Of a DNA stretch of 64,000 nucleotides, positions 1-64,000 are shown piece by piece; positions within the stretch are counted from its first letter, which is position 1; the number at the start of each line of letters is the position of its first letter. The position numbers and the translations under genes were made by a program. The DNA is from Candidatus Heimdallarchaeum aukensis (GTDB taxonomy: Archaea > Asgardarchaeota > Heimdallarchaeia > Heimdallarchaeales > Heimdallarchaeaceae). The stretch is taken from positions 1,568,001 through 1,632,000 of the forward strand of contig CP084166.1 in NCBI GenBank assembly GCA_021513695.1, in the 5' to 3' direction. The notes beneath the pieces were generated by a model that was not told the origin of the DNA, did not search any database, and saw only the letters and a program-made list of their open reading frames with translations.

Positions 1-283
1 CTCCACCAGTTAAACCTAAGAATGCAAGATCAAAATCATATGTAACAGTAAGAGTACCTATAAAGACTATCCATTCTTCATTCTTTATATTAACTTTAAT
101 ACCTAATTTGTCCAAATATTGAGCAATGTAAAGACCATAATCAGGAAGATAACCACTACCACTAACTTTAAGGGTTAATACCGCAATTATATCAGCTTCA
201 GCTTTTGTATTTAAAGCATAAAATGAACTAGTTATCAAAAGAGTAGAGAGCAGAATTAGATTGTACAATTTTTTTTTCATTTT
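1..283 (-). CDS. N-terminal part of a secreted solute-binding-like protein (gene continues beyond the window start)
   Basis: Reverse-strand ATG at 280..278 followed by MKKKLYNLILLSTLLITSSFYALNT..., a signal-peptide-like hydrophobic segment. It is followed by ...YIAQYLDKLGIKVNIKNEEW...YDFDLAFLGLTGG, resembling solute-binding-protein motifs. Open to the window edge. Confidence 0.3.
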
Positions 284-945
284 TATACCTCTATTTTATT
301 TATCTATTGATGTAAGGTTAAAATTACTAATCAATAATTACAACCCTTCTTCTCTACAAAATATAGAATTTTAACCGATACATCGTCAACTTATATCCAA
401 AGACACTTATAATAATATCGACAAATAGGTATTTTTTGAAAAGAATCATTTTTTATGTAGAAAAAAATTAAATAAATTTTAACAAAGATAAGCAAACAAA
501 AATGATAGAACTAACCAACAATTTTTAGTTTGCCTTTAAAAATAAAAATACTACCTATTCCAGAGATTACCAGCATAAATAAAGCTCCGATAAACCAATC
601 AAAATTTGTTGTATCTTTTAGATATTGTAACAAGAAGATGACAAAAAGAGTACTAAATACTGCATCAAACAAGACCATATTCAAGAAGATGTTACTAAAA
701 CTAGGTTTCTGGGAATCGTTTCCTAATGAATCTTTCTTTAACTCATTCATAGTTTTCACTTCCTAAGGAAAGGTTTTTCGTCTCTTCTTCTATTGAAGCG
801 TAAAACTATTAATTATTTTCTGTGAAAATATTAATGAAAAATTAAATTATTGCTTGGTTTCATTAATTTCATGTTTGAGCGAGAAAAGTAATGGTAGTGG
901 TTTCTTCTTTATGTAAATTGTATCTCTAACAATAATTCTATGATT

Positions 946-2148
946 TCATTTTTTTAGTGTTTTAATAATTGTTACAGGAAGATGGTAGAGTACTTTTCTT
1001 AAAAACCTTCCATAGTCTAATATTCCCATTATCATCTTACCTACTAAGTCAGCTAATTTATCATCTTTAATAGCTAAATTGACAATTAGCTCCATTCTTC
1101 TCAAAGTTTTATATAGAAAGTTTTGGAGAAATAGCCCTGTTTTGCTTAAATCTTTACCAAAATCTTTCATCCACTTTTTCTGATAAGCTTTCAACGGTTT
1201 ACCATATTTTTTATTGTTGTATATAGCTTCTGCAGCAAATTTTCCTCCAGAAATACAATAATATAGTCCTTCACCTGTTACTGGACTAACAAATCCTGCA
1301 GCATCACCTACTAGCAAGAGTTTATGAAAAACGGATTTTTTTACAGGTTTCTTAAAAACTAGTGTATAGGACTTTGCTTTGGCTAATTTGATACCAGAGG
1401 GAATAAGATTCATTCCTTTTAACTGTTCAACAAATCGTTCATATACATTTTTTGGGCCAGTTTCTTTAATATCGACCCATGTAGCTCCAATACCGATGTT
1501 GATGTAACCTTTTTTGATGAAATACCACCCATACCCTCTGGGAACAACTCCAAAAAAGATTTGCAAGCTAGTCTTTTCTATACCTAAATCAGCTAATAAT
1601 TTCTGTTCGATTTCAGTTTCTGAATTAACACATATAGCGAGATAACCCTCTGGCCAGCGAGATCTAATACCCAGAGAACGAATTAACTTATTATTTTGAA
1701 CTCCTGTGGCAAGAATAACATAATTTGCAGTGATTATTCTTTTTGTGGTGACAATAGTGTATATATCATTATTGGAATCATGTTTTATTTCTAGAACTGC
1801 TTCACCATCAAAAATTATAACACCTTGTTCTTGAGCGTCACGAGCCATAGCTTCATCAAACTGTTCTCTAATAACAAAATAACCTTTGTTGCCCCTATTA
1901 ATGAAATGTTTAAGAGACGGTGAATAGATAGTAATATTGTCTATTGAACAATTAATAGACTGTTTGGCTTTTTCACCTAATAAGGATAAAGTTCTATAAG
2001 ATAAAGCTCCACCACAAGGTTTGTCTCTGGGATAAGCCTTTTTTTCAAATAAAATGGTTTTCAGGCCCATTTTTGCACAATAATAAGCTGATGAAGAACC
2101 AGCAGGCCCTCCTCCAATAATCGCAACATCATATAATTCGTTTGACAC
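946..2148 (-). CDS. FAD-dependent geranylgeranyl reductase family (archaeal lipid saturase)
   Basis: N-terminal dinucleotide-binding motif YDVAIIGGGPAGSSSA plus the KPCGGALS motif typical of digeranylgeranylglycerophospholipid reductases. About 400 aa. Confidence 0.85.
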   Translation of the reverse strand: MSNELYDVAIIGGGPAGSSSAYYCAKMGLKTILFEKKAYPRDKPCGGALSYRTLSLLGEKAKQSINCSIDNITIYSPSLKHFINRGNKGYFVIREQFDEAMARDAQEQGVIIFDGEAVLEIKHDSNNDIYTIVTTKRIITANYVILATGVQNNKLIRSLGIRSRWPEGYLAICVNSETEIEQKLLADLGIEKTSLQIFFGVVPRGYGWYFIKKGYINIGIGATWVDIKETGPKNVYERFVEQLKGMNLIPSGIKLAKAKSYTLVFKKPVKKSVFHKLLLVGDAAGFVSPVTGEGLYYCISGGKFAAEAIYNNKKYGKPLKAYQKKWMKDFGKDLSKTGLFLQNFLYKTLRRMELIVNLAIKDDKLADLVGKMIMGILDYGRFLRKVLYHLPVTIIKTLKK

Positions 2149-2592
2149 ACACTCAAAAAAAGCTAATATTTAAAAAAATTTGCTGTAACCAAAAGTAATT
2201 TCTAATTGATTATTGTTTCATGTTTTGTACAATAGATTAATCACTGTTGGGCAGGGTATTACAAAAACATTTACTTATACAGTTAAAATTAAGGTAAATG
2301 ATTATCTTGAATTGAAAGTTAAGCTTTCCTCTATCAGGGATTAAAATGGAATGCAGTTGCAAAGTTACATACGGAATTGTTTACTCTTATACAACTAAAT
2401 TATATATCAAAGACACTACACAAGACCTCGAATTCTATATTGAATCTGATGATATGCTGACATCCTCGTTTATCAATGACCCAATCTTCTGGTTTAGTCC
2501 AATGGAATAAAACAGCAGAGGTGATATAAATTAAGAAGAGATTAGAGTTCTTCATTTTTTTCTTTCTTTTATTATTTGCTTATAGTAGTAGT

Positions 2593-4575
2593 ATGAACAT
2601 GAGCAGAATTAATAGTCTTTATAAAATTGAAGGCAACAATTATAATAAATTAAAACATGAAAAGTATTCATTTATTACAGATAACAATTTTAGGGATAGT
2701 AATTATAAAGAAAAAATGAAACAAAAATTAAATAATAACCAGCTGAATAAAAAAATAAAATCAGAAATAAGTTTTGATGTGGTTTTTGATAAAGATTGGG
2801 TAATTAATGAATCAATTACAGTTGTAGGAAAAACTATATTACTAAAAGGAAATCTAATTGTAAACTCAACAGGGAATATCACAATAGAGAATTCAATTTT
2901 AATATTTAACTCTTCGTGGATAGTTAATAATGGAAATCTTGTAGAAGAAGCTTTACAGATTAGAATTCTTGGAGGTAAAACTATTTTTATTAATACTACA
3001 ATATCAGTTTTAGTTCCATTTGTAGAATTAAGTTATAATCAAATACGTAATAATTACTTTACGATAAGCGCAGAAAAATCTTCCCAGTTGTACTTTATAA
3101 ACAGCGAATTGAAACATTTAGGAATTATAGATAACATAAATAGTGGGATAAATGTTAACCAAATAAGTGAGTTAAAACTAGAAAATTGTAATATTAATGC
3201 ATTATGGGGAATTCTTTATGCTAATAATACAGACAGAATCGTAATCAATAATTGCAAATTAAACTCAAGCTTGAGGGGAGATATGAGATTTGGAACAAAT
3301 TATACCATGGTAACTCTAAATGGTGGAATTGAACATATAATTACACACAACAATTTCTTTAGAAATGAGGAAACAAAGTCTATAGAATATTCAGAAGAAA
3401 AAATAGACAGGCTTGTTATCTTGAATTCAAAGAACAGTATTATTTCAGAAAACACATTTAAACAAGCAAGATCTTATGATAATTCCTTTGGTCTAAATGT
3501 TAGAAACTGCACTTCAACGATAATTAATAACAATAAGGGACCATCAATGCACATGCATTTAAAAGATTCTAGAAATATTACAATAACACAAAATCACTTT
3601 GGGCAACTAATGGTTCATAATACCTGCGAATTGTTACTTAAATTCAACATAGCTGAAAATCTGGAACTCGCTAACTGTTCTTATATAAACGTCAATTACA
3701 ATATTTTTAATGCTACAAAGGAAAGAATCTATGATATAGGATCTTGCGTTTTTCTAATGGGTTCAAATGAATATATTAATATTTCATGTAACATTAATGC
3801 AGTACCTATTTTGGAAAGTTCATTTTATACAATAACAGCAGAAATAAAGAACAGTTTCTTTTATATGAATAATCAAGTTGGCCCCATATATATAAATGAT
3901 TATCCAGATTTCTATGAGAAAGTGTTTAATTTCTCAATAGAAAATAAAAGAGAAATAGTAATAGAATACCCAAAACTATCAGTAAATCAATATTACAGTT
4001 ATAACAGTCAAGGTAATTTCTATTCAGCCGATATACAAGCAAGTTTAGAAAATATATTAGAAGATTTTAACAACGATGGTATAGGAGATGCATCCTTTCC
4101 AGTATCGTCCGTTCCTATAATAATGGATGAAAATCCATTAATGTTCCCCATTACGTTTAATAATAATTTCGATCAAAAAGCCCCAACTCTTAATCATAAA
4201 AATTATTTTCCAGGGGGCGATAATTCTATTTATGATACCATCTATGCTAGTGTAACTGACAATTTTATGTTGGCTACAATTGTAGTAGCTTATGATTTAG
4301 GTTCATCTGGTTCATGGACTTTTAAGACTATGATAAAGGATGAATTTACAGGAGAATTTATTGCAAAAATTCCTAAATTGACACAAGGGATAAATCAATA
4401 CTACTTTATTGTATGTGATATTTTTGGTAACGAAGCGAAAAGCGAAATTTATACTTATAAGGTTCCAATTATTACTTCACAGATTTCATGGCAAATCTTG
4501 AATTCCTTTCTAGGAGTATTACTTTTGATTTTTTATCTGAAAAAAACTAAACTCAAAAGGGTTCAAAAATGTTAA
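2593..4575 (+). CDS. Right-handed parallel beta-helix repeat surface protein with a C-terminal transmembrane anchor
   Basis: Many N-x-S/T sequons and repeated hydrophobic-Asn-rich beta-helix-like repeats. C-terminal hydrophobic stretch LGVLLLIFYL followed by basic residues. No enzyme motif recognised. Confidence 0.4.
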   Translation: MNMSRINSLYKIEGNNYNKLKHEKYSFITDNNFRDSNYKEKMKQKLNNNQLNKKIKSEISFDVVFDKDWVINESITVVGKTILLKGNLIVNSTGNITIENSILIFNSSWIVNNGNLVEEALQIRILGGKTIFINTTISVLVPFVELSYNQIRNNYFTISAEKSSQLYFINSELKHLGIIDNINSGINVNQISELKLENCNINALWGILYANNTDRIVINNCKLNSSLRGDMRFGTNYTMVTLNGGIEHIITHNNFFRNEETKSIEYSEEKIDRLVILNSKNSIISENTFKQARSYDNSFGLNVRNCTSTIINNNKGPSMHMHLKDSRNITITQNHFGQLMVHNTCELLLKFNIAENLELANCSYINVNYNIFNATKERIYDIGSCVFLMGSNEYINISCNINAVPILESSFYTITAEIKNSFFYMNNQVGPIYINDYPDFYEKVFNFSIENKREIVIEYPKLSVNQYYSYNSQGNFYSADIQASLENILEDFNNDGIGDASFPVSSVPIIMDENPLMFPITFNNNFDQKAPTLNHKNYFPGGDNSIYDTIYASVTDNFMLATIVVAYDLGSSGSWTFKTMIKDEFTGEFIAKIPKLTQGINQYYFIVCDIFGNEAKSEIYTYKVPIITSQISWQILNSFLGVLLLIFYLKKTKLKRVQKC

Positions 4576-4825
4576 ACATTTTATTTTTTTCTCTTAGACA
4601 GAACAATAAGAAAGAAAACTCAAACTCTTCAAGGTTAAGATGAATTGCGTAGTAAGCATACTAAAAGATTCATATAATATAATAAAGAAACAGCAGACTC
4701 TCCACCAATAATCCAACATCTAATTCATTTGTCATAAACCCAAAAAAAGTTATGGAAAAATTGTTATAAATAAAAATTACTAGTTAATCATTGTTTCACA
4801 ATTTTATGTTATAGATTTTGTTAGA

Positions 4826-5425
4826 TTAAGTTAAATGATCGGTATTATTGAATTGGCTAATATAAAAGAGACCATTCTCATAAACTATCTTTGAGATTGA
4901 ACTTGGTTTAGGGTAAACTCGCCAAAAGTTGGATGGGTGAGTTCTAGTAATATAAACAAATATTAAATTTATTACTGCTCCGTGAGTAACGAGAACAACA
5001 ACTTTTTCGTCTTGTTTTTCAAGTCGCTTAAACAATCTGTGAATTCGATCTAAAACTGTGTAAAATGTTTCTCCATTAGGAATAATAAAATCGTGTGGAT
5101 TAGAAAACCATTTTTCTTTCTCTTCTCCTACAAAAATTTCATCAAAGGTTTTTCCTTCCCAATCACCAAAAGACATGTCTAACAAATAAGGCTCTTCCTT
5201 AAAAATAGCTTTAGGATGATGGACTTTTATTTTCTCTGCTGACACTCTTGTTCTAGAAAGTTTACTATAATAAATAGCTTCTACAGGAACTTTAGCAAGA
5301 GCTTGTCCTGTTTCTTCTGCATGTTTAATTCCTAATTCAGATAGTGGGATGTCTTTTCTCCCTCTAAATCTAATAGCACCGACATTATAATCTGTTTCCC
5401 CGTGTCTTACTACGTATATTTCCAT
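4826..5425 (-). CDS. Histidine phosphatase superfamily (phosphoglycerate mutase-like) protein
   Basis: N-terminal VVRHGETDYN (RHG catalytic motif) and later VTHGAVI. About 200 aa. Confidence 0.8.
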   Translation of the reverse strand: MEIYVVRHGETDYNVGAIRFRGRKDIPLSELGIKHAEETGQALAKVPVEAIYYSKLSRTRVSAEKIKVHHPKAIFKEEPYLLDMSFGDWEGKTFDEIFVGEEKEKWFSNPHDFIIPNGETFYTVLDRIHRLFKRLEKQDEKVVVLVTHGAVINLIFVYITRTHPSNFWRVYPKPSSISKIVYENGLFYISQFNNTDHLT

Positions 5426-5616
5426 TTTTAACGCAATTATTCAGAATATGCAATAGAAAAATGTTTCTCACCGAGTATTAACCAAATGGTTAAAGCTAAG
5501 AAAAACCATATACCTTCTTATATATAGACCCATCTAATAACTTACATTATTAGATGATAGGCGAACTTATGTCTACAACAATTAAGTTAAAATTATGAAG
5601 AGATAAAGAATTTCAC

Positions 5617-6045
5617 ATGGGAAAATATCGATTGCTTGAAGAGGAGACCACTGGTGATTTTGCATTTGAAGCATATGGTTCTTCTTTAGGAGAATTGTTT
5701 AAGTATGCAGGGTTAGCTACAATGAGTGCAATGGTCGACATTTCTCAACTTAAAGGAGACCAAGAATACTCATTCGAAATAGAATCGTCTAATCTTCAAA
5801 TGCTTCTTTATGAATTTCTCTCCGAAATAATCTTTGTTAAAGATGTGGAGATGGTATTTTTTACAGATTTTGAAATTGAGATAATAGAAAACAGTGGTTA
5901 TAAACTTCTTTGTAAAGCAAAAACAACGCCAATAGATAGTTTAAAACAAGACCACTTTACTGATGTAAAAGCTGCAACTATGCACCATTTAGTTGTAGAA
6001 AAACAGGGTACACAATGGTATTGTAAAGCAATTCTGGATCTCTAG
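5617..6045 (+). CDS. Archease (tRNA-splicing ligase/RNA-modification accessory factor)
   Basis: 142 aa. Overall pattern FEAYGSSLGELFKYAGLA...IESSNLQMLLYEFLSEII...DVKAATMHHLVVEKQGTQWYCKAILDL matches archease family conservation. Confidence 0.8.
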   Translation: MGKYRLLEEETTGDFAFEAYGSSLGELFKYAGLATMSAMVDISQLKGDQEYSFEIESSNLQMLLYEFLSEIIFVKDVEMVFFTDFEIEIIENSGYKLLCKAKTTPIDSLKQDHFTDVKAATMHHLVVEKQGTQWYCKAILDL

Positions 6046-6123
6046 TCTCAACTTTCTTATGAAATTTTATTATTTTTAAAAAATCTAGTTATTGGAACTA
6101 AAAAAGGGTAAAGAATAAGGATA

Positions 6124-6606
6124 TTACACTATCCTTTGTTTTCCTCCAGGAGGATTAATGAAAAATACTGTTAATAGTAATAGAAATATCCCTACAGATT
6201 CCTTAAATGTTACATTATTTACAATGTCTTGTGGTAATCCTTCTCTAAAGGCTGTAATTGCCTGGAAGCCAAAAAACACTATAAAGAGTTGTATAAAGAA
6301 ATATAGTATAACTGTGATAAATGCTCCTCTTATTAGATATCTCAAAAGTTTTCTATCTTCAGCTCTTCTTACTCTACTTAACAAATAATCTGTTACTAAT
6401 AATGATGAAGCTGTTAACACTATTGCACCAAATAGTGGAAAAGCAATTACTAAGCTAATATATCCTACCTGATTTAGTTGCACAATTTCACTGAGATAAT
6501 AATAGTGTGGTAATTGTGCAATCATGGATATTCCAAATAAGATTAAAATACTAGGTAAAGCTGCTTCTTTGTTCCAAAATCTTGATTGTTCACTCATAGC
6601 TTTCAT
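6124..6606 (-). CDS. Hypothetical polytopic membrane protein
   Basis: Four or more hydrophobic helices. No recognisable motif. Confidence 0.3.
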   Translation of the reverse strand: MKAMSEQSRFWNKEAALPSILILFGISMIAQLPHYYYLSEIVQLNQVGYISLVIAFPLFGAIVLTASSLLVTDYLLSRVRRAEDRKLLRYLIRGAFITVILYFFIQLFIVFFGFQAITAFREGLPQDIVNNVTFKESVGIFLLLLTVFFINPPGGKQRIV

Positions 6607-6679
6607 TCCTTAACATTAGGGATGCTTTTGCTATAATCAACAGTGTTTTTTTTAACTTTTCTGTTCAAGTTTCTATTAG

Positions 6680-8311
6680 TTAATGCATATCTTCCTCAAA
6701 AGAATAACCTTTTTCTATTCTAAATTCGCAGTAATTGTATCCTGTTCCATGACATTTTGTTTCTGTAACAATTGGTGGGTCTTTCAGCAGTAATGCTAGT
6801 CTTCCTGCAATGTATCCTGAAGTGAAGTCACACAGCGTTTCACCTTTGCTTTCTCCATCTTCGGTAAGATTTATTCCAGAGGAATAGGCATTTTCATAGA
6901 TTCTAATGTACATTTCATCTTCGTCCTCCCCATCTATGACTTCAACAAAAGAATACTCTCTTTTTAGGATATTTGTAGGATGAGTGAGATAAAGTTTCAA
7001 GATTTCAACTGCTTTTTTTAGCGATTCGATAGGTAAACTTTCTTCTTCTAGTACATCGTAAATTATTGTTTTACCTGGTCCAATTACACCCAACTCTCTT
7101 CCTGCAGAGTATAGTAGAGCTCCACAGAATTTATCTCTGAACTTAAGTGACATTATCTGTTGTTGTAAGATGCTTATATGCACGTAATCCACGTCATTTG
7201 GTCGTAAAGCGTTAGTCATAAGTAAAGATTCAAATCCATTTTGACTTGTTTCATGAATTAGTTCAAAAAACATTTGCTTACGATATTCTGATTTCGGAAG
7301 ATCTCCTAAGTACTGAATGTTCTTTTTACTTTCATCAATTTCTTTTACTTTATATGGAGCTTTTCCTGGTTCTTTTCCTATATATACCTCAATCTCAAAT
7401 TCACAGTAAGGATCGCCAAGCCCTTTGCACTTTGTTTCCACAACAGATGTAGCAGAACCAGTCATTGCTTCAACCGTACCTGCAATTTTTCCTGCAGTAA
7501 AGTGACACAAAGGTTCTCCTACGTTAATTACTCCAGAAACAGTACAAAGATCATGAATTCTAAGTGTAGCCTTATAATTTTCAATACTTGCTATATCACA
7601 GTGAGTAGCTTGATAAATTGGAACATCGCTATTATGACTATACAATTTGGCTAATGCGATTAGAACTTCTTGAAAACGTTCTTCTGGATTTACAGCTTGA
7701 ACATTAGGATTAAGCACTGTTAGATAGTAAGGGTCTGCACCATAAATCCCTAATTCTCTTCCACTTTGATAAAGTAATTGAGGTACTAATGGGTCTAAAG
7801 CGAGTAATGATAAAACAACTTGCTGATATACGCTGATATGGCAATAATCCCCGATAGTTTTTCGAACAATATTCTGAGAAATGAGAGAAGAGATGGTATT
7901 TTTTGTAAGAACCATCATACTTTCTTTTCTCTGAGTTTTTTTATCAGAAGCTACCATCAAAGGAAGAATATGACTCCACAATTTGTCTTTGATATCGTCT
8001 TCAGTTATCATCCCTTGTGCAATTACGCTGTCATTCATCATAATAACAGGTACTGACATTACATTATATTGAGAAGCAATCTCAGGTTCCTCTGTTATGT
8101 CTACTTTTGTTACACTCACAAGATTTTTTAGAGAGGTCCCTGCTACTTGCTCTACAACATGTTCTACAGATGGGCACGCAAAACATGTAGGGCTTGTAAA
8201 TAGTAATAATCGAACCTTAGATTGCATTTCTTCTTCTGACATAGTAACCGCATTTACAAATTTCTTAATACTTATTATTCGTTTATATTGAAAAAGATTT
8301 CTTCGATGCAA
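6680..8311 (-). CDS. Thioredoxin-like domain fused to two V4R (4-vinyl reductase type) ligand-binding modules
   Basis: N-terminal ...LLLFTSPTCFACPSVEH... (CxxC thioredoxin/glutaredoxin-like fold). Two repeats ending in V4R-like signatures: CHFTAGKIAGTVEAM...ETKCKGLGDPYCEFEIE and CDFTSGYIAGRLALL...ETKCHGTGYNYCEFRIE. Confidence 0.55.
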   Translation of the reverse strand: MHRRNLFQYKRIISIKKFVNAVTMSEEEMQSKVRLLLFTSPTCFACPSVEHVVEQVAGTSLKNLVSVTKVDITEEPEIASQYNVMSVPVIMMNDSVIAQGMITEDDIKDKLWSHILPLMVASDKKTQRKESMMVLTKNTISSLISQNIVRKTIGDYCHISVYQQVVLSLLALDPLVPQLLYQSGRELGIYGADPYYLTVLNPNVQAVNPEERFQEVLIALAKLYSHNSDVPIYQATHCDIASIENYKATLRIHDLCTVSGVINVGEPLCHFTAGKIAGTVEAMTGSATSVVETKCKGLGDPYCEFEIEVYIGKEPGKAPYKVKEIDESKKNIQYLGDLPKSEYRKQMFFELIHETSQNGFESLLMTNALRPNDVDYVHISILQQQIMSLKFRDKFCGALLYSAGRELGVIGPGKTIIYDVLEEESLPIESLKKAVEILKLYLTHPTNILKREYSFVEVIDGEDEDEMYIRIYENAYSSGINLTEDGESKGETLCDFTSGYIAGRLALLLKDPPIVTETKCHGTGYNYCEFRIEKGYSFEEDMH

Positions 8312-8488
8312 AAAAATCGAAAAGAAAAATAACAGACTAATCGGTCAATAAAACAATTTTTTATTATAAATAAAAAAAGACATATTTAAAATAAACATTT
8401 ATCCAATATTAATTTTAGAAATTTGAACTTTTCAGATAAAATTTTATTAATGACTAAAAAAAATGCACAAATGATTTGGTGAAAAAAC

Positions 8489-9694
8489 GTGACAGATATA
8501 ACCAAAATTGAACGAGTTGCAAAGTTGTTAAAAAGAGAAAGAAAACTGCGTCTAGCAAGATTAAATGATGTATATATGAGGCCTATTGAGGGTCCGACTG
8601 ATCGTCTTGTAACTAGCGAAAAAAAAGATTATATAATGTTAGGTAGCTATTCATATCTAGGTCTAATTAATCACCCAGAAATCAAAAAAGCAGCAAAAGA
8701 AGCTATTGATAAATATGGAACAGGGGCTGGAGGAGTAAGATTACTTACAGGAACACTGGATTTACACAAAAAACTTGAAAGAAAAATAGCTGAATTCAAG
8801 AATGCAGAGGATGCTGTAGTGTATTCAAGTGGTTATGTTACCAACGAAGCTATTTTATCTAGTATTTTTGGGAAAGGAGATCTTATTATTATTGACCGAT
8901 TTGCTCACGCAAGTATTTACAGTGGATGTACTCTTTCAAAAGCTGAATGGACAAGATTCCAACATAATGACATGGAAGATCTAGAAAGAGTTTTGAAAGA
9001 GAATAGAGAAAAATACGATAACATCGTTATTGCCGTCGATGGTGTTTACTCAATGGATGGAGATGTAGCTCATATGCCTGAAATTATCGAACTAGCAAAA
9101 GAATATGATGCTTTTACGATGGTTGATGAAGCACATGCCATTGGTGTTTTAGGTGAAACAGGAAGAGGAGTCGAAGAATATTTTGGATTGAAAAAAGATG
9201 ATATTGATATAAAAATGGGAACATTAAGTAAAGCCATTCCTTCTGTTGGCGGTTATATTACTGGAAAAAAAGAACTAATGACATTTTTAAGATACAGTTC
9301 TAATCCTTTTATTTTCTCCGCTGCTTTACCTCCACCTAGTGCTGCTGCAGCTTTAAAAGCTTTTGAAATCATAGAAAATGAACCAGAGCGAATAAAGCAG
9401 GTTCAGCATAATGCTAAAGAGTTCATAAAAGGTGTAAAAGAATTAGGCTTTGATACTCTAAAAAGCAAAGATACTGCCATTATTCCTGTTATTATAGGCC
9501 CAGAAGTAAAGACATTTCGCTTTGCACGAAAATTAGAAAAAGAAGGAATAATTGTTCCACCAGTCGTATATCCTGCTGTCCCTAGAGATGGGGGAAGATT
9601 AAGGTGCTGTGTAATGGCTACACATACAGAAGAAGACATGCAGAAAATACTAGAAAAATTTGAAAAAGTAGGAAAAGAATTAGAAGTAATATAA
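8489..9694 (+). CDS. PLP-dependent alpha-oxoamine synthase (8-amino-7-oxononanoate synthase / 2-amino-3-ketobutyrate CoA ligase family)
   Basis: 401 aa. Motifs SMDGD and GTLSKA (PLP lysine) are typical of BioF/Kbl-class enzymes. Confidence 0.85.
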   Translation: MTDITKIERVAKLLKRERKLRLARLNDVYMRPIEGPTDRLVTSEKKDYIMLGSYSYLGLINHPEIKKAAKEAIDKYGTGAGGVRLLTGTLDLHKKLERKIAEFKNAEDAVVYSSGYVTNEAILSSIFGKGDLIIIDRFAHASIYSGCTLSKAEWTRFQHNDMEDLERVLKENREKYDNIVIAVDGVYSMDGDVAHMPEIIELAKEYDAFTMVDEAHAIGVLGETGRGVEEYFGLKKDDIDIKMGTLSKAIPSVGGYITGKKELMTFLRYSSNPFIFSAALPPPSAAAALKAFEIIENEPERIKQVQHNAKEFIKGVKELGFDTLKSKDTAIIPVIIGPEVKTFRFARKLEKEGIIVPPVVYPAVPRDGGRLRCCVMATHTEEDMQKILEKFEKVGKELEVI

Positions 9695-10271
9695 ACTAAC
9701 TTTTTCTTTTCTTTAGTAATAAGTTCAGTCTACGTAAAGGAGAAGAAAAATTATTCCATTTTTTAAAGAATATACTACTTTCACCTTTTTAATTCAGATT
9801 GTAACTATCTGAATAAGCAAATAAAACAACTCCAATTGTGTTTCTAATAATTCTTCACATCTCTTTAGGTGCTTTAACACCAGTATGTCAGACATAAAAT
9901 AGGTAACAATTACAATGTCATCAATTATTAATACAGAATGGTATTTGTTATATTTCGAATTTTGCATATTAAAAAGGATTAAGTACGAAAAAATACATTT
10001 ACAAAAGACCTAATATTGACAAATGTTTTAATTGTGAAATACTGGATAACTAAAGAAAAAATCATAGAAAAACAAGAACATAATGAACTTAGTTACAAAT
10101 ATTTTTTTTATTGTAGATAACATTAGTAACGATCTAGTTACTACACAACTGGTATTTCAATGTGAGAAAAAAGTGAAAAGTATCTTTGTTTCTGTTATTT
10201 CAATTATTGAATTTGTTATCTTCATTAAACTAACTTGTAAAAAGCTCGAATATTAGAAAAAACAATTTAGT

Positions 10272-11138
10272 TTACACAAAAACTGATCGTAATTTGTAAA
10301 CTATACTAGAAAATGAAAGAACTTTTTTTCTACGAAGAATAGCTTCTCTTGTAAAAAGATCTACATAAGCAAAAAAACCATTTACTAAAGGACCAGGATT
10401 AATAAGCATAATATTTTTTTCAGTTTGAATAGCTTGTATTTCATGAATGTGCCCACAAAAAACAAAATCAAACAATAATGATTCAAAAATAAAAGAGGTG
10501 ATTTCTTGATTTCCTGCGTGATAGTTTCTTGAAGGAATTAGATCAATATGTGTATTCTTGGGGGGTTCATGGAAAAGACCAATAAATAGTTTATTTTCAT
10601 TCTTCTTTTTAAGAAGAAGAGCTTGTTCTTTTAGTTTAAGTAAATCTTTTCTTATAATGCTTATGTCTCTATTTGTAGGTGTTTGAACAGATGAGTATTC
10701 AGCTTTTTGGCAATACCCATACCCTAAAACAATAAATTTGTCATGCTCAACAATGCTTGATTCGATAAAAATTAAATTCGAATTTTGTTCTGTTTGTTTT
10801 TTAATATATGTAATTACTTCAGGAATATCTGTATTTCCGTGTGTAAAGAACACAGGTTTATTTAATCCACGCAGAAAATTCAGAATTTTCTTGGTTGTTT
10901 GTAATTGAAAATCAACAAATTCCTTATATTTTTCTCCAAATACAAGTTCCATGTATTTTTTTCTACTAATTCTTTTATATTTGATAATTGATTGAAAAAT
11001 AAGAGGTATACAAATAGTTCCTGCTATGTCTCCAGCAATAAAAATCACATCAACCTCTTCTAGTTCCTTTCTTAATCGTCTTAATAACTTTAATGACCCA
11101 TGAATATCCGCTATAACGATAGCTTTCAACTTACTCAC
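10272..11138 (-). CDS. Calcineurin-like metallophosphoesterase
   Basis: VIADIHGS...IFIAGDI... and later GHIHE metal-ligand motifs. Overlaps the hutH 3' end by 8 bp, suggesting co-transcription. Confidence 0.6.
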   Translation of the reverse strand: MSKLKAIVIADIHGSLKLLRRLRKELEEVDVIFIAGDIAGTICIPLIFQSIIKYKRISRKKYMELVFGEKYKEFVDFQLQTTKKILNFLRGLNKPVFFTHGNTDIPEVITYIKKQTEQNSNLIFIESSIVEHDKFIVLGYGYCQKAEYSSVQTPTNRDISIIRKDLLKLKEQALLLKKKNENKLFIGLFHEPPKNTHIDLIPSRNYHAGNQEITSFIFESLLFDFVFCGHIHEIQAIQTEKNIMLINPGPLVNGFFAYVDLFTREAILRRKKVLSFSSIVYKLRSVFV

Positions 11139-12663
11139 CAGAAATTGAGAGTAATTCTTCTTCTGTAAATTTTAGTAGGCCCCCTGTCTTTACTTGTTCA
11201 ATAACCCAATATACATCCTCATCATATCGTCTATCATTAGCAATAGGCGGTATTTTTTTTCTGATGTGATTATAGATTTTCATGTTCACTGGTGAGAGTT
11301 TTCTCTCTCCTCGAAATTCCAAAGCTTGACATGCAGTAAAAATTTCTATCGCAATCATTTGTGAGACTATATCTCTTATTTTGTAAACTTTTTTACTAGA
11401 AGTTAACCCCATACTTACATGGTCTTCTTGATCAGCTGAAACAGGTGTATTATCTATCGATGCAGGAGTGCTTAAAATTTTATTTTCTGCTGATAAAGCA
11501 GCGTCAGCATATTGAAGAATCATCAATCCAGAATTTAATCCTGGTTTCCCTGTTAAAAAGGCTGGAAGACCAGAAAGCGCGGTATTTAATAATTGATTAA
11601 CTCTTCTTTCAGATATTGTTCCTAATTCGGTTAAAGCAATAGAAAGAAAATCCATGACTAAAGAAATTGGTTCTCCATGAAAATTTCCACCAGAGAAAGC
11701 ATGGTTATGGTTTACTGAAATTAAAGGATTGTCAGTAGCAGAATTCATTTCTACTTCTACTACACTCTTTACATATCTAATAGTATCGAGAACTGCCCCA
11801 TGAACTTGAGGAGAACAACGTATAGAATAGGGATCTTGTACTCTCGGAGCTTTAATGTGTTCAATATCACTTCCTTTTATAAGTTTTAACACTGTATCAG
11901 CAAAGTCAGATTGCCCCTTATGTTTTCTATTTTGCATGATGAAAGGAGAAAAAGCATCAGTATTTCCATGAAGTGCTTCTAAAACTAAAGCAACCGCTAT
12001 AGCTGAATGTTTCAAAATATTTAAAGAATCATAAATCGTATGAGCTGCAAAAGAAGTAAGAACATGAGTACCATTAACTAAGGAAAGACCTTCTTTTGAT
12101 ACAGGTGAGATAGGTTCTAGCCCCAACTTTGCTAGAATTTCTTTGCCTGTTAAAATTTGATCATTGTATTTTACTTTTCCTTCTCCTATTAACACACTAG
12201 CAATATAGGATAAAGGAGCGAGATCACCACTTGCGCCTAAAGAACCAATGCTAGGAACCAGAGGAATAACGTTATTATTTACTAAATCCACATAAAGCTC
12301 GACAGTGGATAAACGTATTCCACTGCTACCTTTACAATAAGAATTAATCGCAATAACCATAGCTCCTTTAACTATTTCATCAGGAAGAAACTCACCAAAA
12401 CTTATGCTATGAGAACGAATAATATTTTCTTGTAACTGTGATTGCTCATTAATTGAAATAAGTACATTTGCTAGTTTTCCAAAACCTGTTGAGACACCGT
12501 AGATGGGATCGTTTTCGGCGATTAAATTTTCAATTGCATTACGTGATTCTCTTATTCTTTCTTTACTGTCATCACTTAGTCGGATTTTATATCCTTGTCT
12601 TGTTATTTTGATTAAATCGTTTATATTTAGAGAGTTTCCATTAAGGACAATAAAATTGCTCAT
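11131..12663 (-). CDS. hutH: Histidine ammonia-lyase
   Basis: 510 aa aromatic amino acid lyase. MIO-forming ASG triad in the GSLGASGDLAPLSY context, plus overall HAL/PAL family conservation. Confidence 0.9.
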   Translation of the reverse strand: MSNFIVLNGNSLNINDLIKITRQGYKIRLSDDSKERIRESRNAIENLIAENDPIYGVSTGFGKLANVLISINEQSQLQENIIRSHSISFGEFLPDEIVKGAMVIAINSYCKGSSGIRLSTVELYVDLVNNNVIPLVPSIGSLGASGDLAPLSYIASVLIGEGKVKYNDQILTGKEILAKLGLEPISPVSKEGLSLVNGTHVLTSFAAHTIYDSLNILKHSAIAVALVLEALHGNTDAFSPFIMQNRKHKGQSDFADTVLKLIKGSDIEHIKAPRVQDPYSIRCSPQVHGAVLDTIRYVKSVVEVEMNSATDNPLISVNHNHAFSGGNFHGEPISLVMDFLSIALTELGTISERRVNQLLNTALSGLPAFLTGKPGLNSGLMILQYADAALSAENKILSTPASIDNTPVSADQEDHVSMGLTSSKKVYKIRDIVSQMIAIEIFTACQALEFRGERKLSPVNMKIYNHIRKKIPPIANDRRYDEDVYWVIEQVKTGGLLKFTEEELLSISGE

Positions 12664-13022
12664 GGTAATTACTTTATCAAAATAAATTTAAGAATTTGGA
12701 TAGACGGATGAAATTTAAGCAAAGAAAAATTGTACGATAATCGAAGGTTCTGTAAAAATAAAAAATAGGGTATTACACCCTACTTCTTTCTAACTGGTAG
12801 AGGAACTAATGAAGAAACTCTATGCTTATAATCTTTATATGCGCTGTATTTAGAAAGCAGTCTATTCTCCATAAGATACTTTTTTACGTAAAAAACTAAA
12901 TTTTTAGTTTGTGGAGTTATTAGACTAATAACAACCAGAAACACATTTGCATTAATAAAGAATATACAATATTATGGGTGTCACAACTTTTCCGCTGTCT
13001 TTATATATTCAATTATCATTTA

Positions 13023-13210
13023 TCTAGTGTCTTGAGCTAGATGCTTAAAGACGTAGGTTTCATTCCTACGACACCCGGTCTTCCCTGTGGGAGTGATGAG
13101 TGCCCGGGATCAGGAGATGAACCCCTTAGAGAACTCACTTAAGACTGTGTCTTTCATGTTCTCTTAACCCAGTCTTCACAACTTTCGCTATGTTTGTTGA
13201 CTGGTTGGGT
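13023..13210. ncRNA. Candidate structured non-coding RNA (GC-rich multi-hairpin island, class unknown)
   Basis: The intergenic region 12664..13314 has no ORF. It contains 4-5 consecutive stem-loops: tctag/ctaga (13023-13041), cgtagg/cctacg (13052-13070), cccgg/ccggg with nested ttccc/gggag (13074-13108), and cttagagaac/gttctcttaa with nested aagac/gtctt (13125-13167). GUGAUGA and CUGA C/D-box-like words are present. Local GC is well above the genome background. Confidence 0.3.
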
Positions 13211-13314
13211 AGAGTCCTGAAGAAATTACGTAAAATTTCAACTCATAAGAGGGATGCTAATAAATATAAACAGCAGCGAAATAGAGATTGGCCCAATAAT
13301 CATCCACCAATTGC

Positions 13315-14049
13315 TTAAAGAAGAACCAAGTGCGAAGAAATATAATCCCCACCAGAAGGATATTTCTCCAAAATAGTTAGGATGGCGAGAATACTTCCAA
13401 AGTCCGATATAATTATTTCTCCTTCTCTTCTTCTTTTAGCAAAAACTCTTCGTTGTTCATCAGAGATTGCTTCAATCGCAATTGCAGCTATTGTGATAAC
13501 TATGCCTATGATATCTAGATAATTAAATTGTTCATTTTTAACGTTCACGGAAGGATAAATCGATAAACAACCTAGAAAAACTAGGACAGTGGGAAGCATC
13601 TGTAATCCTGAAAGATTAATCAATTCAAAAATAAACCTCGAGTGTTTTTTTCGATACAAAGTATATCTCCAATCTTCATCAGTTAAACCTTTCCATCCTC
13701 TTAACCAATTAACTGTTAATCTAATTCCCCAAATAGAAACAAGGATAGCAACAATTAACGGTTTTAAATAGATATCATTCGAGTTATTAATAAATAGCCA
13801 ATAAAAAGCGATAAATATAGGAATAACACTCCAGTAAGGGTCGTATACACTTGTATTTGCAAAGAGAACACTGAACAAGTAGACAATTATAGTAGCCAAT
13901 ACATCAGCAATAAAAGTTCTCCAAATAATGGAGATTGACCAATTAACATAATGAAGAAAACTCCAACCAGCAAAAATTGCTATGGCATAGACTAAAAAAA
14001 CACTCAATAATGAGGTCCAGTATTTAGTTTTAATAACCTTCAAACTCAT
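13315..14049 (-). CDS. DUF1295-like (steroid 5-alpha-reductase/ICMT-like) membrane protein
   Basis: Multi-pass membrane protein with the motifs SVYDPYWSVIPIF and EDWRY, which recur in the DUF1295 family. Confidence 0.45.
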   Translation of the reverse strand: MSLKVIKTKYWTSLLSVFLVYAIAIFAGWSFLHYVNWSISIIWRTFIADVLATIIVYLFSVLFANTSVYDPYWSVIPIFIAFYWLFINNSNDIYLKPLIVAILVSIWGIRLTVNWLRGWKGLTDEDWRYTLYRKKHSRFIFELINLSGLQMLPTVLVFLGCLSIYPSVNVKNEQFNYLDIIGIVITIAAIAIEAISDEQRRVFAKRRREGEIIISDFGSILAILTILEKYPSGGDYISSHLVLL

Positions 14050-14218
14050 AAATGGAAGAGATTTAAGGCAGTTTATAAAGATTTATTCAAAAATTTTGTA
14101 AATGGAAGTAAAAAAGAATAATGGTTAAAGTATTGGAAAATTCTATTTATCGGGATTAGAAATCAAAACAAGTTTTTTACAAAAAAAATAAATTAAAGTA
14201 CATAAAAGTTAAACTGAA

Positions 14219-15490
14219 ATGTTCCATGAAGAAAAAGAAGGAATTATTATTGCAAATATAGCTGAGCTTTTTTTAGGCGAAGTAAAAAAATATGAACCAT
14301 CTTATCCCAACGAGAAACCTGACGCTCTCGTTATAAAAAATGGAAAGATAGAAGCTATTGGTGAAACTGGGAGAATACTAGCTGACTACAATAGAACAGA
14401 TTATGAATATATTAATTGCAATAATGAACAGAGTGTTTGCCCAGGTTTTGTAGATTCCCACACACATCTTGTATTTGCTGGAAATAGATCCCATGAGCTA
14501 GAAATGAAAATTCAAGGAATAAGTTATAGTGAGATAGCTGCGAAAGGAGGAGGAATAAATTATACAGTTAGAGAGACTAGAAATGCATTAAAAAAAGAGT
14601 TGAAAGAAGCTGCATTAAAGGTATTAAATAAAATGTTATTACACGGAACAACAACTATTGAAGCAAAATCAGGATATGGATTAAACCACGAAAGTGAACT
14701 AAAAATATTGGAAGTAATTAATGAATTAAATGAAGAACATCCGATTGAGATAGTTCCAACATTTTTAGGCTGCCATATCAAACCTGAGGACTTCATGGGT
14801 AACACATATGAATACATCGAAACAATGATGTATTTGCTCCCTGAGATAAAGAGAAGAAATTTAGCTGAATATGTAGATATATGGACTGATTTAGGAGCAT
14901 TTACAGTAGAAGAATCAGAATTTTTCCTTAAAGAAGCAATAAAGCAGGGATTCAAAATAAGAGTTCATGCTGACGAAATGGACAATGTTGGAGCAGGAAT
15001 CATGGCTGCAAATCTGGGAGCAGTATCAGCAGATCATTTACTAAAATCGGAAGCTATAACTGCAGAAGCAATGGCAGAGAAAGAAGTTGTAGCAAATTTA
15101 TTACCAGGAACACCATTTGTTTTGATGAGTAAAAAATATGCTAATTATAGAATGTTTAGAGATGCAAATTGTACAGTTGCATTGAGCACCGATTTCAATC
15201 CCAATTGTTATATTCTAAACATGCAAACTATCCTAACACTGGGAACATATATGATGAAGATGACACCAAAAGAAGCTCTGAAAGCAGGAACATTTGGTGG
15301 AGCAAAAGCACTTAATAGAGAAAAAAGGATTGGATCTTTAGATCTAGGAATGCAAGCAGATGTCCTAATCTTAGACGTACCCTCAATAGACGATTTAGTT
15401 TATCAATTTGGAACAAATAATGTTTCAACAGTAATAAAGGAAGGAAAAATACTAGTAAAAGATAGAGAGATAGTTACAGAAACAAAATAA
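14219..15490 (+). CDS. hutI: Imidazolonepropionase
   Basis: 423 aa amidohydrolase. GFVDSHTHLVFAG metal-binding motif and overall HutI architecture. Confidence 0.85.
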   Translation: MFHEEKEGIIIANIAELFLGEVKKYEPSYPNEKPDALVIKNGKIEAIGETGRILADYNRTDYEYINCNNEQSVCPGFVDSHTHLVFAGNRSHELEMKIQGISYSEIAAKGGGINYTVRETRNALKKELKEAALKVLNKMLLHGTTTIEAKSGYGLNHESELKILEVINELNEEHPIEIVPTFLGCHIKPEDFMGNTYEYIETMMYLLPEIKRRNLAEYVDIWTDLGAFTVEESEFFLKEAIKQGFKIRVHADEMDNVGAGIMAANLGAVSADHLLKSEAITAEAMAEKEVVANLLPGTPFVLMSKKYANYRMFRDANCTVALSTDFNPNCYILNMQTILTLGTYMMKMTPKEALKAGTFGGAKALNREKRIGSLDLGMQADVLILDVPSIDDLVYQFGTNNVSTVIKEGKILVKDREIVTETK

Positions 15491-15520
15491 GAAAAAAAGT
15501 GCTGTAAACCTTAATTTGAT

Positions 15521-15542
15521 ATGTCGAGAAAAAACTCGACAT
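15521..15542 (+). terminator. Perfect 8-bp stem hairpin 30 nt after the hutI stop (possible terminator/processing signal)
   Basis: atgtcgag aaaaaa ctcgacat. Confidence 0.25.
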
Positions 15543-15833
15543 CAACTTTCAATTGTCGAAGTTTTATTAGACACTAACAAAAGTAGAATACACAAGAGTT
15601 CTTAAACGAATATATTACAGATAGCCATTTTTCTCCCAGAATTTTTACAAAATTAAGTAAAGTTGACTGACCGTTAATTTTATATATCAGTCTAAGTCGA
15701 ATTTTTACGGAAATTGTTTCTCGTGTAATAAAAAACAAAGAAAAAAATACAATTAAAGCAATTATCAAGTAAGAAATTCTAAAAAATAATAAATTATAAC
15801 ACAGAGAAATAAAAAACTAAAGGTGAAAAAAAA

Positions 15834-17498
15834 ATGTATGGGCAAGGCCAAGTACCAGTGATAGTCCTAAAAGAAGGAACAGAAAGGACAAAAGGAAAAG
15901 ATGCACAGAGAAATAACATAATGGCAGCACAAGTAGTAGCTGAAACAATTAAGACCACCCTAGGTCCAAAGGGTATGGATAAAATGCTCGTTGACGGGCT
16001 AGGAGATATTTTGATATCTAATGATGGTAAAACAATTCTTGACGAAATTGACGTCAAGCATCCTGCAGCAAAGATGATGGTTGAAGTAGCAAAAGCTCAA
16101 GACCAAGAAACAGGAGATGGTACCACTTCAAGTGTTACCCTTGCTGGAGAATTGCTAAAAAACGCTACTGATCTTTTAGACAAACAGATTCATCCTTCAA
16201 TAATTGTTGAAGGCTATAAAGCAGCTGCTGAAAAAGCTGAAGAGATCTTACAAGAATTAGCCAAGCAATTTGATCCTTTTGGCGATGAACAAATTCTGTT
16301 CAAGATTGCTAATACTTCATTAAACAGCAAATCTGTATCTGGCGCTAAAGAGCACATTGCTCAACTAGCAATTAACGCTGTAAAGAAGGTTGCAGATGAA
16401 GATAATGGCAATCATATCGTTGATCTTGATAACATTAAGATTTTACAAAAATCAGGTAAGAGTTTAGCCGAGTCTGAACTTATTGAAGGAGTAATTATTG
16501 ATAAAGAAGTTGTTCACCCTGGTATGCCAAAGCAAGTTAAAGAGGCAAAGATTCTTCTACTCAATCAAAACATTGAGATCGAAAAAGGAGAATTTGACAA
16601 AGAAATTAGAATTAGCGACCCTCTACAGATGCAAAGTTTCTTAGAAAATGAAGAAGCTATGTTAAGAGAGATGGTTGAGCAGATAGCTACTACAGGAGCC
16701 AATGTTTTAATCTGTCAGAAAGGAATCGATGACATGGCCCAATATTTCCTTGCAAAGAAGGGTATTATGGCTGTTCGTCGCGTTAAAAAATCTGACATGG
16801 AGAAACTTTCACGTGCTACAGGAGGAAAAGTAATTAGTAATTACAAAGACGCTAAAGCTGAGGATCTTGGCTATGCTGGACTAGTTGAAGAAGTCAAAAT
16901 TGGTGATGATGATCACGTTTTTGTTCGTGAATGTAAGAATCCTAAAAGCGTTTCTATTATTCTCCGTGGAGCTACAAAATACGTTACTGATGAAGCTGAA
17001 CGTGCTCTTCATGATGCTCTATGTGTAGCTCGTAATGCTGTTGAAGACAAAACCTATTTACCTGGTGGAGGAGCTACTTATCTTGAGCTTGCTAAACAGC
17101 TAAATGTTTTCGCTGAAGAGTTCAAAGACAAACGTCAAATGGCAGTTAAGGCTTTTGCTCAAGCTCTTGAGGTTATTCCTACCACTTTAATTGAAAATGC
17201 AGGTTTAGATCCTATTTCAATCATGAACGAATTAAAAGCTGCACATGCTTCTGAAAACGGTGTTTCTATGGGTCTAAATCTTTTTAAGAATGGTCAAGTT
17301 CTTGACATGTTTGCTGAAGGAATAATTGAACCTCTTCGAGTAGTTAGTCAAGCTGTTAAGTCAGCTTCTGAATCAGCTATAATGATTCTAAGAATCGATG
17401 ATGTAATTGTCGCTAAGGCTTCCTCTCCACAAGGTCCACCTGGCGGTGGTGGAATGGGCGGCATGGGCGGCATGGGCGGCATGCCTGGTATGATGTAA
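15834..17498 (+). CDS. ths: Thermosome subunit (group II chaperonin)
   Basis: 554 aa. N-terminal TRP-like motifs (GPKGMDKML), ATP-binding TGDGTTS and the C-terminal GGMGGMGGM repeat are hallmarks of archaeal thermosomes. GC-richer codon usage is consistent with high expression. Followed by an oligo-T tract (17499-17530). Confidence 0.95.
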
Positions 17499-17577
17499 TT
17501 TTTTTCTTATCAATTTTTTTTATTAACTTTGATTTTTCATTTTCTTACTTTGTTTATTCTTTGGGAAAATACTTTTA

Positions 17578-17904
17578 TTGTTCCTCTCTCACAATGTAGA
17601 TATGACCAAGCAAAATAAATCAAAATTTGATCGCATTACTTGGATTGTCACAGAGTTGATTATTGGCTTTGCTGCCGCAGGTTATGGAGTTTATGGTTTA
17701 TTTAAAGGTTTACCAGAACAAAAGATTGTCCACATAATTATTGCTTCTATTGGTGGGGTTCTATTATTACTTGCTTTTAGTCAGATTCTTATATTAAGAG
17801 GTAAAAAGAAAAGAACTAAAGAAATCAAGCATTGCCCCAAATGTGGAGCTGAAGTCCAAAAAGGAGATGAACACTGCAGAAAATGTGGAGAAAAATTAAA
17901 ATAA
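17578..17904 (+). CDS. Small membrane protein with a C-terminal zinc-ribbon
   Basis: Two TM helices, then CPKCGAEVQKGDEHCRKCGEKL (CxxC...CxxC). Confidence 0.35.
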   Translation: MFLSHNVDMTKQNKSKFDRITWIVTELIIGFAAAGYGVYGLFKGLPEQKIVHIIIASIGGVLLLLAFSQILILRGKKKRTKEIKHCPKCGAEVQKGDEHCRKCGEKLK

Positions 17905-17922
17905 TAATTATTTGCTCTTTTC

Positions 17923-18309
17923 TTATTTCCAAACTTTTAGAAACTCTGGCATTTCTTCGAAGTTTACAATTGGTATTGATACGGGCCATCTAGCATCACT
18001 TACTTCATCAGCGAATTCGAACTCTTCCTTTGGACTTGTTCTATATCTTATAAATGATCCTGCAGGAGGTTCATCATTTTCTATCCAGACCACTATTGGA
18101 AGAGCTCTTAAGTTATAGTATCCTAAGCTAGTGTTGAACATGAAAAAAATATTCCTATTCGCTTCTTTTTCATAAAAATATCCAATATAACCAGTCACTC
18201 TATCTGATAAAGTTGAAGCAATGAGTTTTATTATATCTGATAATCCCTTAAGTTTTATTGACGCAGCTTTTTTTATATTATCTACTATTTCATCCATATT
18301 AACCACCAA
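17923..18309 (-). CDS. Hypothetical protein (alpha+beta, 128 aa)
   Basis: ORF only. Predicted long N-terminal helix then beta-rich core. Not recognisably profilin, roadblock or longin. Confidence 0.25.
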   Translation of the reverse strand: MVVNMDEIVDNIKKAASIKLKGLSDIIKLIASTLSDRVTGYIGYFYEKEANRNIFFMFNTSLGYYNLRALPIVVWIENDEPPAGSFIRYRTSPKEEFEFADEVSDARWPVSIPIVNFEEMPEFLKVWK

Positions 18310-18328
18310 AAATAAAAAAATAAGAAGT

Positions 18329-18634
18329 TTAGAAGATTAATAGAATAGCTACAAGTAGACCATAAATTGCTACTGCTTCAATAAGCACGATGAACAAGAA
18401 GATTTTACCAAAAATCTCTGGTTTTTCAACTAATGCGCCTATACCAGCCGAACCAGCTGAACCCATTCCGAGTGCACTACCGATTCCTGCTAGACCTATT
18501 GCTAGAGCAGCGCCTATAGGTCTCATATCTCCTTCTTCACCTAGAGGAATTTCTGCAGCGAATGTACCTTTTGCGGTTATAATGATAAGCGCAACAATTG
18601 CTAGTAGTCCAATAATCAGATCATTTTTTTTCAT
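18329..18634 (-). CDS. atpK: A/V-type ATPase proteolipid subunit c (K)
   Basis: The ORF track starts at 18730, but the probable start is the internal Met (MKKNDLIIGLLAIV...). GAALAIGLAGIGSALGMGSAGSAGIGA glycine-zipper helix and a second helix with the conserved carboxylate (LIEAVAIYGLLVAILL). Confidence 0.8.
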   Translation of the reverse strand: MKKNDLIIGLLAIVALIIITAKGTFAAEIPLGEEGDMRPIGAALAIGLAGIGSALGMGSAGSAGIGALVEKPEIFGKIFLFIVLIEAVAIYGLLVAILLIF

Positions 18635-18834
18635 AATACGTCCCTTTTTCACGTGTTTAAAATTACAAATCATCGTTTCTTTATTAGTTTTTTGTATTGG
18701 ATACTTTTTAATATTGAATACTTTTTTCAATAAAAAAGTTTTAAGAATAACATATTTTATATTTCATGTATAAGTAAGAAAGCAAACCTATAATAAATGG
18801 GAAAACTTTATGATTATTAAGAAAAGATTCTATC

Positions 18835-19452
18835 GTGAGTAAAATGTTTGGAAACTTTATGAGATGGTTATTAGGAACTCAAAAATCAAGTAGAGACCAT
18901 ATAGTAAACCTTAAACTAACTATTCGCAGACTAGAAAGAGCTCAAAGGAAACTGGAGAGAGATGAATCAAGAATACAACTAAAAATGCGAACAGCTATTC
19001 AGCGTGGTGATTTAGAAGGTGCCCGTCTTTATGCTACAGATATTGTTCGTTCTCGTAAGTGGGTTTTAGGTTACCAGCGTTTAGTTTCTCGTATTAATGG
19101 TCTTATTTTTAAACTAGAACGAGCTGATTCTGCTGCTAACTTGGCAGCTGAAATGCATTCTATTGCAGGAGCTCTTCGACAAGCTAACGCTCAATTAAAT
19201 GTTCCTGATTTAGATCATGTTATTCAAGACATGGAACGTAGTATTGATGGAATTGAGGATTCAACTGAAACAATTGAAGATGGAATTGATGATCTTCTTA
19301 TTGCTGATACCGACCCAGCTGAAGTCGATAGGTTAATTGACCAAACAGCTACAGAGATGGGTGTTAGTGTAGGAGGAGAACTCCCTTCAGTAAGCGCTGT
19401 TGCAACAGACGATCTCGAGGAAGAGATTCAAAAATTAAGGAAAAAAGAGTAA
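18835..19452 (+). CDS. ESCRT-III, Vps2/24/46-like (Snf7 family)
   Basis: 205 aa. Basic N-terminal helical hairpin (RRLERAQRKLERDESRIQLKMRTAIQRGDLEGARLYA) and acidic C-terminal half, the CHMP2/3-like pattern. Immediately upstream of a second Snf7 paralog and Vps4. Confidence 0.8.
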   Translation: MSKMFGNFMRWLLGTQKSSRDHIVNLKLTIRRLERAQRKLERDESRIQLKMRTAIQRGDLEGARLYATDIVRSRKWVLGYQRLVSRINGLIFKLERADSAANLAAEMHSIAGALRQANAQLNVPDLDHVIQDMERSIDGIEDSTETIEDGIDDLLIADTDPAEVDRLIDQTATEMGVSVGGELPSVSAVATDDLEEEIQKLRKKE

Positions 19453-19467
19453 ATATGAGGTGTTTAT

Positions 19468-20127
19468 ATGGGTATGAAAAACTGGTTATTTGGAACCAAA
19501 CGCAAGGATGATGCTGAAGCTTTAGCTACACTCAAAGCTCAGATCAATCGATATGAGCACGAGTCCCGCAATTTAGAACGTCAAGCTGATGAACAAAAAT
19601 CTTTAGCTGCTAAGATGTTAAAGTCGGGTAATAAAGCTGGAGCTAAACAAGCTCTTAAGCGTCGAGCTATTTATATGAAACGTTTAAATCAGGTTCAAAA
19701 TATGCTAATGAACCTTCAGAGTCAGATTGATAGTATTCAAACTGCAACCTCTACTGTTGAAACAGTAAAGGCAATGGAGTTAGGTACGAAAGTTGTCAAG
19801 ACGAAGATGCAAGAAGTTGATGTAGAGAAAACTGAACGTGTAATGGATGAAGTTATGAGTCAACGTGATGAAATTGAAATGATGACAGAAGCTTTATCTG
19901 ATACTGCACTAAGTGAGAGCATTTTAGATTACGAAGATGATGTCGCAATTGATGATCAACTTGCTCAATTAGAAGCCGAGATGAATCTTGGTAAAACAGA
20001 AGAATTACCAGATCTTTCAGATCTTCCTTCAACTCCATCAGAAAAACCGACTGAAAAAGAAGAAGATACTTCTGACCTTGAAGCCGAATTAGCTTCTCTT
20101 AAGAAGAAGTTAAGTGATGACAAATAA
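19468..20127 (+). CDS. ESCRT-III, Vps20/32/60-like (Snf7 family)
   Basis: 219 aa. AKQALKRRAIYMKRLNQ Snf7-like helix, acidic C-terminus with a terminal MIM-like DLEAELASLKKKL. Confidence 0.8.
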   Translation: MGMKNWLFGTKRKDDAEALATLKAQINRYEHESRNLERQADEQKSLAAKMLKSGNKAGAKQALKRRAIYMKRLNQVQNMLMNLQSQIDSIQTATSTVETVKAMELGTKVVKTKMQEVDVEKTERVMDEVMSQRDEIEMMTEALSDTALSESILDYEDDVAIDDQLAQLEAEMNLGKTEELPDLSDLPSTPSEKPTEKEEDTSDLEAELASLKKKLSDDK

Positions 20128-20254
20128 TAATAATCAAATTCTTTTTTCAATTCTTTTTTTCATCATTTTAGAAACGAACAGTTTTTTAACGATAATGATG
20201 TTACTAGTTTAGTAATTCAATTAATAGGATTATTCAGTTAGAGAGGTTAAAGAA

Positions 20255-21400
20255 TTGAGCGCGCAAGGACTGATTGAACACGCACGTAAATTTGCAAAAA
20301 AAGCTTATGAACTTGATAAGGCAAAACAATACAATGAGGCAATACCACTTTATCTCGACGCTGCAGAAGCTCTAATGAAAGCAATAAAATTTGAAAGAAA
20401 TCCACAAGTGGGAAAGACATTAAAGAAAAAAGCAGAGATGTACATTGAACGAGCAAAAGATCTAAAAGAAATTATTGAGAAAAAAGCTGAAAAGGGGGCA
20501 GAAACAGGGTCAGACGAAGAATCTGATAAATTAGAAGGAGCAATTAGCGATATCATAGTTACAGAAAAGCCATCAGTTACTTTGGATGATATTGCAGGAC
20601 TAGAAGAAGCAAAACGGAATCTTCGAGAAGCAATAGTGTTACCTCTTGTAAGACCAGACTTATTTAGTGGTGCAAGAAGACCATGGAAAGGGATTTTACT
20701 TTTTGGCCCCCCAGGATGTGGAAAAACTCTTTTAGCAAAAGCAACAGCTGCAGAAGTAGAAGCTACGTTTTTTAATGTTAGTGCGTCCGCGGTTATATCC
20801 AAATGGTTAGGAGAATCTGAAAAATTAGTTAATACATTATTTAAAATTGCTCGTGAAAGGCAACCAAGTATAATTTTCATAGATGAAGTAGATGCTCTTA
20901 CCGGAGCACGTGGTGGCGAGCATGATGCTATGCGCAGAGTTAAAACTGAATTATTAACTTCTATGGATGGTTTATCTAGCTCTGCTCAAGATCGTCTTGT
21001 AGTTATTGGGGCTACTAACCTTCCTGAGTCTATTGATGGAGCTTTTCGCCGTCGTTTTGAGCGTCGTATTTACATTAAGCTTCCAGATTTTGAAGCGCGT
21101 AAAGCTATCTTTCAACTAAATGTCAAAGGAGTGGACTTAGCTCCCGATGTTGATTTTGAATCTTTAGCAGAGATTACAGAAGGTTATTCTGGAGCAGATA
21201 TTGCTATGGTTTGTCGCGATGCTATTATGACTCCTATTCGTGAACTTGATTTATCAGGAGACATTCATGACCCCAATATTAAAGCCAGACCAGTTACACA
21301 AAAAGATTTTCTTGAGTCTATTCAGTCAGTTAATCCTTCTGTAAGTGCAGAAGAAATCGAGAAATATGAGAAATGGAATGAAGAATTTGGTTCAGCGTAA
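20255..21400 (+). CDS. vps4: Vps4 AAA+ ATPase (MIT domain + AAA module)
   Basis: N-terminal MIT three-helix bundle (AKKAYELDKAKQYNEAIPLYLDAAEALMKA). Walker A GILLFGPPGCGKTLLAKA, Walker B IIFIDEVDAL, second region of homology, and C-terminal Vps4 helix. Confidence 0.95.
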   Translation: MSAQGLIEHARKFAKKAYELDKAKQYNEAIPLYLDAAEALMKAIKFERNPQVGKTLKKKAEMYIERAKDLKEIIEKKAEKGAETGSDEESDKLEGAISDIIVTEKPSVTLDDIAGLEEAKRNLREAIVLPLVRPDLFSGARRPWKGILLFGPPGCGKTLLAKATAAEVEATFFNVSASAVISKWLGESEKLVNTLFKIARERQPSIIFIDEVDALTGARGGEHDAMRRVKTELLTSMDGLSSSAQDRLVVIGATNLPESIDGAFRRRFERRIYIKLPDFEARKAIFQLNVKGVDLAPDVDFESLAEITEGYSGADIAMVCRDAIMTPIRELDLSGDIHDPNIKARPVTQKDFLESIQSVNPSVSAEEIEKYEKWNEEFGSA

Positions 21401-21412
21401 AAGGGTGTTTTT

Positions 21413-21705
21413 ATGATTTACCTTTTTACGTAAGTTTTTCGCACTCGGTCTTTCAAGGGAGAAAACAGGAGTTTCATCACTTGATAACTCAACCACAACA
21501 TACAATGAAAGGAAACGTGGTTAAGACAGACGTCATACACGAATCGTGGGAATCATAAAGAAGGAAAAGAAAAAAGTAAGAAAGGAGAAAAGAAAGGAGG
21601 TTATCTCCTTCTTTATTCTACTTTCTTTTCTTTCCTTCACTCCACGAGAGACGAAAAAACAAACAAATAATCCTCTAACAAGAGAGAATGTAAGTTTATA
21701 TTTTC
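21413..21705 (-). ncRNA. Candidate TnpB omega-RNA (reRNA) scaffold / right-end region
   Basis: Non-coding segment between the tnpB stop and the element terminus. Blocks are conserved with the paralog (e.g. acatacaatgaa...gacagacRtcatacacgaatcgtgggaatcataaagaag and ttccttcactccacgagagac) despite indels elsewhere. Confidence 0.4.
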
Positions 21706-21707
21706 AT

Positions 21708-23161
21708 CTACTGGGGCTGCAACCAATGGCTGAGCCCTTGGCAAACAGTGAAATGAGTGAGACTAAATTTACGACCAGTGAGTAGATCAGTAATAGTTGT
21801 TGCACGGGGGCGGAAAAGAGAACTAAGGAGCAGACGAGCGATATTCATTGCTCCTGTTAGATCAGAGTGGAAGGTGTAATTGCAAGAGGGACAATAAACT
21901 AACCCTCTAACGGGGCGGGTAACTTTTTTTCCGCAACGGGCACAGTGAGATGATGTTCCTCTTTCCTCTATCGTCAGAATTCGGTGAGAGGGAAAACCTC
22001 TAAGTATTAGTGCACGACGGATAAAAGAAAGAACAAGAGCATAGTTCCACTGGTGAAGTTTTCTTCGTGACTTGCGATTAGTTACTCCCTTATTTTTTTC
22101 TCGTCGAATGTATTTAGGATAACCTATAACAACGAAAAGATTATAGATCCGAGCATAAACCTCTATTGTCCACACGATAGCACTTACAAATTGATTGATA
22201 TACGCTCGTCTGACGTTTCTATACCTCCGACGGAGACGTTTGAGAAAACGGTAAACTTGGTGTTTTTTACCCGATTGGTCGTTTAAAGCTGCTTTCCTCT
22301 GAAGACGGGAAAGTTTGAGTTTATATCGATGATTAACTTTATTCCACTGTTTGGTATACTAGAACTTTATTTCTTTACTTGTTACCTTCTTTTTCGGGGT
22401 CAGTAGCACTTCTACCGCAGGAATGTTTATCCCTAGATCTATTCCCAGCACAGCTGGGGGAAGAAAAGAAGAGTCAGAAGAAAGATTATCTCCCTGAAGG
22501 AAAGAAGAAGGAAGAACTTTTGAATGAAAATATATCCACCATTCACGTGTAGAACGTTTGTATCTTATTTCTAAACTTTTTACTCTTTCTTTAATTCTTT
22601 TTGATGAAACTCGCTCATCTCTAAAGGTAACCACAATCGCTGATGAAAACGTGTTTTTCTTTTCCACCTATCTAACGAGTCTCGTATTCCTACCCACCAA
22701 CGAGAAAGAGTGTTATTCTTATCTTTTGGTAGATGGACGAGGATGAACCTTTTTTTATTAATTAATTGTCTTCTTGCTCTCTTTCTTGGAGGACGAGTAT
22801 TGTTAGGTCTATATCCTTGCTCATATAGTTGCACAGCTATATCTCTACATTCTTGAAACTCATCGTGAGAACAATAGGGAAACATTTTCTTCATATCGTG
22901 AGGAACAGTCGTTCTTCTTTCTTCCTCTTTTTTTACTCTCGAGGTCGTTAATGTCAATTCGTCTAATTTTCCTTTATGTACTTTTATTTTCCCTTCTTTT
23001 GCTTTAATACCTATTTTTTTTCTGTTATGGTGTATAATTCTCACATACTTTTCTATTATTCTAGTATCTCTCCCCGTTATTCTCCTTAACTTTTCTTTTT
23101 TTCTCGTCGTCAATACTTCATTCTTCACTCTCACCTTTAACGTTTTGACGACGTCCTCCAT
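21708..23161 (-). pseudogene. tnpB: tnpB pseudogene (frameshifted; fragments 22580-23161, 22359-22667, 21708-22175)
   Basis: Three ORF fragments in different frames together cover the 484-aa intact paralog, from the N-terminus MEDVVKTLKVRVKNEV... to the C-terminus ...HCARCGKKV...CPSCNYTFHSDLTGAMNIA. At least two frameshifts were seen. Confidence 0.75.
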
Positions 23162-23240
23162 CCTTTTTTTCTCCTCTTATTTTACTCTCTCTTTTTTTCT
23201 ATTTTTTTCTCTTCTTTTACTTCTTCTCTTCCTCATTATA

Positions 23241-23260
23241 CTTTTTTTCCCTATAAAAAG
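23241..23260 (-). promoter_or_regulatory. Candidate TATA box for tnpB inside the left end (reads TTTTTATAGGG on the coding strand)
   Basis: The motif ctttttttccctataaaaag is conserved in both paralogous elements (also 34681-34698). A related tttttttcctatataaa lies upstream of the third tnpB (63559-63578). Confidence 0.3.
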
Positions 23261-23329
23261 TCCTTTCTTTTCTTTTTTTCTCATTATTCTTCCTCAATTT
23301 TTATATAAAGTTATGTAAAATAGTAAATC

Positions 23330-24130
23330 ATGGCTACAATGGAAAAACAAAAAGATAATGAATTTGAGCAAATTGATCTTGAAAAATTGAAAGAAGAAAA
23401 GAAAATATCAGAAGATAAGCTTAAGCTTATTGAAGCCAGTATTAAGGGATTAAAAGTTTCAGAAGAAGAACTGAAGTCCACGAAACCTATTGTTAGAGAA
23501 GAAGCAAGATTAGAACTAACAGAAGACACAAAGACGAAGCTAATTAAAGAATTTGAGCAAAGTTTACCTGATTGGGTTAACAAGCCTTGGATGTATGTCA
23601 CCCCAAAAAAGGCAAATCAAGTTGAGTCTTGGTTAGACAGTTGGTCATCAGTCATGCTTGATTATACAAAGAAATTTGTTATTCATATTGTTAATGTCAA
23701 TTCTCTTAGAGAAACTTATCCTTTTTGTAATAAGAAAATAAGAAAAGAACTTACCATCGATCAAATTCGTGATATCATCGATTTTCTTGAAACAAAGGGT
23801 TTTGCTCTTTGGATAAATGATAGGACAAAATTCTTTGAGAAACTTTTTGCAAAGATACTTGGAAAACCTTTAACAAAAAAGATCCGTGCAAAGATAGAAT
23901 GGAAAACAAAAGAAGAATTTGCTGAAGATTTACTTAAATGGATGATTGAAACCGGTAGAGTAGTTGAAGTTCACTCTTTATATGATTTAACAAAATATGA
24001 ACAACCCTGGTCTTCTTTACCTTCAGATGATTTAATCCATGTATGCAATTTACTCGTAGAAAAAGGTTCTGCTAGATGGTTAAATAGAGAAAGAACTATA
24101 ATTTCCTTTGAAGCAACAAAGGTATTCTAA
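23330..24130 (+). CDS. ESCRT-II Vps25-like protein (tandem winged helix) with an N-terminal charged coiled-coil extension
   Basis: PFCNKKIRKELTIDQIRDIIDFLETKGFALWINDRTKFFEKLF matches the Vps25 WH1 pattern (LF.N..I.R.L....I..IL..L...G.AEW). The second WH is GRVVEVHSLYDL...LIHVCNLLVEKGSARWLN. The annotated ATG overlaps the IS terminus; the real start may be the next Met. Confidence 0.65.
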   Translation: MATMEKQKDNEFEQIDLEKLKEEKKISEDKLKLIEASIKGLKVSEEELKSTKPIVREEARLELTEDTKTKLIKEFEQSLPDWVNKPWMYVTPKKANQVESWLDSWSSVMLDYTKKFVIHIVNVNSLRETYPFCNKKIRKELTIDQIRDIIDFLETKGFALWINDRTKFFEKLFAKILGKPLTKKIRAKIEWKTKEEFAEDLLKWMIETGRVVEVHSLYDLTKYEQPWSSLPSDDLIHVCNLLVEKGSARWLNRERTIISFEATKVF

Positions 24131-24183
24131 CTTTAATTTTTATTTTAATTTTATTTATTTACTATTTTTTGTGATGTAATGCT

Positions 24184-24621
24184 ATGTTTAAAAATTATAT
24201 ATTGAATAGACTTTTGAGATTTATGTCTTTAGACGATGAAGAATTACAAAGGATTCGAGAAAAAAAGGCACAACAACTTAGGCAAATTTTAGAACAGAGA
24301 AAATCAAAAATGGAACAACTTAAACAAGAGGAAACAGCGCCAAAAAGCATTACAAAAGAGGACAAGTATCGTTTAATGAATTATTTTCTAACTGATGACG
24401 CTTTTTCTTATTGGAAGAGTCTATATGAAAATCCACAAAAGCATAATACAGCAGAAACAATTTTCATTAATTTGCTCTATCTGATTAAGATTGGTTTTAT
24501 GGAAGGAAAACTTATCTCTCTTCTAGGAATTAAAAAATTAGAAAGAAAAATAGATAATATTCCTTCTAAAATCACAATAAAGAGAAAAGGAGAAAAAGAA
24601 AGATCCAAAGTTTTGGATTAA
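24184..24621 (+). CDS. PDCD5/TFAR19-like dsDNA-binding family protein
   Basis: LDDEELQRIREKKAQQLRQILEQRKSK... N-terminal helix and a C-terminal ...LLYLIKIGFMEGKLISLLGIKKLERKIDN...ITIKRKGEKE pattern typical of PDCD5-like proteins. Confidence 0.45.
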   Translation: MFKNYILNRLLRFMSLDDEELQRIREKKAQQLRQILEQRKSKMEQLKQEETAPKSITKEDKYRLMNYFLTDDAFSYWKSLYENPQKHNTAETIFINLLYLIKIGFMEGKLISLLGIKKLERKIDNIPSKITIKRKGEKERSKVLD

Positions 24622-24697
24622 TAATTGACTTTTACTTATTAGGTTACATTTATTTAGGATAATGAAAATAAAGTATTAGAAAGGAGCTGATGGATAA

Positions 24698-24934
24698 ATG
24701 AAGTTGAGTATTGTTACCGCAATAGGAGGAGGTCTTTTAGAATTAGATGTTGATAGCCATCAAACAATTGCACAACTTAAAAGAGAAGTTTCAAGAATTA
24801 AAAAGATACCTGCAAATACAGTTATTTTGGTTCATCATGGTCAACAGTTAGATGATGGTGAAACAATTAAGAGTTGCGGATTACAAGAAGGAGATAAACT
24901 CTATCTAATTGCAAGAACAAAAGGTGGACTTTAG
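24698..24934 (+). CDS. Ubiquitin-like beta-grasp protein with C-terminal Gly-Gly
   Basis: 78 aa, ends ...ARTKGGL. Embedded next to an E1-like gene and ESCRT genes. Confidence 0.75.
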   Translation: MKLSIVTAIGGGLLELDVDSHQTIAQLKREVSRIKKIPANTVILVHHGQQLDDGETIKSCGLQEGDKLYLIARTKGGL

Positions 24935-25009
24935 CTTTTCTATTTCAAAATTTTTTTAGAAGAATAGAAACTGTTTTATTACTTCTAAAAGATATTTTTG
25001 TGAAAGTGG

Positions 25010-26014
25010 ATGTCTAAAGAAGGTAGATATGCGAGACAGACTCTCATACCTGGTTGGAATCAGAAGAAACTCAACAAATCAACAGTTATTATTGTTGGTG
25101 TGGGAGCAATTGGATCATATGTATCAACGATTTTAGCTTCTTCAGGAGTAAAAAATCTCATTCTAATTGATTTTGATACTATTGAAATCTCTAATCTTAA
25201 TCGTCAATTACTATTTCGGGATGGAGATATTGGAAAATCCAAATCTGAAATTGCAGCTATGCGATTATCGGAACTAAATCCAGATATTAACATTACCTTT
25301 CATCATAAGAAGATGCAAGATTTACCTATTTCTATTTACAAAAAAGCAGATGTCATTGTGGCTTGTCTTGATACCTTCATTGGAAGAAGATGGATAAATT
25401 CACTTGCTGTAAAAATAAACAAACCTTTAATTTTAGGTGGAATGTTTGCTTTTCTAGGAGATGTTCAAGTTGTTTTACCAAAAAAAACTGCTTGCTTTGA
25501 TTGTCAACCTTTAGTTGCAGAAAGAGAACTTGCGCAAGCTTGTACTCCATTCGGAGAAGAAAGGAAGAAAAACAGAGAAGAAAAAGAGGATGAAGCGAAA
25601 TTACCATCTGTAGCCACATTGTCTGCGATTATCGGAGGAATTATGGCACAAGAAGCCTTAAAACTTCTTTTAGACATAGGTGAACCAATCAAGAATTATC
25701 TTTTCTATGATGGATTACATAATGCAACAACAATAATTGAACTTGCAAGAAGAAAAAAAGATTGTCCAACTTGTGGAGAACTATATGAGTTGGAACAAGT
25801 CGAATTTGTGGTAAATAAAGATAATACCGTCAAAGAACTATTAATCCAATTAGGTTTACAATTCGGACTTGAGAGCCCAGACATTATGATTAAAGGGAGG
25901 ATACTCCCTCACGATTCAAAAATCCAAGAACTAGGTATAAAAAATAACATGAAGGTTTTTGTAATGGACAAAAATTTAGCTTCACCAATCAAGTTAAAGT
26001 TAAAGATTGAGTGA
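25010..26014 (+). CDS. E1-like ubiquitin-activating enzyme (ThiF/MoeB/UBA family) with a C-terminal beta-grasp-like tail
   Basis: Rossmann nucleotide motif VGVGAIGSYV, ...LIDFDTIEISNLNRQ..., zinc knuckles CFDCQ and CPTCG, and a candidate catalytic Cys in a QACTP context. Confidence 0.85.
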   Translation: MSKEGRYARQTLIPGWNQKKLNKSTVIIVGVGAIGSYVSTILASSGVKNLILIDFDTIEISNLNRQLLFRDGDIGKSKSEIAAMRLSELNPDINITFHHKKMQDLPISIYKKADVIVACLDTFIGRRWINSLAVKINKPLILGGMFAFLGDVQVVLPKKTACFDCQPLVAERELAQACTPFGEERKKNREEKEDEAKLPSVATLSAIIGGIMAQEALKLLLDIGEPIKNYLFYDGLHNATTIIELARRKKDCPTCGELYELEQVEFVVNKDNTVKELLIQLGLQFGLESPDIMIKGRILPHDSKIQELGIKNNMKVFVMDKNLASPIKLKLKIE

Positions 26015-26025
26015 AAAAAGAAAAT

Positions 26026-26751
26026 TTAGGTGTGTGACAGTCCAGGGAAATAATATTTAGTTCCTTCAGCATAGGAACTATCTACTCTTGCTATACCATT
26101 TTCTTCAAAAAATGATAAGCAACGATTAATTCTTTCCTCTGCCCACCCTGTTCTAAGTAATAGATCTTCTTTTGTTACAAATCCTGTTCTTGAAGCAATG
26201 TTTAATATTACATCATGGTCGGGACTGAATTCAACAGGAGCAAATTCTACTAGTTTCACTCCAGATTCTAAAACTTTGAAAGGTGGAATTAATTTTGAAT
26301 TTATGAGTTTCTCTAATGAACGATACAAGTCATCAATTGTAACTAGTTTTCCAGGTCTAGTTTTATTTAATTGGGTAAACAATTCACCTACAGACATTAT
26401 ACCTCCATTTTCTTCTATAAGTTTTTGACCCAAATCCATGATTTCGTTTGCTAAAACATCATAGAAACCTTTTCCTGTTAATCTATCTTTTAGAGTTGGA
26501 GCTTCTTTCCATTCATATCTCCCTATTTCTGTAGGTAAGCCTAGTTCTTCTCGCAGGCCAGCAAGTTTTTCATAATATTCTTTATTTTCAACTATTTTAT
26601 CACCATATTTCTTTTCAAATTTCTTTAGTTGCTTTTTAACTTGTTTAATATTTTCCAACATTTGTTCTAATTCTTTTATCATTAATTCGGCTTCTTTAAC
26701 TTGGAAAGCTGACTTCACTTTTAATTTCTTTTCAATATCTCTTAAGCCCAA
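26026..26751 (-). CDS. ESCRT-II Vps22/Vps36-like (EAP30 family) tandem winged-helix protein
   Basis: GGIMSVGELFTQLNKTRPGKLVTIDDLYRSLEKL and ...TKEDLLLRTGWAEERINRCLSFFEENGIARVD match the EAP30 WH1/WH2 patterns. Confidence 0.75.
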   Translation of the reverse strand: MGLRDIEKKLKVKSAFQVKEAELMIKELEQMLENIKQVKKQLKKFEKKYGDKIVENKEYYEKLAGLREELGLPTEIGRYEWKEAPTLKDRLTGKGFYDVLANEIMDLGQKLIEENGGIMSVGELFTQLNKTRPGKLVTIDDLYRSLEKLINSKLIPPFKVLESGVKLVEFAPVEFSPDHDVILNIASRTGFVTKEDLLLRTGWAEERINRCLSFFEENGIARVDSSYAEGTKYYFPGLSHT

Positions 26752-26823
26752 CTTTAATCACTATTTTTTATTTGTCAGTGAGATATAAAAAATATACTAT
26801 TTAATTTCGCAATTAGCTTAGAG

Positions 26824-27132
26824 TTAAAAAAGGAGAGGAAGTCTTCTAATCCACTCTTTAATTGAATTCATAAGCTTTTTAGATTCATTTGGAGGAAGAA
26901 AAGCTGCTAGTTTGTCTTTATAGTTTTTGTATAGTTTTTGATAAACGCTGTCCATTTCATCAACAATTGAATCATTTACCAAATTGATTTTTTTAACAAG
27001 ATGTTTTATCTCTTCCAACTCTTCTAAGATGTATGAACAGTCAATTTTTATTTCTAAGAGATCCATCAACTCGAATAAACTATCTTTTGCTTTATTATAG
27101 GTATTTTCTAAAGATTTTCTCCTAGAAATCAT
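26824..27132 (-). CDS. Small all-helical protein, candidate Vps28 C-terminal-domain-like ESCRT-I component
   Basis: 102 aa predicted helical bundle, located between the Vps23-like and Vps22/36-like genes on the same strand. Assignment is by context only. Confidence 0.3.
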   Translation of the reverse strand: MISRRKSLENTYNKAKDSLFELMDLLEIKIDCSYILEELEEIKHLVKKINLVNDSIVDEMDSVYQKLYKNYKDKLAAFLPPNESKKLMNSIKEWIRRLPLLF

Positions 27133-27168
27133 GTTTACTCCTCTAAAAAGGCTGGATAAAAGATAGGA

Positions 27169-28638
27169 CTACATATCTTTTAAAATTCGTCTAAATTCGT
27201 TTAACCATCTTGATGCTTGGAATTCTAGTTTTTCACAATCGTCTTCATTTATTATTTCACTTGGTTTATAATTTGAAAGAATGTCTTTCCAGTTTTTCAT
27301 ATCGCTGAGCATCCAATGATCTTGCGGAATAGATGGAAACGAGTGCAAAACATGAATTAGCTCTTCTACGTCAGCCAACAGCAAATCAGCTCGTGCGACT
27401 GATTTAAGCCTTGTTAGATCAATTAATTCAATTGCAGCTGAAACAAAATCAGCTGTTTTTACAGGCATTTTCTTTAAGGATTCAAATGGTATCATTTCAA
27501 CATCTTTAGTTCCAGTTCCTTCAGCCATTTGTAGCAATCTCATTCCTTTGTCAAATCTATTTAGCAGATTTTCTTGCTCTATAAACGAATCGAGATCAAA
27601 TCCACCTAATTGTTCCAGTTTCATTCTTGTTTTGAAAACTGTTCTTATTAGTGATCTTAACTGCTTTTTATATGCAACTTGCTCAATCTCACCATTTTCA
27701 TACCCTCTCGCTAAATTATCTAATGTCACTATTGCTGCATATAAATCAGCTTCAAAATCTAATCTTTTATCTAAATCACTAGGCATTACTTGTCCTCCAA
27801 CATTTTCTAAATAAGCTAATTTTTTATTTGTCTTATAACTTTCCACTGAATATTTTCTATAAAGTTTCAAGTAATCAACACTTGAAAGATCTCCATCATC
27901 AAATTTCTCATTTAATAGCTCTAATAAGTCATTAGATGCTCTTGAACTTGCTTTTAAATCATCGGTTACAGAAATTGTAAGTTCTTTTAATGAATGTGAA
28001 GGCTCAGCTTTCTTGATTAGAGCAGCTCTTTTTTCCTCAATTTGTTTATTTAGTTCGTTTATCTGCTGCTGATACGCTTCTATCTCTGCTTCAATAGTAC
28101 TTTTTTCTATCGATGTTTGACTCCGTTCATTAAAGGATGGTACACTTTGCTTACGTACAGTGTGACGTGAAACTGTTCTTGGTTTCATCGGTTGAACTAC
28201 AGATCTAGACACACTCCTAGCTGTAGACATATGCTTTGTTCTTAATGGTCTTGCAGGAACATTAGCAAATAATCGCCGAATATCATTTATAACTTGATAA
28301 ATATGATAGCGTGGTTTCCATTGAGCGAGTATTTGCAAACTAAGAAAGTCATTGTCGTCAACATTAGGATGATTTACTTTAGGAGTAATTTCAACTTGAG
28401 GAGGAATTCTTGGGAACTCTGGAGAGATATATATTGTAGCATAAACAGTTATCTTCGTTCCTTGAATTATCCCTACAGGGCCTTTCCACTTTCTTAAATT
28501 GCCTCCTACTGGCTCAAATCCTTCAACATTATTATAAATTAATTGCATCTCATTAGCAAGAATCTGATCTAGAGAAATTTGTCTCACCTTTACTCTTCTA
28601 TTATTGTTATAAACTTCAAAGTTTAAAAAATATTGCAT
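27169..28638 (-). CDS. ESCRT-I Vps23/Tsg101-like protein with N-terminal UEV (inactive E2) domain
   Basis: N-terminal UBC fold with an HPN motif (KVNHPNVDDNDF...LQILAQWKPRYHIYQVINDIRRLF) but no catalytic Cys after it, which makes it a UEV domain. Followed by a Pro/Ser-rich linker, a long coiled-coil stalk and a C-terminal helical domain. Confidence 0.7.
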   Translation of the reverse strand: MQYFLNFEVYNNNRRVKVRQISLDQILANEMQLIYNNVEGFEPVGGNLRKWKGPVGIIQGTKITVYATIYISPEFPRIPPQVEITPKVNHPNVDDNDFLSLQILAQWKPRYHIYQVINDIRRLFANVPARPLRTKHMSTARSVSRSVVQPMKPRTVSRHTVRKQSVPSFNERSQTSIEKSTIEAEIEAYQQQINELNKQIEEKRAALIKKAEPSHSLKELTISVTDDLKASSRASNDLLELLNEKFDDGDLSSVDYLKLYRKYSVESYKTNKKLAYLENVGGQVMPSDLDKRLDFEADLYAAIVTLDNLARGYENGEIEQVAYKKQLRSLIRTVFKTRMKLEQLGGFDLDSFIEQENLLNRFDKGMRLLQMAEGTGTKDVEMIPFESLKKMPVKTADFVSAAIELIDLTRLKSVARADLLLADVEELIHVLHSFPSIPQDHWMLSDMKNWKDILSNYKPSEIINEDDCEKLEFQASRWLNEFRRILKDM

Positions 28639-28729
28639 TCAAAAAAAAGAGTCTTTTCTTGAGAAAAAAATATATGAAAAAAAATTGATTATAATTCTAA
28701 ATTACAATAGAACCTAGGAATAAACTCTT

Positions 28730-29272
28730 TTACTTTCTATTTTTGACTAAAAGTGTAGCTAGTTTCACAAATGCTTCTTGAACATGTTCTCCTGTAAGTG
28801 CACTTGTTTTTATGAAATCCAAACTATTGATTTTGTTTTGTAATGATTTACATTCATCATCTGATACAGCAATTTTATCTTCTAAATCATTTTTATTTCC
28901 AACTAAGATGGTAAGGGTGTTCTTTCCACAGTTTTTAACAAGTTCAGAGTTCCATTTCTCTAGATCAGTTAGTGTTGAATTCCTGGTTAAATCGAAAACC
29001 ATCAGTGCTGCTTTTGCTCCTTTAAAGAAAGTATGTCTTATAAACCTAAATCTATCTTGTCCTGCTAGATCCCAAATTGAAAGAGCTACAACTGTATTGT
29101 CCTCTAATGTAACAAATTTCTCACTCGGTTCCATACCTATTGTCATCAGATAACTTTGTTCAAAACGATTATGAACAAAACGTTGTACAAGAGATGTCTT
29201 TCCTACAGCGGCGGCACCTAATAGAAGTATTTTGAAATTGAAATCAGGACGAATTGAACGCATTATTCTCAA
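28730..29272 (-). CDS. Ras-superfamily small GTPase, Rab-like
   Basis: G1 GAAAVGKTSL, G3 WDLAGQDRF (compare Rab WDTAGQERF), G4 GNKNDL, G5 TSAL. 180 aa with no lipidation-style tail inspected. 91 bp upstream of the Vps23-like gene on the same strand. Confidence 0.9.
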   Translation of the reverse strand: MRIMRSIRPDFNFKILLLGAAAVGKTSLVQRFVHNRFEQSYLMTIGMEPSEKFVTLEDNTVVALSIWDLAGQDRFRFIRHTFFKGAKAALMVFDLTRNSTLTDLEKWNSELVKNCGKNTLTILVGNKNDLEDKIAVSDDECKSLQNKINSLDFIKTSALTGEHVQEAFVKLATLLVKNRK

Positions 29273-29275
29273 CTT

Positions 29276-29572
29276 TTACATTTTTTTTGCTTTTACAAGC
29301 TCTTCTTTTAAACTTTTAAGATAGTATGTTTCAAAATTTTCTTCTGCGCGTTTAATAGTAGTAAGAGAAATACAGAGATCTAATATGAATTCATATTGTT
29401 CTTTTTTCTCTTTCTGTGGTTTGAATGCTTTAAATTTTTTTAATAAATACTCGGCTAACTTTGACGCTTCTTTTTTTGTTAATGTTCCTTGCTCATATAA
29501 ATTAATAATTAACTCCATTTTCTCTATAGTAATATCATTGTTAATCTCTTTTAACGACAAAATTTTACTCAT
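29276..29572 (-). CDS. Hypothetical helical protein translationally coupled to the Rab-like GTPase gene
   Basis: 98 aa. Its stop is 3 nt before the GTPase start. Confidence 0.3.
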   Translation of the reverse strand: MSKILSLKEINNDITIEKMELIINLYEQGTLTKKEASKLAEYLLKKFKAFKPQKEKKEQYEFILDLCISLTTIKRAEENFETYYLKSLKEELVKAKKM

Positions 29573-29791
29573 ATGCTATCTATTCATTTTTTTCGGTTAA
29601 TATATGTTTTGCTGTTAAACTGGTTAGAAAATTGCTATCAGGGACTTATAATTAGATCAATAAATCAGATATTATATTTAAAATTGAGTAAGAAATTTCA
29701 ACAAGGATAACCTTTAGAAAAAGATAAAATAACCAAATAACTATTTTTGGGAGAAATATAAATTTAAAAATGGAAAAAAAAAATAATTTTA

Positions 29792-30499
29792 ATGACAAAA
29801 AAAACAATACTTGCTTGTTTTGCCCATCCTGATGATGAATTGGGTTGTGTTGGAACATTAGCAAACCATGCAAAAAATGGAGATAGAGTTGTAATTGCAT
29901 GGACTACTAGTGGTGAGATGGCTTCTTTTTTTGAAGGGATGAGTTTTGAAGAAGTAAAAGATATTAGAGAAAAACAAGGAAGAGAAATCGGTAAAATCAT
30001 AGGAAGTAATGTAGAAACTATTTTCTTAGGTTATGGTGACACAGAAGTCATTCCTACTAGGGAAAATGCTATTAAAATGGCAAAAATAATTGCTAAAATT
30101 AAGCCAGATGCCGTTATTAGTTGGGGATTTAATAATCGACACCCAGATCATAGAGGAACAGTACAATTATTGTATGATGCTATGACATATGCTAGAATCC
30201 CAAGAATAACAAGTCCTGACCCTCCTCACAGACCTCCATTTCATATACCCATGTTCTTATATTATGAGAAAATCAGCCCTTTACGAACAGTTTACGTAGA
30301 TATTAGTGAAACTTATCCTCAGGTAGAAAAAGCGTTTAGACTTTACGCTGATTTCTATGGATGGTCGGTAAGTGATTGGATTCATGTAAGAAGAAGAACA
30401 GATGGAATGGATTGCGGAGTAAAATTCGCAGAGAAATTTAATGTTTTTTCAAGATATGAGCCATATTCATCTTTATTACCAATAAATAATGATGCATAG
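29792..30499 (+). CDS. LmbE/PIG-L family N-acetylglucosaminyl deacetylase
   Basis: CFAHPDDELGCVG and HPDH zinc-binding motifs. Confidence 0.8.
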   Translation: MTKKTILACFAHPDDELGCVGTLANHAKNGDRVVIAWTTSGEMASFFEGMSFEEVKDIREKQGREIGKIIGSNVETIFLGYGDTEVIPTRENAIKMAKIIAKIKPDAVISWGFNNRHPDHRGTVQLLYDAMTYARIPRITSPDPPHRPPFHIPMFLYYEKISPLRTVYVDISETYPQVEKAFRLYADFYGWSVSDWIHVRRRTDGMDCGVKFAEKFNVFSRYEPYSSLLPINNDA

Positions 30500-30538
30500 A
30501 AAAATCTAGAAAAAATCCAGTGCTGATTTACTTTTTTA

Positions 30539-31162
30539 TTATTTTTCATCATCAGTTTGCTTCTCTTCTTTTTCTTCTTCATTTTCTTCTTCAAAGAAGT
30601 CATCATCAAACATTAATACACTGTCTAAAACAGAGTCAAGGGAAGGTCTTTCAGGAGGAGTTAATGGTATATCTGCTTTATCTGCAACAGAAATATCTAA
30701 AGATGAAAGATCTGCTCTCGCTCTTCTTCTCGTTGTTGGAGTCGTACTAACATATTGAATATTCTTTAACATTGATTTAACAGAACTGATTTCTTCTTTC
30801 AAATCTTTCAGAGAACTGAGTGCATTAATTTTTTCTAAAAGCTCATCTACTTTCTCTAACTCTCTTTTGGTTTTCTCTTCAAACTTTTTACTTGTTTCAG
30901 TTATCTTTGCAAACTGGCCTTCAGTTATGTTTATTCTTCTAGGAATTGAGGGTTCAGTGGGTGGAAAAAACAATGCAGGAGATGCTTTTAATTCTTCAAG
31001 AGAACCAAATTTTTCACTATGGTGTGCCTTGATTGACGCAAGAATTGCAGTTATAGGGTTTCCATATTCCGTCATTAAATCTTCAATCATATCCCATATT
31101 GCTATAGGAATTGGTACTTCTATTATTCTAGCTATCCTTTGCTTCTTTTTTTGAGAATACAT
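30539..31162 (-). CDS. Hypothetical protein: possible N-terminal ribbon-helix-helix-like segment, coiled coil, and strongly acidic C-terminal tail
   Basis: KQRIARIIEVPIPIAIWDMIEDLMTEYG... then a helical region, ending ...MFDDDFFEEENEEEKEEKQTDDEK. Confidence 0.3.
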   Translation of the reverse strand: MYSQKKKQRIARIIEVPIPIAIWDMIEDLMTEYGNPITAILASIKAHHSEKFGSLEELKASPALFFPPTEPSIPRRINITEGQFAKITETSKKFEEKTKRELEKVDELLEKINALSSLKDLKEEISSVKSMLKNIQYVSTTPTTRRRARADLSSLDISVADKADIPLTPPERPSLDSVLDSVLMFDDDFFEEENEEEKEEKQTDDEK

Positions 31163-31397
31163 TATTTTCTACCAGATTAATTAGTAATTTGAGTATTTAA
31201 TTAAAGACCACTACTTTACACATCTCTGATAATACTTCTCTGTATATAAATATACTTTTTAATCTACTAAAATCAAAGAATGATAAATATTAGACAATAA
31301 TAGGAATTTTAACCTAATTAAAAAACAAACTGTTAAAATAAGAAGATAAGGTAGAAAGGAAAGATCCTTTCTCTCTCTCCCTTTTAATAGAATTTTC

Positions 31398-31670
31398 TTA
31401 TGCAGTGTCTGTTACTTTGCTTTCTTCTTGTAGGAACTCAAAAGTTTCACGTAACTCAGGAGCTAAGTAATAATAGACCGACCGCATATCTGATAGATTA
31501 GACATTTTCTTTAAAATGCCTTTTTCTAGAAGGCGTCTAATACCATAACGAACTGTTCGTTCTGGTTGTTCTACAGATGCTAAGATCTGTTTCTGTGTCA
31601 TTGGTCCTTTTTCGTCCAATACTTTTATTATATCTTCTCCGCCTCGGGGTAATTTTCGTCTTTTCATCAT
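31398..31670 (-). CDS. Small winged-helix DNA-binding protein (putative transcriptional regulator)
   Basis: 90 aa. MTQKQILASVEQPERTVRYGIRRLLEKGIL is an HTH plus wing pattern. Confidence 0.5.
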   Translation of the reverse strand: MMKRRKLPRGGEDIIKVLDEKGPMTQKQILASVEQPERTVRYGIRRLLEKGILKKMSNLSDMRSVYYYLAPELRETFEFLQEESKVTDTA

Positions 31671-31689
31671 GATTCACCTTTTTTTTGTT

Positions 31690-31860
31690 CATCTAGTGTT
31701 TTACACTAGCTTTAACACATGCATATTGAGCGTAACTCAATCAAACTACTGGGTTTATAAACTTTTGCCTAGTCCGAGAGCATCTCTGCTAATGCAATGA
31801 ATACGTATCATTGTTGCGTATGTTTATCCATACACACAACGCGGACTTAGGAATTCGCCC
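31690..31860. promoter_or_regulatory. Palindrome-rich upstream region of the wHTH gene (candidate operator/promoter; alternatively a structured RNA)
   Basis: Inverted repeats ctagtg-ttttacactag, attgag-cgtaa-ctcaat, the atacgtat palindrome, and a longer-range cctagtccg / cggacttagg pair. Confidence 0.3.
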
Positions 31861-31964
31861 AAACCCCAAATTTATTGAAGTTACTGTTACTCAGTATTTA
31901 CTATTCTCATCTAAGTATATAATGATTTCTATGTAACAAAATAAAAAAATTATATATATTTAAC

Positions 31965-32867
31965 CTATAAATTATTTAAAAAATCTCTTATTCTTTGAAG
32001 AGCAAGTCTACTTTCTGGCAACATTTTTCCAAAGAGAGTGAAACAGTGTGTCATTTCTTCCCAAATATCTAGCTCCACATTTACACCTTGTTCTAGTGCT
32101 TTTTTTGCGAATCTTATTGAATCATCGAGTAAAATTTCAGAGGTTCCAACTTGGATAAATATTGAAGGTAGACCACGAAGGTCACCAAACAAAGGGGACA
32201 CTAAGGGGTTTCTAGGATTTTGTCCTTGTAGATACATTTCGGCGGCAAATTCTAGATTCTTTTTTGATAACTGGGGATCTTCATCTTCTTTAGTAAGAAC
32301 TGATTCACCAGATAAGGTTAAGTCAGTCCAGGGAGAGATACATATTCCTGCCCTAGGAAGAGGTTTTCTTAATGATTTCAAGTTGAGCATTGTAGATAGT
32401 GTCAATCCTCCTCCTGCAGAGTCACCCATTATGATTACTTTTTTTGGGTTAAGTTCCAGATCGCCTATCAAGTTCAAATATGCTTTTGTTGCATCTTCAA
32501 GAGCTGCAGGAAAAGGAAATTCTGGAGCTAAACGATAATCAAGAAGTAGTACTTGCGTTTCAGTTATCAGTGAAAATCTTCCTGCAAAAGCTCTATGCGT
32601 TTTTGGAGATCCAATTACATATGCTCCCCCATGTAAATATAAAATAGTATATTCAGATTTCATGTAACCGATCTTTGTTGGATATAACCATTCTGCATTT
32701 AAATTATTTATTTCAGTTTTTTCAACAGTTATTGCTTTTGGTACTTTTAAAATAGAAAGAGTTCTCTCTAAAATGTGCCTTTTTCTTTCTACACTCCTGT
32801 CTCCAGTAGATTTTACGGGCAGAGAACGTAAAAGATTTAACAAAATTTTTGCTTTACGACTAACCAC
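31965..32867 (-). CDS. Alpha/beta hydrolase, HSL-type esterase/lipase
   Basis: HGGAY oxyanion-hole motif and GDSAGG nucleophile elbow. Confidence 0.85.
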   Translation of the reverse strand: MVSRKAKILLNLLRSLPVKSTGDRSVERKRHILERTLSILKVPKAITVEKTEINNLNAEWLYPTKIGYMKSEYTILYLHGGAYVIGSPKTHRAFAGRFSLITETQVLLLDYRLAPEFPFPAALEDATKAYLNLIGDLELNPKKVIIMGDSAGGGLTLSTMLNLKSLRKPLPRAGICISPWTDLTLSGESVLTKEDEDPQLSKKNLEFAAEMYLQGQNPRNPLVSPLFGDLRGLPSIFIQVGTSEILLDDSIRFAKKALEQGVNVELDIWEEMTHCFTLFGKMLPESRLALQRIRDFLNNL

Positions 32868-32912
32868 AATAACAAAGAATTACTACATAAAACATAAATG
32901 TTTTCTTTGGAC

Positions 32913-33171
32913 ATGATTTACTTTTTTCCGTAAGTTTTTCGCACTCGGTCTTTCAAGAGAGAAAAACAATAAAATAGCTTAATCGCTTGGTAACTCAACC
33001 TAAACATACAATGAATGGGAGTGGTTGAGACAGACATCATACACGAATCGTGGGAATCATAAAGAAGAAAGGAAGAAAAAAGTAAAACCTTTTTTCTTTT
33101 TTCCTTCACTCCACGAGAGACAAAAAAGAAAGACTAACTCTAACACAAGAGGATAGAATTAGTTTCTTTTC
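32913..33171 (-). ncRNA. Candidate TnpB omega-RNA scaffold / right-end region
   Basis: Conserved with 21413-21705 (see there). Lies 3' of the tnpB stop and runs to the element terminus. Confidence 0.4.
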
Positions 33172-33173
33172 GT

Positions 33174-34628
33174 CTACTGGGGCTGCAACCAATGGCTGAG
33201 CCCTCGGCAAACAGTGAAATGAGTGAGACTGAATTTCTGACCAGTGAGGTAATCAGTAATGGTGTTACATCGAGGACGGAAAAGATATCCAAGGAACTTA
33301 CGAGCGATATTCATTCCCCTTGTTAGATCAGAATGAAAAGTGTAGTTACAGGAAGAACAATGAACTAACCCTCTAACGGGACGGGAAACTTTCCTCCCGC
33401 AACGAGCACAGTGAGAAGATGTCCCTCTTTCCTCTATTGTTAATATTCGGTGAGATTCAAAGCCTCGAAGTATAAGTGCCCGACGGAGAAGAGAGAGAAC
33501 AAGAGAAAAATTCCACTGATGAAGTTTTCTGCGAAACTTACGATTACTTTTTTCTTTTTCTTTTCCTTCTCGAACATGTTTGGGGTAACCTACAACAACG
33601 AAAAGGTCATACACTTGTGCATAACTCTCTATCGTCTGCACAACATCGCTTATAAATTGGTGAATATACGCGCGTTTAACGTTTCTATACCTCCGACGAA
33701 GAAGACCAAGAAAACGGTAAACTTGGTGCTTTTTACCTAACTGGTCGTTTAAAGCTGCTTTCCTCTGAAGACGGGAAAGTTTGAGTTTATATCTATGATT
33801 GATTCTATTCCACTGTTTAGTATACCAGAATTTTATCTCTTTTTTTGTTAACTTCTTTTTAGGAGTCAGTAACACTCCTGCAGCAGGAATGTTTATCCCT
33901 AGATCTATTCCCAGCACAGCTGGGGGAAGAGAAGAAGAATTATCTCCTTGACTTGTGAGATAAAAGGAAGAAGGAGGAAGAACTTTTAATTGGAAATACA
34001 CCCACCATTCACGTGTAGAACGTTTGTATCTTAGTTCTAGACTTTTCACCCTCCCTTTCTTTAACTCTTTCTGGTGAAAATCGCTCATCTCTAAAGGTAA
34101 CCACAACTTCTGATGATAAGGTGTCTTTCTCTTCCAGGTATCTAACGAGTCTCTTATTCCTACCCACCAACGAGTAAGTGTATTATTCTTCTCTTTTGGT
34201 AGATGGACAAGAATGAACCTTTTTCCATTAATTAATTGCCTTCTTGCTCTCTTTATTGGAGGACGAGTAGGACGGGGTCTATACCCTTGTTCATATAATT
34301 GTACAGCTATATCTCTACACTCTTGGAATTCATTGTGAGAACAATAGGGAAACATTTTCTTCAAGTCGTGAGGAACAGTCTTTCTCCTCTCTTCTTCTTT
34401 TACTCTTGAAGTAGTCAGTGTCAACTCGTCTAATTTTCCTCTATGTACTCTTATTTTCCCTTTTTTTGTTCTTATACTTATTTTTCTTCTGTTGTGGTGT
34501 ATAATTCTCACATATTTTTCTATTATTCTCGTGTCTCTCCCCGTTATTCTCCTTAATCTTTCCTTTTTTCTCGTCGTCAATACCTCATTCTTTATTCTCA
34601 CTTTTAATGTTTTGACGACGTCCTCCAT
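33174..34628 (-). CDS. tnpB: TnpB (RuvC-like RNA-guided nuclease family, IS200/IS605 OrfB)
   Basis: RuvC-I LGIDLG, C-terminal zinc finger HCARCGRKV...CSSCNYTF and RuvC-III HSDLTRGMNIA. The canonical RuvC-II glutamate is not evident: the sequence reads LFVVVGYPK where the third TnpB in the window has AIVIEEIS. Confidence 0.85.
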   Translation of the reverse strand: MEDVVKTLKVRIKNEVLTTRKKERLRRITGRDTRIIEKYVRIIHHNRRKISIRTKKGKIRVHRGKLDELTLTTSRVKEEERRKTVPHDLKKMFPYCSHNEFQECRDIAVQLYEQGYRPRPTRPPIKRARRQLINGKRFILVHLPKEKNNTLTRWWVGIRDSLDTWKRKTPYHQKLWLPLEMSDFHQKELKKGRVKSLELRYKRSTREWWVYFQLKVLPPSSFYLTSQGDNSSSLPPAVLGIDLGINIPAAGVLLTPKKKLTKKEIKFWYTKQWNRINHRYKLKLSRLQRKAALNDQLGKKHQVYRFLGLLRRRYRNVKRAYIHQFISDVVQTIESYAQVYDLFVVVGYPKHVREGKEKEKSNRKFRRKLHQWNFSLVLSLLRRALILRGFESHRILTIEERGTSSHCARCGRKVSRPVRGLVHCSSCNYTFHSDLTRGMNIARKFLGYLFRPRCNTITDYLTGQKFSLTHFTVCRGLSHWLQPQ

Positions 34629-34947
34629 CTTTCTTTCCTCTTTTCTTATTCTAAACTTTTTTCTTCTCCTTTAATTATACTTTTTTTCCCTATAAAAATT
34701 CCTCACTTTTTCTTCTCTCCCTCCCTCTTCCTTCCTTCTTTCCTTTCTTTTTTCGTTGCACTCTTCCTCAATTTTTATAAATTTACGTAAAAAAGTAAGT
34801 CATTTATTATGCTTTTCTTTAAAGTTTTTACAGTAAGTGCTGAATGTTTCTATTTCATTTATCCCTGAAAGAGGACAATAGTATAAAAAAGTGTAAAAAA
34901 CAATAATTAAGAAAATATTTATAGTTTAACAAAAATAAAAAACATCA

Positions 34948-35895
34948 ATGTGCTGCAAGATAAAAGAAGTTCATGCAAAAATAAGACAATATATCAACAA
35001 AACTCCAGTGATGACTTCAACTACACTAAATAAACTAACTAAAGCGGAATGCTACTTAAAGTGTGAAAACTTCCAAAAAATGGGTGCATTTAAGATTAGG
35101 GGAGCAGTTAATGCCATACTAAATCTAACTGAAGAACAAAAAAAGAAAGGAGTAATAACGCACAGTTCAGGAAATCATGCTCAGGCCTTATCTCTTGCAG
35201 CTTCTTTTTTTAATGTTAAAGCCACAATTGTTATGCCTGAAAATGCACCAAAGGTTAAAATTGAAGCAACCAGAAATTACGGCGGAGAAGTTATTTTTTG
35301 TGGAAACAAACCCTTGGATAGAGAAAAGAAAACAGAAGAATTAATTAAGCAACACGATTATACATTAATTCATCCTTCAAATAATTGGGACATTATTCGT
35401 GGAGCGGGAACAGCAGCCTATGAATTGATACATGAGATCCAAGATCTAGATTATGTTTTTGCTCCTGTTGGAGGAGGAGGGCTATTAAGTGGAACATCTT
35501 TAGCAGTTAAAGAATTATCACCAAAAACAAAAGTGATTGGTGTTGAACCTGAAAAAGCAGATGATGCTTTTAGATCTATAAGAGACAATAAGATTTACCC
35601 CTCAATTAATCCAGACACAATAGCAGATGGCCTTAGAACTTCATTAGGAAATATTACTTTTTCTGTAATAAGAGACAATGTTGATAAAATCATTTTGGTA
35701 ACAGAAGAAGAAATAGTAAAAGCAATGGAATTTCTGTGGTCTCGTATGAAATTAGTTGTTGAACCCTCTGGTGCTGTTTCATTAGCTGGATTATTAAAAC
35801 AAAAAGAAAGTATAAAAAACAAACGAGTAGGAGCAATCATTTCAGGCGGAAATATTGATTTGACCGATTTCTTTGCAAAATTTAAGGGATTGTAA
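34948..35895 (+). CDS. PLP-dependent serine/threonine dehydratase family enzyme (threonine ammonia-lyase/serine racemase-like)
   Basis: PLP-lysine motif FKIRGA, SGNHAQALS, and glycine loop GGGGLLSG of the tryptophan-synthase-beta-like fold. 315 aa, with no regulatory ACT domain. Confidence 0.8.
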   Translation: MCCKIKEVHAKIRQYINKTPVMTSTTLNKLTKAECYLKCENFQKMGAFKIRGAVNAILNLTEEQKKKGVITHSSGNHAQALSLAASFFNVKATIVMPENAPKVKIEATRNYGGEVIFCGNKPLDREKKTEELIKQHDYTLIHPSNNWDIIRGAGTAAYELIHEIQDLDYVFAPVGGGGLLSGTSLAVKELSPKTKVIGVEPEKADDAFRSIRDNKIYPSINPDTIADGLRTSLGNITFSVIRDNVDKIILVTEEEIVKAMEFLWSRMKLVVEPSGAVSLAGLLKQKESIKNKRVGAIISGGNIDLTDFFAKFKGL

Positions 35896-35909
35896 AACTA
35901 TTCAAAACA

Positions 35910-37439
35910 GTGAAAGTTATGGAAGAATCTTCAAAAAAGCCAATCGCATTTATACCTACACCAAAAGAGATAGCTTCTCTAATGGTTTCTTTGATAACAA
36001 AATCTAAAACTGACAGTATATTAGATCCGGGTTGTGGAAAAGGTATTTTCATTGAATGTTTAAAGGAACAGAACTTCACTAACATAACAGGAGTAGAATT
36101 AAACAAAGAATTGTACAATTATTGTAAAAATAAATTCTCTCAAAATAATATAGTTAACCACGATTTTCTTGATTTGAGCGAAGATAACAAATTTGATGTA
36201 ATCATCGGTAACCCACCCTATACCCATTATAATTCTCTTCCTACAAGTATGAGAGAAAAAGTTTATTCAATTACAAAAACAAGAGAAACAGATATTTATT
36301 ATGCTTTTATCATAAAAGCTGTAAAATTATTGAAGGATGAAGGCGAACTTATTTTTATTGTACCATACAGTTTTTTTTATAATACATTTGCAAAAACAGT
36401 AAGAGAGATTCTTGCAGAAAATGGTTTTTTTGAGATAATAATAGATTTAGATGAAGTAAATTTATTTGAAGGAGAGTTACCAGAAACAATAATTTTTAAG
36501 TTTAAGAAGGTAAAGGAGAAAAGAGATACAGTTGTTCTAAAGATTAAAACAAGGTTAACAAAACCAGCACAAGTTGCTGAAAGAGCACTAGAGAGTTTAG
36601 AAAAAAGAAGAGAAAATGAACTTTTTTCCTATTTCATAAAAAAATTTGATTATAAAGCAGAAACATGGTCAACTTTTCCAGATATTGAAGTCAGTTTTTT
36701 TAACAGACTATCAGAATTAGCTTTTGTTGGAGTTGGAATGGTTTCAGGCTATGATAAAGTCTTTAGACTAGAAGAAAAAACAATTAAATTACTAAACGAT
36801 GAAGAACAAAAAAGAGTTTTTCCATTTGTAAAAGGGGAAAACTGTAAGGGATATTTTATTCAAGGTTGCGTATATTATTTCCTACTAGATAATAACATAA
36901 AATCAGAGGAAGAACTATGTAAAAAATACCCCAATTTTTATTCTATGATTTTGTCTTCTAAAGAAAAAATGATTAAAAGGTATTTACCAAAAAACGGCAA
37001 ATGGTTTCATTGGCAAGCTCTTAGAAATTATGAAACATACAGAAAGAGGTTAGATGCTCCCAAGATTTTTGTTCCTACATTGGATAGAAGTAAGATAAAC
37101 CGTTTCAGCCTTACCTATGAAAAATTGTTTCCTTCAGGAGATGTTATTACAATCATTCCTTACAAAGATGTTGATCCCTTCTTCCTTCTAGGTTATTTGA
37201 ATAGTGACTTCTTTAGGAGATATTATTTTTCATATGGAGGAAAAAGAGGAAACAGAGTTTCGTATACACAACGATTATTATCTAACGCTAAAATACCCAA
37301 ATTTTCTGAGAAAATAAAAAAAATAATTTCATCTGAAGCCAAAAAGATCTTTAATCAAAAGTCATTTCAAAATTGTAGGGAAAAGATAGAAAGAACCATA
37401 CTCAAATCTTTCGAGGAAAATCTTTTTGATTCAGTATAG
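35910..37439 (+). CDS. Gamma-class N6-adenine DNA methyltransferase (TaqI/Eco57I-like) with a C-terminal target-recognition region
   Basis: Motif I LDPGCGKGIF and motif IV IIGNPPY in gamma order. 509 aa. No adjacent restriction endonuclease was recognised. Confidence 0.8.
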   Translation: MKVMEESSKKPIAFIPTPKEIASLMVSLITKSKTDSILDPGCGKGIFIECLKEQNFTNITGVELNKELYNYCKNKFSQNNIVNHDFLDLSEDNKFDVIIGNPPYTHYNSLPTSMREKVYSITKTRETDIYYAFIIKAVKLLKDEGELIFIVPYSFFYNTFAKTVREILAENGFFEIIIDLDEVNLFEGELPETIIFKFKKVKEKRDTVVLKIKTRLTKPAQVAERALESLEKRRENELFSYFIKKFDYKAETWSTFPDIEVSFFNRLSELAFVGVGMVSGYDKVFRLEEKTIKLLNDEEQKRVFPFVKGENCKGYFIQGCVYYFLLDNNIKSEEELCKKYPNFYSMILSSKEKMIKRYLPKNGKWFHWQALRNYETYRKRLDAPKIFVPTLDRSKINRFSLTYEKLFPSGDVITIIPYKDVDPFFLLGYLNSDFFRRYYFSYGGKRGNRVSYTQRLLSNAKIPKFSEKIKKIISSEAKKIFNQKSFQNCREKIERTILKSFEENLFDSV

Positions 37440-37472
37440 TAATTATTTTAAATAAAAACACATTGTGCCTAT

Positions 37473-38114
37473 ATGACCTCTAGAACTTCAACGAACGGTC
37501 TATTTTTAGTTATTGAAGGAATCGATGGTGTAGGTAAAACTACTCAAGCAAAGAAGCTAGTTGAGTTCCTAAAGTCCAAGAAGATAAAAGCTGAATATAC
37601 AACTGAGCCTACTCACTGGAGCATTTATGGAAAAAAGTTGAGAGAGAGTTTTTTTGCCCCAGAAAGACTATCTGTTGAAGAAGAATTTAGACTTTTTTTA
37701 GAAGATAGAAAGGAACATATTGCAAAAGAAGTACTACCACTTATAGAGCAAGAGACAATAGTTGTATGTGATAGATATTACTTTTCATCTGCTGCATATC
37801 AGGGATCTAGAGGACTAGATTGGAAATATATTCTAGAAGAAAATATGAAGGTTGTTCCACCTCCAGATATTACATTTTTAATTGACATTCCTGTAGAAAA
37901 AGCAATAGATAGAATATCTAATGGAAGAGCGGGAAAAATCAATACCTTTGAGAAAAGAGAGAATCTCATCAAAGTAAGGAAAATTTACCATAAGATTGCT
38001 CAAGAGTTCAGTGATTTAATAGTCGTAATAGATGGAACAGATAGTATAGAAGCAGTTCATGAGTTAATAATTAAGAACTTAAAACCTAAACTTTTGGAAA
38101 AAAACTTAATTTAA
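37473..38114 (+). CDS. tmk: Thymidylate kinase
   Basis: P-loop IEGIDGVGKTTQ, DRY motif region, and a lid with basic residues. Confidence 0.9.
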   Translation: MTSRTSTNGLFLVIEGIDGVGKTTQAKKLVEFLKSKKIKAEYTTEPTHWSIYGKKLRESFFAPERLSVEEEFRLFLEDRKEHIAKEVLPLIEQETIVVCDRYYFSSAAYQGSRGLDWKYILEENMKVVPPPDITFLIDIPVEKAIDRISNGRAGKINTFEKRENLIKVRKIYHKIAQEFSDLIVVIDGTDSIEAVHELIIKNLKPKLLEKNLI

Positions 38115-38311
38115 ATTGTTTTAGTATCACTTTAAATTTCTTAAAAAGTTTCAAAAACAAAGCATTTTTAAATAAAAAGAAATGATGCTATTTGAGGACT
38201 AATGAGTATAGGTGAATTTGTTCCGAACTTGCAGTAGCAACATTGTTTTACTTAGGAGTAGGAACAACACCTTGAAGAGTCTTTTTTCTATGAAAAAAAA
38301 TATGAGAGGAT

Positions 38312-39757
38312 GTGAAACAGTTGTCAGTTTTTACAAAGAAAAAGGATGAGCAATTCATGGCATGGTATCTTGATGTCATTCGAAGAGCAGAAATTGTAGA
38401 CACTCGAACAGGGGTAAAAGGAGCTAACGTACTTATGAGCAACGGATATGAAATCTGGAAAAGGATGCAAAACATCTTAGATGAGAAATTCTATGGAACT
38501 AATCACAAGACCATGATATTTCCTTTATTAATTCCTGAAAAGTTCTTAATGATGGAAAAAGAACACTTTGAGGGATTTGTTCCAGAAGTAGCACTCGTTA
38601 CTCACGCTGGTGAAAAAAAATTAGAAGAAAATTACGCTTTGAGACCAACATCTGAAACTATAATGTATCACTTATATAGTCAATGGATTAGAAGTTATAC
38701 GGATCTACCTTTAAAAGTAAATCAATGGTGCAACATTATTAGAATTGACACAAAGGATACTCGACCTTTACTTCGTGACAGAGAGTTTCACTGGACAGAG
38801 GCCCATACATGTCATGAAACAGCAGAAGAAGCAGAAGAACAAGTGAAAGAATCGATGTGGATTTATTCAACATTCTTTGATGAATGCTGTTTACCTTATT
38901 TAGTACTTAAACGTCCAAAACATGACACTTTTCCTGGAGCAGAATATAGCGTAGCTTATGATTGCCCTCTTCCTGATGGAAAAAGTTTACAAATTGGGAC
39001 TACACACAATCTTGCACAAGGATTTAGCAAAGTATTTAAAATCAAGTTCCAGAAAGCAGATGGTTCACATGATTTTGCTTATCAAACATGTTACGGACTA
39101 TCCACAAGAGTCATAGCTGCCGTTATTGGAGTACATGGTGATGATCGAGGACTAATCTTACCTCCATATCTAGCACCCACACAAATAGCCATTATCCCTA
39201 TTATATTCAAAGGCAAAGAAGAAAAAGTGAAAAAAACTAGTAAAGAAATATATGAGAAAATCAAGTCGTCTGGTATAAGAGTAATATTAGATGACGGTCC
39301 TAAAACTAGTGGCTGGAAGTTTAATGAATATGAACTTCGAGGGGTACCACTAAGAATAGAAGTAGGTCCAAGAGATGTAGAAAAAGGATCAGTGATTATT
39401 GTTCGTCGTGATACAAAGGAAAAGATCGAAGTCAAAAATGAAGATATAATAGAAGAGATACAAAAATTGTTTGAAGCAATTACTACAGAATTAAAACAAA
39501 GAGCCAAAACCTTATTGGAAAAATCTGTTTCCACAATAGAAACTTTAGAAGAAATTGAAGAGAAATTCAACACAAAAAAACCTGGTTTCATCAGAACAAA
39601 CTGGTGCGGAAATAAGAAATGTGCTGAATATATAAAAGAAAACTTCCGAGCTAATATTCTAGGCACAAAGTATGGTGAAGTAGAGCAAGTTTTTGGAGAT
39701 TGCCCAGTTTGCGGTGAAAAAGCTAAACATGTTGTGTATCTTTCAAGAACCTACTAG
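38312..39757 (+). CDS. proS: Prolyl-tRNA synthetase, archaeal/eukaryotic type
   Basis: 481 aa class II core with a C-terminal zinc-binding domain ending ...CPVCGEKAKHVVYLSRTY. The terminal Tyr is characteristic of archaeal-type ProRS. Confidence 0.85.
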   Translation: MKQLSVFTKKKDEQFMAWYLDVIRRAEIVDTRTGVKGANVLMSNGYEIWKRMQNILDEKFYGTNHKTMIFPLLIPEKFLMMEKEHFEGFVPEVALVTHAGEKKLEENYALRPTSETIMYHLYSQWIRSYTDLPLKVNQWCNIIRIDTKDTRPLLRDREFHWTEAHTCHETAEEAEEQVKESMWIYSTFFDECCLPYLVLKRPKHDTFPGAEYSVAYDCPLPDGKSLQIGTTHNLAQGFSKVFKIKFQKADGSHDFAYQTCYGLSTRVIAAVIGVHGDDRGLILPPYLAPTQIAIIPIIFKGKEEKVKKTSKEIYEKIKSSGIRVILDDGPKTSGWKFNEYELRGVPLRIEVGPRDVEKGSVIIVRRDTKEKIEVKNEDIIEEIQKLFEAITTELKQRAKTLLEKSVSTIETLEEIEEKFNTKKPGFIRTNWCGNKKCAEYIKENFRANILGTKYGEVEQVFGDCPVCGEKAKHVVYLSRTY

Positions 39758-39866
39758 TTTTTCACTTTCTTATTTTATTTTTTAAAATCTGTGACAAACG
39801 ATAGATTTTTTTGTTTGAAAGATAGTTTTTTAATATTAATACAGTAATTAAGAAAGGAAGAGTAAA

Positions 39867-40247
39867 ATGTCAATAAGTTTACCACCAGAAAAGAAAAAAG
39901 AATTAATTAAAATATTAAAACAAATTTCACAAGGTTGTGAATTGGAAGCTTTAGCAGTTGTAACAGATGAGGGAATTAAAGTAGCTTTTTTTGCCGAGAA
40001 AAGTGCAGACCCTGATTTACTCAGCGCTGTAAGCTCGGCTGTTCTTTCCACCGGAGAGATGGTTACAAAACAGCTTTCTCACGGTTTTTTGGAACAAGTT
40101 TTAATCCGCGGTGCTAAAGGATTTACTATCTTATCTAATTTAGATCACTATCTTTTAATTGGAGCTTCTAAGGATTTACACAGCGTTGGTTTAGCTATAC
40201 AAGTAATAAGAAGGCATAGCCCCACAATTGCAGAATTGTTAAACTAA
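39867..40247 (+). CDS. Roadblock/LC7 (MglB-like) domain protein
   Basis: 126 aa. ELEALAVVTDEGIKVAFFAEK...VSSAVLSTGEMVTKQL...LIRGAKGFTILSNLDHYLLIGASKD matches the roadblock fold pattern. Confidence 0.75.
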   Translation: MSISLPPEKKKELIKILKQISQGCELEALAVVTDEGIKVAFFAEKSADPDLLSAVSSAVLSTGEMVTKQLSHGFLEQVLIRGAKGFTILSNLDHYLLIGASKDLHSVGLAIQVIRRHSPTIAELLN

Positions 40248-40289
40248 AAAAGAATTAAAAAAAAGAACTAACTGATTAGTAAGAGAGAG

Positions 40290-41291
40290 TTAATAAAAGA
40301 GGAAACTCTTCTCTATTTCCTCTTGGCTAAAGCCAGCATTAATTCCAACAATTATTCTAATAAGATCAGAGATTTCTGCGTATTTCATTTCAAAAAAGGC
40401 AATCAATATTTTAAGATCAGTTGAAGATTTTTGACGAAATATTTTTTTCCATTTTTTGATTTGGAAACGCTCAACAGCAAATTCTATATCATGTAGAGGA
40501 ATATCATCTTTTCCCATGTAGTCAGCGAAGATTCTTTTGTATATTCCAAAATTGTACATGCTTAGGACTTCAGGAATGGAATTTGATTCTAATGCTTTTG
40601 CAATAAATGTTGTTGGTTTAATATAACGATAGGGAGCAATCCCAAGATTAATACATCTACACACCCAAATTATGTTCTTTAAGTTAACGTAGACATCAAA
40701 CTCACGAGAAATTACAGGGAGAATATAATATTCAAATTGATCTATTGCTGCGTCAACTGGTACAAAACGTCCTGTTTTCTGAAATTCAGAATAGCCTTGT
40801 TCTAATAATTGTTTGAAAGTCTGAATTTTTTCTGACTTAATGATATCAGCAATTGATGAGGAGGAAGAAAGAACTTTTTCATAATATTCATAACTGTATC
40901 TTCCAACTGGAGAAATTCTTTCTATTATTTCTTCATGAGGTTGCTTCATAAACAGTCCACGAAGAATATATCGGATATTCTCTGCATGAAATCGTTGGGA
41001 ATGAAGATCAATTATCTTTTTTGCTCTACTTGATCCCTGTTTATAAAAAGTGCTCACAGTTTGAGCAAAATGGTTCTTTAATTGTTTTGCAACTTCTGGC
41101 ATCTCTGTAACAAAATTAATATCTTGAACAATTGGACCATATTGCGTTTGCCGAAAAGCAGCTTGTAGTTCTTTAAGATTAGAAGAGGATAGAAGAAAAT
41201 TTATCTGACTTCGACTAAGTACTTTGCCTATTATTCCATGAGCTCTTCCATATAAATATCCATCTCCTGAGAACATTTCATTCACCAGCAA
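40290..41291 (-). CDS. atpC: A/V-type ATPase subunit C (homolog of eukaryotic V0 subunit d)
   Basis: 333 aa all-helical. NIRYILRGL and ILIAFFEMKYAEISDLIRIIVG patterns. Overlaps the subunit I gene by 14 bp. Confidence 0.75.
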   Translation of the reverse strand: MLVNEMFSGDGYLYGRAHGIIGKVLSRSQINFLLSSSNLKELQAAFRQTQYGPIVQDINFVTEMPEVAKQLKNHFAQTVSTFYKQGSSRAKKIIDLHSQRFHAENIRYILRGLFMKQPHEEIIERISPVGRYSYEYYEKVLSSSSSIADIIKSEKIQTFKQLLEQGYSEFQKTGRFVPVDAAIDQFEYYILPVISREFDVYVNLKNIIWVCRCINLGIAPYRYIKPTTFIAKALESNSIPEVLSMYNFGIYKRIFADYMGKDDIPLHDIEFAVERFQIKKWKKIFRQKSSTDLKILIAFFEMKYAEISDLIRIIVGINAGFSQEEIEKSFLFY

Positions 41292-44200
41292 TAGTTGTGT
41301 ATTGAATAAATTTGGTTTTCTCTAGTAATGGAGTATATTGGACACCTTCCCCTTTGTAGAACTTGGAGAAAAATTCTACCCAATGCAACCTCAGTGTCTG
41401 TAAGAATGAGAACATTCCTTCAATAGGTACAATCACAACAAGTCCCCAAACAATGCCAACAATCCAATAAATCCAAGAGGTAGCTAAAGCAGAGACGTTA
41501 TGGGTATCAACACCAGCTAAAATATATGGAAGACCACTCAAAATTGCATGGACTAGTAACATAGCTAAGATACGGCTAAAGGATAGTGTGTTAGAGAATA
41601 GAGCAATAAGATGATCTATAGCTTCCATAATCCCCTCTGTTCCTTCATGGAGATATTCGAATAGGAAAACTAGAGGAATTGAAACTAAGGCAATAATTGT
41701 AAATATTGTAGAATAGGGTTTTGGAATACTAGGAAGTGCATTTCCACCGATAAGTCGTGAAGTAGCACCAGCACCCATTAAATTATACAATACTGCAAAA
41801 AGTCCTACGTAAAAAATGGAAAGTATAATTGGAGAAATCCATGAAGCTACACCGTGACCGTATTTTTTGTTTTGTATAAATCTTAACCAGATCCCAAGTT
41901 GTATAATTACAAAACCAATAGAAATGGAAAACAATAAGAACAATGGTACTTCTTTTGTAGGCTCAATCAAAGGCAACCATTCAATATGCAAAACGTTTTC
42001 ATAAATATCAGGTAGAAATACTTCATCACCTAGAAGTGCTCCAAATAGGAAACCAAAGATAATTGAAGAAAAACCAGAAAGAGCAAGTAACTCAGAACCT
42101 TTATACAGAAATCCAGACATTGATTCATCAGGTTCAATATTCTTTTTGTTTTTCTTATAAGTTAGAAACAATCCAATCAAGAAGAGAAGTATTCCATGTC
42201 CCACATCAGCGAACATTATACCAAATATCAAGGGAAAAGTAAATTGTATAATTTTGAAGGGGTCTACTTCATGAGTTGAAGGGATACCCATTCCATCAAC
42301 TATTCCTCGAAAAACTTTAGTAACCTTATTCCCATGTTTTGTCATTGAAGGATTCGTTAATGGTACTTTTTGTTTTTCAGACATAGTTATTGGAAAATCC
42401 AATTTTTCGGTTTCTTTCTTTAAGTCTTCAACCCTATCTTTAGGAACCCAACCCCAAATTGTTGTAGTGGTTTCATCAGTTTTACATTTTTCTTCTGTTT
42501 CCAACCTTTTAATTTCTGTTTCTATTAACTCTTCTAGTGCGAAGATTTTGTCTTCTACTTTCTCCCTAATTTCATCCAATTCATGTTCTTTATGTTCTAT
42601 TTCAGTTTGAAGATTCGTGAGCTGACTTTCAATAGATTCTGAAGATATCATGCTATAGTCAATAGATAACAGCTCAAAGGAATATTCTTCTAGAACTTGT
42701 TGTATAGACTTCTTATAATCTATTAGAGACAATATGTAGACAAAGACTGTGTCACTTTTTTCTGGTTGCTCAACCTCAATGAAAATTAATTGCCCATCAG
42801 AAACTTCATTTAGGAAAAACTTTACAGCCTTAACATTCTTTTTTGGGATATTCCCCAAAAAGGTACAAGTTTCAAAATCTGGATCATCCAAGTATGGTTT
42901 AACATCAGAGCTTAAATAGGAATAAATAGGGATATATGCTTCTAATTCTGTTTTCTTCGCTTTTAATTCTTTAAGTTCGGAACTAAGATTTTCTATTTTT
43001 TCTCCATAATCTGCAATAAATTGCTCAACAAAAGATATAGCTTCATCATAGTTATCTTTTACAGCAATCTTAGAATCAGATATTGCTGGAGGAATAGATA
43101 ATCCAAGGGCTTGTTTGTATCTGCTAATTTTGGAAGATAGTAAAGTAAAATTCTGTCTTTTTTGTTTTATGTCGTTTAAAATATCTTCTGACTGTCTTCC
43201 TATCTTTTCTTGATGAAGGATACCAGTGTTATGAATAAAGGAGATTAACTTACGTGTGTGCTCCTTTGGGACTTCCATTTTAACAAACTCTACATCCTTC
43301 GGAAATAAAGCTCCTCCCTTACTGTCACCTAAATGATGATAAGGAGGAATTTCTTTTTCAATTGTTTTTTCTTCTTTCAAAGTCAAAGAACCACGATCCT
43401 TGGAAATTTTTTTAGATTTTTTATATTTCAGAGGAACATCCCTCAATTGAGTGAGTTTAACAGGAAAAGGAAGCTCTTTGAGTTCCTTTTCGAGATTAAG
43501 ATAATCATTAGGTTTAATCCAACCCCAAAGGGTGAAATTAGTTTGAGTTGTTCGACCCTGTTCTAGAATATCAAATAACTCAAGCATGAGATTAATAAAA
43601 GTGAGAAAATGCAAAAGAGTTTCACGATGTTCATCACGCAATTCTGAAATTTGAGATAAAATTTCATCGTGCTTTTCGTGCAGAAAATCATGTACATTAG
43701 CTACTGTAAGCTTGCTAGTTTCTTCATCACTGAACATATCGGCAAAAACAGACAGTTCAAAATCTATTGAAGAAAAATAGAAATTTTCTAGAATAGTCAA
43801 AACTTCATCTTGATATTCCTGGGGGGTGAGAATAAAAACCAAACGAAAATCAGGGTTAGATGATTCAATACTCCAGAAGTAATAAAGACCTTTAGTTATC
43901 TCATCAATATAAAAGGAGATAACTTTCTTATACGAATGATGGATTTCTCCAACGATAGAAAAGGTGGAAGGCCCAGAAGAAAGTAAATCTAAAGGGATAT
44001 CACCAGTCTCAAACTTATGCCGAAAATAATGAAGTTTGTCGGCAATTAGATGCTTCTTTGTTAAAGAATGATTTTCTTCAAAAAGAGAGATAAGAGAAGT
44101 TTCATGTGTATCTAAGAAAGATTTTAGTTCGGAAAGAAATCTAGAAGCATCAAAAACATCAGAGTAGTTTTTTTCTGAATATGAATAAACATCAGAAAGA

Positions 44201-44406
44201 TCTAGACCTAGTTCTTGTGATATGGTAGTAAAACGCTTTAACAAATCAGAAAAAAGCTGGCGATTATCTTCAATTTTAGCCAATTCTGAAGGAGATTGAG
44301 TATCAATTTGAACAAAATCAAAACAATCTAAATAATGTAATTTGGATACAAGAGGAAGGGAGTCGGAGGGTGACACCTGAACCTTTGAAAGTACTCTTTT
44401 TGCCAT
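41278..44406 (-). CDS. atpI: A/V-type ATPase subunit I (a), unusually long, with an apparently duplicated N-terminal cytoplasmic domain
   Basis: 1042 aa. C-terminal about 340 aa is polytopic membrane domain with the conserved Arg-containing helix region. Two copies of N-domain signatures: a start-like MAKRVLSKVQV...LHYLDCFDFVQ and a second ...FVKMEVPKEHTRKLISFIHNTGILHQEKI. Two WGW motifs: LWGWIKPNDYLNLEKELKELPFPV and IWGWVPKDRVEDLKKETEKLDFPI. Confidence 0.8.
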   Translation of the reverse strand: MAKRVLSKVQVSPSDSLPLVSKLHYLDCFDFVQIDTQSPSELAKIEDNRQLFSDLLKRFTTISQELGLDLSDVYSYSEKNYSDVFDASRFLSELKSFLDTHETSLISLFEENHSLTKKHLIADKLHYFRHKFETGDIPLDLLSSGPSTFSIVGEIHHSYKKVISFYIDEITKGLYYFWSIESSNPDFRLVFILTPQEYQDEVLTILENFYFSSIDFELSVFADMFSDEETSKLTVANVHDFLHEKHDEILSQISELRDEHRETLLHFLTFINLMLELFDILEQGRTTQTNFTLWGWIKPNDYLNLEKELKELPFPVKLTQLRDVPLKYKKSKKISKDRGSLTLKEEKTIEKEIPPYHHLGDSKGGALFPKDVEFVKMEVPKEHTRKLISFIHNTGILHQEKIGRQSEDILNDIKQKRQNFTLLSSKISRYKQALGLSIPPAISDSKIAVKDNYDEAISFVEQFIADYGEKIENLSSELKELKAKKTELEAYIPIYSYLSSDVKPYLDDPDFETCTFLGNIPKKNVKAVKFFLNEVSDGQLIFIEVEQPEKSDTVFVYILSLIDYKKSIQQVLEEYSFELLSIDYSMISSESIESQLTNLQTEIEHKEHELDEIREKVEDKIFALEELIETEIKRLETEEKCKTDETTTTIWGWVPKDRVEDLKKETEKLDFPITMSEKQKVPLTNPSMTKHGNKVTKVFRGIVDGMGIPSTHEVDPFKIIQFTFPLIFGIMFADVGHGILLFLIGLFLTYKKNKKNIEPDESMSGFLYKGSELLALSGFSSIIFGFLFGALLGDEVFLPDIYENVLHIEWLPLIEPTKEVPLFLLFSISIGFVIIQLGIWLRFIQNKKYGHGVASWISPIILSIFYVGLFAVLYNLMGAGATSRLIGGNALPSIPKPYSTIFTIIALVSIPLVFLFEYLHEGTEGIMEAIDHLIALFSNTLSFSRILAMLLVHAILSGLPYILAGVDTHNVSALATSWIYWIVGIVWGLVVIVPIEGMFSFLQTLRLHWVEFFSKFYKGEGVQYTPLLEKTKFIQYTTIAGE

Positions 44407-44867
44407 TAATTTCTCACCAGAATAGTAAGCAAGAACAATTTTAAAATCTTCCTACTGAACATAAGACAAAAAAAATAGTGAGCTTGTTACTAAAAAATAT
44501 GAGAAAATATTGGAGAAGAAACAAGAAAGAGAAGAATGAACTACAAAAACAAAGAAGAGAGTTAAAAAATTAAAAAAGAGATTTGAAAAAAGAATTGTTT
44601 GGTTTAAAAACCAGTGAAATTTTTCAATTTTATTCGAGAATAATTATTTTCAAATGGAAAAACAGTAAAAAAGAGAAACAATAACAGATATGCAAATAAT
44701 CAAAAAACAAAAGATGGAAGAAGGATTCATTTAAAAAGAATGACCTAAGAATAACAAAAAGTTTAATAACTTTCTAAAGGTAACTAAGGTCAGTAACCAA
44801 ATAGGTTAGATTTGTAAAAACAAGTCGAAAAAAATTTGAAAAAAACCAAACAATAGGTGAAAAATTT

Positions 44868-46004
44868 ATGGAAGAAATAGTATCTGATAAACCGTTGGTA
44901 ATAGACAACGGAACAGGATTCACAAAAAATGGATTCGCAGGAGAAGATCAACCAAGAAGTGTGTTCCCAACGCTAATAGGTTATCCAAAATACCAAATAA
45001 TAATGACTGATGTTGAACATTACGTAAGAGAATACTATATAGGAGAAGAAGCACTAAACTTGAGAGGAGTGCTCAAACTAGTATACCCAATAGAACATGG
45101 TCAAATAGGTGACTGGGACGCCATGGAAAGAATCTGGCATTACACCTTCTATAACGACCTTAGAGTTAATCCTAACGAGCATCCTATTTTGCTCACCGAA
45201 CCTCCTCTTAACAAGAATGTCAACAAGGAAAAGATGGCCGAATTAATGTTTGATACCTTTAATGTTCCTGCTATGTATATTAGCATGCAAGCTATTCTTT
45301 CGCTTTATGCTTCTGGTCGTACTACAGGTATTGTAGTCGACAGTGGTGATGGTGTTACACACATCGTTCCTGTTTACGAAGGTTTTGCAATTAGTCATGC
45401 TATTCGCAGAGCTGATATTGGTGGTCGTGATATTACTGACTATCTACGTCGTCTATTAAGACAAAGAGGATATTCCTTAACCAGCAGTGCAGAACGAGAA
45501 ATTGTTCGTGACATTAAGGAACGTCTTTGTTACGTAGCTTTAGATCCTGAAAAAGAACTCAAACTTGCTGAGAAAGTTTCTGGTATGGAAAAGACTTACA
45601 CCTTGCCAGATGGTGAAACTCTAAGCATTGGCGCTGAGCGCTTTATGGCTCCTGAATTGTTCTTCAATCCTGGTGCCATCGGTTCTGAAGAACTTCCTTT
45701 GGATGAACAGATCTATCAAGCTATCACTGATTGTGATGTCGATCTTCGTAGAGATCTTTATTCCAACATTGTTCTTTCTGGTGGATCCACCATGTTCCCA
45801 GGTTTGAAGGAGAGATTACACAAGGAACTTACTGAACTAGTCCCCGAAACTATGGAGGTTAAGATTATCGCTCCACCAGAACGTCGTTACAGTGTTTGGA
45901 TAGGAGGAAGCATCCTCAGTAGTCTTAAGACCTTTACCAAACTTTGGGTGACTAAGAAAGAGTATAAAGAAACTGGTCCTACCGCAGTTTATCGTTGTAT
46001 CTAA
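44868..46004 (+). CDS. Actin (Asgard lokiactin-type, eukaryote-like)
   Basis: 378 aa. [32 protein letters not shown], ...[47 protein letters not shown], ...[10 protein letters not shown] and C-terminal ...[16 protein letters not shown] are near-canonical actin motifs. Confidence 0.95.
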
Positions 46005-46185
46005 TTTAACTTGATTGAAATTTATTTAATTCAATCTTTTTTCTTCATTTTTGTGTTTTTCTGTTTTTCTTTTTTCCTATTGGTAAAGTCTTTTCTTCAA
46101 TATTCTCAAATTTTTTTCATTAATTTTTATCGGGTTGAGAAAACTTTATTTTATTCTTTGAGTATACATTCTTTTAGGGGGTATA

Positions 46186-47124
46186 TTGTTGGACGTCAAT
46201 TTACTCAGATCTTATTTATCTGAGCCTAACTATCGCGCTGTTTTATCGGAGATTATACATTCCCATCGTAGCCGTTCTATTGACGAACTTTCTTCTCTTT
46301 TTCCTTCTTTAACTAGTAACTACTCTTTAACTAAAATTTTGAAGAAGTTTGTAGATATAGGTATTATTAAAAGCAAGAAAATTTCCCTTGGTTCTCAAGA
46401 GCGTGAATTTTATTTTCCCAATCGGGAACTTTTACGAAGTAATTTTTATCAAGATTTGCTTTTAGAATATGAAGATCTAAATTATCCAGCCAAACTAGAT
46501 CTGGAATTTACTTATCTTTGGGAAGATTGGCCTCAGTGCCTTGTTGATAATGGTTCTTTAACCCTGTATATTGTCACCAGTACTTATTTACCTGAAAATG
46601 TAGATATTTCACACCTAACAAAGCTTCTTACTGTTTGGGCTTTAAAATATGCAAAACTATCTATTGAAAACATTCATATTTCTAATATTGTTGATATTAA
46701 AGCAACACCAGTTAAAACTAATAATCTAATAGTTATTGGTTCTGGAGAAGTCAACAAGGTTACTGCCGATATTTTATCTCTTTATGGTGACTCTTTACCT
46801 ATTCGTTTTCAATCTAAATCAATATATAGTTCCTTGACTTCCAAAAATTATTCTTCTACAAAAGGTTCTATTGTAGGTTTACTTCCAAATCCCTGGAATC
46901 CTAGCAAAATTGCTTTAATCTGTTCTAGTATGAGTTATTTTGGAACTAATATTTCACTTAAAGCTTTAATTGATGATCTTGATTCAATTATCCATCAAGA
47001 ACCCAGAATTTTATCTAATCACTCTGTTTATTCTGAAATCCCCATTCGTGTTCTTGCATCAGAAGAAAACAACAAGAATAAAGAAAAACTTGAAGGACTG
47101 AAATCTTACACTTTCAAAGAATGA
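46186..47124 (+). CDS. Hypothetical protein with N-terminal winged-helix-like domain, directly downstream of actin
   Basis: 312 aa. N-terminus LSEPNYRAVLSEIIHSHRSRSIDELSSLF...KILKKFVDIGIIKSK looks like HTH. The remainder is unassigned. Confidence 0.3.
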   Translation: MLDVNLLRSYLSEPNYRAVLSEIIHSHRSRSIDELSSLFPSLTSNYSLTKILKKFVDIGIIKSKKISLGSQEREFYFPNRELLRSNFYQDLLLEYEDLNYPAKLDLEFTYLWEDWPQCLVDNGSLTLYIVTSTYLPENVDISHLTKLLTVWALKYAKLSIENIHISNIVDIKATPVKTNNLIVIGSGEVNKVTADILSLYGDSLPIRFQSKSIYSSLTSKNYSSTKGSIVGLLPNPWNPSKIALICSSMSYFGTNISLKALIDDLDSIIHQEPRILSNHSVYSEIPIRVLASEENNKNKEKLEGLKSYTFKE

Positions 47125-47269
47125 CTTCTATGATACTGTTCAAATATACCCCCCTTTTTTTACTATTTCTGCTTTCTTCTTCATATTTTAATTTTCTATT
47201 AAATAATGTAAATCTTAAAGAGGGTTTATAAAAAAAGAGAAACTGAAGTTAACATTTTTAGTTATTTGT

Positions 47270-48058
47270 TCATTTTCCTACATTAACTTCCAGCTTTGGT
47301 AGTTCACCTATTTTCAGTGAAACTATATCCCCCAAATTTATTTTTCCTACTCCCTCAGGTGTTCCTGTTGCAATAATATCTCCTGGCTCTAAAGTCATCA
47401 CTTCTGAGACATATTCTATCATTCTTTCTGGTGGAAAAATCATTTTCTTCGTGTTACTATTTTGTTTTAATTCTCCGTTTACAAATGTTTGAATACTTAA
47501 GTTTTTTACTCGAGTAGTCAAGTCTATCCACGGGCCTAAAGGTCCAAAGGTGTCGAACCCTTTCGCTCTTGTCCACAATCTATCTTTTTTCTGTAAATCT
47601 CTAGCAGTTATATCCAAAAAACCAGTCCAAGCATAATAATCTTCTGGCCATTGTGCTATATCTTCTGCTTTTTCACCTCTTATTTTTCTTCTTATTACTA
47701 GAGCTAGCTCCCCTTCAAAATCCACATGGTTTGACAAAGAAGGATAAATTATTCTTCCCTTGTGAGGAAGTAGAGAACTTGGAGGTTTTAAAAAGATTAT
47801 TGGCTCTTCTGGTACTTCATTACCCAATTCTTTTGCGTGTTCACTATAATTTCTTCCTACACAAACAATTTTTGTTGGAGTTATTGGAATATCAATTTTT
47901 ACCTTTTCTATCTCAATGCCTATTGGATCAAGGTCTATCTCTTCGTGATTTTTTAAGACTTCCTCAATAGGAGATAATATTTCATACACTTTTTCCTCTT
48001 TTTGATCAAATAGCACGTTAAATTTTCTATTTTTATAAATGACCTTTCCTATTAACAA
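47270..48058 (-). CDS. Fumarylacetoacetate hydrolase (FAH) family protein
   Basis: 262 aa with FAH-fold metal-binding pattern (EGELALVI..., ...DITARDLQ..., GTPEGVG). Confidence 0.85.
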   Translation of the reverse strand: MLIGKVIYKNRKFNVLFDQKEEKVYEILSPIEEVLKNHEEIDLDPIGIEIEKVKIDIPITPTKIVCVGRNYSEHAKELGNEVPEEPIIFLKPPSSLLPHKGRIIYPSLSNHVDFEGELALVIRRKIRGEKAEDIAQWPEDYYAWTGFLDITARDLQKKDRLWTRAKGFDTFGPLGPWIDLTTRVKNLSIQTFVNGELKQNSNTKKMIFPPERMIEYVSEVMTLEPGDIIATGTPEGVGKINLGDIVSLKIGELPKLEVNVGK

Positions 48059-48079
48059 AATAATCCCTTTTTTACTTTT

Positions 48080-49636
48080 TCATTTTTTATGTTTTGTTTT
48101 CTCTTTATTTTTTGTTTTAAATAATTCAAACTTTTCTGGTCGTAATAACATATAAGTTAGCATTCCAATTACTATCATTAATGCTGCAATATAAAAGGTT
48201 ACTCTGTATGAATAAGCATCAGAATTTCCCCCTGAACTTATCCAGTTAGCTATTTTTTGTGAGAACAGAAAGGCAACAATTACAGAAAACACAAAAGAGA
48301 TACTAAAGGATGACATCTGAATACCTTTTGTTTTATTTAACTTGAAATAAGAAATAAAGAATGTAGCTAACCACATACATACGCTTACAATGAAGAATCC
48401 AACATATATTGAAAGAGTCACTAGATTTACGTCAACTATGCTATCTGCAACTGGGCCAGTTATTAATGTCCCCCCTAATCCCCATGACAAATAAAAAGCG
48501 GCATTATAGTAGCCCATCATTTTCCCTCTTATTTCAAGTGGGATAATCTTCGTTATCATTGAATAAGAGATAGTCTGTATCCACACCCTAGATAATCCTA
48601 AAAGAGCCATATAAACAAAGATAAGTACAATAGACGGTGCAAAAGGTAGAATTAATGTTCCAATAAACAAAAAACTAAATCCAACTAACAATAGTGTATG
48701 ATCACTGAAATGTTTAGTTAAAAAACCAACAAGTAATCCACCAATTATTATTGCAATACTACTTGTATTTCTTAATTGAGCAACAATTACATCTGAAGCA
48801 GCAAAAGTTGACGGTAATCTTATGTAAATACTTACCATTTGATTAATGCTATTTCCTCCAATATTTACAATTCCAAGAACTACTAAAATCCACACAAATA
48901 ATTGCCATTCCCAACGTATTTTTTGAGGATTCTCGACAGTGTTATTTTTTCCTTTATTCTCCATACCCTCTTCATTTTTATTCAAAATCGCGTTGTTAAT
49001 TGGCACTACACCACTATCTTCCAGTTCAGCATAAGATTCAGGTATAAGGAACAAGGCTATAATACTGAAAACCATTATTCCTGAAGAAATAAAAAACAGA
49101 TTTCCATTGGAAAATCCCTCTCCACCTAAGTATAAAAATCCACTCGCTGTAACGCCCAATATATTTCCTATTCCTCCAATAAATTGGAGTCTACCCATTA
49201 TTTTTCCTCTTTCAGTTTCTTTTGTTAGATCTGCAATTAATGCAGTCCACCCTAGGTTACTACTACTCCATCCAGCTTCTATTATTGTGAAACCTATGAT
49301 TATTGTATAAGCTGCTGCATGAAGACTCTTGTTTATGGCCATGTTCTTGTGAATGAAATAAACTACAATATAGCCCACAGCGGCGTATAATTCTCCAAAA
49401 ATAATTAATAATCTCCTTTTTTGGAATTTGTCAGAGATTCTCCCCCAAACTGCTGATTGAGTTAAAATGTTAGCAACCATTGGCAATGTTGCATAAAGTG
49501 TCATTTCTGTGTTACTTACACCCAGATTCTCTTTCAAATATATACTTAGAAAAAAATAGAAGATTCCTCTCCTAAACATAGCCATTATCTGAAATATAGA
49601 CAAGCTTACAAAATGCTTATTTCTCAAAGGTTTCAC
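48080..49636 (-). CDS. Major facilitator superfamily transporter
   Basis: 518 aa with about 12-14 TM segments in two 6-helix halves separated by a cytoplasmic loop. Confidence 0.7.
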   Translation of the reverse strand: MKPLRNKHFVSLSIFQIMAMFRRGIFYFFLSIYLKENLGVSNTEMTLYATLPMVANILTQSAVWGRISDKFQKRRLLIIFGELYAAVGYIVVYFIHKNMAINKSLHAAAYTIIIGFTIIEAGWSSSNLGWTALIADLTKETERGKIMGRLQFIGGIGNILGVTASGFLYLGGEGFSNGNLFFISSGIMVFSIIALFLIPESYAELEDSGVVPINNAILNKNEEGMENKGKNNTVENPQKIRWEWQLFVWILVVLGIVNIGGNSINQMVSIYIRLPSTFAASDVIVAQLRNTSSIAIIIGGLLVGFLTKHFSDHTLLLVGFSFLFIGTLILPFAPSIVLIFVYMALLGLSRVWIQTISYSMITKIIPLEIRGKMMGYYNAAFYLSWGLGGTLITGPVADSIVDVNLVTLSIYVGFFIVSVCMWLATFFISYFKLNKTKGIQMSSFSISFVFSVIVAFLFSQKIANWISSGGNSDAYSYRVTFYIAALMIVIGMLTYMLLRPEKFELFKTKNKEKTKHKK

Positions 49637-49875
49637 TCCAAGGAATAATTTACTTTTCGTCGTTTTGCTTTTTTTTGTAACGAATAAATAGTTTGTGTTT
49701 TGCCTATTTTTGTAATAAAAAAATTAAGTTAAAGTAAACTTTTTTATATCGGTGCAATTTTCCTCTTTTGAGGACAATGAATCCTGGTGAATATGAAACA
49801 ATACAGTAAAATGCTTTCTTTTGGTTTAGTAGTTTATCTTTGTCCTCTTGGGAAAAAATGTTTTAAGGTGGAAAG

Positions 49876-51801
49876 ATGGTAGAAGTAAAAGTAAAATTAC
49901 CTGATAACAACGAGATTACCATTGAAAAGGGTAAAACAGTATTGGATTTAGCCAATAAAATAAGCCCTAATTTAGCAAAAGCATCTTTAGCAGCAAAAGT
50001 AGATGATAAATTAGTGGATCTTACTTACCCAATTGAACAAGATTGCAAAGTAGAATTAATTACAGCCAGATCAGATGAAGCTTTTCATATTCTAAATCAC
50101 AGTGCGGCTCACGTATTAGCTAGTGCTGTCGTCGAATTGTTTCCTGAAGCGAAGCCAACTATTGGACCCTCTGTTGATGAGGGATTTTATTACGATTTCG
50201 AGGTAAAAAAGCCCTTTTCTCAAGAGGATTTGGAAAAAATAGAAAAGAAAATGATAGAGATAATAGAAGAAGATACTCCGTTTATTAGAGAAGAAGTTCC
50301 AATTCAAGAAGCCATTAAGTACTATAAAACAGTTGAAAAAAACAAATTCAAAGTAGAAATATTGGAAGAGATGCCAGATGTTGGCACCGTTTCTTTTTAC
50401 TCTCATCGAAACGGTAAATTCAAAGATCTTTGTAGAGGACCACATGTTCCATCAACGAAAAAAATTAAAGCTGTAAAAGTGTTAAACGCTTCTTCTGCAT
50501 TCTGGAGAGGAGATGCAAAAAGAGAATCTCTTCAACGAGTATATGGTATTGCTTTTACTGACGCTAAAAAACTAAAGAAGCACTTGAAAATGCTTGAAGA
50601 AGCAAAGAAACGTGATCATAGAATTTTAGGTCCTCAACTTGACCTATTCGATACTGCAGATGAATGGGGGCCTGGGATGCCATTAATCTATCCTAAAGGC
50701 ACAATCCTTCTAGATACAATCAAAGAGTTTTGGAAAAAAGAACACAAAAAAGCAGGGTATAAGGTTGTTCAAACTCCTCATCTGTTCAAAGAGATAGTTT
50801 GGAAAACGAGTGGGCATCTAGACTACTACATTGAAAACATGTATCCAGTTGACGCTAGAGGTGAACGTTGGTATGTTAAACCTATGAATTGTCCAGGACA
50901 TATGATGATCTTTAATAGAAAAACATATTCCTACAGAGAATTACCTGAAAAAATTGCAGAAATGGGTACTGTATATAGATACGAACTTTCAGGAGTACTT
51001 CATGGTTTATTCAGAATTCGAGGTTTTACCCAAGATGATAGTCACATTTTCATGCTTCCGGAGCAACTAGAAGACGAGATAGTAAAGATTATTGAAATGG
51101 TTAATCATTTTTATAAAGTGTTTGGATTCAAAGAGTGGGAATTTTTCATTAGTACAAGACCAGAGAAGTCTATTGGAACTGACGAAGGCTGGGAACACGC
51201 CACCAAATCTTTAATGAATGCTATAGAAAGAGTTGGAATCAAATACAAGGTTAAGCAAGGAGATGGAGCTTTCTATGGACCAAAGATTGATGTTGATGTT
51301 AAAGATGCAATTGGAAGACGTTGGCAATTAGCAACTATACAAGTAGATTTTAACTTACCTGAGAGATTTGATATAAATTACATAGGAGAAGATGGTCAAA
51401 AACATAGACCATTTGTTATTCACAGAGTCATATACGGTGCCTTAGAACGGTTTTTAGCTATATTAGTCGAGCATTATGCAGGAAAATTGCCAATATGGTT
51501 GAGCCCTGTACAAGCAATTGTTATTCCTATTACTGATGAACATATAGAATATGCAAAAATGGTTGCAACGGCACTTGATAATGAAGGAATTAGAGCAGAA
51601 GCTGATCTTTCTGGAGAGCGAATGGAGTACAAAATAAGACAAGCTACTCTTCAAAAAATACCTTACATTATTAACGTTGGTGGAAAAGAAATAGAGAACA
51701 ACACTATAGCTGTTCGTGATCGAACAAATAAAGTAAGATTTGGCGTTAAGATTGAAGAATTCGTTAAAGAAGTCAAAGAAAAAATAGCAAATTATGAATA
51801 A
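49876..51801 (+). CDS. thrS: Threonyl-tRNA synthetase
   Basis: 641 aa. N-terminal TGS and second additional domain with HSAAH..., class II catalytic core (motif 2 FRRE-like YRYELSGVLHGLFRIRGFTQDD), and C-terminal anticodon-binding domain. Confidence 0.9.
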   Translation: MVEVKVKLPDNNEITIEKGKTVLDLANKISPNLAKASLAAKVDDKLVDLTYPIEQDCKVELITARSDEAFHILNHSAAHVLASAVVELFPEAKPTIGPSVDEGFYYDFEVKKPFSQEDLEKIEKKMIEIIEEDTPFIREEVPIQEAIKYYKTVEKNKFKVEILEEMPDVGTVSFYSHRNGKFKDLCRGPHVPSTKKIKAVKVLNASSAFWRGDAKRESLQRVYGIAFTDAKKLKKHLKMLEEAKKRDHRILGPQLDLFDTADEWGPGMPLIYPKGTILLDTIKEFWKKEHKKAGYKVVQTPHLFKEIVWKTSGHLDYYIENMYPVDARGERWYVKPMNCPGHMMIFNRKTYSYRELPEKIAEMGTVYRYELSGVLHGLFRIRGFTQDDSHIFMLPEQLEDEIVKIIEMVNHFYKVFGFKEWEFFISTRPEKSIGTDEGWEHATKSLMNAIERVGIKYKVKQGDGAFYGPKIDVDVKDAIGRRWQLATIQVDFNLPERFDINYIGEDGQKHRPFVIHRVIYGALERFLAILVEHYAGKLPIWLSPVQAIVIPITDEHIEYAKMVATALDNEGIRAEADLSGERMEYKIRQATLQKIPYIINVGGKEIENNTIAVRDRTNKVRFGVKIEEFVKEVKEKIANYE

Positions 51802-51814
51802 TTTTTTATATTTT

Positions 51815-52960
51815 TTATTTTTCTTTAAATAGTTCAACAATTGTTTTGAACAACAAATTTGAATAAGTCACGACCTCATCCTTTAATGTATATTCATCAG
51901 TCACATGTAATTTATCCAATCTACCAGGACCAAAAATCACAAAATCAGTATTGTTAGGTGGAACCAATACTGCACCATCTGTACCGTAGGTAACACCTAT
52001 TACTTCCAAAATGCCTTTTTCTTTGAGTTTTTCTTTTAATTTGTCTAAAAATGCTATTTCTGAATTTGATTCAATTGGAGGAATAACATGTACTTCTTCA
52101 AACTCTGCTCGTGCATCCTCTTTAGAATTAAACTGATCTAATACTCTATTTATTTTCATTCTTATTTCATTATAATCGACAGAAGGAACAACTCTATAGT
52201 CTAGAGTAAATTCACAATATTCAGGAACAACGTTGAAAGAAGTCCCCCCGCTTATTTTACCAATATTAAGAGTTGAGTTGTTTAAAAGAGGATGCTTAGT
52301 TGATGGTATAGTTTTCTTAATTTTGGCTATTAATTCAGCAGCTTTCTCTATAGCATTAACTCCCAACTCAGGAGTTGAGCCATGAGCTGACTTGCCGTAT
52401 ACCTTTATTTTTGCCCAATATACACCTTTTTGAGCTATTGAAAGTTTTAATTCTGTTGGCTCACCTATTATAAGAAAGTGAGTCGAATCCATTATATCAG
52501 TGTTTAAAGCAGCTTTAGCACCCCCCATTCCTACTTCTTCATCACTTGTTATTAACAACTTAATTTTTTTTGTTAACTTTATGTTCTTTTCTTTTAATTT
52601 TAACAAAATTGCTATATATGACGCAATAGAGCCTTTCATGTCTGTTGCTCCTCGCCCATATATTCGTCCATTATGCTCAATCCCTTCAAAAGGATTAAAA
52701 GTCCATTTTTCTTCATCTCCAGGGGGAACAACATCAATATGTCCACATAGTACTATGCTTTCTTTACCAGATCCATATTCCGCAAAAAGATTGGCTCGAT
52801 CTTCTGAATACTTTTGAATTTCACATTGTATGCCTTTTTCAGAAAGAATTTTTTTCACATAATTAATCGCGTTTATTGTTTTTCCAGGAGGATTTACTGT
52901 TTTAAACTGGATGAGTTTTTGCAATATTGGAATTACTTCTTTTTCTTTTATTTCATTCAT
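51815..52960 (-). CDS. M20 family metallopeptidase (ArgE/DapE-like deacylase)
   Basis: LCGHIDVVP, GRGATDMKG and ...SDEEVG... metal-ligand motifs. Confidence 0.85.
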   Translation of the reverse strand: MNEIKEKEVIPILQKLIQFKTVNPPGKTINAINYVKKILSEKGIQCEIQKYSEDRANLFAEYGSGKESIVLCGHIDVVPPGDEEKWTFNPFEGIEHNGRIYGRGATDMKGSIASYIAILLKLKEKNIKLTKKIKLLITSDEEVGMGGAKAALNTDIMDSTHFLIIGEPTELKLSIAQKGVYWAKIKVYGKSAHGSTPELGVNAIEKAAELIAKIKKTIPSTKHPLLNNSTLNIGKISGGTSFNVVPEYCEFTLDYRVVPSVDYNEIRMKINRVLDQFNSKEDARAEFEEVHVIPPIESNSEIAFLDKLKEKLKEKGILEVIGVTYGTDGAVLVPPNNTDFVIFGPGRLDKLHVTDEYTLKDEVVTYSNLLFKTIVELFKEK

Positions 52961-53139
52961 TATTGTTCTTGAGGAATTGAAGCCCCTTCTATAAAATTTT
53001 TTTCTATTGATGTTCTTTAGATTCTCAATGTTTTAAAAACGAAAATTTGCACCTAAAAATAAGATACTTGTAATCAAATTTTCCAGATATTACATTCATT
53101 TTAAAAACCCCTCATAATTGTGTTGTTGGTTGAACCATC

Positions 53140-54558
53140 TTGTTAGTATTATCAAGTTGTCAATATTGTGGTAATAAAGCTCAATATTATTGTACAAATT
53201 GTGGAAAATTACTATGTTCAGAACATGCGACTGAAGCCCACACAGTCTACTATTGTAAAAACTGTGATTTAGAAGTGTATGAAAAGCAATGTCACAAGTG
53301 TGGAAACAAAACAGAATTTTCTAGAAATGATAATGTTCTCCTGTGCGAATGGTGCAAAACTCCTACAGTAGTAGATGGCTATGCCTATCATCAACAATTA
53401 CCTGAAAAAATATTTAGTTCAATACTTAGAATAAATAAAAAGATAGCTGATTTGCTTTACCTAACAGATAGATATCACAAATTAGTTGACGAAATTCTAA
53501 AAGTGCGATATGCTAAAATAAAATTATTTCCAGAAATTGAAGATGATCTCTCCATTCTAAGAACAAAAATAGACAACTTAATCAAAAAACTAAGAATCAT
53601 CAGTGATAGCTTATTTTTGAAAATAAACAAAAAGTTACAATCATTAAACTACCTTAGATCCCCAAACTTAAACAACCTTGAACCAGCTGAAGAATTAATC
53701 AATTATTTAGACAAAAACTATGAATCTTTAGGATATAGCTTACATTTAAAAATTGAGCAAATAGAAGAATACTTTGCCTCCATTGGCAAAAAAGTTGATT
53801 TTCTGAATTATCAATATACTCTTTTGAAGATAATATACCGACTTATTCCTGAAGTTGAAGGAGAGGAATTAATTGCTATCATTCCTAGAATGTGGATAAA
53901 AAAAAGTTATAAGCTCCCTAAGCGTCATGTTTTTGTTTTAACAAACAAGAACATCTACCTCTTAAGAGAAAAAGGCCTATTTCGTACAATGTTAAAATTA
54001 AAAGAGAAAATCGATCTCTCTAATGTAAGATTAGTTTCAGAATCCCAAACATTATTGAAAGGAAAGGTTGTAAAAATTTCAACATTACTTTCACAATATT
54101 CATTGTTTGGTAGAGATATAGCTATTTCAGAGTTATCAAAATATTTCAGTATCTATTATGAATACTTCAAATATTCTACAAGTGACCTCACAGTAATTAA
54201 TGAATTTAAATATTATAATTTATCTGTAAAAGATTTACGAGAAGCAATAAATAAATACCTCAACAACCTCCGTGTTTCTCTTCTTAAAAAGAGAGAAATA
54301 AAAAGAGAAATAATGTATAAAAATAGTTTAGTAGCAAGACGACAGCAGATATTACAACGATTAGCAAATATAAGACGTAAAATCCAAGAAATAACGCAAT
54401 CTAGAACAGGAAGATATCAAAGTCCTAAAGTTTTCAACAACCTGTTACAGAGACTTATGGAAGAGCAATCTCGTTTAGAAAAAGAAATAAGAATAAATGA
54501 CGCAAAAATCAGAGAGATAGATGAATTGTGGGGTGTTTTTTATGATCAAGTTTCTTAA
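53140..54558 (+). CDS. Zinc-finger (HIT/MYND-like cross-brace plus a second zinc ribbon) protein with a long coiled-coil
   Basis: N-terminus CQYCGNKAQYYCTNCGKLLCSEHATEAHTVYYC (C-x2-C-x7-C-x2-C-x4-C-x2-H-x4-H-x4-C) then CKNC...CHKCGN...CEWC. Residues from about 100 to 470 are heptad-rich. Confidence 0.4.
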   Translation: MLVLSSCQYCGNKAQYYCTNCGKLLCSEHATEAHTVYYCKNCDLEVYEKQCHKCGNKTEFSRNDNVLLCEWCKTPTVVDGYAYHQQLPEKIFSSILRINKKIADLLYLTDRYHKLVDEILKVRYAKIKLFPEIEDDLSILRTKIDNLIKKLRIISDSLFLKINKKLQSLNYLRSPNLNNLEPAEELINYLDKNYESLGYSLHLKIEQIEEYFASIGKKVDFLNYQYTLLKIIYRLIPEVEGEELIAIIPRMWIKKSYKLPKRHVFVLTNKNIYLLREKGLFRTMLKLKEKIDLSNVRLVSESQTLLKGKVVKISTLLSQYSLFGRDIAISELSKYFSIYYEYFKYSTSDLTVINEFKYYNLSVKDLREAINKYLNNLRVSLLKKREIKREIMYKNSLVARRQQILQRLANIRRKIQEITQSRTGRYQSPKVFNNLLQRLMEEQSRLEKEIRINDAKIREIDELWGVFYDQVS

Positions 54559-54641
54559 CCCCCTTTTCCTTTCCTATTACTATAGAAAAACTAATAAGGA
54601 CTGTAATTAACTCTATTTTAGTTAATTCAAGAGTTGAAAAA

Positions 54642-55790
54642 ATGAATCCAATTCCTGTTGTAGATGTGAATATTAATGAAAAAGAGTTAGAAGCGGTAAA
54701 AAAAGTAATTGAAAGCAAGTATCTTGTAGAAGGTAAGAACGCGAGAGAATTTGAAAAGAAATTTGCTAAATTCACTGGTGCTAAATATGTTACTACTGTT
54801 GTAAACGGTACAGCCGCGCTTCATCTTGCAATGACCGCTTTGGATATTGGTCCTGGAGATGAAGTTATAACTACACCATTTACTTTTATTGCTTCTTCAA
54901 ATGCTATCCTATTTAATGGTGGAGTACCGATTTTTGTTGATGTTGATAAAGAGACTTTTAACATAGACCCAGAGAAAATTGAAGAAGCAATTACTGAAAA
55001 AACAAAAGCTATTCTTCCCGTACATATTTTCGGAAACCCGTGTGACATGAAAGCAATATCTGATATCGCTGAAGATCACAATTTAATAGTAATTGAAGAT
55101 TGTGCTCAAGCACATGATGCGCGAATAGATGGTGTTCATACTGGAAATTTTGGACAGATTGGTTCATTCTCTTTCTATGGAACGAAGAACCTTATTGGTG
55201 GAGAAGGTGGGGCAGTAATCTGTAATGATGAAGAACTTTTCGAAAAAATAAAAAGTATAAAAAATCACGGAAGAAGTCCAAAAGGAGGGTATTATCACTA
55301 TAGAATAGGGTTTAACTATCGAACAACAGATATATCTGCTGCCATCATGAATGTACAAATGGATAGAGCTCAAGAAATTTTAGAAAGAAGGCATAAGAAT
55401 GGAGAACTTTATAGAAAATTACTTTCTGAACAAGAAAATTTAATGATACAAAAAGTTCTTCCAGGCCATCAGCATAGTGACTATATAATGACACCAATAA
55501 TACTAAATGAAAAAGTGAAAACTGAAGAAATTATTAGTTACCTTAAGAAGAATGGCATCTCATCAAGAACAATTTACTCAATACTTTCTTACGAACAACC
55601 ATCTTATACTGATCTTTCAAATTGGCACATGTCTCGTGTTGTTAACTATCCAGATTATTCGAAAGTTTCTTGCCCTAATGCAGAATTTTTAGCAAGAAAC
55701 CACTTCGAAATACCTATGGTATCCACACTTTCAGATGAAGAAATTACTTTCATTGTAGAAAAAATAAATGATTTCTTCAAAAAAAAGTAA
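54642..55790 (+). CDS. DegT/DnrJ/EryC1/StrS family sugar aminotransferase
   Basis: 382 aa. ...VNGTAALHLA..., the PLP lysine region (FSFYGTKNL), and overall family pattern. Confidence 0.9.
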   Translation: MNPIPVVDVNINEKELEAVKKVIESKYLVEGKNAREFEKKFAKFTGAKYVTTVVNGTAALHLAMTALDIGPGDEVITTPFTFIASSNAILFNGGVPIFVDVDKETFNIDPEKIEEAITEKTKAILPVHIFGNPCDMKAISDIAEDHNLIVIEDCAQAHDARIDGVHTGNFGQIGSFSFYGTKNLIGGEGGAVICNDEELFEKIKSIKNHGRSPKGGYYHYRIGFNYRTTDISAAIMNVQMDRAQEILERRHKNGELYRKLLSEQENLMIQKVLPGHQHSDYIMTPIILNEKVKTEEIISYLKKNGISSRTIYSILSYEQPSYTDLSNWHMSRVVNYPDYSKVSCPNAEFLARNHFEIPMVSTLSDEEITFIVEKINDFFKKK

Positions 55791-55913
55791 TATAGACTTA
55801 AAAAAAATCTTTTTCTTTTCTTATAGATTCTATCATTTTACTTGGAACTTAAAAAAATGAATATTCAATCTTTTTCCAAAACATTTTTTTGCTCTTACTG
55901 ACAAGAATAAACA

Positions 55914-56846
55914 ATGAGTAACTTACCATTAGAATTTCCTTTGTATCTTAGTAATATTTCAGTAAAAGAAAAAGACACTCCAGAATTAGTTTTAACTTAT
56001 GAGGGAGATGAAACCCTTGTTGATAAATTGCTTCTAATTGGGAAGAATAATGGCTTACCTGACAACATTAATGCGGCCTTACCTTTTGAGCAAAAGAAAG
56101 TAAAAGGGAGAGTAGTTTTTGAGATTACTATCCCTATTTATGAGGACGGAGAATTTCAAGCTGTTGTGGAGTATGAAGACGAATATATTTATGAACCAGG
56201 GCAAGCTCATAATATAGTCTTTAGAGGTAAAGGTATTTTTTTGGATTTCAGAAAAATATTCCATCTTCAAAAAGAAGTTGTAAGACCAAAAGGAGCACCT
56301 AAACCTACCAAAAAAGAAACAGAACTCGAGGAAAAAATTGAAATTAAGAAAGAAGAGGATAAGCTTACTCCGTCTATTGAAAAGAAGAAAGATTTGACTC
56401 CTATTGCGGATAAAGATAACCTGCTAAAGGTTCAGCCTAAGGATTTTAGAAACTTTGATGAAAACCTTAAAACAAAACTTCTTCAGATATTGGATTATTT
56501 AGCAAATGAAAAAAGTAAAAAACTTGTTCTTGACACCATTATTCTGCCAGATATCTCTAGAACACTCAAAAGGCTAATTCTAGAAGAAATGAGGAAAAGC
56601 GTCTACGAAGCATGTTTTCCTGTAATTGTGTTGATCGAGAAGGCTCTGATATTAGGTGGTATGGTTTTTCAAGCTGTTTTTACTGATGAAACATTTGAAG
56701 AATATAAAAAAGAGGTTGTAGAAAAAATCCCAAAAATAAAAGAAAAAATCAATAGAATTGAGTTTGAACCCACAAATACTATGATAAAAGTAAAATACGA
56801 TAAAGACAAGCATTCATTTAAGAAAATGTTATATCATCAGATATAA
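55914..56846 (+). CDS. Hypothetical two-domain protein (N-terminal beta-rich, Lys/Glu-rich linker, C-terminal helical)
   Basis: ORF only. Confidence 0.25.
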   Translation: MSNLPLEFPLYLSNISVKEKDTPELVLTYEGDETLVDKLLLIGKNNGLPDNINAALPFEQKKVKGRVVFEITIPIYEDGEFQAVVEYEDEYIYEPGQAHNIVFRGKGIFLDFRKIFHLQKEVVRPKGAPKPTKKETELEEKIEIKKEEDKLTPSIEKKKDLTPIADKDNLLKVQPKDFRNFDENLKTKLLQILDYLANEKSKKLVLDTIILPDISRTLKRLILEEMRKSVYEACFPVIVLIEKALILGGMVFQAVFTDETFEEYKKEVVEKIPKIKEKINRIEFEPTNTMIKVKYDKDKHSFKKMLYHQI

Positions 56847-56882
56847 TTTTACTTTTTAATTATTGAAAAAATAAAAAAATGA

Positions 56883-58073
56883 TTAGGATTTATCTAGTTT
56901 TACTTTTTTTACTTTGTACTGGTGGTAAGCTGTTAACACTCTAATGAAACCATTATTTAATTCAGGAATATTCACTTCACCGTTTAAGTCAATTTTTATG
57001 CTTTCAATTGTTTGAACCTTTGAACTTGTTGAGACAACAATAAGATCAACTTTTTTACAACCATTGATTACTCTTGCGCTTATTTGTTGATTTCCTCTAC
57101 CTAATAGAAATCCTTGGCCCCCTATTGGTGAAAGAAGAATTTTAACTTCTTTATCTTTCGCTAGATTATATAATGTCTCTTCGTCAACATCCTCTGCAAT
57201 AATTTTTCCATTTTCCATAAAGTCTACGCCTAAAAGAGTTTTGTTAAAACCCAAATATTTCATCACTTGATAAACTGTACTCCCTGTACCTAAGATAACG
57301 GATCCATTCAATATATCATAACTAAATTTCAGATCCTCTGCAATAGATTCATACTCAATTTCATCACTATGTCCAGTGGGAATTTTTCCTCCTTGCATTA
57401 AGCCACCCTTTACTGGAGTTAAAACAGAGCCAAAATAATTTGCTGAAACTTGCCCATTTCTGAAGAGTTCTTCGTCAACGTCAAGAACATCTTCTAAAGT
57501 ATATTGAATCTCACCACTTTCTATTGCCTTGATTATCTCACCAAGATAAGTAGGATATTGCAGGAAACATCCACTGAACATTTTCACTCCAGAGGGTATA
57601 CCTACAATAGGAACTTCTTGGTTAACCACTGTTAATATATCTCTAGCTGTTCCATCTCCTCCAACAAAAACAATTAAATCAACTTTTTTATCTAGGAACA
57701 ATTTACATGCATTTTTCGTGTCTTCAGCTGTCGTTTGATCTTTTGCAAATGAATACACTAATTCTTTTTTAAAAGGATAGTTTTGTAGAATCGATTCACC
57801 CATTGGATCTGAACAATAATAGAAGAAAAGTGATTTTGAGTCAGAAATTGAAGATAGAGCTTTTTCAACTCTTTCATATGCATATTTCTCTTTTTCGAAA
57901 ATAGTCCAAGCTTCTTCTATTCCATCAGTTCCCTTCCAAGCTCTTTTTCCTCCAATTCCTGCAATTGGATTAACAATAAAACCAATTTTAATCGTCATTG
58001 AAAAGGAATAAAGTATAAGAAATTTTAATTTTCCGCATAAGCAAAAAATAGAAAAAAGTAGACAATTGAACAA
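56883..58073 (-). CDS. ATP-NAD kinase-like family protein (COG3199-type)
   Basis: GFIVNPIAGIGG near the N-terminus and DLIVFVGGDGTARDIL (GGDG motif). The real start is probably the internal MTIKIGFIVNP. Confidence 0.55.
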   Translation of the reverse strand: MFNCLLFSIFCLCGKLKFLILYSFSMTIKIGFIVNPIAGIGGKRAWKGTDGIEEAWTIFEKEKYAYERVEKALSSISDSKSLFFYYCSDPMGESILQNYPFKKELVYSFAKDQTTAEDTKNACKLFLDKKVDLIVFVGGDGTARDILTVVNQEVPIVGIPSGVKMFSGCFLQYPTYLGEIIKAIESGEIQYTLEDVLDVDEELFRNGQVSANYFGSVLTPVKGGLMQGGKIPTGHSDEIEYESIAEDLKFSYDILNGSVILGTGSTVYQVMKYLGFNKTLLGVDFMENGKIIAEDVDEETLYNLAKDKEVKILLSPIGGQGFLLGRGNQQISARVINGCKKVDLIVVSTSSKVQTIESIKIDLNGEVNIPELNNGFIRVLTAYHQYKVKKVKLDKS

Positions 58074-58134
58074 GTTATTTTATTTGAAAGTTACACATTA
58101 AAAAAACTTAAAACAATATCAAAAAAGTTATCTT

Positions 58135-58506
58135 GTGATTACCTTAAAGAAAAAAGACTTGTTGAAATATTATGGAGGAGCTTATTTATTAGTTGCCATC
58201 CTTGAAACATTATTATTTACCGCTATTCACGGAGATTGGAGCTTTAGGAGTATAATACTTAGCTTTAGCATTTGGGGAATTATCTGGTTAATATCAATGT
58301 TCGCATACCCTTCACTGATTACTGATGCAAACTATGAAATGCTAGCATTATCGCCATATCTATCACTTCTAGGATATGTAATAATCATTTTAGTTTTCTA
58401 TATTGTTTTCCGAGTTCATAAGCAAAAGGTAGAAAAAAAATTAGGAAAAAAATTAACTTTTGGGAAACTAATGGATTTATACTTTCCAATCAAAGAAGAA
58501 ACTTGA
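58135..58506 (+). CDS. Small membrane protein
   Basis: 3 predicted TM helices. Confidence 0.3.
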   Translation: MITLKKKDLLKYYGGAYLLVAILETLLFTAIHGDWSFRSIILSFSIWGIIWLISMFAYPSLITDANYEMLALSPYLSLLGYVIIILVFYIVFRVHKQKVEKKLGKKLTFGKLMDLYFPIKEET

Positions 58507-58730
58507 ACCCTTCTTTATATTGTTCAGAACAAAATTTCTTTCTTTTTGAATTAAAATATAGCAATAATGTTATTCAAGTTAGTATCTTTGATCTTACTCT
58601 TATTGCTTTTTCTAATCTTTCTTTACTCCCTTTCACACCTATTACTTGAATTTTTCTTTTTTTTCTATAAAATTCTCAATTATTTTTCTTCTTTCCTAAA
58701 CTTTATAAAAATTATACAAAAAATTCAATC

Positions 58731-59936
58731 ATGAAAATATCAAGTCGAGCTTCTAGTTTTAGTTATGCAATCAGAGACATTCTATCGGTAGCTAAAGAAG
58801 TGGAAGAAAAAGGTCATAAATTAATAAAATTAAATATCGGAGACCCTATTAAGTATGACTTTAAAACTCCTGATATCTTAACTGAACAATTAAAATTTGC
58901 AAAAACAGAAAATTATAATTTTTATGCTGATTCTCAGGGTTTGCTTGAATTTAGAGAGCAAATTGCGAATTATGAAAATAGAAAACATGGATTAAATGTT
59001 TCAGAAGAAAACGTGTTAGCTACTTCAGGGGTAAGTGAAGGCATTGCTTTTACATTTATGGCCTTCACAAATGAGGGAGATGATGTTTTAATTCCAGGAA
59101 TACATTATCCTAGTTATTCTGGAAATTCTTCAATCTATGGCACTAATTCAATATTTTATAAGACGGTAGTTGAAGAAAACTTTTATCCTGACCCAGATGA
59201 GATTCGTTCTCTCATGACAGAAAAAACGAAATTGGTATTTCTTAATACGCCTAATAATCCTACTGGAAGTGTTTATCCTGAAAAAGTAATTAAAGAGATT
59301 GTTGATATAGTTGGAGAATATGACGCGTGTATCGTCTCTGACGAAACTTACGATCAACTAATCTTAGATGATGGACTCAAACACATTCCAACTGCAAAAG
59401 TGGCAAAAGATGTTCCAGTAATAGCTTACAATGGTTTTAGCAAAGTTTTTTTGGCTCCAGGATGGAGATTGGGGTATCTTTACGTTCATGACCCAGAAGG
59501 AAAGATAGAAGAACCTTGGGAAGGAATAAATAAGTTAGCTAGAATTCGTTTATGTGCTTCAACCCCCTTGCAAAAAGCAGGAGCAGAGGCCTTAAAAATT
59601 GACCAAAGCGTTTACTTACCAGAAGTCATCCAAGATTTAAGAAAAAGAAGAGATTTAATGTATAATCGATTAAAAGAAATGGATGGTGTTTCTGTTTATA
59701 AACCCCAAGCAGCGTTTTACATCTTTCCTGTACTTGATATGGAACAATTCACATGGAAAAATGATAAAGAGTTTGTAATAGATTTTCTAAAAAAGAAACA
59801 TGTGTTAACAGTCTTTGGAACTGGTTTTGGTCCTTATGGAAAAAATGGTTTCCGTATGGTCTTTTTGCCTACACCAGAAGAGATAGACGAATCAATGAAC
59901 AGGCTTGAGGAATTGTTAAAAGAAAATAGAAAATAA
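58731..59936 (+). CDS. Class I/II PLP-dependent aminotransferase (aspartate aminotransferase-like)
   Basis: 401 aa. ...LNTPNNPTG... and NGFSKVF (PLP lysine) then ...GWRLGY. Confidence 0.85.
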   Translation: MKISSRASSFSYAIRDILSVAKEVEEKGHKLIKLNIGDPIKYDFKTPDILTEQLKFAKTENYNFYADSQGLLEFREQIANYENRKHGLNVSEENVLATSGVSEGIAFTFMAFTNEGDDVLIPGIHYPSYSGNSSIYGTNSIFYKTVVEENFYPDPDEIRSLMTEKTKLVFLNTPNNPTGSVYPEKVIKEIVDIVGEYDACIVSDETYDQLILDDGLKHIPTAKVAKDVPVIAYNGFSKVFLAPGWRLGYLYVHDPEGKIEEPWEGINKLARIRLCASTPLQKAGAEALKIDQSVYLPEVIQDLRKRRDLMYNRLKEMDGVSVYKPQAAFYIFPVLDMEQFTWKNDKEFVIDFLKKKHVLTVFGTGFGPYGKNGFRMVFLPTPEEIDESMNRLEELLKENRK

Positions 59937-59946
59937 GAGAATACCT

Positions 59947-60903
59947 TTATTCTTTATCTACTTCTTCTTTTGTTTTTTTCAAATTTTGTGAAACAGATGT
60001 TAAACCGATACCTATTATCACAATTAGAGCATAAGCAAGTGTGATTATTTCTGGAATTTGATCTAGAAAAATTATGCCTAATATAGTAGCTCCAATAGGT
60101 TCTGCAACTATAACAGTTCCTACAATAAAAGCGGGGATTTTTCTAAGAGAATAGTTATATGTAGCATGACCAATAAGTGATGGTCCTAAAGCCATTAGGA
60201 CTATAAATAAAAATGCTTTTCCTGAAAAAACAAAACTATTACGTTGAATTAGATTATAAATCATTAACGCGACTGCAGAAACGATGTTTACAACTCCAAA
60301 ATAAGCCCATAGCGGAGAATCTTTTAATATTTTTTTTCCTATTAAGAAATAAAAACTTACAGTGATTGCTCCTATTATAGCTAAAATTCCACCTAATAAA
60401 GGGTTAAGCAAATCAGAAGACTGAGATGTTGAGAGTGTTAGTAAAACACTACCAACAATTGCTATAACAATCCCGGTAACACCTATCCAGTTAACCCTTT
60501 CTCGAAAGAATAAATAGCCAAAAATAGCCATAAAAATTGGTACAGTGTCGACCAATGTTGTGGAGATTGCAACAGAGATAAATCGTAGGGATAAGAACCA
60601 AGTTGCGAAATGAATAGCTAATAGTATACCAGAGAGAATTATCCAGTGATATCTCCTTCTAGTTTTTTCTGATTTTAGCCATTTAACATCTTTATTAATC
60701 GTTGAAATAGTGAGAGCACCAATTCCAGCAAAGAAGGTTCGATACATTGCCACAATTTCAGAAGAAACATTGTATTCTTGAATTAAAACAACGAGAGGAG
60801 CAGCAAATGAAACGGCAATTATTGCTATGAATAAAAGAATAAAAGGGGTGTATTTTTTTATCCACGAGTTATTTCTAATTTTTTTCATTTGCACCAATTC
60901 CAA
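59947..60903 (-). CDS. EamA/DMT-superfamily transporter
   Basis: 10 TM helices in two EamA repeats. Confidence 0.8.
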   Translation of the reverse strand: MELVQMKKIRNNSWIKKYTPFILLFIAIIAVSFAAPLVVLIQEYNVSSEIVAMYRTFFAGIGALTISTINKDVKWLKSEKTRRRYHWIILSGILLAIHFATWFLSLRFISVAISTTLVDTVPIFMAIFGYLFFRERVNWIGVTGIVIAIVGSVLLTLSTSQSSDLLNPLLGGILAIIGAITVSFYFLIGKKILKDSPLWAYFGVVNIVSAVALMIYNLIQRNSFVFSGKAFLFIVLMALGPSLIGHATYNYSLRKIPAFIVGTVIVAEPIGATILGIIFLDQIPEIITLAYALIVIIGIGLTSVSQNLKKTKEEVDKE

Positions 60904-60936
60904 TACTCCTCACTGTCAATAAAGTAATATAGTGTT

Positions 60937-62172
60937 TTAAGCTCCAAACTTTTCTACCAAGTGCAACTCATTTAATAACACTTTCATTAGATGTTTTCCT
61001 TTAATTCTTCCTAATCCACCATTATACGCATAACGTTCTCCAAAATACTTAACATTATCTTTTACGCAAGTTGGAGAATAAACAATTAGTGGAACTGGAT
61101 CAGCAGAGTGGTCTTTAAAGGAACAAGGAGTACTATGATCCCCAGAAATCATTACAACTAATTCTTCATCAAAGTTTTCAGGAAGAAATCTGTAAAGCTC
61201 TTTGTCAACTTTTTCAATGAATTCGACTTTTCCGTTATAATTTCCATCGTGCCCATAATTATCTGTTCCCTTAAAATGTAAAAATATGAAATCATGAGTT
61301 TTTAGAAGGTTAAAAGCAGTTTCAGCTTTTAAACGTACATCAGTGTTTGTTCCTCCTGTCATTCCATCTTTTTCAACTATTTCCATTCCGAGCATTCGAG
61401 CAACACCTTTGTAAAGACCTCCACCCGCTACACATGCTGTTTGCAACCCATATTCTTTTTCAAAGTTTGGCAATTTAGGGACTCTTCCAGCACCTCTGAT
61501 TAGCAAGTAATTTGCAGGTAATTTACCGGCTTCAATTCTTTGTTCATTTAGGGGGGAATGAGACAAAATTTCGTGAGATTTCCTTGCAAACTCAGATAAC
61601 ACCCTAGCAGTTTTTTGTGCTGATTCTGAATCATCTAAAGCTTTAAACGAATAAGGAGCTTTTCCTTCTACTTTAGGATCATTTGCTGAAACTTTATCTG
61701 ATAGATTTTCACCACGAAGAACTAGCGCAGCCCTATGTTCAGTACCTGCTTTCATGAGAAATTGAACATCTTCTATCTTCATTCCATTTAATTGCTTAAT
61801 GAACTCTTCTGTTCCTTCTTTTATACGCCCAGCACGACGATCAATAATAATTCCTTTTTCATCCATCGTGGCAAAATTCACTCTAAAAGCAATATCTCCC
61901 TCTTTTACAGTCAAACCAACACCTGAAGCTTCAAAAGGTCCGCGTCCTGTATAATACTGAAAAGGATCAACTCCAAATAGTGCAAGATGAGCAGTATCAC
62001 TTCCTGGCGTCTGTCCAGTTTCAATTACGTCCATGATTCCAGTTACACCCAGTTCAGCAAACTTATCCATATTTGGTGTTTTTGCATACTCTAAGGGAGT
62101 TTTACCGTCTAATTCAGGAATTGGACGATCACCTAATCCATCAAGGATAATAAATAATAATTTTCCAGTCAT
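60937..62172 (-). CDS. apgM: 2,3-bisphosphoglycerate-independent phosphoglycerate mutase, archaeal type
   Basis: N-terminus [36 protein letters not shown] and C-terminus ...ISGDHSTPC...DHSADPVP, typical of archaeal cofactor-independent PGM. Confidence 0.9.
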
Positions 62173-62246
62173 TAATCAACTTGATTTTTGTACAAAAATA
62201 AATTTTGTGCAAGAATCTTGCTCTCGGAAAGCACTAAAAGAAACTA

Positions 62247-63545
62247 TCACGAAGGAGAGTTTAGATTAGGCGAACCGGTCATAGAGCCAGAGGAGAGAGT
62301 TGATAAACCCTCGACCACGGAAACTGGAAAAAAGAACTTTTTCCGCTCACGTGGGACAGGAAAATAAGAAAAAAAGGAAGAAGAGAGAGGGAGAGGAAGA
62401 GAACCAAAAAAGAGAAGAGAAAGGTTGCGAGAGGCGTTGCGGTCAGAGTGAACTTCAAAACCACAAGAAACGCAACGAAAAAGGTCACGAGTGACACGGG
62501 AGGAAGGAGAAACGTGACCGCAACGAGAGCAACGTTGACTGGTATAATGAGGGGGGACAGGAAGAACAGGAATATGCTTTTCTTCAGCAAGAGAGGTCAA
62601 GAAAGAGAGGAAAAAGCGATAAGACCAGCGGTTGAGAGAGCGACGAATACGTTCTCTTCCTCTAAAATTCTTTTTAGTCCATTTTTTTCTTATTTTACTA
62701 ATTTCTTCAATTACTATCGCAGAGCGTGTAACTACTGCTAAATCTACAATCTCGTGAGCTATTTGCTCACATCGGGTTTTGTTATAATTTTTTTCTTTAT
62801 TTTTCAATCTTTTTAACGCACGCCGTGCTTTTTCACTTCCTTTATCAGCATACGATTGTAGCTTTCTTCTTCTTTCATTAAACTTATGTTGTTTCCAGGC
62901 AAGATCTTTTCCGAGGTAACGTTCAATTAGAGTAAAAGAGGGATGATTAAGTGTTATTGCGGCAGCTATCTTTCTACCTACGTCTACTCCTATCGTTCCT
63001 TCTACTTGTTGAGGAGGAAAAAGGTTAAGTTCTTTACGTAAAATTATGTGCTCTACCCACTTTCTTTCCCGTTTAAAGACTTTACAACTATGCTCTTTCC
63101 ATCCTTCTCTGCGGTATGCTTCTACTCTTCTCCATCCTCCATCTAGTTTGATAGGTATAGCTATCCTTTCTTTCATCGGAGAAATAGCTAAAACAGGGTT
63201 CCCTCTCTCTGTTTCTTTTATTCCTCCACTCCTGGGAAAGTTGAACTCCAACGGTAAATTATCGAACTTTTTCACTTTCCTTGCCGCATAAACTCTTCTC
63301 TGTACCGCTTCTTGCACTTGACTGTGTAACTTCACATATTTGAACCTCTTATATACTAAATGATGGAACTCTTTTCCTGATTTCGCTTTTTCCTTGAACA
63401 CTATTATTTTATTTGCCATCTCTGTCGCTTTTTTCTGTGCTCTCTGCATGTATGCTCTTTTTCTTCTACTCGGGAGAATATTCACTTTTACTGTTTTTTC
63501 TTTCCACTTCCTTTTCTTTCCTTTTCTTCTCCCTTTCGTTTTCAT
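62247..63545 (-). CDS. tnpB: TnpB (second, unrelated family; IS200/IS605 OrfB-type RuvC-like nuclease)
   Basis: RuvC-I IGVDVGRK, RuvC-II AIVIEEIS, zinc finger CSRCGHVS...CVSCGFEV, RuvC-III HSDRNASRN. The low-complexity C-terminal tail (62247-62430) may be non-coding omega-RNA sequence read through in frame. Confidence 0.8.
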   Translation of the reverse strand: MKTKGRRKGKKRKWKEKTVKVNILPSRRKRAYMQRAQKKATEMANKIIVFKEKAKSGKEFHHLVYKRFKYVKLHSQVQEAVQRRVYAARKVKKFDNLPLEFNFPRSGGIKETERGNPVLAISPMKERIAIPIKLDGGWRRVEAYRREGWKEHSCKVFKRERKWVEHIILRKELNLFPPQQVEGTIGVDVGRKIAAAITLNHPSFTLIERYLGKDLAWKQHKFNERRRKLQSYADKGSEKARRALKRLKNKEKNYNKTRCEQIAHEIVDLAVVTRSAIVIEEISKIRKKWTKKNFRGRERIRRSLNRWSYRFFLSFLTSLAEEKHIPVLPVPPHYTSQRCSRCGHVSPSSRVTRDLFRCVSCGFEVHSDRNASRNLSLLFFGSLPLPLSSSFFSYFPVPRERKKFFFPVSVVEGLSTLSSGSMTGSPNLNSPS

Positions 63546-64000
63546 TCCTTCTTCTTACTTTTTTTTCCTATATAAACCCCTCTCCTCTCTCTTTCCTTTT
63601 CTTTTCTTTCCTCTTTTTTTACAAAAAACTTGTTCATGAGAAAAATTAGTGAATACAAATAAATGTTGCTTTAAATCAATAATTCTTTTTGAAACTACTT
63701 TATTTTTCTTATTAAGAATTTAAAAACGGAGAATCTGCTCTGTTTAATATTAAGCTGAAAAATTTTGCTTGGTGTTAAATCAGATTATTCTAAAAGAAAT
63801 AAAATGAAAGAACACAAATAGCTATCGAAACAGATGAGATAAAGAAATCTTTTATTCTAAATCTCCTACTGATGCTATATTTTCGTTTGATGGAGGGGTT
63901 ATATCCTTTTATAACTAAAGTTTCGGCAAATAGGATACTATTATTGATAGCTCTAATAAATACTGTTTTCAACATTTTTTTTAGGATGGAAAATTGATTT

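Follow-up and report, generated by a model that had tools for sequence, protein, structure and literature searches.

A probable TnpB guide-RNA scaffold on a 374-bp mini-transposon that splits a membrane-protein gene in a Heimdallarchaeum-like archaeon

Genes and features of the locus

The window, by which we mean the whole 64-kb stretch of DNA analysed here, is marked as belonging to an Asgard archaeon of the Heimdall group by its eukaryotic signature genes. These are dense at 44868-46004, 18835-21400, 25010-26014 and 27169-28638, and among the larger ORFs Pfam identifies actin (E 3e-132), two Snf7/ESCRT-III genes followed by Vps4, a ThiF-type E1 and a UQ_con-VPS28 fusion. The locus treated here has the following genes.

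11131-12663, minus strand: histidine ammonia-lyase gene (hutH), flanking ORF
12780..12872, minus strand: displaced 3′ end of the DUF1295 gene, encoding MENRLLSKYSAYKDYKHRVSSLVPLPVRKK and a stop codon; matches the C-terminus of the homologue P0001 and is contiguous with the gene in the related contig L082
13247..14049, minus strand: 5′ part of the DUF1295 gene (steroid-reductase-like membrane protein), with a 1-nt deletion between 13410 and 13411
13315-14049, minus strand: DUF1295 membrane-protein ORF of 244 aa, flanking ORF, frameshifted

An earlier note, made by reading the sequence, had placed a GC-rich island at 13023-13210 in a 650-bp ORF-free gap between hutH and the membrane-protein gene. 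That gap (12664-13314) does not exist as described: it consists mostly of the broken 3′ part of DUF1295 and a 374-bp insertion, and genuinely intergenic DNA is confined to ∼12664-12779.

DUF1295 homologues are all ∼300 aa long, against 244 aa for the window ORF. The best of them, P0001 (89% identical), runs on as ...IPLMENRLLSKYSVYKDYKHKVSSLVPLPVKKK; in the window the 1-nt deletion at 13410/13411, relative to L082, leads into a shifted frame that continues to ...IPLM, and the absent C-terminus MENRLLSKYSAYKDYKHRVSSLVPLPVRKK with its stop codon is found 370 nt farther along, at 12780-12872. L082, the contig that carries P0001 (93-95% nucleotide identity), has an unbroken 298-aa DUF1295 gene with hutH 118 nt downstream. 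The heptamer CATAAGA (plus strand) is single in L082 and occurs in the window at 12870-12876 and again at 13244-13250. Because the L082 gene is uninterrupted and CATAAGA is single there, we conclude that the window carries a 374-bp insertion, bracketed by the two heptamers.

The frameshifted 244-aa ORF is exactly reproduced in two independent sample assemblies; it is therefore no artefact of a single assembly, and DUF1295 is a pseudogene in this population, disrupted by the transposon. The frameshift itself is independent of the insertion. An inverted repeat, AAAAAATAGGGT/ACCCTACTTCTT, at 12760-12788 overlaps the DUF1295 stop codon and is kept in L082; it may form a terminator-like hairpin separating DUF1295 from hutH.

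Among genome representatives the nearest relative of hutH (64% identity) lies in L002 (CAZEQQ010000034.1, 2639-5530), where a hutI-like amidohydrolase gene and hutH are directly adjacent and divergent. DUF1295 does not lie between these hut genes and is therefore regarded as a variable occupant of the hut locus. Since this nearest relative has no gap upstream of hutH, synteny around hutH in genome contigs is uninformative for the RNA.

The GC-rich island

The island is compositionally distinct, with 53% GC at 13050-13149 against a mean of 32.6%, ∼3 SD higher. It is the only peak of such height outside coding ORFs in the 64-kb window; the remaining comparable peaks are inside ORFs, for example at 18437-18556 in a Gly/Ala-rich proteolipid-like ORF. 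The plus strand of 13029-13244 has a minimum free energy of -66.7 kcal/mol (z = -2.93), a value that 1 of 200 dinucleotide shuffles equals, and in its predicted fold a long-range helix closes off a series of local hairpins. What the earlier note had read from the letters is thus borne out in several respects: the GC enrichment, the chain of hairpins (on the plus strand), the words GUGAUGA (13093-13099) and CUGA (13217-13220), which have 120 nt between them, and the absence of a spanning protein frame. The longest ORF wholly within the insertion is 33 aa.

The classes that the note had offered for the RNA, namely SRP RNA, RNase P RNA and a C/D sRNA precursor, all fail. An Rfam scan of the island gives nothing at the gathering threshold and chance-level matches only at E≤10; the archaeal SRP RNA and RNase P RNA covariance models give no match at either threshold. 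Box C/D sRNAs carry a C box (RUGAUGA) and a D box (CUGA) near both ends, form a terminal stem with a K-turn and are ∼50-70 nt long. In the island the boxes are 120 nt apart and their neighbouring bases are not complementary, and C/D families in Rfam give nothing at E≤10 apart from an unrelated 23-nt sR55 fragment at 13334-13356. We also rejected a tRNA-Sec, suggested by a 6-bp stem with a UUUCAUU loop, since there is no acceptor or T arm and position 37 is a pyrimidine, and an IS110 bridge-RNA-like role, since no k-mer of ≥7 nt is shared between RNA and target beyond AT-rich chance matches.

The sole Rfam match at the gathering threshold anywhere in the window is SNORD36 at 19239-19313 (31.9 bits, E 0.38), inside the Snf7 ORF 18835-19452, and is probably due to chance.

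The mini element and its ends

The insertion has the layout of a small mobile element, with the following parts.

12867..12872, plus strand: left flank CTCCAT, candidate target/TAM; the flank reads TTCTCCAT in both copies of the element
12873..13246, plus strand: mini insertion element, 374 bp, no protein gene; edges ambiguous within CATAAGA
12877..12898, plus strand: left-end motif TACTTTTTTACGTAA with palindrome TTTTTTACGTAAAAAA, common to ISx-1 and ISx-2
12899..12999, plus strand: AT-rich left arm with small palindromes at 12893-12910 and 12916-12932; the part most diverged between copies
13000-13007, plus strand: archaeal TATA-box-like sequence TTTATATA, 22 nt upstream of the RNA-model start at 13029
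13029..13246, plus strand: homologue of an omega-RNA (reRNA) scaffold by covariance model R1, ending ...AACTCAT
13247..13266, plus strand: predicted guide segment AAGAGGGATGCTAATAAATA, flanking DNA, its length assumed from other TnpB systems (PMC10055086; bioRxiv 10.1101/2023.08.09.552727)

The feature of interest extends beyond the 13023-13210 given in the earlier note, the RNA occupying 13029-13246 and the element 12873-13246.

Protein coding was sought throughout the element. All of its open frames, also when concatenated for chimeric ORFs, were without a match in the protein database, as were both 33-aa internal ORFs in exact look-ups, and the element gave no match in BLAST against plasmids and phages or in pattern scans of viral contigs.

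Two TnpB-only elements of ∼1.9 kb lie in the same window, ISx-1 at ∼32911-34805 and ISx-2 at ∼21411-23333, the latter having a tnpB that is decayed and broken into the ORFs 21708-22175 and 22580-23161. Pfam finds the TnpB zinc-ribbon domain in two ORFs, both on the minus strand, 33174-34628 and 62247-63545. The first has annotated homologues in Candidatus Heimdallarchaeum endolithica and aukensis (86-88% identity), whose genomes were described by Wu et al. (PMC8813620) as having multi-copy transposase families; mini elements or guide RNAs were not reported there. The second, a third TnpB-like ORF of 432 aa (PF07282, E 7.5e-19), is 27% identical to the TnpB P0139 discussed below, over the C-terminus only, and has a GC peak at 62423-62542 in its 3′ part. 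A cognate TnpB for the mini scaffold is not present in the window, the third TnpB being remote, and no tnpA gene was seen there.

The ends of the mini element recur in these resident elements. ISx ends read ATGAYTTACYTTTTTNCGTAA.../...GTAARTCAT, and the end motif TTTTTTACGTAA is common to the mini element and the full-length TnpB elements of the window. The 16 nt that follow AAGA in the mini element, TACTTTTTTACGTAAA, recur at the ISx-1 end (34797..34782, 16/16), and a 15-mer of the left end, with ≤2 mismatches allowed, has six matches in the window against 0.81 expected; besides the element's own two palindromic ones these are at or near the ISx-1 and ISx-2 ends. With flanking bases included, ISx reads AT/GAYTTAC...GTAARTC/AT, and the mini element reads AT/AAGATAC...CAACTC/AT in the window and AT/GAAATAC...CAACCTC/AT in its second copy. 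A ...TCAT terminus is common to the mini element and all relatives. Over its last 26 nt the mini element agrees with the ISx right end at 18 of 26 ungapped positions (our own count); since the match is to the tnpB-sense strand of ISx, the plus strand of the mini element corresponds to the tnpB-sense strand. The island sits just upstream of this right end, which is where TnpB elements encode their guide RNA.

Copies and mobility

A second copy was found by a 19-mer scan of JGI metagenomes, in the contig L089 at 647-1018, 96% identical over its full length and at an unrelated locus. The contig has 31% GC and the copy abuts a 220-aa ORF. This was the one true copy; six further 19-mer matches in the JGI metagenomes were rejected as chance matches in high-GC contigs. 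At both loci the left flank is TTCTCCAT and the element ends in ...CTCAT. Only around the window copy is there a perfect 7-nt repeat; the L089 junctions have just (C)AT in common. In Logan contigs of two source samples, those carrying the flanking genes stop 25-40 nt inside the element from both ends, a behaviour typical of repeats in de Bruijn assembly. The empty site in L082, the second locus in L089 and the contig breaks in two samples together give a multi-copy element with insertion polymorphism: the element was inserted after ...CCAT within DUF1295, splitting the gene, and also at a second, unrelated locus. As the identical deletion structure is found at both, the element moved after its tnpB was lost.

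Differences between the two copies are unevenly spread, 13 falling in 12873-12989 (left end included) and three in 12990-13222, so that putative promoter and scaffold are ∼8 times less diverged than the left arm; because only two copies were recovered, the constraint on the RNA that this suggests comes from a post hoc comparison of segments. The three differences within the island are all in predicted unpaired positions.

The probable omega-RNA scaffold

The ISx TnpBs are ∼43% identical to a clade whose RNA matches the island. In the locus of one such 43%-identical TnpB, P0139 (L096), the 3′ flank is colinear with the island, with shared blocks ACCCGG, (G/A)AUGAGU, CCCGGG, GGAGAUGAACCCC, ACUGUGU, UAAYCCCAG, GGUUGGGNAGAGUCCU and terminal AACUCAU, between which the stems have been wholly replaced. 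Three further members of the clade were fetched, P0149, P0144 and P0151. In all four loci (L096, L097, L098 and L099) the homologous region begins ∼20-70 nt before the tnpB stop codon, overlapping it; there is no tnpB within the mini element, though the scaffolds of its homologues overlap that gene.

Transposon ends in this clade could be fixed with the P0151 element, because its five right flanks diverge straight after AACTCAT(G) and its five left flanks end in CC before ATGACTAA, giving CCAT at five loci. This element occupies at least five distinct insertion sites, at each of which CC precedes ATG... and G follows ...CAT. In the loci L099-L107 (JGI samples 33000568xx-33000625xx), which carry an identical P0151 element, the same left flank is found with different right flanks, and the reverse; these mixed pairings suggest chimeric metagenome assembly across a multi-copy element.

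For the four TnpB-linked sequences alone, RNAalifold predicts 72 pairs, 12 of them with compensatory change, in an architecture of a 5′ hairpin, a composite P3, a closing helix GAGGA/UCCUC, a CCC/GGG helix, two internal hairpins and a right-end hairpin. This is the same architecture as was predicted independently for the island, whose helices (all plus strand) are as follows.

13029-13052: P1
13053-13069: P2
13074-13108: P3
13110-13115 with 13215-13220: closing helix
13121-13124 with 13207-13210: CCC/GGG helix
13128-13164, inner stem 13141-13153: P5
13169-13174 with 13199-13204: P6
13222-13239: right-end hairpin

A covariance model, R1, was built only from the 3′ regions of these four TnpB insertion sequences of Heimdall-type archaea and searched against 164 kb, comprising the window and 13 loci. 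It matches the plus strand of the window at 13029-13246 over its full length with 48.6 bits and E 1.2e-12, E-values for this model being rough by the tool's own statement. The other match is the second copy of the mini element (L089 800-1018, plus strand, 42.4 bits), and there is nothing else in the 164 kb. The 3′ end of the window match, 13246, is the insertion boundary that the empty L082 site had set independently.

Pairing in the alignment of all six sequences reaches 94.9% of cells, where slid partners give 34-50%, and 24 pairs are changed on both sides, against 3-6 when slid; none of 500 shuffles reaches the observed values, counts that carry the tool's stated caveats for model-fitted alignments. 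Within the mini element a whole stem is swapped (CACCUCC/GGAGGUG to AGAGAAC/GUUCUCU), a C-G pair of the inner stem becomes G-C and a G-C pair of the closing helix becomes C-G. Two parts are reduced: the parental helix 11 is drastically shortened and the upper stem of P3 is smaller. We take these model-based results to show that the island RNA is the structural homologue of the region spanning the tnpB 3′ end to the right end in Asgard relatives. As for the two words mentioned in the earlier note, GUGAUGA is a piece of the omega-RNA's conserved (G/A)AUGAGU internal loop and CUGA a piece of its closing helix, on the 3′ strand. The family is not represented in Rfam, in which the parent region in L096 likewise has no match.

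The earlier view of the island as a stable structured RNA is therefore supported, by covariation and the covariance-model match, for a multi-helix RNA on the plus strand.

The scaffold of the ISx elements themselves is less close. Strong structure marks their 3′ non-coding regions (z = -4.2), including a hairpin that covaries against the H. endolithica copy in L094; R1 gives only 10 bits on the ISx 3′ region, and an nhmmer profile of the ISx 3′ regions had no significant match in the mini element (E ∼14). On sequence grounds the element looks chimeric, with ISx-like end motifs and a scaffold of the P0139 clade; it is either a recombinant or the descendant of an unsampled parent that has both.

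The TATA-box-like TTTATATA stands at the distance from the RNA that is expected of an archaeal promoter, and we infer that it acts as one. It has only 10 occurrences on both strands of the window (128 kb) and is identical in the window and L089 copies. Further occurrences precede the thermosome gene and the third tnpB (ORF 62247-63545), in the latter case 24 nt ahead of the start codon, and the left-end region of ISx-2 also has the word. Full-length relatives have no such box ahead of the scaffold, which there lies within the tnpB transcript. No T-run terminator is present in the sequence directly past the right end.

Comparison with known systems

The RNA resembles the omega-RNAs of TnpB systems of the IS200/IS605 and IS607 groups (ISDra2, ISGst, ISXfa1) in its multi-stem scaffold; that of the full-length relatives overlaps the tnpB 3′ end and stops exactly at the right end. 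Since a scaffold of this type is oriented toward the right end, flanking DNA would become the guide. The conserved CCAT beside the left end is TAM-like, as in TnpB systems. Unlike those omega-RNAs, the mini scaffold has no tnpB upstream and has its own TATA box, it lacks a sequence-level match to curated Rfam families, and it is long: 218 nt, with parents of 275-289 nt, against ∼130-150 nt for ISDra2 and ISXfa1 (bioRxiv 10.1101/2023.08.09.552727).

A close parallel is the PATE of Geobacillus stearothermophilus (PMC10055086), which is likewise reduced to its two ends, left and right, and a guide scaffold, without protein genes, would need TnpA and TnpB in trans, and has ends common to full-length elements of the same genome. 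Meers et al. state that such gene-less PATE elements ‘often encode omega-RNAs’ and that TnpB is needed in trans (PMC10055086). The mini element differs in its Asgard host, in its archaeal-type putative promoter, in ends that look like inverted repeats, each bordered by (C)AT(G), and not like the clearly asymmetric left-end and right-end hairpins, and in the affinities of its parts, the end motifs resembling those of one TnpB lineage (ISx) and the scaffold that of another (the P0139 clade).

Several traits recall IS607. Short palindromic flanks are found on both sides; relatives have subterminal direct repeats in both ends (TTCCGAC twice in the P0151 element, CCCCAC- and CCAC-type in L096); and the first right-flank base is a fixed G at 5 of 5 loci, similar to the published behaviour of IS607 (bioRxiv 10.1101/2023.08.09.552727). 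A serine recombinase gene of resolvase type adjoins none of the copies that we examined, and no Y1 gene was seen.

Elements of the IS200/IS605 type, moved by a Y1 TnpA, have no inverted repeats or target duplication, carry asymmetric subterminal hairpins and insert 3′ of a fixed 4-5-nt target, and IS607, with a resolvase-type serine TnpA, recombines at matching dinucleotides and has subterminal repeats. A CCAT left flank and a terminal TCAT would suit IS200/IS605, with which clear inverted repeats and a constrained first right-flank base are less in keeping. Judged from their sequence, inverted-repeat ends flanked by (C)AT(G) would be no worse a fit for serine recombination of the IS607 type than for IS200/IS605 peel-and-paste. 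Archaeal MITEs and the SMN1-type elements of Sulfolobus are also small and gene-less, share ends with resident IS and disrupt genes. To our knowledge they have not been described with a guide-RNA scaffold and promoter of their own; the scaffold and putative promoter set the mini element apart from them.

Alternative explanations

In our judgement the island is very probably a TnpB-type omega-RNA (reRNA) scaffold on a 374-bp non-autonomous, tnpB-less derivative of a TnpB insertion sequence, similar to PATEs. The best reading of its parts is that it retains a left end, a putative TATA promoter, a complete scaffold and a right end (...AACTCAT), tnpB having been lost. The most serious competitor, which we hold to be possible but a good deal less probable, is that the element is a dead internal-deletion derivative whose scaffold is silent and at most passive cargo. 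Such decay would suit the lack of a cognate tnpB or tnpA in the window, the mere two copies found, the much shortened helix 11 and the reduced upper stem of P3. It sits poorly with the same deletion structure at two unrelated loci, which implies movement after tnpB loss, with the compensatory changes by which all other helices still pair, with a promoter and scaffold ∼8 times less diverged than the left arm, and with a correctly spaced TATA box.

Were the element instead a cut-and-paste MITE of a DDE transposase, with CATAAGA as a 7-bp target duplication and the island as unrelated cargo, the perfect direct repeat around the window copy would be explained, and the ends of related elements do resemble terminal inverted repeats. 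We consider this very unlikely, given that the L089 junctions share only (C)AT, that ISx-1, ISx-2 and the five P0151-element loci lack a 7-bp duplication and show only (C)AT(G), and that homology ties the cargo to TnpB elements, in their tnpB 3′ region and right end. Scarcely credible is a free-standing cellular RNA gene (SRP RNA, RNase P RNA, a C/D or H/ACA precursor or a novel housekeeping RNA): a GC-rich structured island with a TATA box and GUGAUGA and CUGA words might invite it, yet there is no Rfam family at the gathering threshold or at E≤10 and no tRNA by ARAGORN, the island is missing at the orthologous locus of a 93-95% identical relative and has a copy at an unrelated one, it is homologous to transposon ends, and the box-like words, 120 nt apart, lack a terminal stem. 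We give as little credence to an intron in the DUF1295 mRNA (group I, group II or bulge-helix-bulge) whose splicing would restore the frame. The ORF is interrupted precisely and the downstream piece of the gene is intact, but the conserved RNA is on the strand opposite DUF1295, the junctions, inspected by eye, fit neither 5′ GUGYG nor U/omega-G boundaries, DUF1295 is frameshifted anyway in two samples, the L089 copy has a different context and no Rfam intron family matches.

Proposed mechanism and significance

In bacterial IS200/IS605 elements the omega-RNA passes the right end so that flanking DNA serves as the guide, a vacant site with its TAM is cut, and recombination restores the element (PMC10055086). 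By analogy, if the element is the tnpB-less TnpB derivative that we favour, its RNA would be transcribed from ∼13029 past the right end at 13246 into AAGAGGGATGC..., the flank becoming the guide. TnpB from a full-length element elsewhere in the genome would bind the scaffold RNA in trans and could then cut alleles without the insertion, in which CCAT stands beside the guide match (CCAT-AAGAGGG..., as in the L082 allele), and repair from the occupied copy would restore the element. A TnpA transposase, likewise acting in trans, would move it.

A more far-reaching version, to which we assign a small chance, is that the element is a modular ‘guide-RNA parasite’ that combines ISx-type ends, the scaffold of another clade and its own promoter and hijacks two proteins, or else that its RNA has been co-opted as a stand-alone guide with a role for the host. 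If true, either reading would place a natural guide and its nuclease on separate mobile units, in the archaea closest to eukaryotes.

For annotation, the supposed gap is no regulatory DNA of the hut genes. Because the guide scaffold sits on a gene-splitting mini-transposon, the island is a known kind of selfish element and no housekeeping RNA; an apparent novel structured RNA gene has become a predicted TnpB guide scaffold, with a putative promoter, on a gene-less mini-transposon of a Heimdallarchaeum-like archaeon. We did not find a description of such an RNA family for Asgard archaea in the literature, and a covariance-supported structure is now given for this omega-RNA family missing from Rfam. 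For a TnpB clade that is abundant in the archaea nearest to eukaryotes, the analysis also supplies the exact transposon boundaries and CCAT as candidate TAM. On this reading guide-only hitchhiker elements, so far noted in bacteria, occur in Asgard archaea too.

Follow-up and report, generated by a model that had tools for sequence, protein, structure and literature searches.

A ubiquitin-ESCRT gene cluster has been studied biochemically from Heimdall AB_125. Its UEV-Vps23-Vps28 fusion protein (HeimAB125_14070) binds ubiquitin and dimerizes, its Vps22 (HeimAB125_14050) forms a homodimer, and yeast two-hybrid assays revealed an interaction between ESCRT-I and Vps22; E2 candidates are encoded elsewhere in that genome (Hatano et al. 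2022, PMC9192718). In addition, some Asgard genomes reportedly carry a separate gene for Vps28-C (Makarova et al. 2024, PMC11188069).

We examined a stretch of 64,000 nucleotides of the Candidatus Heimdallarchaeum aukensis chromosome (hereafter the window). It is very probable that the region at 18835-29572 (Table 1) is the vertically inherited chromosomal ubiquitin-ESCRT cluster of this organism, orthologous to the AB_125 cluster, with the mechanism and history proposed below. Orthology and synteny connect it to AB_125 and to at least 30 Heimdallarchaeaceae loci. A preliminary description made from the sequence alone had listed twelve open reading frames, all of which are present at the positions and on the strands given there. 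Its reading of them as ubiquitin and ESCRT genes agrees with Pfam searches, in which only matches above curated cut-offs were counted and which recovered both ESCRT-III subtypes, Vps4, Vps25, a Vps22/36-like protein, a UEV-containing ESCRT-I protein, ubiquitin, E1, and a Rab-like GTPase. The actin gene (44868-46004, E=3e-132), the roadblock gene (39867-40247), and the AT-rich composition (GC content ∼0.31-0.38 across the whole window) were likewise borne out. The assignment to Asgard archaea stands, and the lineage can be narrowed to Heimdallarchaeaceae, to the exclusion of Lokiarchaeia.

Table 1. Features of the H. aukensis ubiquitin-ESCRT region and its syntenic neighbors (positions in the window).
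Feature	Position	Strand	Profile evidence
ESCRT-IIIA (Vps2/24/46-like, Snf7 family)	18835..19452	+	Pfam Snf7 71 bits, E=1.2e-19
ESCRT-IIIB (Vps20/32/60-like, Snf7 family)	19468..20127	+	Pfam Snf7 93.8 bits, E=1.2e-26
Vps4 AAA+ ATPase	20255..21400	+	Pfam MIT, AAA, AAA_lid_3 and Vps4_C, each above cut-off
Insertion element, decayed TnpB gene	21413..23329	-	TNB domain E=4e-10
Vps25 (ESCRT-II)	23330..24130	+	Pfam ESCRT-II 59 bits, E=6.6e-16
p132, divergent protein with predicted PDCD5 fold	24223..24621	+	
Ubiquitin	24698..24934	+	Pfam ubiquitin 51 bits, E=1.1e-13
E1-like ubiquitin-activating enzyme	25010..26014	+	Pfam ThiF 218 bits, E=1.3e-64
Vps22/36-like ESCRT-II subunit	26026..26751	-	Pfam EAP30 81 bits, E=1.4e-22
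p102, free-standing Vps28 C-terminal-domain-like four-helix bundle	26824..27132	-	
ESCRT-I UEV-Vps23-Vps28 fusion, 489 aa	27169..28638	-	Pfam UQ_con 45.5 bits, VPS28 45 bits
Rab-like small GTPase	28730..29272	-	Pfam Ras 154 bits, E=3.6e-45
p98, small protein directly upstream of the Rab-like gene	29276..29572	-	No Pfam family
PIG-L deacetylase, syntenic neighbor, relevance uncertain	29792-30499	+	Pfam PIG-L
p207, syntenic neighbor, relevance uncertain	30539-31162	-	
90-aa winged-helix protein, syntenic neighbor, relevance uncertain	31398-31670	-	Pfam HTH_24

The genes form two convergent runs, with the stop codons of E1 and Vps22 only 11 bp apart. Both Snf7 proteins match ESCRT-III proteins, as the preliminary description proposed. 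The best PDB matches of ESCRT-IIIA are CHMP1B, CHMP1A, CHMP2A, and Vps24; ESCRT-IIIB matches the AB_125 ESCRT-IIIB structure (PDB 9ftl, E=3.2e-93), followed by yeast Snf7. ESCRT-IIIA is 94% identical to its orthologue at locus L004, and its start may lie a few codons 3′ of the GTG. The corresponding identity for Vps25 is 75%, and the Vps22/36-like protein is 78% identical to AB_125 Vps22.

The preliminary description called the ESCRT-I gene a UEV-domain Vps23-like gene. The UEV assignment holds, and the fuller identity is the UEV-Vps23-Vps28 fusion known from AB_125, with which the protein shares 51% identity. Its layout comprises a UEV domain (UQ_con, residues 47-139), a coiled-coil stalk, a Vps23 steadiness box (Vps23_core, residues 227-268, at 24.7 bits slightly below the cut-off), and the Vps28 N-terminal and C-terminal domains (VPS28, residues 297-486). 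In an alignment with UBE2D2, a serine stands opposite Cys85. Among 44 family sequences, all retain the HPN motif, 41 carry serine at the catalytic-cysteine position, and none has cysteine there. From this sequence pattern, the UEV domain is predicted to be an inactive E2 fold.

The gene set of AB_125, including the small unannotated genes, is shared: the fusion, two ESCRT-III paralogues, Vps4, Vps25 (HeimAB125_14040), Vps22, ubiquitin, and E1 are all present, with identities of 51-78%. The order of the blocks differs. In H. aukensis, p132, ubiquitin, and E1 lie between Vps25 and Vps22, and the pair of p98 and the Rab-like gene directly adjoins ESCRT-I. The locus of Ca. Heimdallarchaeum endolithica PR6 (CP084167.1, L008), the sister species, is 95% identical overall, is colinear at 88-94% DNA identity, and has the same rearranged order, with the Rab-like gene beside ESCRT-I. 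It differs in having an additional ∼1.2 kb of sequence that separates the ATP-synthase c gene from Snf7A. The canonical array of the family places PIG-L, p207, and the winged-helix gene together with p98 and Rab, upstream of the ubiquitin-ESCRT block.

The preliminary description overlooked a 1.9-kb element that breaks the run of + strand genes between Vps4 and Vps25, positioned exactly at the Vps25 start codon. Its TnpB gene is in two fragments (23161-22601 and 22592-21708), with a frameshift and an in-frame stop. The element has imperfect terminal inverted repeats of ∼21 bp with AT flanking both sides, and alignment of the ends places the insertion point in the AT of the start codon. A related copy at 32913-34801 in the window encodes an intact 484-aa TnpB and is 80.5% identical as DNA over 1.9 kb. 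The H. endolithica locus lacks the element. Its empty site reads TAA-AGAGGTGATTAT-ATG, a 12-nt Vps4-Vps25 spacer that contains GAGGTGA, and the Vps25 N-terminus is the same in both species; the AB_125 gap is 17 bp. An assembly artefact is unlikely since a second assembly reproduces the same insertion junction.

The ubiquitin ends in ...RTKGG-L, and orthologues have zero or one residue past the GG. The adjacent E1 has a ThiF-fold adenylation domain followed by a C-terminal ubiquitin-like domain of ∼75 aa (Pfam Ubiquitin_5 at 7e-4 over residues 271-321), which resembles the ubiquitin-fold domain by which eukaryotic E1s recruit E2. It also carries a conserved cysteine in AQAC(T/S)PFG and two conserved CxxC motifs (CFDC and CPTC). 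Paired CxxC zinc motifs of this kind are typical of MoeB/ThiF. Their retention, the lack of an E2 in the window, and top NCBIfam matches to MoeB/ThiF and SAMP-activating UbaA models would suit a sulfur-carrier or SAMP-like system (MoaD/ThiS with MoeB/ThiF) rather than eukaryote-type ubiquitin activation feeding ESCRT. However, all of those matches score well short of their curated cut-offs (145 bits versus 266-449), whereas among solved structures UBA3 (4e-38) and UBA1 (2e-34) match best, with ThiF and MoeB behind. The small protein matches Pfam ubiquitin and not ThiS or MoaD, and the ubiquitin-like domain of E1 also argues against sulfur transfer, as do the adjoining UEV protein, given ubiquitin binding by its AB_125 orthologue, and the E2 candidates located elsewhere in the AB_125 genome (PMC9192718). 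A sulfur-carrier system is thus highly improbable, and ubiquitin activation is the preferred reading. Pfam searches of the other window ORFs of at least 90 aa, together with six-frame tblastn and a motif scan of the window, yielded no E2, JAB/MPN deubiquitinase, or RING protein, as had been observed for E2 and deubiquitinase. This feature is not specific to the locus, as once supposed, since the canonical Heimdallarchaeaceae array also holds only ubiquitin and E1. With no E2, E3, or deubiquitinase gene in it, the window does not show a complete cascade.

Two further alternatives concern the small proteins. p102 resembles the Vps28 C-terminal domain as a stand-alone four-helix bundle, and the comparison with this domain proposed in the preliminary description gave matches by both Foldseek and profile-profile alignment. 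It does not pass the Pfam VPS28 model, and p102 could instead be an unrelated generic bundle, for example a YtzH-family homologue, with no evolutionary or functional tie to Vps28. We regard this as somewhat unlikely. YtzH scores below the cut-off and is matched by only three of 10 family members, whereas three Vps28 C-terminal-domain chains head the Foldseek ranking of 350,542 chains. The profile match falls exactly on the Vps28-C region of the fusion, in register over 87 columns (z≈6 versus shuffles); the Vps28-N region gives z=-0.3, and a p98 control is at background. The gene also keeps its place between ESCRT-I and Vps22 in 30 of 34 loci. Like the Vps28-C genes reported previously (Makarova et al. 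2024, PMC11188069), it encodes a stand-alone protein of ∼100 aa, lies beside a gene with full Vps28, and is co-directed with vps22 and vps23/28; it differs in failing the Pfam model. As a Vps28-C-like protein, p102 is probably an extra connector between ESCRT-I and ESCRT-II or a regulator.

The Rab-like gene ends 91 bp ahead of the ESCRT-I start, as first described, but the same order in H. endolithica means that the adjacency is not specific to this locus. All top 60 PDB matches of the protein are Rabs (best, Thorarchaeota Rab 7ezb, 3.9e-37); it has no C-terminal cysteine, and its probable start is the ATG at 29263, giving 177 aa. The GTPase and p98 might be functional parts of an ESCRT-I module, in which case the move to 91 bp upstream created or reflects co-expression. 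p98 is always directly upstream of the Rab-like gene, and of 18 informative Heimdallarchaeaceae loci, 17 have the pair upstream of ESCRT-I. This linkage survived the Heimdallarchaeum rearrangement, during which the pair drew closer, and a Hodarchaeia Ub/UEV-Vps23 cluster reportedly includes a Rab-like GTPase as well. In most species, however, the pair is 3-8 kb from ESCRT-I, with PIG-L, p207 (on the opposite strand), and the Ub/E1 block between them, and at one locus (L006) the distance is ∼10 kb and the surrounding genes differ. Unrelated genes, that of the ATP-synthase c subunit among them, are equally syntenic, so the linkage could be plain synteny conservation within one family. p98 may form a hairpin like that of Vps28-N or the steadiness box, but the similarity is marginal: yeast Vps28 N-terminal constructs top the PDB matches of its family profile at E≈0.02, and alignment to the Vps28-N region of the fusion (hhalign) gives z=2.2, a score reached by two of 60 shuffles, neither being significant. 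A shared ESCRT-I module is therefore unlikely.

The ORF of p132 was listed with 145 aa, but translation most likely begins at Met14 (24223), so that the protein has 132 aa, the length found in every orthologue. Its structural model, of moderate confidence (pLDDT 72), has the PDCD5 fold, which upholds the earlier PDCD5-like guess at the fold level. The sequence signal is below significance and, unlike PDCD5/TFAR19 members (SSO0352, human PDCD5, and yeast Ymr074c), p132 has diverged too far to be placed in the family by Pfam or NCBIfam. In nearly all informative loci, its gene directly precedes that of ubiquitin. Our literature search found no paper naming Asgard, PDCD5, and ubiquitin together, and no earlier report of p132 beside ubiquitin.

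Compared with the eukaryotic multivesicular-body pathway, the cluster shares a UEV ubiquitin receptor, a steadiness-box headpiece, Vps28, winged-helix ESCRT-II subunits, two ESCRT-III classes, and a Vps4 with MIT and Vps4_C domains. In contrast, Vps23 and Vps28 are joined in one chain, a single Vps22/36-like gene replaces separate Vps22 and Vps36, no Vps37, Mvb12, or ESCRT-0 is recognisable in the cluster, the UEV keeps HPN with serine at the catalytic position, and an additional Vps28-C-like protein is encoded. By analogy with domain homologues and with the published biochemistry of the AB_125 orthologues (51-78% identical), E1 would adenylate ubiquitin once the single residue past GG is removed, and then form a thioester. 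E2 and E3 enzymes from elsewhere in the genome would place ubiquitin on cargo, where the catalytically dead UEV of the fusion would bind it. The Vps28 part would link to a Vps22 homodimer and Vps25, Vps25 would nucleate ESCRT-IIIB, ESCRT-IIIB would recruit ESCRT-IIIA, and Vps4 would take the polymer apart. The Vps28-C-like p102 between ESCRT-I and Vps22, p132 paired with ubiquitin, and p98 paired with the Rab-like GTPase are conserved parts of this neighborhood.

The locus was very probably reshuffled in an ancestor of both sequenced Heimdallarchaeum species, which brought the p132-Ub-E1 block to its place between Vps25 and Vps22 and put p98 and Rab immediately beside ESCRT-I. Later, in H. aukensis only, a TnpB-carrying element very probably entered the Vps25 start codon, uncoupling Vps25 from Vps4, and has decayed since. 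The core finding of an Asgard ubiquitin-ESCRT cluster is correct but already known from AB_125. What the H. aukensis locus adds is local detail only: a mobile-element insertion, a shuffle of gene order, and three small conserved partner genes.

The preliminary description read this region as an Asgard-type ubiquitin-ESCRT gene cluster. This reading is right, since both ESCRT and ubiquitin families were recovered. All of the ORFs named there are found at the positions and on the strands assigned to them, and Pfam searches return the expected families with scores above the curated cut-offs (see table). The two Snf7 domains score 71 and 93.8 bits (cut-off 27.3), and the translated proteins have acidic C-terminal tails. 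The first protein (Snf7A, ESCRT-IIIA) is nearest to CHMP1B, CHMP2A, and Vps24. The second (Snf7B, ESCRT-IIIB) best matches the ESCRT-IIIB structure 9ftl (E=3e-93) from AB_125, a Heimdallarchaeota relative whose cluster has been studied, and then yeast Snf7. The nearest characterized homologs therefore agree with the subtypes proposed earlier, Vps2/24/46-like for the first protein and Vps20/32/60-like for the second. Vps4 carries MIT (52.3 bits), AAA (144.6), AAA_lid_3 (54.3), and Vps4_C (48.4) domains, each above its cut-off. Winged-helix domains are recovered in Vps25 (ESCRT-II, PF05871; 59.2 bits, cut-off 27) and in the Vps22/36-like protein (EAP30, PF04157; 80.9 bits, cut-off 26.8). An Rfam match to the C/D-box RNA SNORD36 at 19239-19313 (+), within the Snf7A coding sequence, is probably due to chance (31.9 bits, gathering threshold 30, E=0.38).

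Features of the ubiquitin-ESCRT cluster and its surroundings (window positions)
Feature	Position	Strand	Basis
ATP-synthase c subunit gene and 128-aa protein	17923-18309 and 18329-18730	-	
Snf7 proteins	18835-19452, 19468-20127	+	Pfam
Vps4 with MIT, AAA, lid, and Vps4_C	20255-21400	+	Pfam
TnpB element, decayed copy	21413-23329		
Vps25/ESCRT-II	23330-24130	+	Pfam
p132, small unannotated protein	24223-24621	+	
Ubiquitin	24698-24934	+	Pfam
E1, ThiF fold	25010-26014	+	Pfam
EAP30/Vps22-36	26026-26751	-	Pfam
p102, small unannotated protein	26824-27132	-	
E2-fold and VPS28 protein (ESCRT-I fusion)	27169-28638	-	Pfam
Ras-superfamily GTPase	28730-29272	-	Pfam
p98, small unannotated protein	29276-29572	-	
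p207, 207-aa protein	30539-31162	-	
90-aa winged-helix protein	31398-31670	-	
TnpB element, intact copy	32913-34801		
V-type ATPase subunit I homolog	41278-44406	-	
DegT/p310/NAD-kinase and aminotransferase/EamA/phosphoglycerate mutase genes	54642-62172		
Third TnpB-family gene	62247-63545	-	

The two runs of genes converge with their stop codons 11 bp apart. As previously noted, 91 bp separate the end of the GTPase gene from the ESCRT-I gene downstream. A scan of the remaining large ORFs in the window confirms the presence of actin, roadblock, and thermosome genes and of genes for V-type ATPase subunits. One of the latter, a subunit I homolog, is unusually long (1042 aa); its best Pfam match covers residues 487-791 only, which leaves a long N-terminal part unassigned. 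The reported absence of an E2 or deubiquitinase also stands: These ORFs include no E2, JAB/MPN, or RING protein, and a six-frame tblastn search and motif scan of the window detected no second E2, JAMM motif, or second ubiquitin.

The homologs bear out the assignment of this replicon to the Asgard archaea and place it in the Heimdallarchaeaceae rather than the Lokiarchaeia. Among 48 homologs of the 489-aa ESCRT-I protein, including HeimAB125_14070 of AB_125, every one with a named source is from Heimdallarchaeota except one from a MAG filed under Bathyarchaeota. The copy in the sister species Ca. H. endolithica is 95% identical. The only other exceptional phylum label is that of one species-genome locus filed under Thorarchaeota, and a lokiarchaeial origin was rejected because all named homologs but those of these two MAGs are from Heimdallarchaeota and because p132 and p102 match Ca. 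H. aukensis proteins exactly. The Ca. H. aukensis genome itself is circular (Wu et al. 2022; PMC8813620). The term "island" could be taken to imply horizontal transfer. GC content is uniform between the cluster and its flanks, however, and synteny is kept throughout the family, which indicates a conserved chromosomal cluster and not a mobile island.

The ubiquitin protein has a Pfam beta-grasp domain (51.2 bits, cut-off 25.4) and ends in RTKGGL, and its orthologs end in GG, GGL, or GGN. Among PDB matches of the E1, UBA3 (4e-38) and UBA1 (2e-34) rank ahead of ThiF (5e-32) and MoeB (1e-26) by a small margin. In NCBIfam the E1 matches MoeB/ThiF models, but far below the equivalog cut-offs for MoeB, ThiF, and UbaA (at best 145 bits, where 266-450 are required). 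It carries a ubiquitin-like domain at the C terminus, and a conserved, putatively catalytic Cys lies in the motif AQAC(T/S)PFG; further Cys motifs are conserved as well.

The ESCRT-I gene had been described as a UEV-domain Vps23-like gene. The UEV domain is indeed present (UQ_con/UEV, residues 47-139, 45.5 bits), but the description is incomplete because the protein also contains a full VPS28 domain (residues 297-486, 45 bits against 24.5, profile positions 2-188 of 188). Between these domains, Vps23_core at residues 227-268 scores just below its cut-off (24.7 vs. 26.8 bits); this family is annotated on most homologs of the protein. The fusion is 51% identical to HeimAB125_14070 across 95% of its length. 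A 2023 preprint limits UEV-Vps23-Vps28 fusions to certain Heimdallarchaeia genomes, and the purified AB_125 protein binds ubiquitin and dimerizes (Hatano et al. 2022; PMC9192718). Both properties are known for the AB_125 ortholog only and would apply here by analogy. A Ser of the fusion aligns with Cys85, the catalytic residue of UBE2D2. Ser also stands at this position in the best PDB matches, which thus appear to be C85S mutants. Because Ser takes the place of the catalytic Cys and the HPN motif is invariant across 44 family members, it seemed conceivable that ESCRT-I is charged by the E1 via an oxyester on this residue. Ser is found in 41 of these proteins and Cys in none, and covalent charging is unlikely because the other three have A, K, or N.

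We compared gene order at the loci of AB_125 and two closer relatives and at 34 loci from species-representative genomes. The canonical Heimdallarchaeaceae array reads wHTH - p98 - Rab - p207(-) - PIG-L - p132 - Ub - E1 - ESCRT-I - p102 - Vps22 and converges on Vps25 - Vps4 - Snf7B - Snf7A, beyond which lies the ATP-synthase c subunit gene. Vps25 and Vps22 flank the p132-Ub-E1 block in the window, and Rab adjoins ESCRT-I. Ca. H. endolithica has the identical order, colinear with the window at 88%-94% DNA identity, and therefore the reshuffle took place before these two Heimdallarchaeum species diverged. Two features that had been called specific to this locus are not. The adjacency of Rab and ESCRT-I is the same in Ca. 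H. endolithica, and none of the loci compared has an E2 or deubiquitinase gene in the array.

Four sub-blocks are kept through the rearrangement: Snf7A-Snf7B-Vps4-Vps25, ESCRT-I-p102-Vps22, p132-Ub, and p98-Rab. Their retention points to the three small unstudied proteins p132, p102, and p98 as candidate partners of the machinery. Other genes keep company with the cluster. p207, which is without a family, accompanies p98-Rab in most loci that reach far enough upstream, as does the 90-aa winged-helix protein, which is 81%-91% identical to its orthologs in AB_125 and the relative's locus L004. The ATP-synthase c subunit gene and the gene for a 128-aa protein without a family flank the Snf7A end in most Heimdallarchaeaceae loci reaching that far. 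These two genes show that conserved linkage alone is no proof of function in this family. The ATP-synthase c gene and Snf7A are 52 bp apart in the window, and in Ca. H. endolithica (locus L008, 18018-19207) the gap is larger by ∼1.2 kb of additional DNA, which may be another mobile-element insertion. In AB_125 and L004, DegT/p310/NAD-kinase genes flank one side of the ESCRT neighborhood. The other side is formed by aminotransferase/EamA/phosphoglycerate mutase genes in AB_125 and by UbiA and thermosome genes in L004. In the window, the DegT and aminotransferase groups are joined directly together, indicating that the whole ubiquitin-ESCRT block is located elsewhere on the Heimdallarchaeum chromosome.

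The Vps4 and Vps25 genes are separated in the window by a mobile element. This 1.9-kb stretch is 80.5% identical to a second copy in the window that contains an intact 484-aa TnpB-family gene; the copy within the cluster is decayed by a frameshift and a stop. The intact gene is divergent (NF040570, 74.7 bits vs. a cut-off of 100), with a TNB domain above cut-off, and neither copy of the element has a transposase gene. Each copy is bounded by imperfect terminal inverted repeats of ∼21 bp (ATGATTTACYWTTTTACRTAA), with AT on either side. IS200/IS605-type carriers of TnpB normally lack inverted repeats and target duplications, and the terminal repeats of both copies are atypical in this respect. 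The insertion fell in the AT of the Vps25 start codon; the ATG was regenerated, and the Vps25 reading frame is intact. The element is cleanly missing from H. endolithica, where the Vps4-Vps25 junction is TAA-AGAGGTGATTAT-ATG, and the gap between the two genes is 15-211 bp in other loci. A Logan assembly contig that ends inside both copies reproduces the junction, although it may share the same sequencing reads. Within the element end, ∼26 bp upstream of the Vps25 ATG, is a TATA-like TTTATATA (23300-23307) that, we infer, might now serve as a promoter for Vps25 and, downstream of it, p132-Ub-E1. The third TnpB-family gene of the window (432 aa; NF040570, 129.8 bits) is ∼25% identical to the 484-aa gene and unrelated to the two copies, and its neighbors are genes that in AB_125 are found beside the ESCRT cluster.

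The p102 family is narrow, with 10 cluster representatives in an exhaustive HMMER search, and a word-indexed homology search found nothing besides p102 itself. The protein is predicted with high confidence (pLDDT 93.8) to form a four-helix bundle. Three chains of the Vps28 C-terminal domain (CTD) rank top among 350,542 chains in Foldseek (TM 0.73-0.78). When the p102 profile is compared with that of the whole 489-residue fusion family, the best match coincides exactly with the Vps28 CTD (residues 396-486). It scores 30.9, compared with 14.4±2.7 for column shuffles, and none of 200 shuffles reaches this value. The match is also domain-specific (z=5.4 against the CTD, -0.3 against the N-terminal domain). 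In the comparison with the Vps28 CTD suggested in the preliminary description, the predicted bundle superimposes, and the profile similarity is to a bona fide CTD. None of the 10 members matches Pfam VPS28, even at E≤10. A competing resemblance to YtzH (PF14165) stays below the gathering threshold (25.8 vs. 27 bits), and just three of the 10 members match. Of the 34 loci, 30 contain p102, and the four without it are the most divergent. In three of these (L036, L038, and L039), Vps22 comes directly after the fusion gene or ∼15 bp downstream, and in L037 it lies elsewhere. A separately encoded Vps28 CTD is an already known pattern, since some Asgard genomes have such a gene beside a full vps28 (Makarova et al. 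2024; PMC11188069). By locus-tag numbering, the AB_125 ortholog would be HeimAB125_14060, which is unmentioned in Hatano et al. (PMC9192718).

The earlier guess that p132 is PDCD5-like holds at the level of fold. It has no Pfam match at E≤0.1, and its match to the archaeal PDCD5-type NCBIfam PRK04239 is weak and nearly full-length (16 bits, cut-off 98). The family HMM found only SSO0352 in the PDB, which is not significant (E=6), and BLASTP with human PDCD5 also gave no significant match. Membership in PDCD5/TFAR19 (PF01984) at the sequence level was therefore rejected. Several orthologs are labeled TFAR19/PDCD5 family by JGI. Only the fold and the sub-threshold NCBIfam match suggest a link to PDCD5.

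The GTPase scores 153.9 bits with Pfam Ras, and its 60 best PDB matches are all Rabs, a Thorarchaeota Rab being first. G1 (GAAAVGKT), G3 (DLAGQ), and G4 (NKND) motifs can be read from its sequence. The protein ends in LLVKNRK and lacks a C-terminal prenylation Cys, so we term it Rab-like rather than a true Rab of the eukaryotic type. Eighteen loci include 4.6 kb or more of upstream flank, and in 17 of these the p98-Rab pair precedes ESCRT-I, at distances of 128 bp to 8.2 kb. p98 belongs to no family in Pfam or NCBIfam searches. The four best PDB matches of its profile, all constructs of one protein, are yeast Vps28 N-terminal headpieces (E≈0.02), and its similarity to the Vps28-N region of the fusion is marginal (z=2.2; two of 60 shuffles reach the score). 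Comparisons with Vps23-core (z=0.1), Vps28-C (z=1.3), and p102 (13.3 vs. a shuffle mean of 11.8) are at background, and these relationships were rejected. The marginal resemblance to Vps28-N may serve as a lead only. It seems improbable that p98 is a third, free-standing hairpin beside the Vps23-core and Vps28-N steadiness-box hairpins of the fusion, and hence an analog of the "missing" Vps37. If this long shot proved correct, then p98 would complete a eukaryote-like three-hairpin ESCRT-I headpiece. In the closest archaeal relatives of eukaryotes, small-GTPase switching would then have a direct link to the recruitment of ESCRT-I, because the p98 gene is translationally coupled to the Rab-like gene and linked to the cluster across Heimdallarchaeaceae.

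Asgard ubiquitin-ESCRT clusters are central to ideas on the origin of eukaryotic membrane trafficking. The existence, composition, and core biochemistry of the Heimdallarchaeia cluster are already published, and by analogy its mechanism can be transferred from the AB_125 work. Novelty here is confined to a second, rearranged order of the same parts; a mobile-element insertion that divides the ESCRT-III/Vps4/Vps25 operon; and quantified conservation of the PDCD5-fold protein, the Vps28-C-like protein, and p98-Rab as companions of the cluster in Heimdallarchaeaceae. These are no discovery in themselves, but they give useful leads to groups that already study the AB_125 proteins. The insertion provides a natural experiment in which a mobile element separates Vps25 from the ESCRT-III/Vps4 operon and leaves the gene undestroyed.

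Follow-up and report, generated by a model that had tools for sequence, protein, structure and literature searches.

The window considered here, a stretch of 64,000 nucleotides from Candidatus Heimdallarchaeum aukensis, raises the question of how a TnpB element came to lie between two neighboring ESCRT genes, how long it has been there, by what means it moved, and how the gene behind it is expressed. The features of an Asgard ESCRT cluster are present as judged from Pfam matches and called genes, with snf7, snf7, vps4 and a vps25-like gene as adjacent genes and ubiquitin, E1-like, EAP30 and Vps28 genes nearby. Vps4 (20255..21400, plus strand; 381 aa, TTG start; Pfam MIT, AAA, AAA_lid_3 and Vps4_C) closes the upstream part of a split operon, the two Snf7 genes lying farther upstream, and the vps25-like gene (23330..24130, plus strand; 266 aa, intact; Pfam ESCRT-II PF05871, E 7e-16) stands beyond the element. 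Eight related contigs (L001-L007 and L046; L046 and L005 derive from the same JGI contig) have snf7-snf7-vps4-vps25 unbroken, with a vps4-vps25 gap of 11-12 nt, and an interruption of the cluster is confined to the window strain and L008/L045, which bears out an earlier note on this DNA in its claim that the insertion parts Vps4/ESCRT-III from ESCRT-II.

The element at this locus, copy 1, spans 21413-23331 (1,919 bp) between the vps4 stop and the vps25-like ATG, with its tnpB pseudogene on the minus strand. The vps4 TAA (21398-21400) is followed by the native 12-nt spacer AAGGGTGTTTTT (21401..21412, plus strand), which contains a GGTG Shine-Dalgarno-like motif, and then at 21413 by ATGATTTAC, with which the terminal inverted repeat (TIR) of the tnpB-downstream end opens (RE, 21413..21437); one terminus is thus placed 12 bp past the vps4 stop, as had been noted. 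The TIR of the tnpB-upstream end (LE, 23307..23331) is 84% complementary to the first, each arm being 25 nt long, and closes with GTAAATCAT at 23323-23331, the final two bases of which, A and T, open the vps25 ATG (23330-23332), so that the overlap of this terminus with the start codon is also borne out. The element is flanked by a 2-bp direct repeat, its left AT at 21413..21414 and its right AT at 23330-23331, where the empty sites have a single AT. Three independent lines define these boundaries, namely the edges of homology with a second copy of the element, which fall exactly at the termini, the TIR arms, and related contigs that are free of the element. The sequence therefore confirms that a mobile TnpB element, its tnpB disabled, lies between vps4 and the vps25-like gene, and it confirms the coordinates.

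Comparison with related loci uncovered element-free orthologous sites, so the 1.9-kb sequence is not a conserved part of the locus. Copy 1 is missing from L005-L007 (TAA-AAGGTGTTTTT-ATG in L005), from L001 (TAA-AGAGGTGATTAT-ATG) and also from Ca. H. endolithica, and an empty site for the second copy is found in L046 (GGAC-AT-TTATT). In the mechanism we propose, copy 1 would have entered the vps25-like start codon at its AT, with tnpB antisense to the ESCRT genes. Since AT is single at both empty sites and present at each end when these are filled, the vps25 start codon and its complete reading frame are restored in the filled allele. Sister-strain contigs without both copies match the window at 97-99.5% identity in their flanks, and because both copies are missing from a sister-strain contig with 97.2-99.5% identical flanks, the insertion is best described as a strain-level polymorphism. 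Moreover, the Vps25 protein is identical between the window and the empty-site contigs L005-L007, with four synonymous and no non-synonymous differences in vps25 relative to L005; the window vps4 differs from the empty-site allele by 4 aa. L008/L045 (run SRR15988954) are an independent assembly of the filled allele with a 100% identical flank, and a contig from run SRR15988958 breaks at the start of copy 2, from which it follows that the filled lineage persists. By these comparisons of sequence, copy 1 is a recent, strain-specific insertion, ordinary at strain level, and the insertion of copy 2 is likewise strain-specific.

The state of the tnpB pseudogene (21708..23161, minus strand) has to be reconciled with this recent date. 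Codons 1 to about 191 occupy 22587-23161 and the native stop lies at 21708-21710, and a tblastn search with the copy-2 protein combined with a codon walk located a 4-nt deletion frameshift near 22587, a TGG>TAG nonsense codon at 22359-22361 and a harmless in-frame 3-nt insertion. The "at least two" frameshifts previously described thus become one frameshift and one nonsense codon, which predict a dead gene; the RuvC-I (GIDLG), Zn-finger and HSDL motifs are still legible. Our own estimate from branch substitution rates gives a neutral phase of ~5% on the copy-1 branch, which is of the same order as the strain divergence, and death of tnpB before insertion and after it are therefore both compatible with the data. 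An old, long-tolerated insertion that decayed in place and took over from the promoter or 5' end native to vps25, which is how the earlier note saw the locus, would account for the disabled tnpB, for the relaxed constraint on the copy-1 branch (omega ~0.26 vs ~0.11 on other branches), for the lack of any known intact homologue >83.5% identical to copy 1 and for the displaced Shine-Dalgarno and operon context of vps25. We nevertheless regard it as very improbable, as sister contigs with identical Vps25 and near-identical flanks lack copy 1 and copy 2 alike, and as the decay is light, amounting to two tnpB lesions with the TIRs and the 3' RNA region intact and the coding 5' end of vps25 untouched.

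Copy 1 also contains an omega-RNA-like structured region (21413..21760, minus strand) that runs from the last tnpB codons to RE. Such a stretch of about 300 nt behind tnpB is the place from which the guide (omega) RNA of a TnpB arises. Across 16 copies this region combines invariant blocks with 68 predicted pairs, and 98.6% of the cells are paired. Compensatory double changes are seen in 33 cells, a count equaled in 0/500 shuffles, and pairing drops to <=52% once the partners are slid. Furthermore, the single-sequence fold gives z = -4.9. A hairpin extension of ~35 nt at about 21590-21624 is limited to copy 1, and a search of Rfam returned no family for the region, only sub-threshold miRNA-like hairpin matches. 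Predicted pairing and covariation together describe a structured scaffold from the tnpB 3' end to the element end, and this conserved, covarying omega-RNA-like region is, as far as its sequence can tell, intact in copy 1. TnpB encoded by intact copies, copy 2 among them, may be able to take up the guide RNA of copy 1.

Copy 2 (32913..34803, minus strand) carries an intact 484-aa tnpB at 33174-34628 between 25-nt TIRs that are 88% complementary. It is ~80.5% identical to copy 1 overall (84% in the ORF) and has different flanking genes, and these values together with the intact ORF dispose of the concern that it might be an assembly duplication. Fourteen more copies occur in Ca. H. endolithica, all ending ...AGTAAATCAT, a terminus that is invariant across 16 copies, and L023, a homologue with no more than 43% identity, shares the C/ATG...CAT/G ends in TIRs of 31 nt. 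Within the Heimdall/Thor TnpB family protein identity to copy 2 falls to 32%, and all the members examined are solo.

Affinity of the protein to TnpB and Cas12f is indicated by several comparisons. Pfam Cas12f1-like_TNB (PF07282) is matched above its cutoff (27.5 vs 26.3 bits), a profile built from 25 homologues matches Cas12f and TnpB PDB chains (E 1e-19), and an AlphaFold model (pLDDT 81.6) matches Cas12f, ISDra2 TnpB (8h1j) and Fanzor2 (9b0l) over the full length, with E 2e-13 and TM 0.59-0.66 for AsCas12f. The fold predicted for the whole protein is thus that of a split RuvC-like nuclease that includes a Zn finger. A special affinity to Fanzors was rejected, the best folds being Cas12f and TnpB and Fanzor1 (8gkh) standing far down the list. 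The canonical D-E-D triad is absent from the family alignment, in which an invariant Gly347 (VVVGYP) occupies the position of the RuvC-II Glu; D242, E400 and D434 are invariant, a CxxC...CxxC Zn finger is present, and E400, just before this finger, is the candidate alternative Glu. The 484-aa protein scores below the cutoff of NCBIfam NF040570 guided_TnpB (74.7 vs 100 bits). A rearranged RuvC-II arrangement with Glu changed to Gly has been described for the RIIr branches, for example RIIr-5 (Altae-Tran et al. 2023, PMC10691335), and the Heimdallarchaeum protein shares with these RIIr TnpBs the invariant Gly at the canonical Glu, the invariant E400 before the Zn finger, an archaeal setting (Heimdall, Thor) and, in most of the Heimdall/Thor family, an NADLN-type RuvC-III motif, the likeness being one of motif. 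By these residues the TnpB belongs to the known rearranged RuvC-II type in which Glu is replaced by Gly. The ends of the Heimdallarchaeum family are not described in that study.

How such an element moves is a separate matter, as no transposase lies inside any copy and the spacer from LE to the tnpB ATG, at only ~170 nt, leaves no room for a TnpA in cis. A Y1 (HUH) TnpA was not seen in or near the copies, nor beside three distant homologues (L023, L024, L026), which adjoin no other partner transposase either. When metagenome contigs were scanned with the TIR pattern, 13 matches came up; six were termini of this tnpB element and the rest were unrelated, one truncated relic (L028) was met, and no DDE transposase was bounded by such ends. 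A serine-recombinase TnpA of the IS607 kind was not seen in or near any copy examined, and the ends are symmetric; the 2-bp identity of ends and target is compatible with a crossover dinucleotide. Since no transposase was found, mobilization in trans is probable, and the element would then move by a transposase supplied from elsewhere. There is precedent for this in the literature, which reports solo TnpBs mobilized in trans, TIRs for DDE-associated TnpBs and asymmetric ends for Y1-associated ones (PMC10691335). Transposase families in Heimdallarchaeum reach up to 27 copies according to the genome paper, which mentions neither TnpB nor the locus treated here (PMC8813620), and the main text of a 2026 survey of archaeal IS elements holds nothing specific to this element (PMC13343696).

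As to the target, 13 of 14 copies have a C just before LE, giving an NCAT flank, and the base after RE is G in 13/16; in five metagenome copies it is C, C, C, C and T. The copies of Ca. H. endolithica show a symmetric C...G flank preference. Targeting of start codons as a general rule was rejected, as two of the 16 copies (copy 1 and L019) abut the ATG of a long ORF, P being about 0.16 by a rough composition estimate of our own that makes ~4-5% of CATG sites start codons, with selection removing intragenic insertions.

The element resembles the solo TnpBs of the IS1341 group (IS200/IS605) in that tnpB is its only gene, in being multicopy and strain-polymorphic without a cis transposase, and in having a structured RNA region from the tnpB 3' end to the element end, ~260-295 nt past the stop. 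A classical element of this type would be moved as single-stranded DNA by a Y1 TnpA and inserted 3' of NCAT, equal to the TnpB TAM, without real duplication, the second AT being the last two bases of a TCAT-ending element. Both empty sites fit such an event and an AT duplication equally well, NCAT precedes LE in nearly all copies, and solo TnpB elements are usually put in IS200/IS605, the source names themselves including "IS605 OrfB family transposase". However, the asymmetric ends of IS200/IS605 were not found: the TIRs, of 25 nt (84-88% complementary) or 31 nt in L023, are conserved even between members only 43% identical, and Y1-associated TnpBs have asymmetric ends. Subterminal DNA hairpins are likewise not conserved, six of eight end segments folding as single strands no better than shuffled sequence. 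The symmetric flank preference in H. endolithica and the failure to see a Y1 gene near any copy also argue against this reading, and we consider it clearly unlikely. Further departures from the IS1341 group are the AT repeat at both ends, the score under the guided_TnpB cutoff and the change of the RuvC-II Glu to Gly.

The TIRs, the 2-bp repeat, checked as AT at two independent empty sites, and the C-AT-G-like target instead suggest a symmetric double-strand mechanism of the DDE or site-specific recombinase type. TIRs together with a short duplication are a feature of the DDE-type TnpB transposons (DDE-1 to DDE-6, IS630-linked; PMC10691335), which the element further resembles in its palindrome-like target and probable mobilization in trans, whereas the copies and their surroundings yielded no DDE gene. 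Unlike IS630/Tc1-mariner elements, which duplicate TA, the Heimdallarchaeum element has AT, within C-AT-G, as its repeated dinucleotide. Elements of the IS30 family, for their part, have 20-30-bp inverted repeats, 2-3-bp duplications and palindromic hot spots. There is, in our view, only a slender chance that the Heimdall/Thor TnpB family is a separate kind of transposon altogether, bounded by inverted repeats, integrating at an AT within a C-AT-G-like palindrome that resembles the junction of its two ends (..AATC-AT-GATT..), and moving by a mechanism new to TnpB. Movement could then proceed via an IS30-like or recombinase partner through a circle, or without a dedicated transposase. If this were true, an ATG in the target and a TATA box 30 nt inside would let such elements "dock" on start codons, and because the host gene would stay on as leaderless mRNA, a cell could survive an insertion into an essential operon like that of ESCRT.

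Returning to the trans-mobilized element proposed here, the gene that begins at its LE is vps25. In its native context a GGTG Shine-Dalgarno-like motif lies 5 nt before the ATG and the gene is coupled to vps4; SD-like motifs in the window concentrate at 9 to 15 nt before an ATG. With the element in place, 1.9 kb separates the GGTG motif of the native spacer from the vps25 start codon, and vps25 has thereby lost both this ribosome-binding site and the coupling to vps4 over 11-12 nt. The idea that the native promoter or 5' end had been replaced thus stands for the upstream Shine-Dalgarno context and the vps4 coupling, which are displaced, and falls for the coding sequence, whose ATG and 266 codons are kept. 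A palindromic TATA box, TTTATATAAA (23300..23309, plus strand), lies in LE, starts 30 nt upstream of the vps25 ATG and is a candidate outward promoter. Among 47 crude gene calls a strict TATA starts 29-32 nt upstream of the ATG in six of eight matches, vps25 being one of the six, and the chance of a TATA match in a given 5-nt window is 0.4%; this spacing shared with other window genes suggests leaderless expression of vps25. A strict TATA is missing at the corresponding position in the H. endolithica copies, and TTTATATAAA, being palindromic, could serve the element alone. A further TATA-like box read upstream of tnpB, TTTTTATAGGG (23251..23262, minus strand), is probably the element's own promoter; motifs like it stand ahead of copy 2 and of the window's second tnpB (family D4).

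In our model vps25, and probably later genes too, would be transcribed from the LE TATA as leaderless mRNA, and vps4 transcripts would probably end in T5 tracts at the element right end. Outward promoters that lead from IS elements into neighboring genes are general in bacteria and archaea, and a promoter-like element within the terminal 30 nt that faces the host gene is present here as well; what differs is the proposed leaderless mRNA starting at an insertion-regenerated start codon. Conversely, the insertion might silence vps25 and the downstream genes, by a polar effect or because gene loss has just begun, and the ORF would then be intact for want of time. The lost SD and vps4 coupling and the T5 tracts at the vps4-proximal end are in keeping with silencing; as the insertion is recent, the undecayed ORF says little, and the four synonymous differences may predate it. 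We hold silencing to be fairly unlikely, given a consensus TATA box at the distance typical of other TATA-bearing window genes and the persistence of the lineage, with the filled allele assembled a second time and a contig from another run breaking at copy 2. In sum, it is highly likely that copy 1 is a recent, strain-specific non-autonomous IS with tnpB as its only gene, the promoter and trans-mobilization steps set out above being the inferred part of this picture.

For ESCRT biology the consequences are small, as a single strain carries a recent IS that uncouples ESCRT-III/Vps4 from the ESCRT-II and ubiquitin genes, and the isogenic-like empty strains in the same enrichments offer a ready-made test of vps4-vps25 co-transcription in an Asgard archaeon. 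The locus is more useful for the study of mobile elements, providing two verified empty sites for a family of solo TnpBs from the closest archaeal kin of eukaryotes, and a candidate TAM (NCAT) and candidate guide scaffold for a TnpB with a rearranged RuvC-II. Inverted repeats and an AT repeat in place of IS605/IS607-type ends suggest a mover other than the usual Y1 route. The window also holds another tnpB at 62247-63545, which scores 129.8 bits against NCBIfam NF040570 guided_TnpB, above the cutoff of 100.

A TnpB element lies between vps4 and a vps25-like gene in the ESCRT locus of the window. The vps4 gene (20255-21400, plus strand; Pfam MIT, AAA and Vps4_C domains) ends in a TAA stop at 21398-21400, followed by a 12-nt spacer, AAGGGTGTTTTT, and by the element terminus ATGATTTAC, which begins at 21413. 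The other terminus, GTAAATCAT, reaches 23331, where its final two bases form the start of the ATG of the plus-strand vps25-like gene, a 266-aa ORF with a Pfam ESCRT-II/Vps25 match (vps25 below). On re-reading the sequence, the stop codon, termini and ATG overlap were as the earlier note described them. Two Snf7 genes (Pfam) are found upstream of vps4; ubiquitin-like and ThiF/E1-like genes, one of each, follow downstream in the same orientation, and EAP30 and UEV-Vps28 genes lie nearby on the opposite strand. The proposal that the element splits an ESCRT cluster is upheld by the related loci L001-L007, in all of which vps4 and vps25 are only 11-12 nt apart. This strain's ESCRT operon carries a second structural change at about 20150-20160, between snf7-2 (end 20127) and vps4 (start 20255), where some 113 bp of intergenic DNA present in L005-L007 and H. 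endolithica is missing; the deletion is bounded by two TTCTTTTTTT direct repeats.

The element at 21413-23331 (copy 1, tnpB on the minus strand) has a relative at 32913-34803 (copy 2), and homology between them begins and ends precisely at the ATGATTTAC and GTAA(A/G)TCAT termini. Each copy has terminal inverted repeats of 25 nt, with complementarity of 84% in copy 1 and 88% in copy 2. Overall identity between the two is just about 80% (84% in the ORF), and their neighbouring genes differ, so copy 2 is not an assembly duplication, which the earlier note had considered a possible objection. A further 14 copies occur in the complete Ca. Heimdallarchaeum endolithica genome, and all 14 terminate in ...AGTAAATCAT. 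Copy 1 is a discrete mobile element. Several H. endolithica copies (CP084167; L013, L017, L019 and L020) have an interrupted tnpB, with first ORFs of 36, 39, 116 and 383 aa respectively, so disabled copies are common in this family of 484-aa TnpB elements. A truncated relic on a marine-sediment-type metagenome contig (L028, 2090-2273) keeps only some 185 nt of RNA region from the tnpB-downstream end and has no tnpB.

Exact protein-sequence look-up provided the comparison with related loci free of the insertion, and revealed an element that is polymorphic between strains. Three JGI metagenome contigs (L005-L007) lack copy 1 and encode an identical Vps25 protein, and the Ca. H. endolithica locus (L001-L004) lacks it too. 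The empty allele reads ...TAA AAGGTGTTTTT ATG GCG..., and the filled allele ...GTGTTTTT-AT-GATTTAC...GTAAATC-AT-GGCT.... Copy 2 is likewise absent from the 39.5-kb contig that carries L005 (L046), whose site reads GGAC-AT-TTATT against GGAC-ATGATTTAC...GTAAGTCAT-TTATT in the window, so that AT stands on both sides of each insertion. Flank identity between the window and L005 is 97.2-97.5% on the left and 99.45% on the right; as both copies are missing from so nearly identical a contig, both insertions postdate the split of very close strains. The filled allele is independently present, with a 100% identical flank, in a Logan contig from run SRR15988954 (L008/L045). The copy-1 insertion is therefore a recent strain polymorphism rather than the old event previously suggested; biologically, it is an ordinary IS insertion. 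Twenty-six substitutions relative to L005 (about 4%) cluster at -512 to +142 of the insertion point (20900-21412 and 23332-23475), beyond which divergence stays below 0.5% over 2 kb on the left and 1.3 kb on the right; at 15 of the clustered positions the window retains the base of H. endolithica. This cluster could be a recombination tract carried along with the filled or empty allele, or it may be a coincidence, with about one third of the aligned region similarly divergent.

The decay of copy-1 tnpB is milder than the two or more frameshifts first reported: one frameshift, from a 4-nt deletion near 22587, and one nonsense codon (TGG>TAG, 22359-22361) were found, besides a 3-nt insertion relative to copy 2 that is harmless, and the catalytic motifs are still readable. 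Omega, estimated from three-taxon branch lengths with Nei-Gojobori distances, is about 0.26 on the copy-1 branch versus about 0.11 on the others, which points to some relaxed constraint and not to long neutral decay. No known homologue exceeds 83.5% identity to the repaired protein, so the source lineage of copy 1 is unsampled.

Copy 2 encodes an intact 484-aa TnpB (33174-34628, minus strand), which scores slightly over the cutoff for Pfam Cas12f1-like_TNB and, at 74.7 bits, under the cutoff of 100 for NCBIfam guided_TnpB. A profile built from 25 homologues matches Cas12f and TnpB structures (E 1e-19), and AsCas12f, ISDra2 TnpB and Fanzor2 can each be superposed on the full length of the AlphaFold model (pLDDT 81.6). 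Homologues 32-94% identical to copy 2, from Heimdall and Thor lineages, all retain D242 (GIDLG), D434 (HSDL/NADLN) and the CxxC...CxxC zinc finger. Where the canonical RuvC-II glutamate would stand they have an invariant glycine (VVVGYP), and an invariant glutamate, E400, stands directly ahead of the zinc finger. The same arrangement is seen in the "RuvC-II rearranged" TnpBs that Altae-Tran et al. 2023 (PMC10691335) consider catalytically active.

Starting in the final tnpB codons and continuing to the end of the element, invariant blocks with variable stems between them are shared by the 16 copies; this stretch extends past the tnpB stop for about 260 nt in copy 2 and 295 nt in copy 1. Across these copies RNAalifold predicts 68 pairs, with 98.6% of cells paired and 33 cells carrying compensatory double changes, a number reached by none of 500 shuffles; sliding the partners by 1-3 columns lowers pairing to at most 52%. 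A search of Rfam with this region returned no matching family. Judged by sequence and predicted fold, the region matches a TnpB omega RNA scaffold in both position and character. It is intact in copy 1 (fold z = -4.9), where a variable stem has an additional hairpin extension of about 35 nt. By analogy to known TnpB systems, the copy-1 guide would be the sequence immediately outside the element end, 5'-AAAAACACCCUUUUACGC, which is antisense to the last vps4 codons. The predicted guide, AAAAACACCCTTTTACGC (21389-21412), differs from the L005 empty allele (5976-5998), AAAAACACC-TTTTATGC, by a 1-nt indel at position 10 and by mismatches, and so would probably not direct its cleavage.

In element orientation, C precedes the end upstream of tnpB in 13 of 14 copies and G follows the downstream end in 13 of 16, so the preferred target is similar to the palindrome C-AT-G; joining both ends would produce a junction with this palindrome at its core (..AATC-AT-GATT..). 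A 43% identical homologue (L023) has quite different 31-nt inverted repeats, yet the same C|ATG...CAT|G ends. G follows 12 of the 14 H. endolithica copies; in five metagenome copies (L028, L029, L034, L036 and L033) the base is C, C, C, C and T, so this preference is not universal and may be subfamily-specific.

No transposase was found inside the element copies, in which only about 170 nt separate the left end from the tnpB ATG, or adjoining three distant homologues, and searching metagenome contigs with the terminal repeat yielded only same-element ends, one truncated relic and unrelated matches. The element lacks classical IS200/IS605 features: inverted repeats are present, and conserved subterminal hairpins were not found. 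An IS605-style insertion of an element ending in TCAT 3' of NCAT would fit the two empty sites equally well, but these same end features make it unlikely. According to PMC10691335, inverted repeats accompany all DDE-associated TnpBs, asymmetric ends accompany those associated with Y1 and serine recombinases, and there are solo TnpBs that are mobilised in trans. Taken together, the missing cis transposase, the unmet IS200/IS605 features and these end types make a symmetric double-strand enzyme acting in trans the favoured means of mobilisation. With its inverted repeats, AT repeat, C-AT-G-like target and RuvC-II-rearranged TnpB without a transposase, the element is a variant outside the IS200/IS605 and IS607 descriptions, which do not cover its architecture. 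IS30-like DDE elements make 2-3-bp duplications and use palindromic hot spots, a likeness to the present element that serves as a lead only.

The suggestion that the insertion replaced the native 5' end or promoter of vps25 holds in part: the upstream signals were displaced, namely a GGTG motif 5 nt before the ATG and close coupling to vps4, but the ATG and ORF survive, and none of the four differences from L005 alters the protein. In 47 crude gene calls from the window, SD-like motifs are concentrated at 9 to 15 nt before the ATG, and strict TATA motifs begin 29-32 nt before it in six of eight hits, vps25 being one of the six, which indicates that leaderless transcripts are used in this genome. 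Gene starts in the window thus form two classes, leaderless-like with TATA about 30 nt upstream and GGTG/GAGG at 9 to 15 nt, the latter fitting genes within operons. In the copy-1 left end, a palindromic TATA box, TTTATATAAA (23300-23309), starts 30 nt ahead of the vps25 ATG; by chance, any one 5-nt window would hold such a hit in about 0.4% of cases. A comparable box is found in copy 2, 28 nt from the end of that element, and the H. endolithica subfamilies have none. The copy-1 box probably now drives vps25 as a leaderless mRNA, and vps4 transcription probably terminates in three T5 tracts (21408-21438).

A second, unrelated TnpB element (about 62173-63637) has 24-nt imperfect inverted repeats (62175-62198 and 63614-63637). 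Its 432-aa TnpB (62247-63545, minus strand), just 25% identical to the 484-aa family, has the canonical RuvC-II Glu (VIEE) and passes guided_TnpB at 129.8 bits. A TATA box lies 31 nt upstream of its ATG, and its tnpB-downstream end is 2 nt from the ATG of a co-directional 411-aa gene (60937-62172). Docking at start codons was rejected as a rule, as only 2 of 16 copies of the 484-aa family abut a start ATG (L019 adjoins that of a 264-aa ORF), a proportion that, on a rough estimate allowing for an ATG-containing target and selection against intragenic insertions, is not above expectation. Lastly, an intergenic 34-bp palindrome at 12871-12904, ATAAGATACTTTTTTACGTAAAAAACTAAATTTT, matches two element termini joined at an ACGT centre at 28 of 34 positions, and could be a miniature element remnant or simply a T6-ACGT-A6 terminator-like palindrome.

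Follow-up and report, generated by a model that had tools for sequence, protein, structure and literature searches.

TnpB genes are normally accompanied by a guide RNA, and the finding of such an RNA beside a tnpB gene is expected and not surprising. In the IS200/IS605 element ISDra2 (8H1J), the omega RNA is located at the 3' end of tnpB, overlaps the end of the ORF and extends as far as the element's right end, and its guide is taken from the flank. In the IS607 TnpB reRNA (ISXfa1; Yoon et al. 2023), a fixed flanking nucleotide is held inside the scaffold and the guide lies just beyond it (PMC10711439). Similarly, Fanzor reRNAs carry the inverted repeat and the duplication in the scaffold, and the guide starts just beyond (PMC10711439). 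The haloarchaeal sotRNAs are omega RNAs that overlap the 3' end of tnpB in the sense direction (PMC12558985). The survey of Altae-Tran et al. 2023 described Asgard-specific groups of TnpBs, TnpBs whose transposon ends are symmetric and solo TnpBs that are mobilised in trans, and also reported a glycine in place of the RuvC-II glutamate (PMC10691335). TnpBs with symmetric ends and rearranged active sites are thus known from that survey.

The locus compared with these systems herein lies in a window of 64,000 nucleotides from Ca. Heimdallarchaeum aukensis, which is the whole stretch of DNA that was analysed. Two copies of one element of about 1.9 kb are found on its minus strand. The conserved tail that follows tnpB, together with the last ~30 nt of the tnpB ORF, very probably encodes the scaffold of a TnpB omega RNA (reRNA). 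The copies, their tnpB genes and their neighbours are positioned in the window as follows.

21413-23331, minus strand: element copy 1, whole, 1919 bp, bounded by terminal inverted repeats (21413-21433, 23311-23331) whose outermost bases are AT (21413-21414, 23330-23331).
32913-34803, minus strand: element copy 2, whole, 1891 bp, with AT at each end and terminal inverted repeats at 32913-32933 and 34783-34803.
21708-23161, minus strand: tnpB of copy 1, a pseudogene.
33174-34628, minus strand: tnpB of copy 2, intact, 484 aa.
20255-21400: vps4, which flanks copy 1 at the 21413 side.
23330-24130: ESCRT-II subunit gene, the other flank of copy 1.
34948-35892: threonine dehydratase gene, whose product has 100% identity to the protein of the Ca. 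H. aukensis genome.

The original prediction, made from the letters of the window, described 260-290 bp between each tnpB stop and the element terminus and read this region as an omega-RNA scaffold. The measured tails are 295 nt (21413-21707) and 261 nt (32913-33173), slightly outside that range in copy 1. The stops are CTA on the plus strand in both copies as described; they had been placed about 3 nt off and are located at 21708-21710 and 33174-33176. Each of the two blocks quoted as shared by the tails is found at exactly two places in the window, against a chance expectation of 0.

21525-21563 and 33029-33067: first block, exact match in both copies.
21632-21652 and 33101-33121: second block, exact match in both copies.

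The element termini were also placed correctly, and homology between the two copies ceases exactly at 21413 and 32913. In Ca. H. endolithica and in metagenomes, another 16 close copies stop at the same base, ...GTAAATCAT. All 18 of the 18 close copies terminate in ...GTAAATCAT / ...AAAAAGTAAATCAT, and the sequences beyond are unrelated flanks. The tnpB gene of copy 1 has decayed: 4 nt were lost in a single deletion, and codon 268 is an in-frame stop; it is otherwise similar to that of copy 2, these two being its only disabling lesions. The suggestion that the tail of copy 1 outlasted its gene was rejected, for the tail is 80.3% identical to that of copy 2 (48 gap columns) and the ORF 84.1%. 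Because ORF identity exceeds tail identity, the still recognisable tail is no proof of preferential retention.

The minus-strand RNAs of the window copies fold with MFE values of -90.9 and -104 kcal/mol and z scores of -5.5 and -5.7, and 0 of 100 shuffles were as good. A covariance model, R1, was built from the close-family alignment. R1 matched copy 1 at 21413-21652 with 185 bits (E 1.3e-36) and copy 2 at 32913-33121 with 196.8 bits (E 5.6e-39), and it also detected a relative with 53% identity (E 3e-7). The right ends of the scaffold at 21413 and 32913 agree with the original prediction; the 5' start does not, as it lies at least 30 nt inside the ORF and not at the stop codon. The RNA is taken to start inside the tnpB gene because the hairpin at the ORF end covaries.

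21413-21737, minus strand: predicted omega RNA/reRNA scaffold of copy 1, from the ORF-end hairpin to the element right end; z -5.68; R1 match 21413-21652.
32913-33203, minus strand: predicted omega RNA/reRNA scaffold of copy 2; z -5.47; R1 match 32913-33121.
21713-21737 in copy 1 and 33179-33203 in copy 2, minus strand: ORF-end hairpin.
21642-21647/21544-21549 in copy 1 and 33111-33116/33048-33053 in copy 2, minus strand: helix P1.
21538-21542/21439-21443 in copy 1 and 33042-33046/32939-32943 in copy 2, minus strand: helix Px.
21528-21531/21448-21451 in copy 1 and 33032-33035/32948-32951 in copy 2, minus strand: helix P3.
21517-21525/21488-21496 in copy 1 and 33023-33029/32994-33000 in copy 2, minus strand: helix P4.
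21477-21483/21454-21460 in copy 1 and 32983-32989/32954-32960 in copy 2, minus strand: helix P5.
33036-33041 and 32944-32947 in copy 2: the two strands of the KAUGAH/NRAG loop.

The ORF-end hairpin is followed by P1, which encloses the variable hairpin P2, and then by a Px-P3 stack that encloses P4 and P5. P2 is longer in copy 1 by a 35-nt insertion. Px and P3 are separated by an asymmetric internal loop, KAUGAH opposite NRAG, which is present in all families. The 3' end of the scaffold consists of ~20 unpaired nt, and its last 21 nt are made up of the terminal inverted repeat and the duplicated AT. A terminal hairpin P6 (GAGU/ACUU), proposed at first, was replaced by the long-range Px, which alone is supported across families. 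Two long-range pairings suggested by RNAalifold, GUUUGC/GUAAAU and GUGGAGU with the 3' tail, were not adopted, as they are invariant and uninformative on covariation.

The internal loop raises another identity for the tail, namely an unrelated small RNA of the C/D-box or another k-turn type, or else a small protein gene. KAUGAH opposite NRAG is loosely like k-turn or C/D motifs; the k-turn reading was rejected, as the non-bulged strand departs from the consensus and the resemblance is loose only. No credible Rfam match supports such an RNA at the gathering threshold or at E up to 10. The protein-coding version starts from mechanical ORFs of 50-79 aa that overlap the tails, so that the absence of ORFs stated for the tails holds only approximately.

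21546-21785, plus strand: mechanical ORF overlapping the tail of copy 1.
32918-33109, minus strand: mechanical ORF overlapping the tail of copy 2.
33140-33292, minus strand: mechanical ORF overlapping the tail of copy 2.

The local indels noted between the copies are real and measure 1, 4, 35, 2 and 6 nt. They break these ORFs from one copy to the other, and the tail ORFs are therefore unconserved. An unrelated small RNA or small protein gene is extremely improbable.

Relatives were also compared. The TnpB homologues number ~170 and are nearly all from Heimdallarchaeia and Thorarchaeia. The complete Ca. H. endolithica genome contributed 14 copies to the set, which also included metagenome copies, a family with 42-43% identity, the 53% relative (L020) and a more distant group with ~33% identity (L029-L050). 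Compensatory changes, which had been proposed as a check on the two copies, were found well beyond them. Within the close family (18 copies, hand-defined structure), 96.7% of cells are in standard pairs; sliding the partners by 1-3 columns lowers the pairing to 44-58%. Six pairs are altered on both sides. The two subfamilies have CUCAACC/GGUUGAG and CUUAAUCC/GGAUUAAG, respectively, as P4, and L017 shows a separate C-G to U-A change. P5 is CAAGAGA/UCUCUUG or CAAGAAA/UUUCUUG, and P2 shows an A-U to G-C change. An uncompensated U-C mismatch in P1 of subfamily B counts against the reading. Because most of the double changes split the two subfamilies, the independent events in the close family are few. 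In the ORF-end hairpin (GGRCUCAGCCAUUGGUUGCAGYCC), the synonymous third position of a Gly codon pairs with the first position of a Pro/Ser codon, as A-U in 8, G-C in 5 and G-U in 2.

The extended alignment A5 adds two more distant members, the 53%-identity relative and a third site in the window at 13078-13246. In A5, 96.2% of cells are paired and 16 of the 36 pairs are changed on both sides; 0 of 500 shuffles attain any of the measures, and slid partners give 44-59%. A5 was fitted to R1, which biases these values in favour of the structure. Among the scaffold pairs, G-U and A-C occur in a ratio of 22:3. This excess of G-U indicates that the strand in the tnpB sense is the structured one. The conservation is a mosaic of invariant blocks between variable loops, with a mean identity of 82% vs 77.5% at third codon positions.

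The same helices were identified across families. P1, Px, P3, P4 and P5 are nested in the same order in six lineages with TnpBs 42-90% identical, as verified by a scripted check, and the helix sequences differ among these lineages. Px occurs as UCGUG/UGCGA, UCCUA/UAGGA, GAGGA/UCCUC, AAGGA/UCCUU and CAGGA/UCCUG. P4 has six versions across the lineages, and its loop retains YUGURU. The joints AUGRKUSCC and KAUGAH ... NRAG are conserved. The match to the 42%-identity family rests on independent folds and a hand-made helix table; the same architecture was obtained from RNAalifold of that family and when L022 and the third window element were each folded on their own. Internally, the 42% family has 2 double changes in 76 pairs, and it is too conserved for its covariation to be informative. 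When R1 was run without filters on this family, the matches were in the correct place and weak (E 0.2-7), and were not counted as detection. A nhmmer search with the close-family alignment reached only relatives of at least 53% amino-acid identity. A match to known omega RNAs, also proposed as a check, was not obtained: no Rfam family, including the haloarchaeal omega-RNA families, matched. Rfam at the gathering threshold gave no omega-RNA match in the whole window, and at E up to 10 on 32880-33300 it gave nothing credible, only miRNA and leader-peptide noise.

These data bear on whether the tail is mere transposon-end DNA, made of the inverted repeat and subterminal sites for a transposase and without RNA function. 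The terminal 21-30 bp are truly repeated at the left end and must serve transposition, and the invariant blocks could in principle be protein-binding sites. However, the repeat covers ~21-30 nt only, and the conserved part covers ~300 nt. Pairing is kept by two-sided changes and by wholly different helix sequences across families, and the G-U bias is strand-specific. None of these features is predicted by DNA-binding sites, and pure transposon-end DNA is considered highly improbable. The omega-RNA reading, on the other hand, is well supported by the fold z scores, the compensatory changes, the cross-family helices and the strand bias; the sharp boundary and the cognate TnpB are also in its favour.

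An unexpected R1 match was found at a third place in the window, in an element that holds no tnpB.

12871-13246, plus strand: third element, 376 bp, no tnpB, MITE-like, with inverted-repeat-like ends ATAAGATACTTTTTTACGTAA ... TTACGTAAAATTTCAACTCAT.
13078-13246, plus strand: R1 match in the third element, 34.4 bits, E 3.9e-5.
13247-13266: would-be guide of the third element, predicted as AAGAGGGAUGCUAAUAAAUA.

The third element has AT on each side (CC|AT...TCAT|A). A remnant of the ORF end is left in it, and its scaffold, which is of a related family, is complete. It resembles a miniature, "guide-only" derivative and would depend on TnpB from elsewhere. A search of the window with the inverted-repeat pattern found no more elements except 12871-13246. 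In H. endolithica, 4 of the 12 full-length copies (L005, L009, L011 and L012) have premature tnpB stops, at codons 36, 39, 116 and 383, and their scaffolds score like those of intact copies with R1 (~210-217 bits).

Such gene-less and gene-dead copies are relevant to the view that the tail acts in cis, within the 3' UTR of the tnpB mRNA, in stability, termination or translational control, and is not a guide RNA. The tail is contiguous with the ORF and overlaps its end. Archaeal omega RNAs are reportedly processed from the tnpB transcript (PMC12558985), so that the two roles are hard to tell apart by sequence alone. A UTR element would not account for a structure that persists with a dead tnpB, in copy 1 and in the four of 12 H. 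endolithica copies, or in an element without any tnpB (12871-13246). The structure also reaches the exact element end, as guide scaffolds do. A role restricted to the 3' UTR is very unlikely, and the guide-RNA reading is followed below.

The ends of the elements were also compared. Both the window family and the 42%-identity family carry terminal inverted repeats, 21-30 bp in length.

Repeat: GATTTACTTTTTWCGTAA.
Ends of the window family: ATGAYTTACYTTTTTWCGTAA ... TTACGKAAAAARGTAARTCAT.
Ends of the 42% family: ATGGTTGTTTTTCCCCACTTTT ... AAAAGTGGGGAAAATAACTCAT.

The empty site of copy 2, found in sister strains (L062-L064), reads GGAC-AT-TTATTATGC, and the occupied site reads GGAC-AT[GATTTAC...GTAAGTC]AT-TTATTATGC. 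For copy 1, the orthologous empty site in H. endolithica is ...GGTGATTAT-AT-GGCTACA. With a single AT in each empty site and an AT to either side of the element in the occupied ones, the insertion adds the element and one AT. Formally, this pattern could also arise if an element ending in CAT inserted 3' of (C)AT; given the inverted repeats, duplication of an AT target appears to be the simpler reading. The target consensus is V-C-AT-R: 12 of 13 left flanks have C at -3, T never occurs at -4 on that side, and all 16 right flanks have a purine at +1. The copy 2 insertion is polymorphic, as metagenome contigs of sister strains, with a neighbour protein 98% identical, have this intergenic region and are without the element. 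The empty copy 2 site in these strains indicates that the family moved recently.

With its inverted repeats and AT duplication, the element is more likely to move by a double-strand mechanism than by the single-strand "peel and paste" of IS200/IS605, and from its ends it is not a classical IS200/IS605. No transposase gene was called beside any of the ~20 relatives inspected, and no serine recombinase, DDE or Cas1 gene was seen near the window family among the relatives inspected.

The guide would start at the element edge when the rule for IS607 and Fanzor (PMC10711439) is applied here. This is just where the original prediction put it, and the boundary at 21413/32913 and the empty sites agree with this position. 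A guide length of 20 nt, the RNA 5' end and its processing are assumed.

21393-21412, minus strand: predicted guide of copy 1, 5'-AAAAACACCCUUUUACGCUG, which covers the vps4 stop codon.
32893-32912, minus strand: predicted guide of copy 2, 5'-GUCCAAAGAAAACAUUUAUG.
Predicted target sequence for the copy 2 TnpB, preceded by the motif positions NNNNNN: GTCCAAAGAAAACATTTATG.

For copy 2, the unoccupied allele of the sister strains (L062-L064) matches the guide over 21 nt, directly after ...AAAT. In the proposed mechanism, the scaffold RNA would be transcribed from the minus strand, in the same sense as tnpB. By analogy with TnpB, IS607 and Fanzor, the transcript would read past the element end into ~16-20 nt of flank, which would act as the guide, and TnpB would bind the scaffold and cut guide-matching DNA beside a short motif. 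The natural substrate would be the unoccupied allele, made of the left flank, AT and the right flank, with the cut beside a motif that ends in AT. Cutting of the empty allele would favour retention or copying of the element. Copy 1 and the 12871-13246 element would be workable only with TnpB from another copy. The right end itself finishes with TCAT, which resembles the left-flank motif V-C-AT and counts against the guide-RNA reading; sparing of this end would need discrimination at -4 or further upstream.

The nuclease itself was examined in copy 2. Its residues include D242 of RuvC-I (DLG), E400, C407xxC410, C424xxC427 and D434 of RuvC-III; D242, E400, D434 and both CxxC pairs do not vary among 19 homologues. 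At the canonical RuvC-II position the glutamate is missing and VVVGYP (residues 344-349) is found, which counts against the guide-RNA reading. E400 lies exactly six residues ahead of the zinc finger (E400-RGTSSH-C407). This alternative-glutamate arrangement has been described for rearranged TnpBs (PMC10691335) and for Fanzors (PMC10711439). We infer that E400 is the alternative ("Ealt") glutamate and that the catalytic set is complete though rearranged; the copy 2 TnpB is apparently competent. Pfam recognised only the zinc-ribbon TNB domain (27.5 bits), and NCBIfam gave a sub-threshold match to RNA-guided TnpB. A profile of the 19 homologues matches Cas12f and TnpB structures. The AlphaFold model (pLDDT 75.5) has a full-length match to Cas12f, ISDra2 TnpB (8h1j) and Fanzor2, with a Foldseek E of 2.9e-11 against 8h1j.

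The locus shares with ISDra2 the overall protein fold and the placement of the RNA described above. It differs from ISDra2 and from IS200/IS605 elements in general in that their ends are asymmetric hairpins without duplication, whereas inverted repeats and an AT duplication are found here. Moreover, the scaffold here is longer (~290-325 nt), the glutamate is the alternative one, and no sequence or Rfam similarity was found. The Y1 (HUH) TnpA gene of IS200/IS605 was not called next to the relatives inspected here. Similarity to IS607 includes a double-strand element, the same dinucleotide on both sides and fixed flank nucleotides in the scaffold. In IS607, however, the dinucleotide is GG and the ends are asymmetric, whereas AT and symmetric ends are found here, and no serine recombinase lies beside the ~20 relatives.

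Fanzor1 and Fanzor2* elements are alike in being non-autonomous, with a nuclease gene only, and in holding inverted repeats and a short duplication within the predicted scaffold. They also have the glutamate six residues before the zinc finger, and the window protein fits D{P}G...ExxxxxxCxxC (PMC10711439). Unlike the eukaryotic Fanzors with DPG at RuvC-I, the window protein is from an archaeon and has DLG, and no specific sequence or fold affinity to Fanzor over Cas12f or TnpB was found. The scaffold resembles the IS607 and Fanzor reRNAs more than that of ISDra2, as its last 21 nt are the inverted repeat and AT. The sotRNAs (RF02656, RF02657) are likewise archaeal and sense-overlapping at the 3' end of tnpB; in contrast to them, the scaffold here has no match to these families at E up to 10.

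Asgard TnpBs associated with DDE (IS630) or aCas1 were also compared. The reported motif GTTCACTCA of the aCas1-associated Asgard TnpBs is absent beside the window family. It is borne by the relatives with ~33% identical TnpBs (L029-L050), ~430 nt past the end of the protein match. A second GTTCACTCA upstream in L036, L037 and L049 is part of an adjacent element, so that the elements stand in tandem there. The duplication of IS630 is typically TA. The window family differs from the DDE (IS630)-associated TnpBs in its AT duplication, and no DDE or Cas1 gene was seen nearby.

The element type could be a new variant, though the chance is modest. It is conceivable, though doubtful, that the Heimdallarchaeial elements are an archaeal counterpart of the Fanzor cut-and-paste transposons, with the nuclease as their sole gene, inverted repeats, a 2-bp duplication, an alternative-glutamate TnpB, a guide RNA whose scaffold takes in the repeat and the duplication, and guide-only miniatures that borrow the nuclease in trans. 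If this combination is undescribed and active, a Fanzor-style partnership between a nuclease and a double-strand transposon would already be present in the closest archaeal relatives of eukaryotes. For an Asgard-specific TnpB family, the outcome is an omega-RNA model that specifies the helices and the boundaries, proposes three guides and suggests target motifs. Compared with the original prediction, the covariation, the true extent of the RNA, the element ends with the AT duplication, the type of active site and the third, gene-less scaffold are added. The model accounts for the ~300 nt of conserved "non-coding" sequence after dozens of Heimdallarchaeaceae genes annotated as "IS605 OrfB / zinc ribbon", and also for gene-less orphan copies. 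The polymorphic copy 2 insertion supplies natural occupied and empty alleles, a substrate pair for RNA-guided homing in an Asgard archaeon.

Two minor observations were made elsewhere. A borderline Rfam match to the C/D-box family SNORD36 was found at 19239-19313 on the plus strand (31.9 bits, gathering score 30; E 0.38). The matched stretch is part of the mechanical ORF 18835-19452, and the match is probably due to chance.

Copy 1 is inserted between vps4 and the ESCRT-II gene, right on the ESCRT-II start codon. In H. endolithica (L058 3440-3540), the distance from vps4 to the ESCRT-II gene is 12 nt, and GAGGTG precedes the ATG. In the window, the terminal AT of the element and a G together restore the ATG (region 23300-23332), and the ribosome-binding site, displaced by copy 1, is now 1.9 kb off. 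The ESCRT-II gene is intact and has 96% identity to its H. endolithica orthologue. A palindromic TATA-like sequence, TTTATATAAA, is located at 23300-23309, 30 nt upstream, and might promote a leaderless ESCRT-II mRNA.
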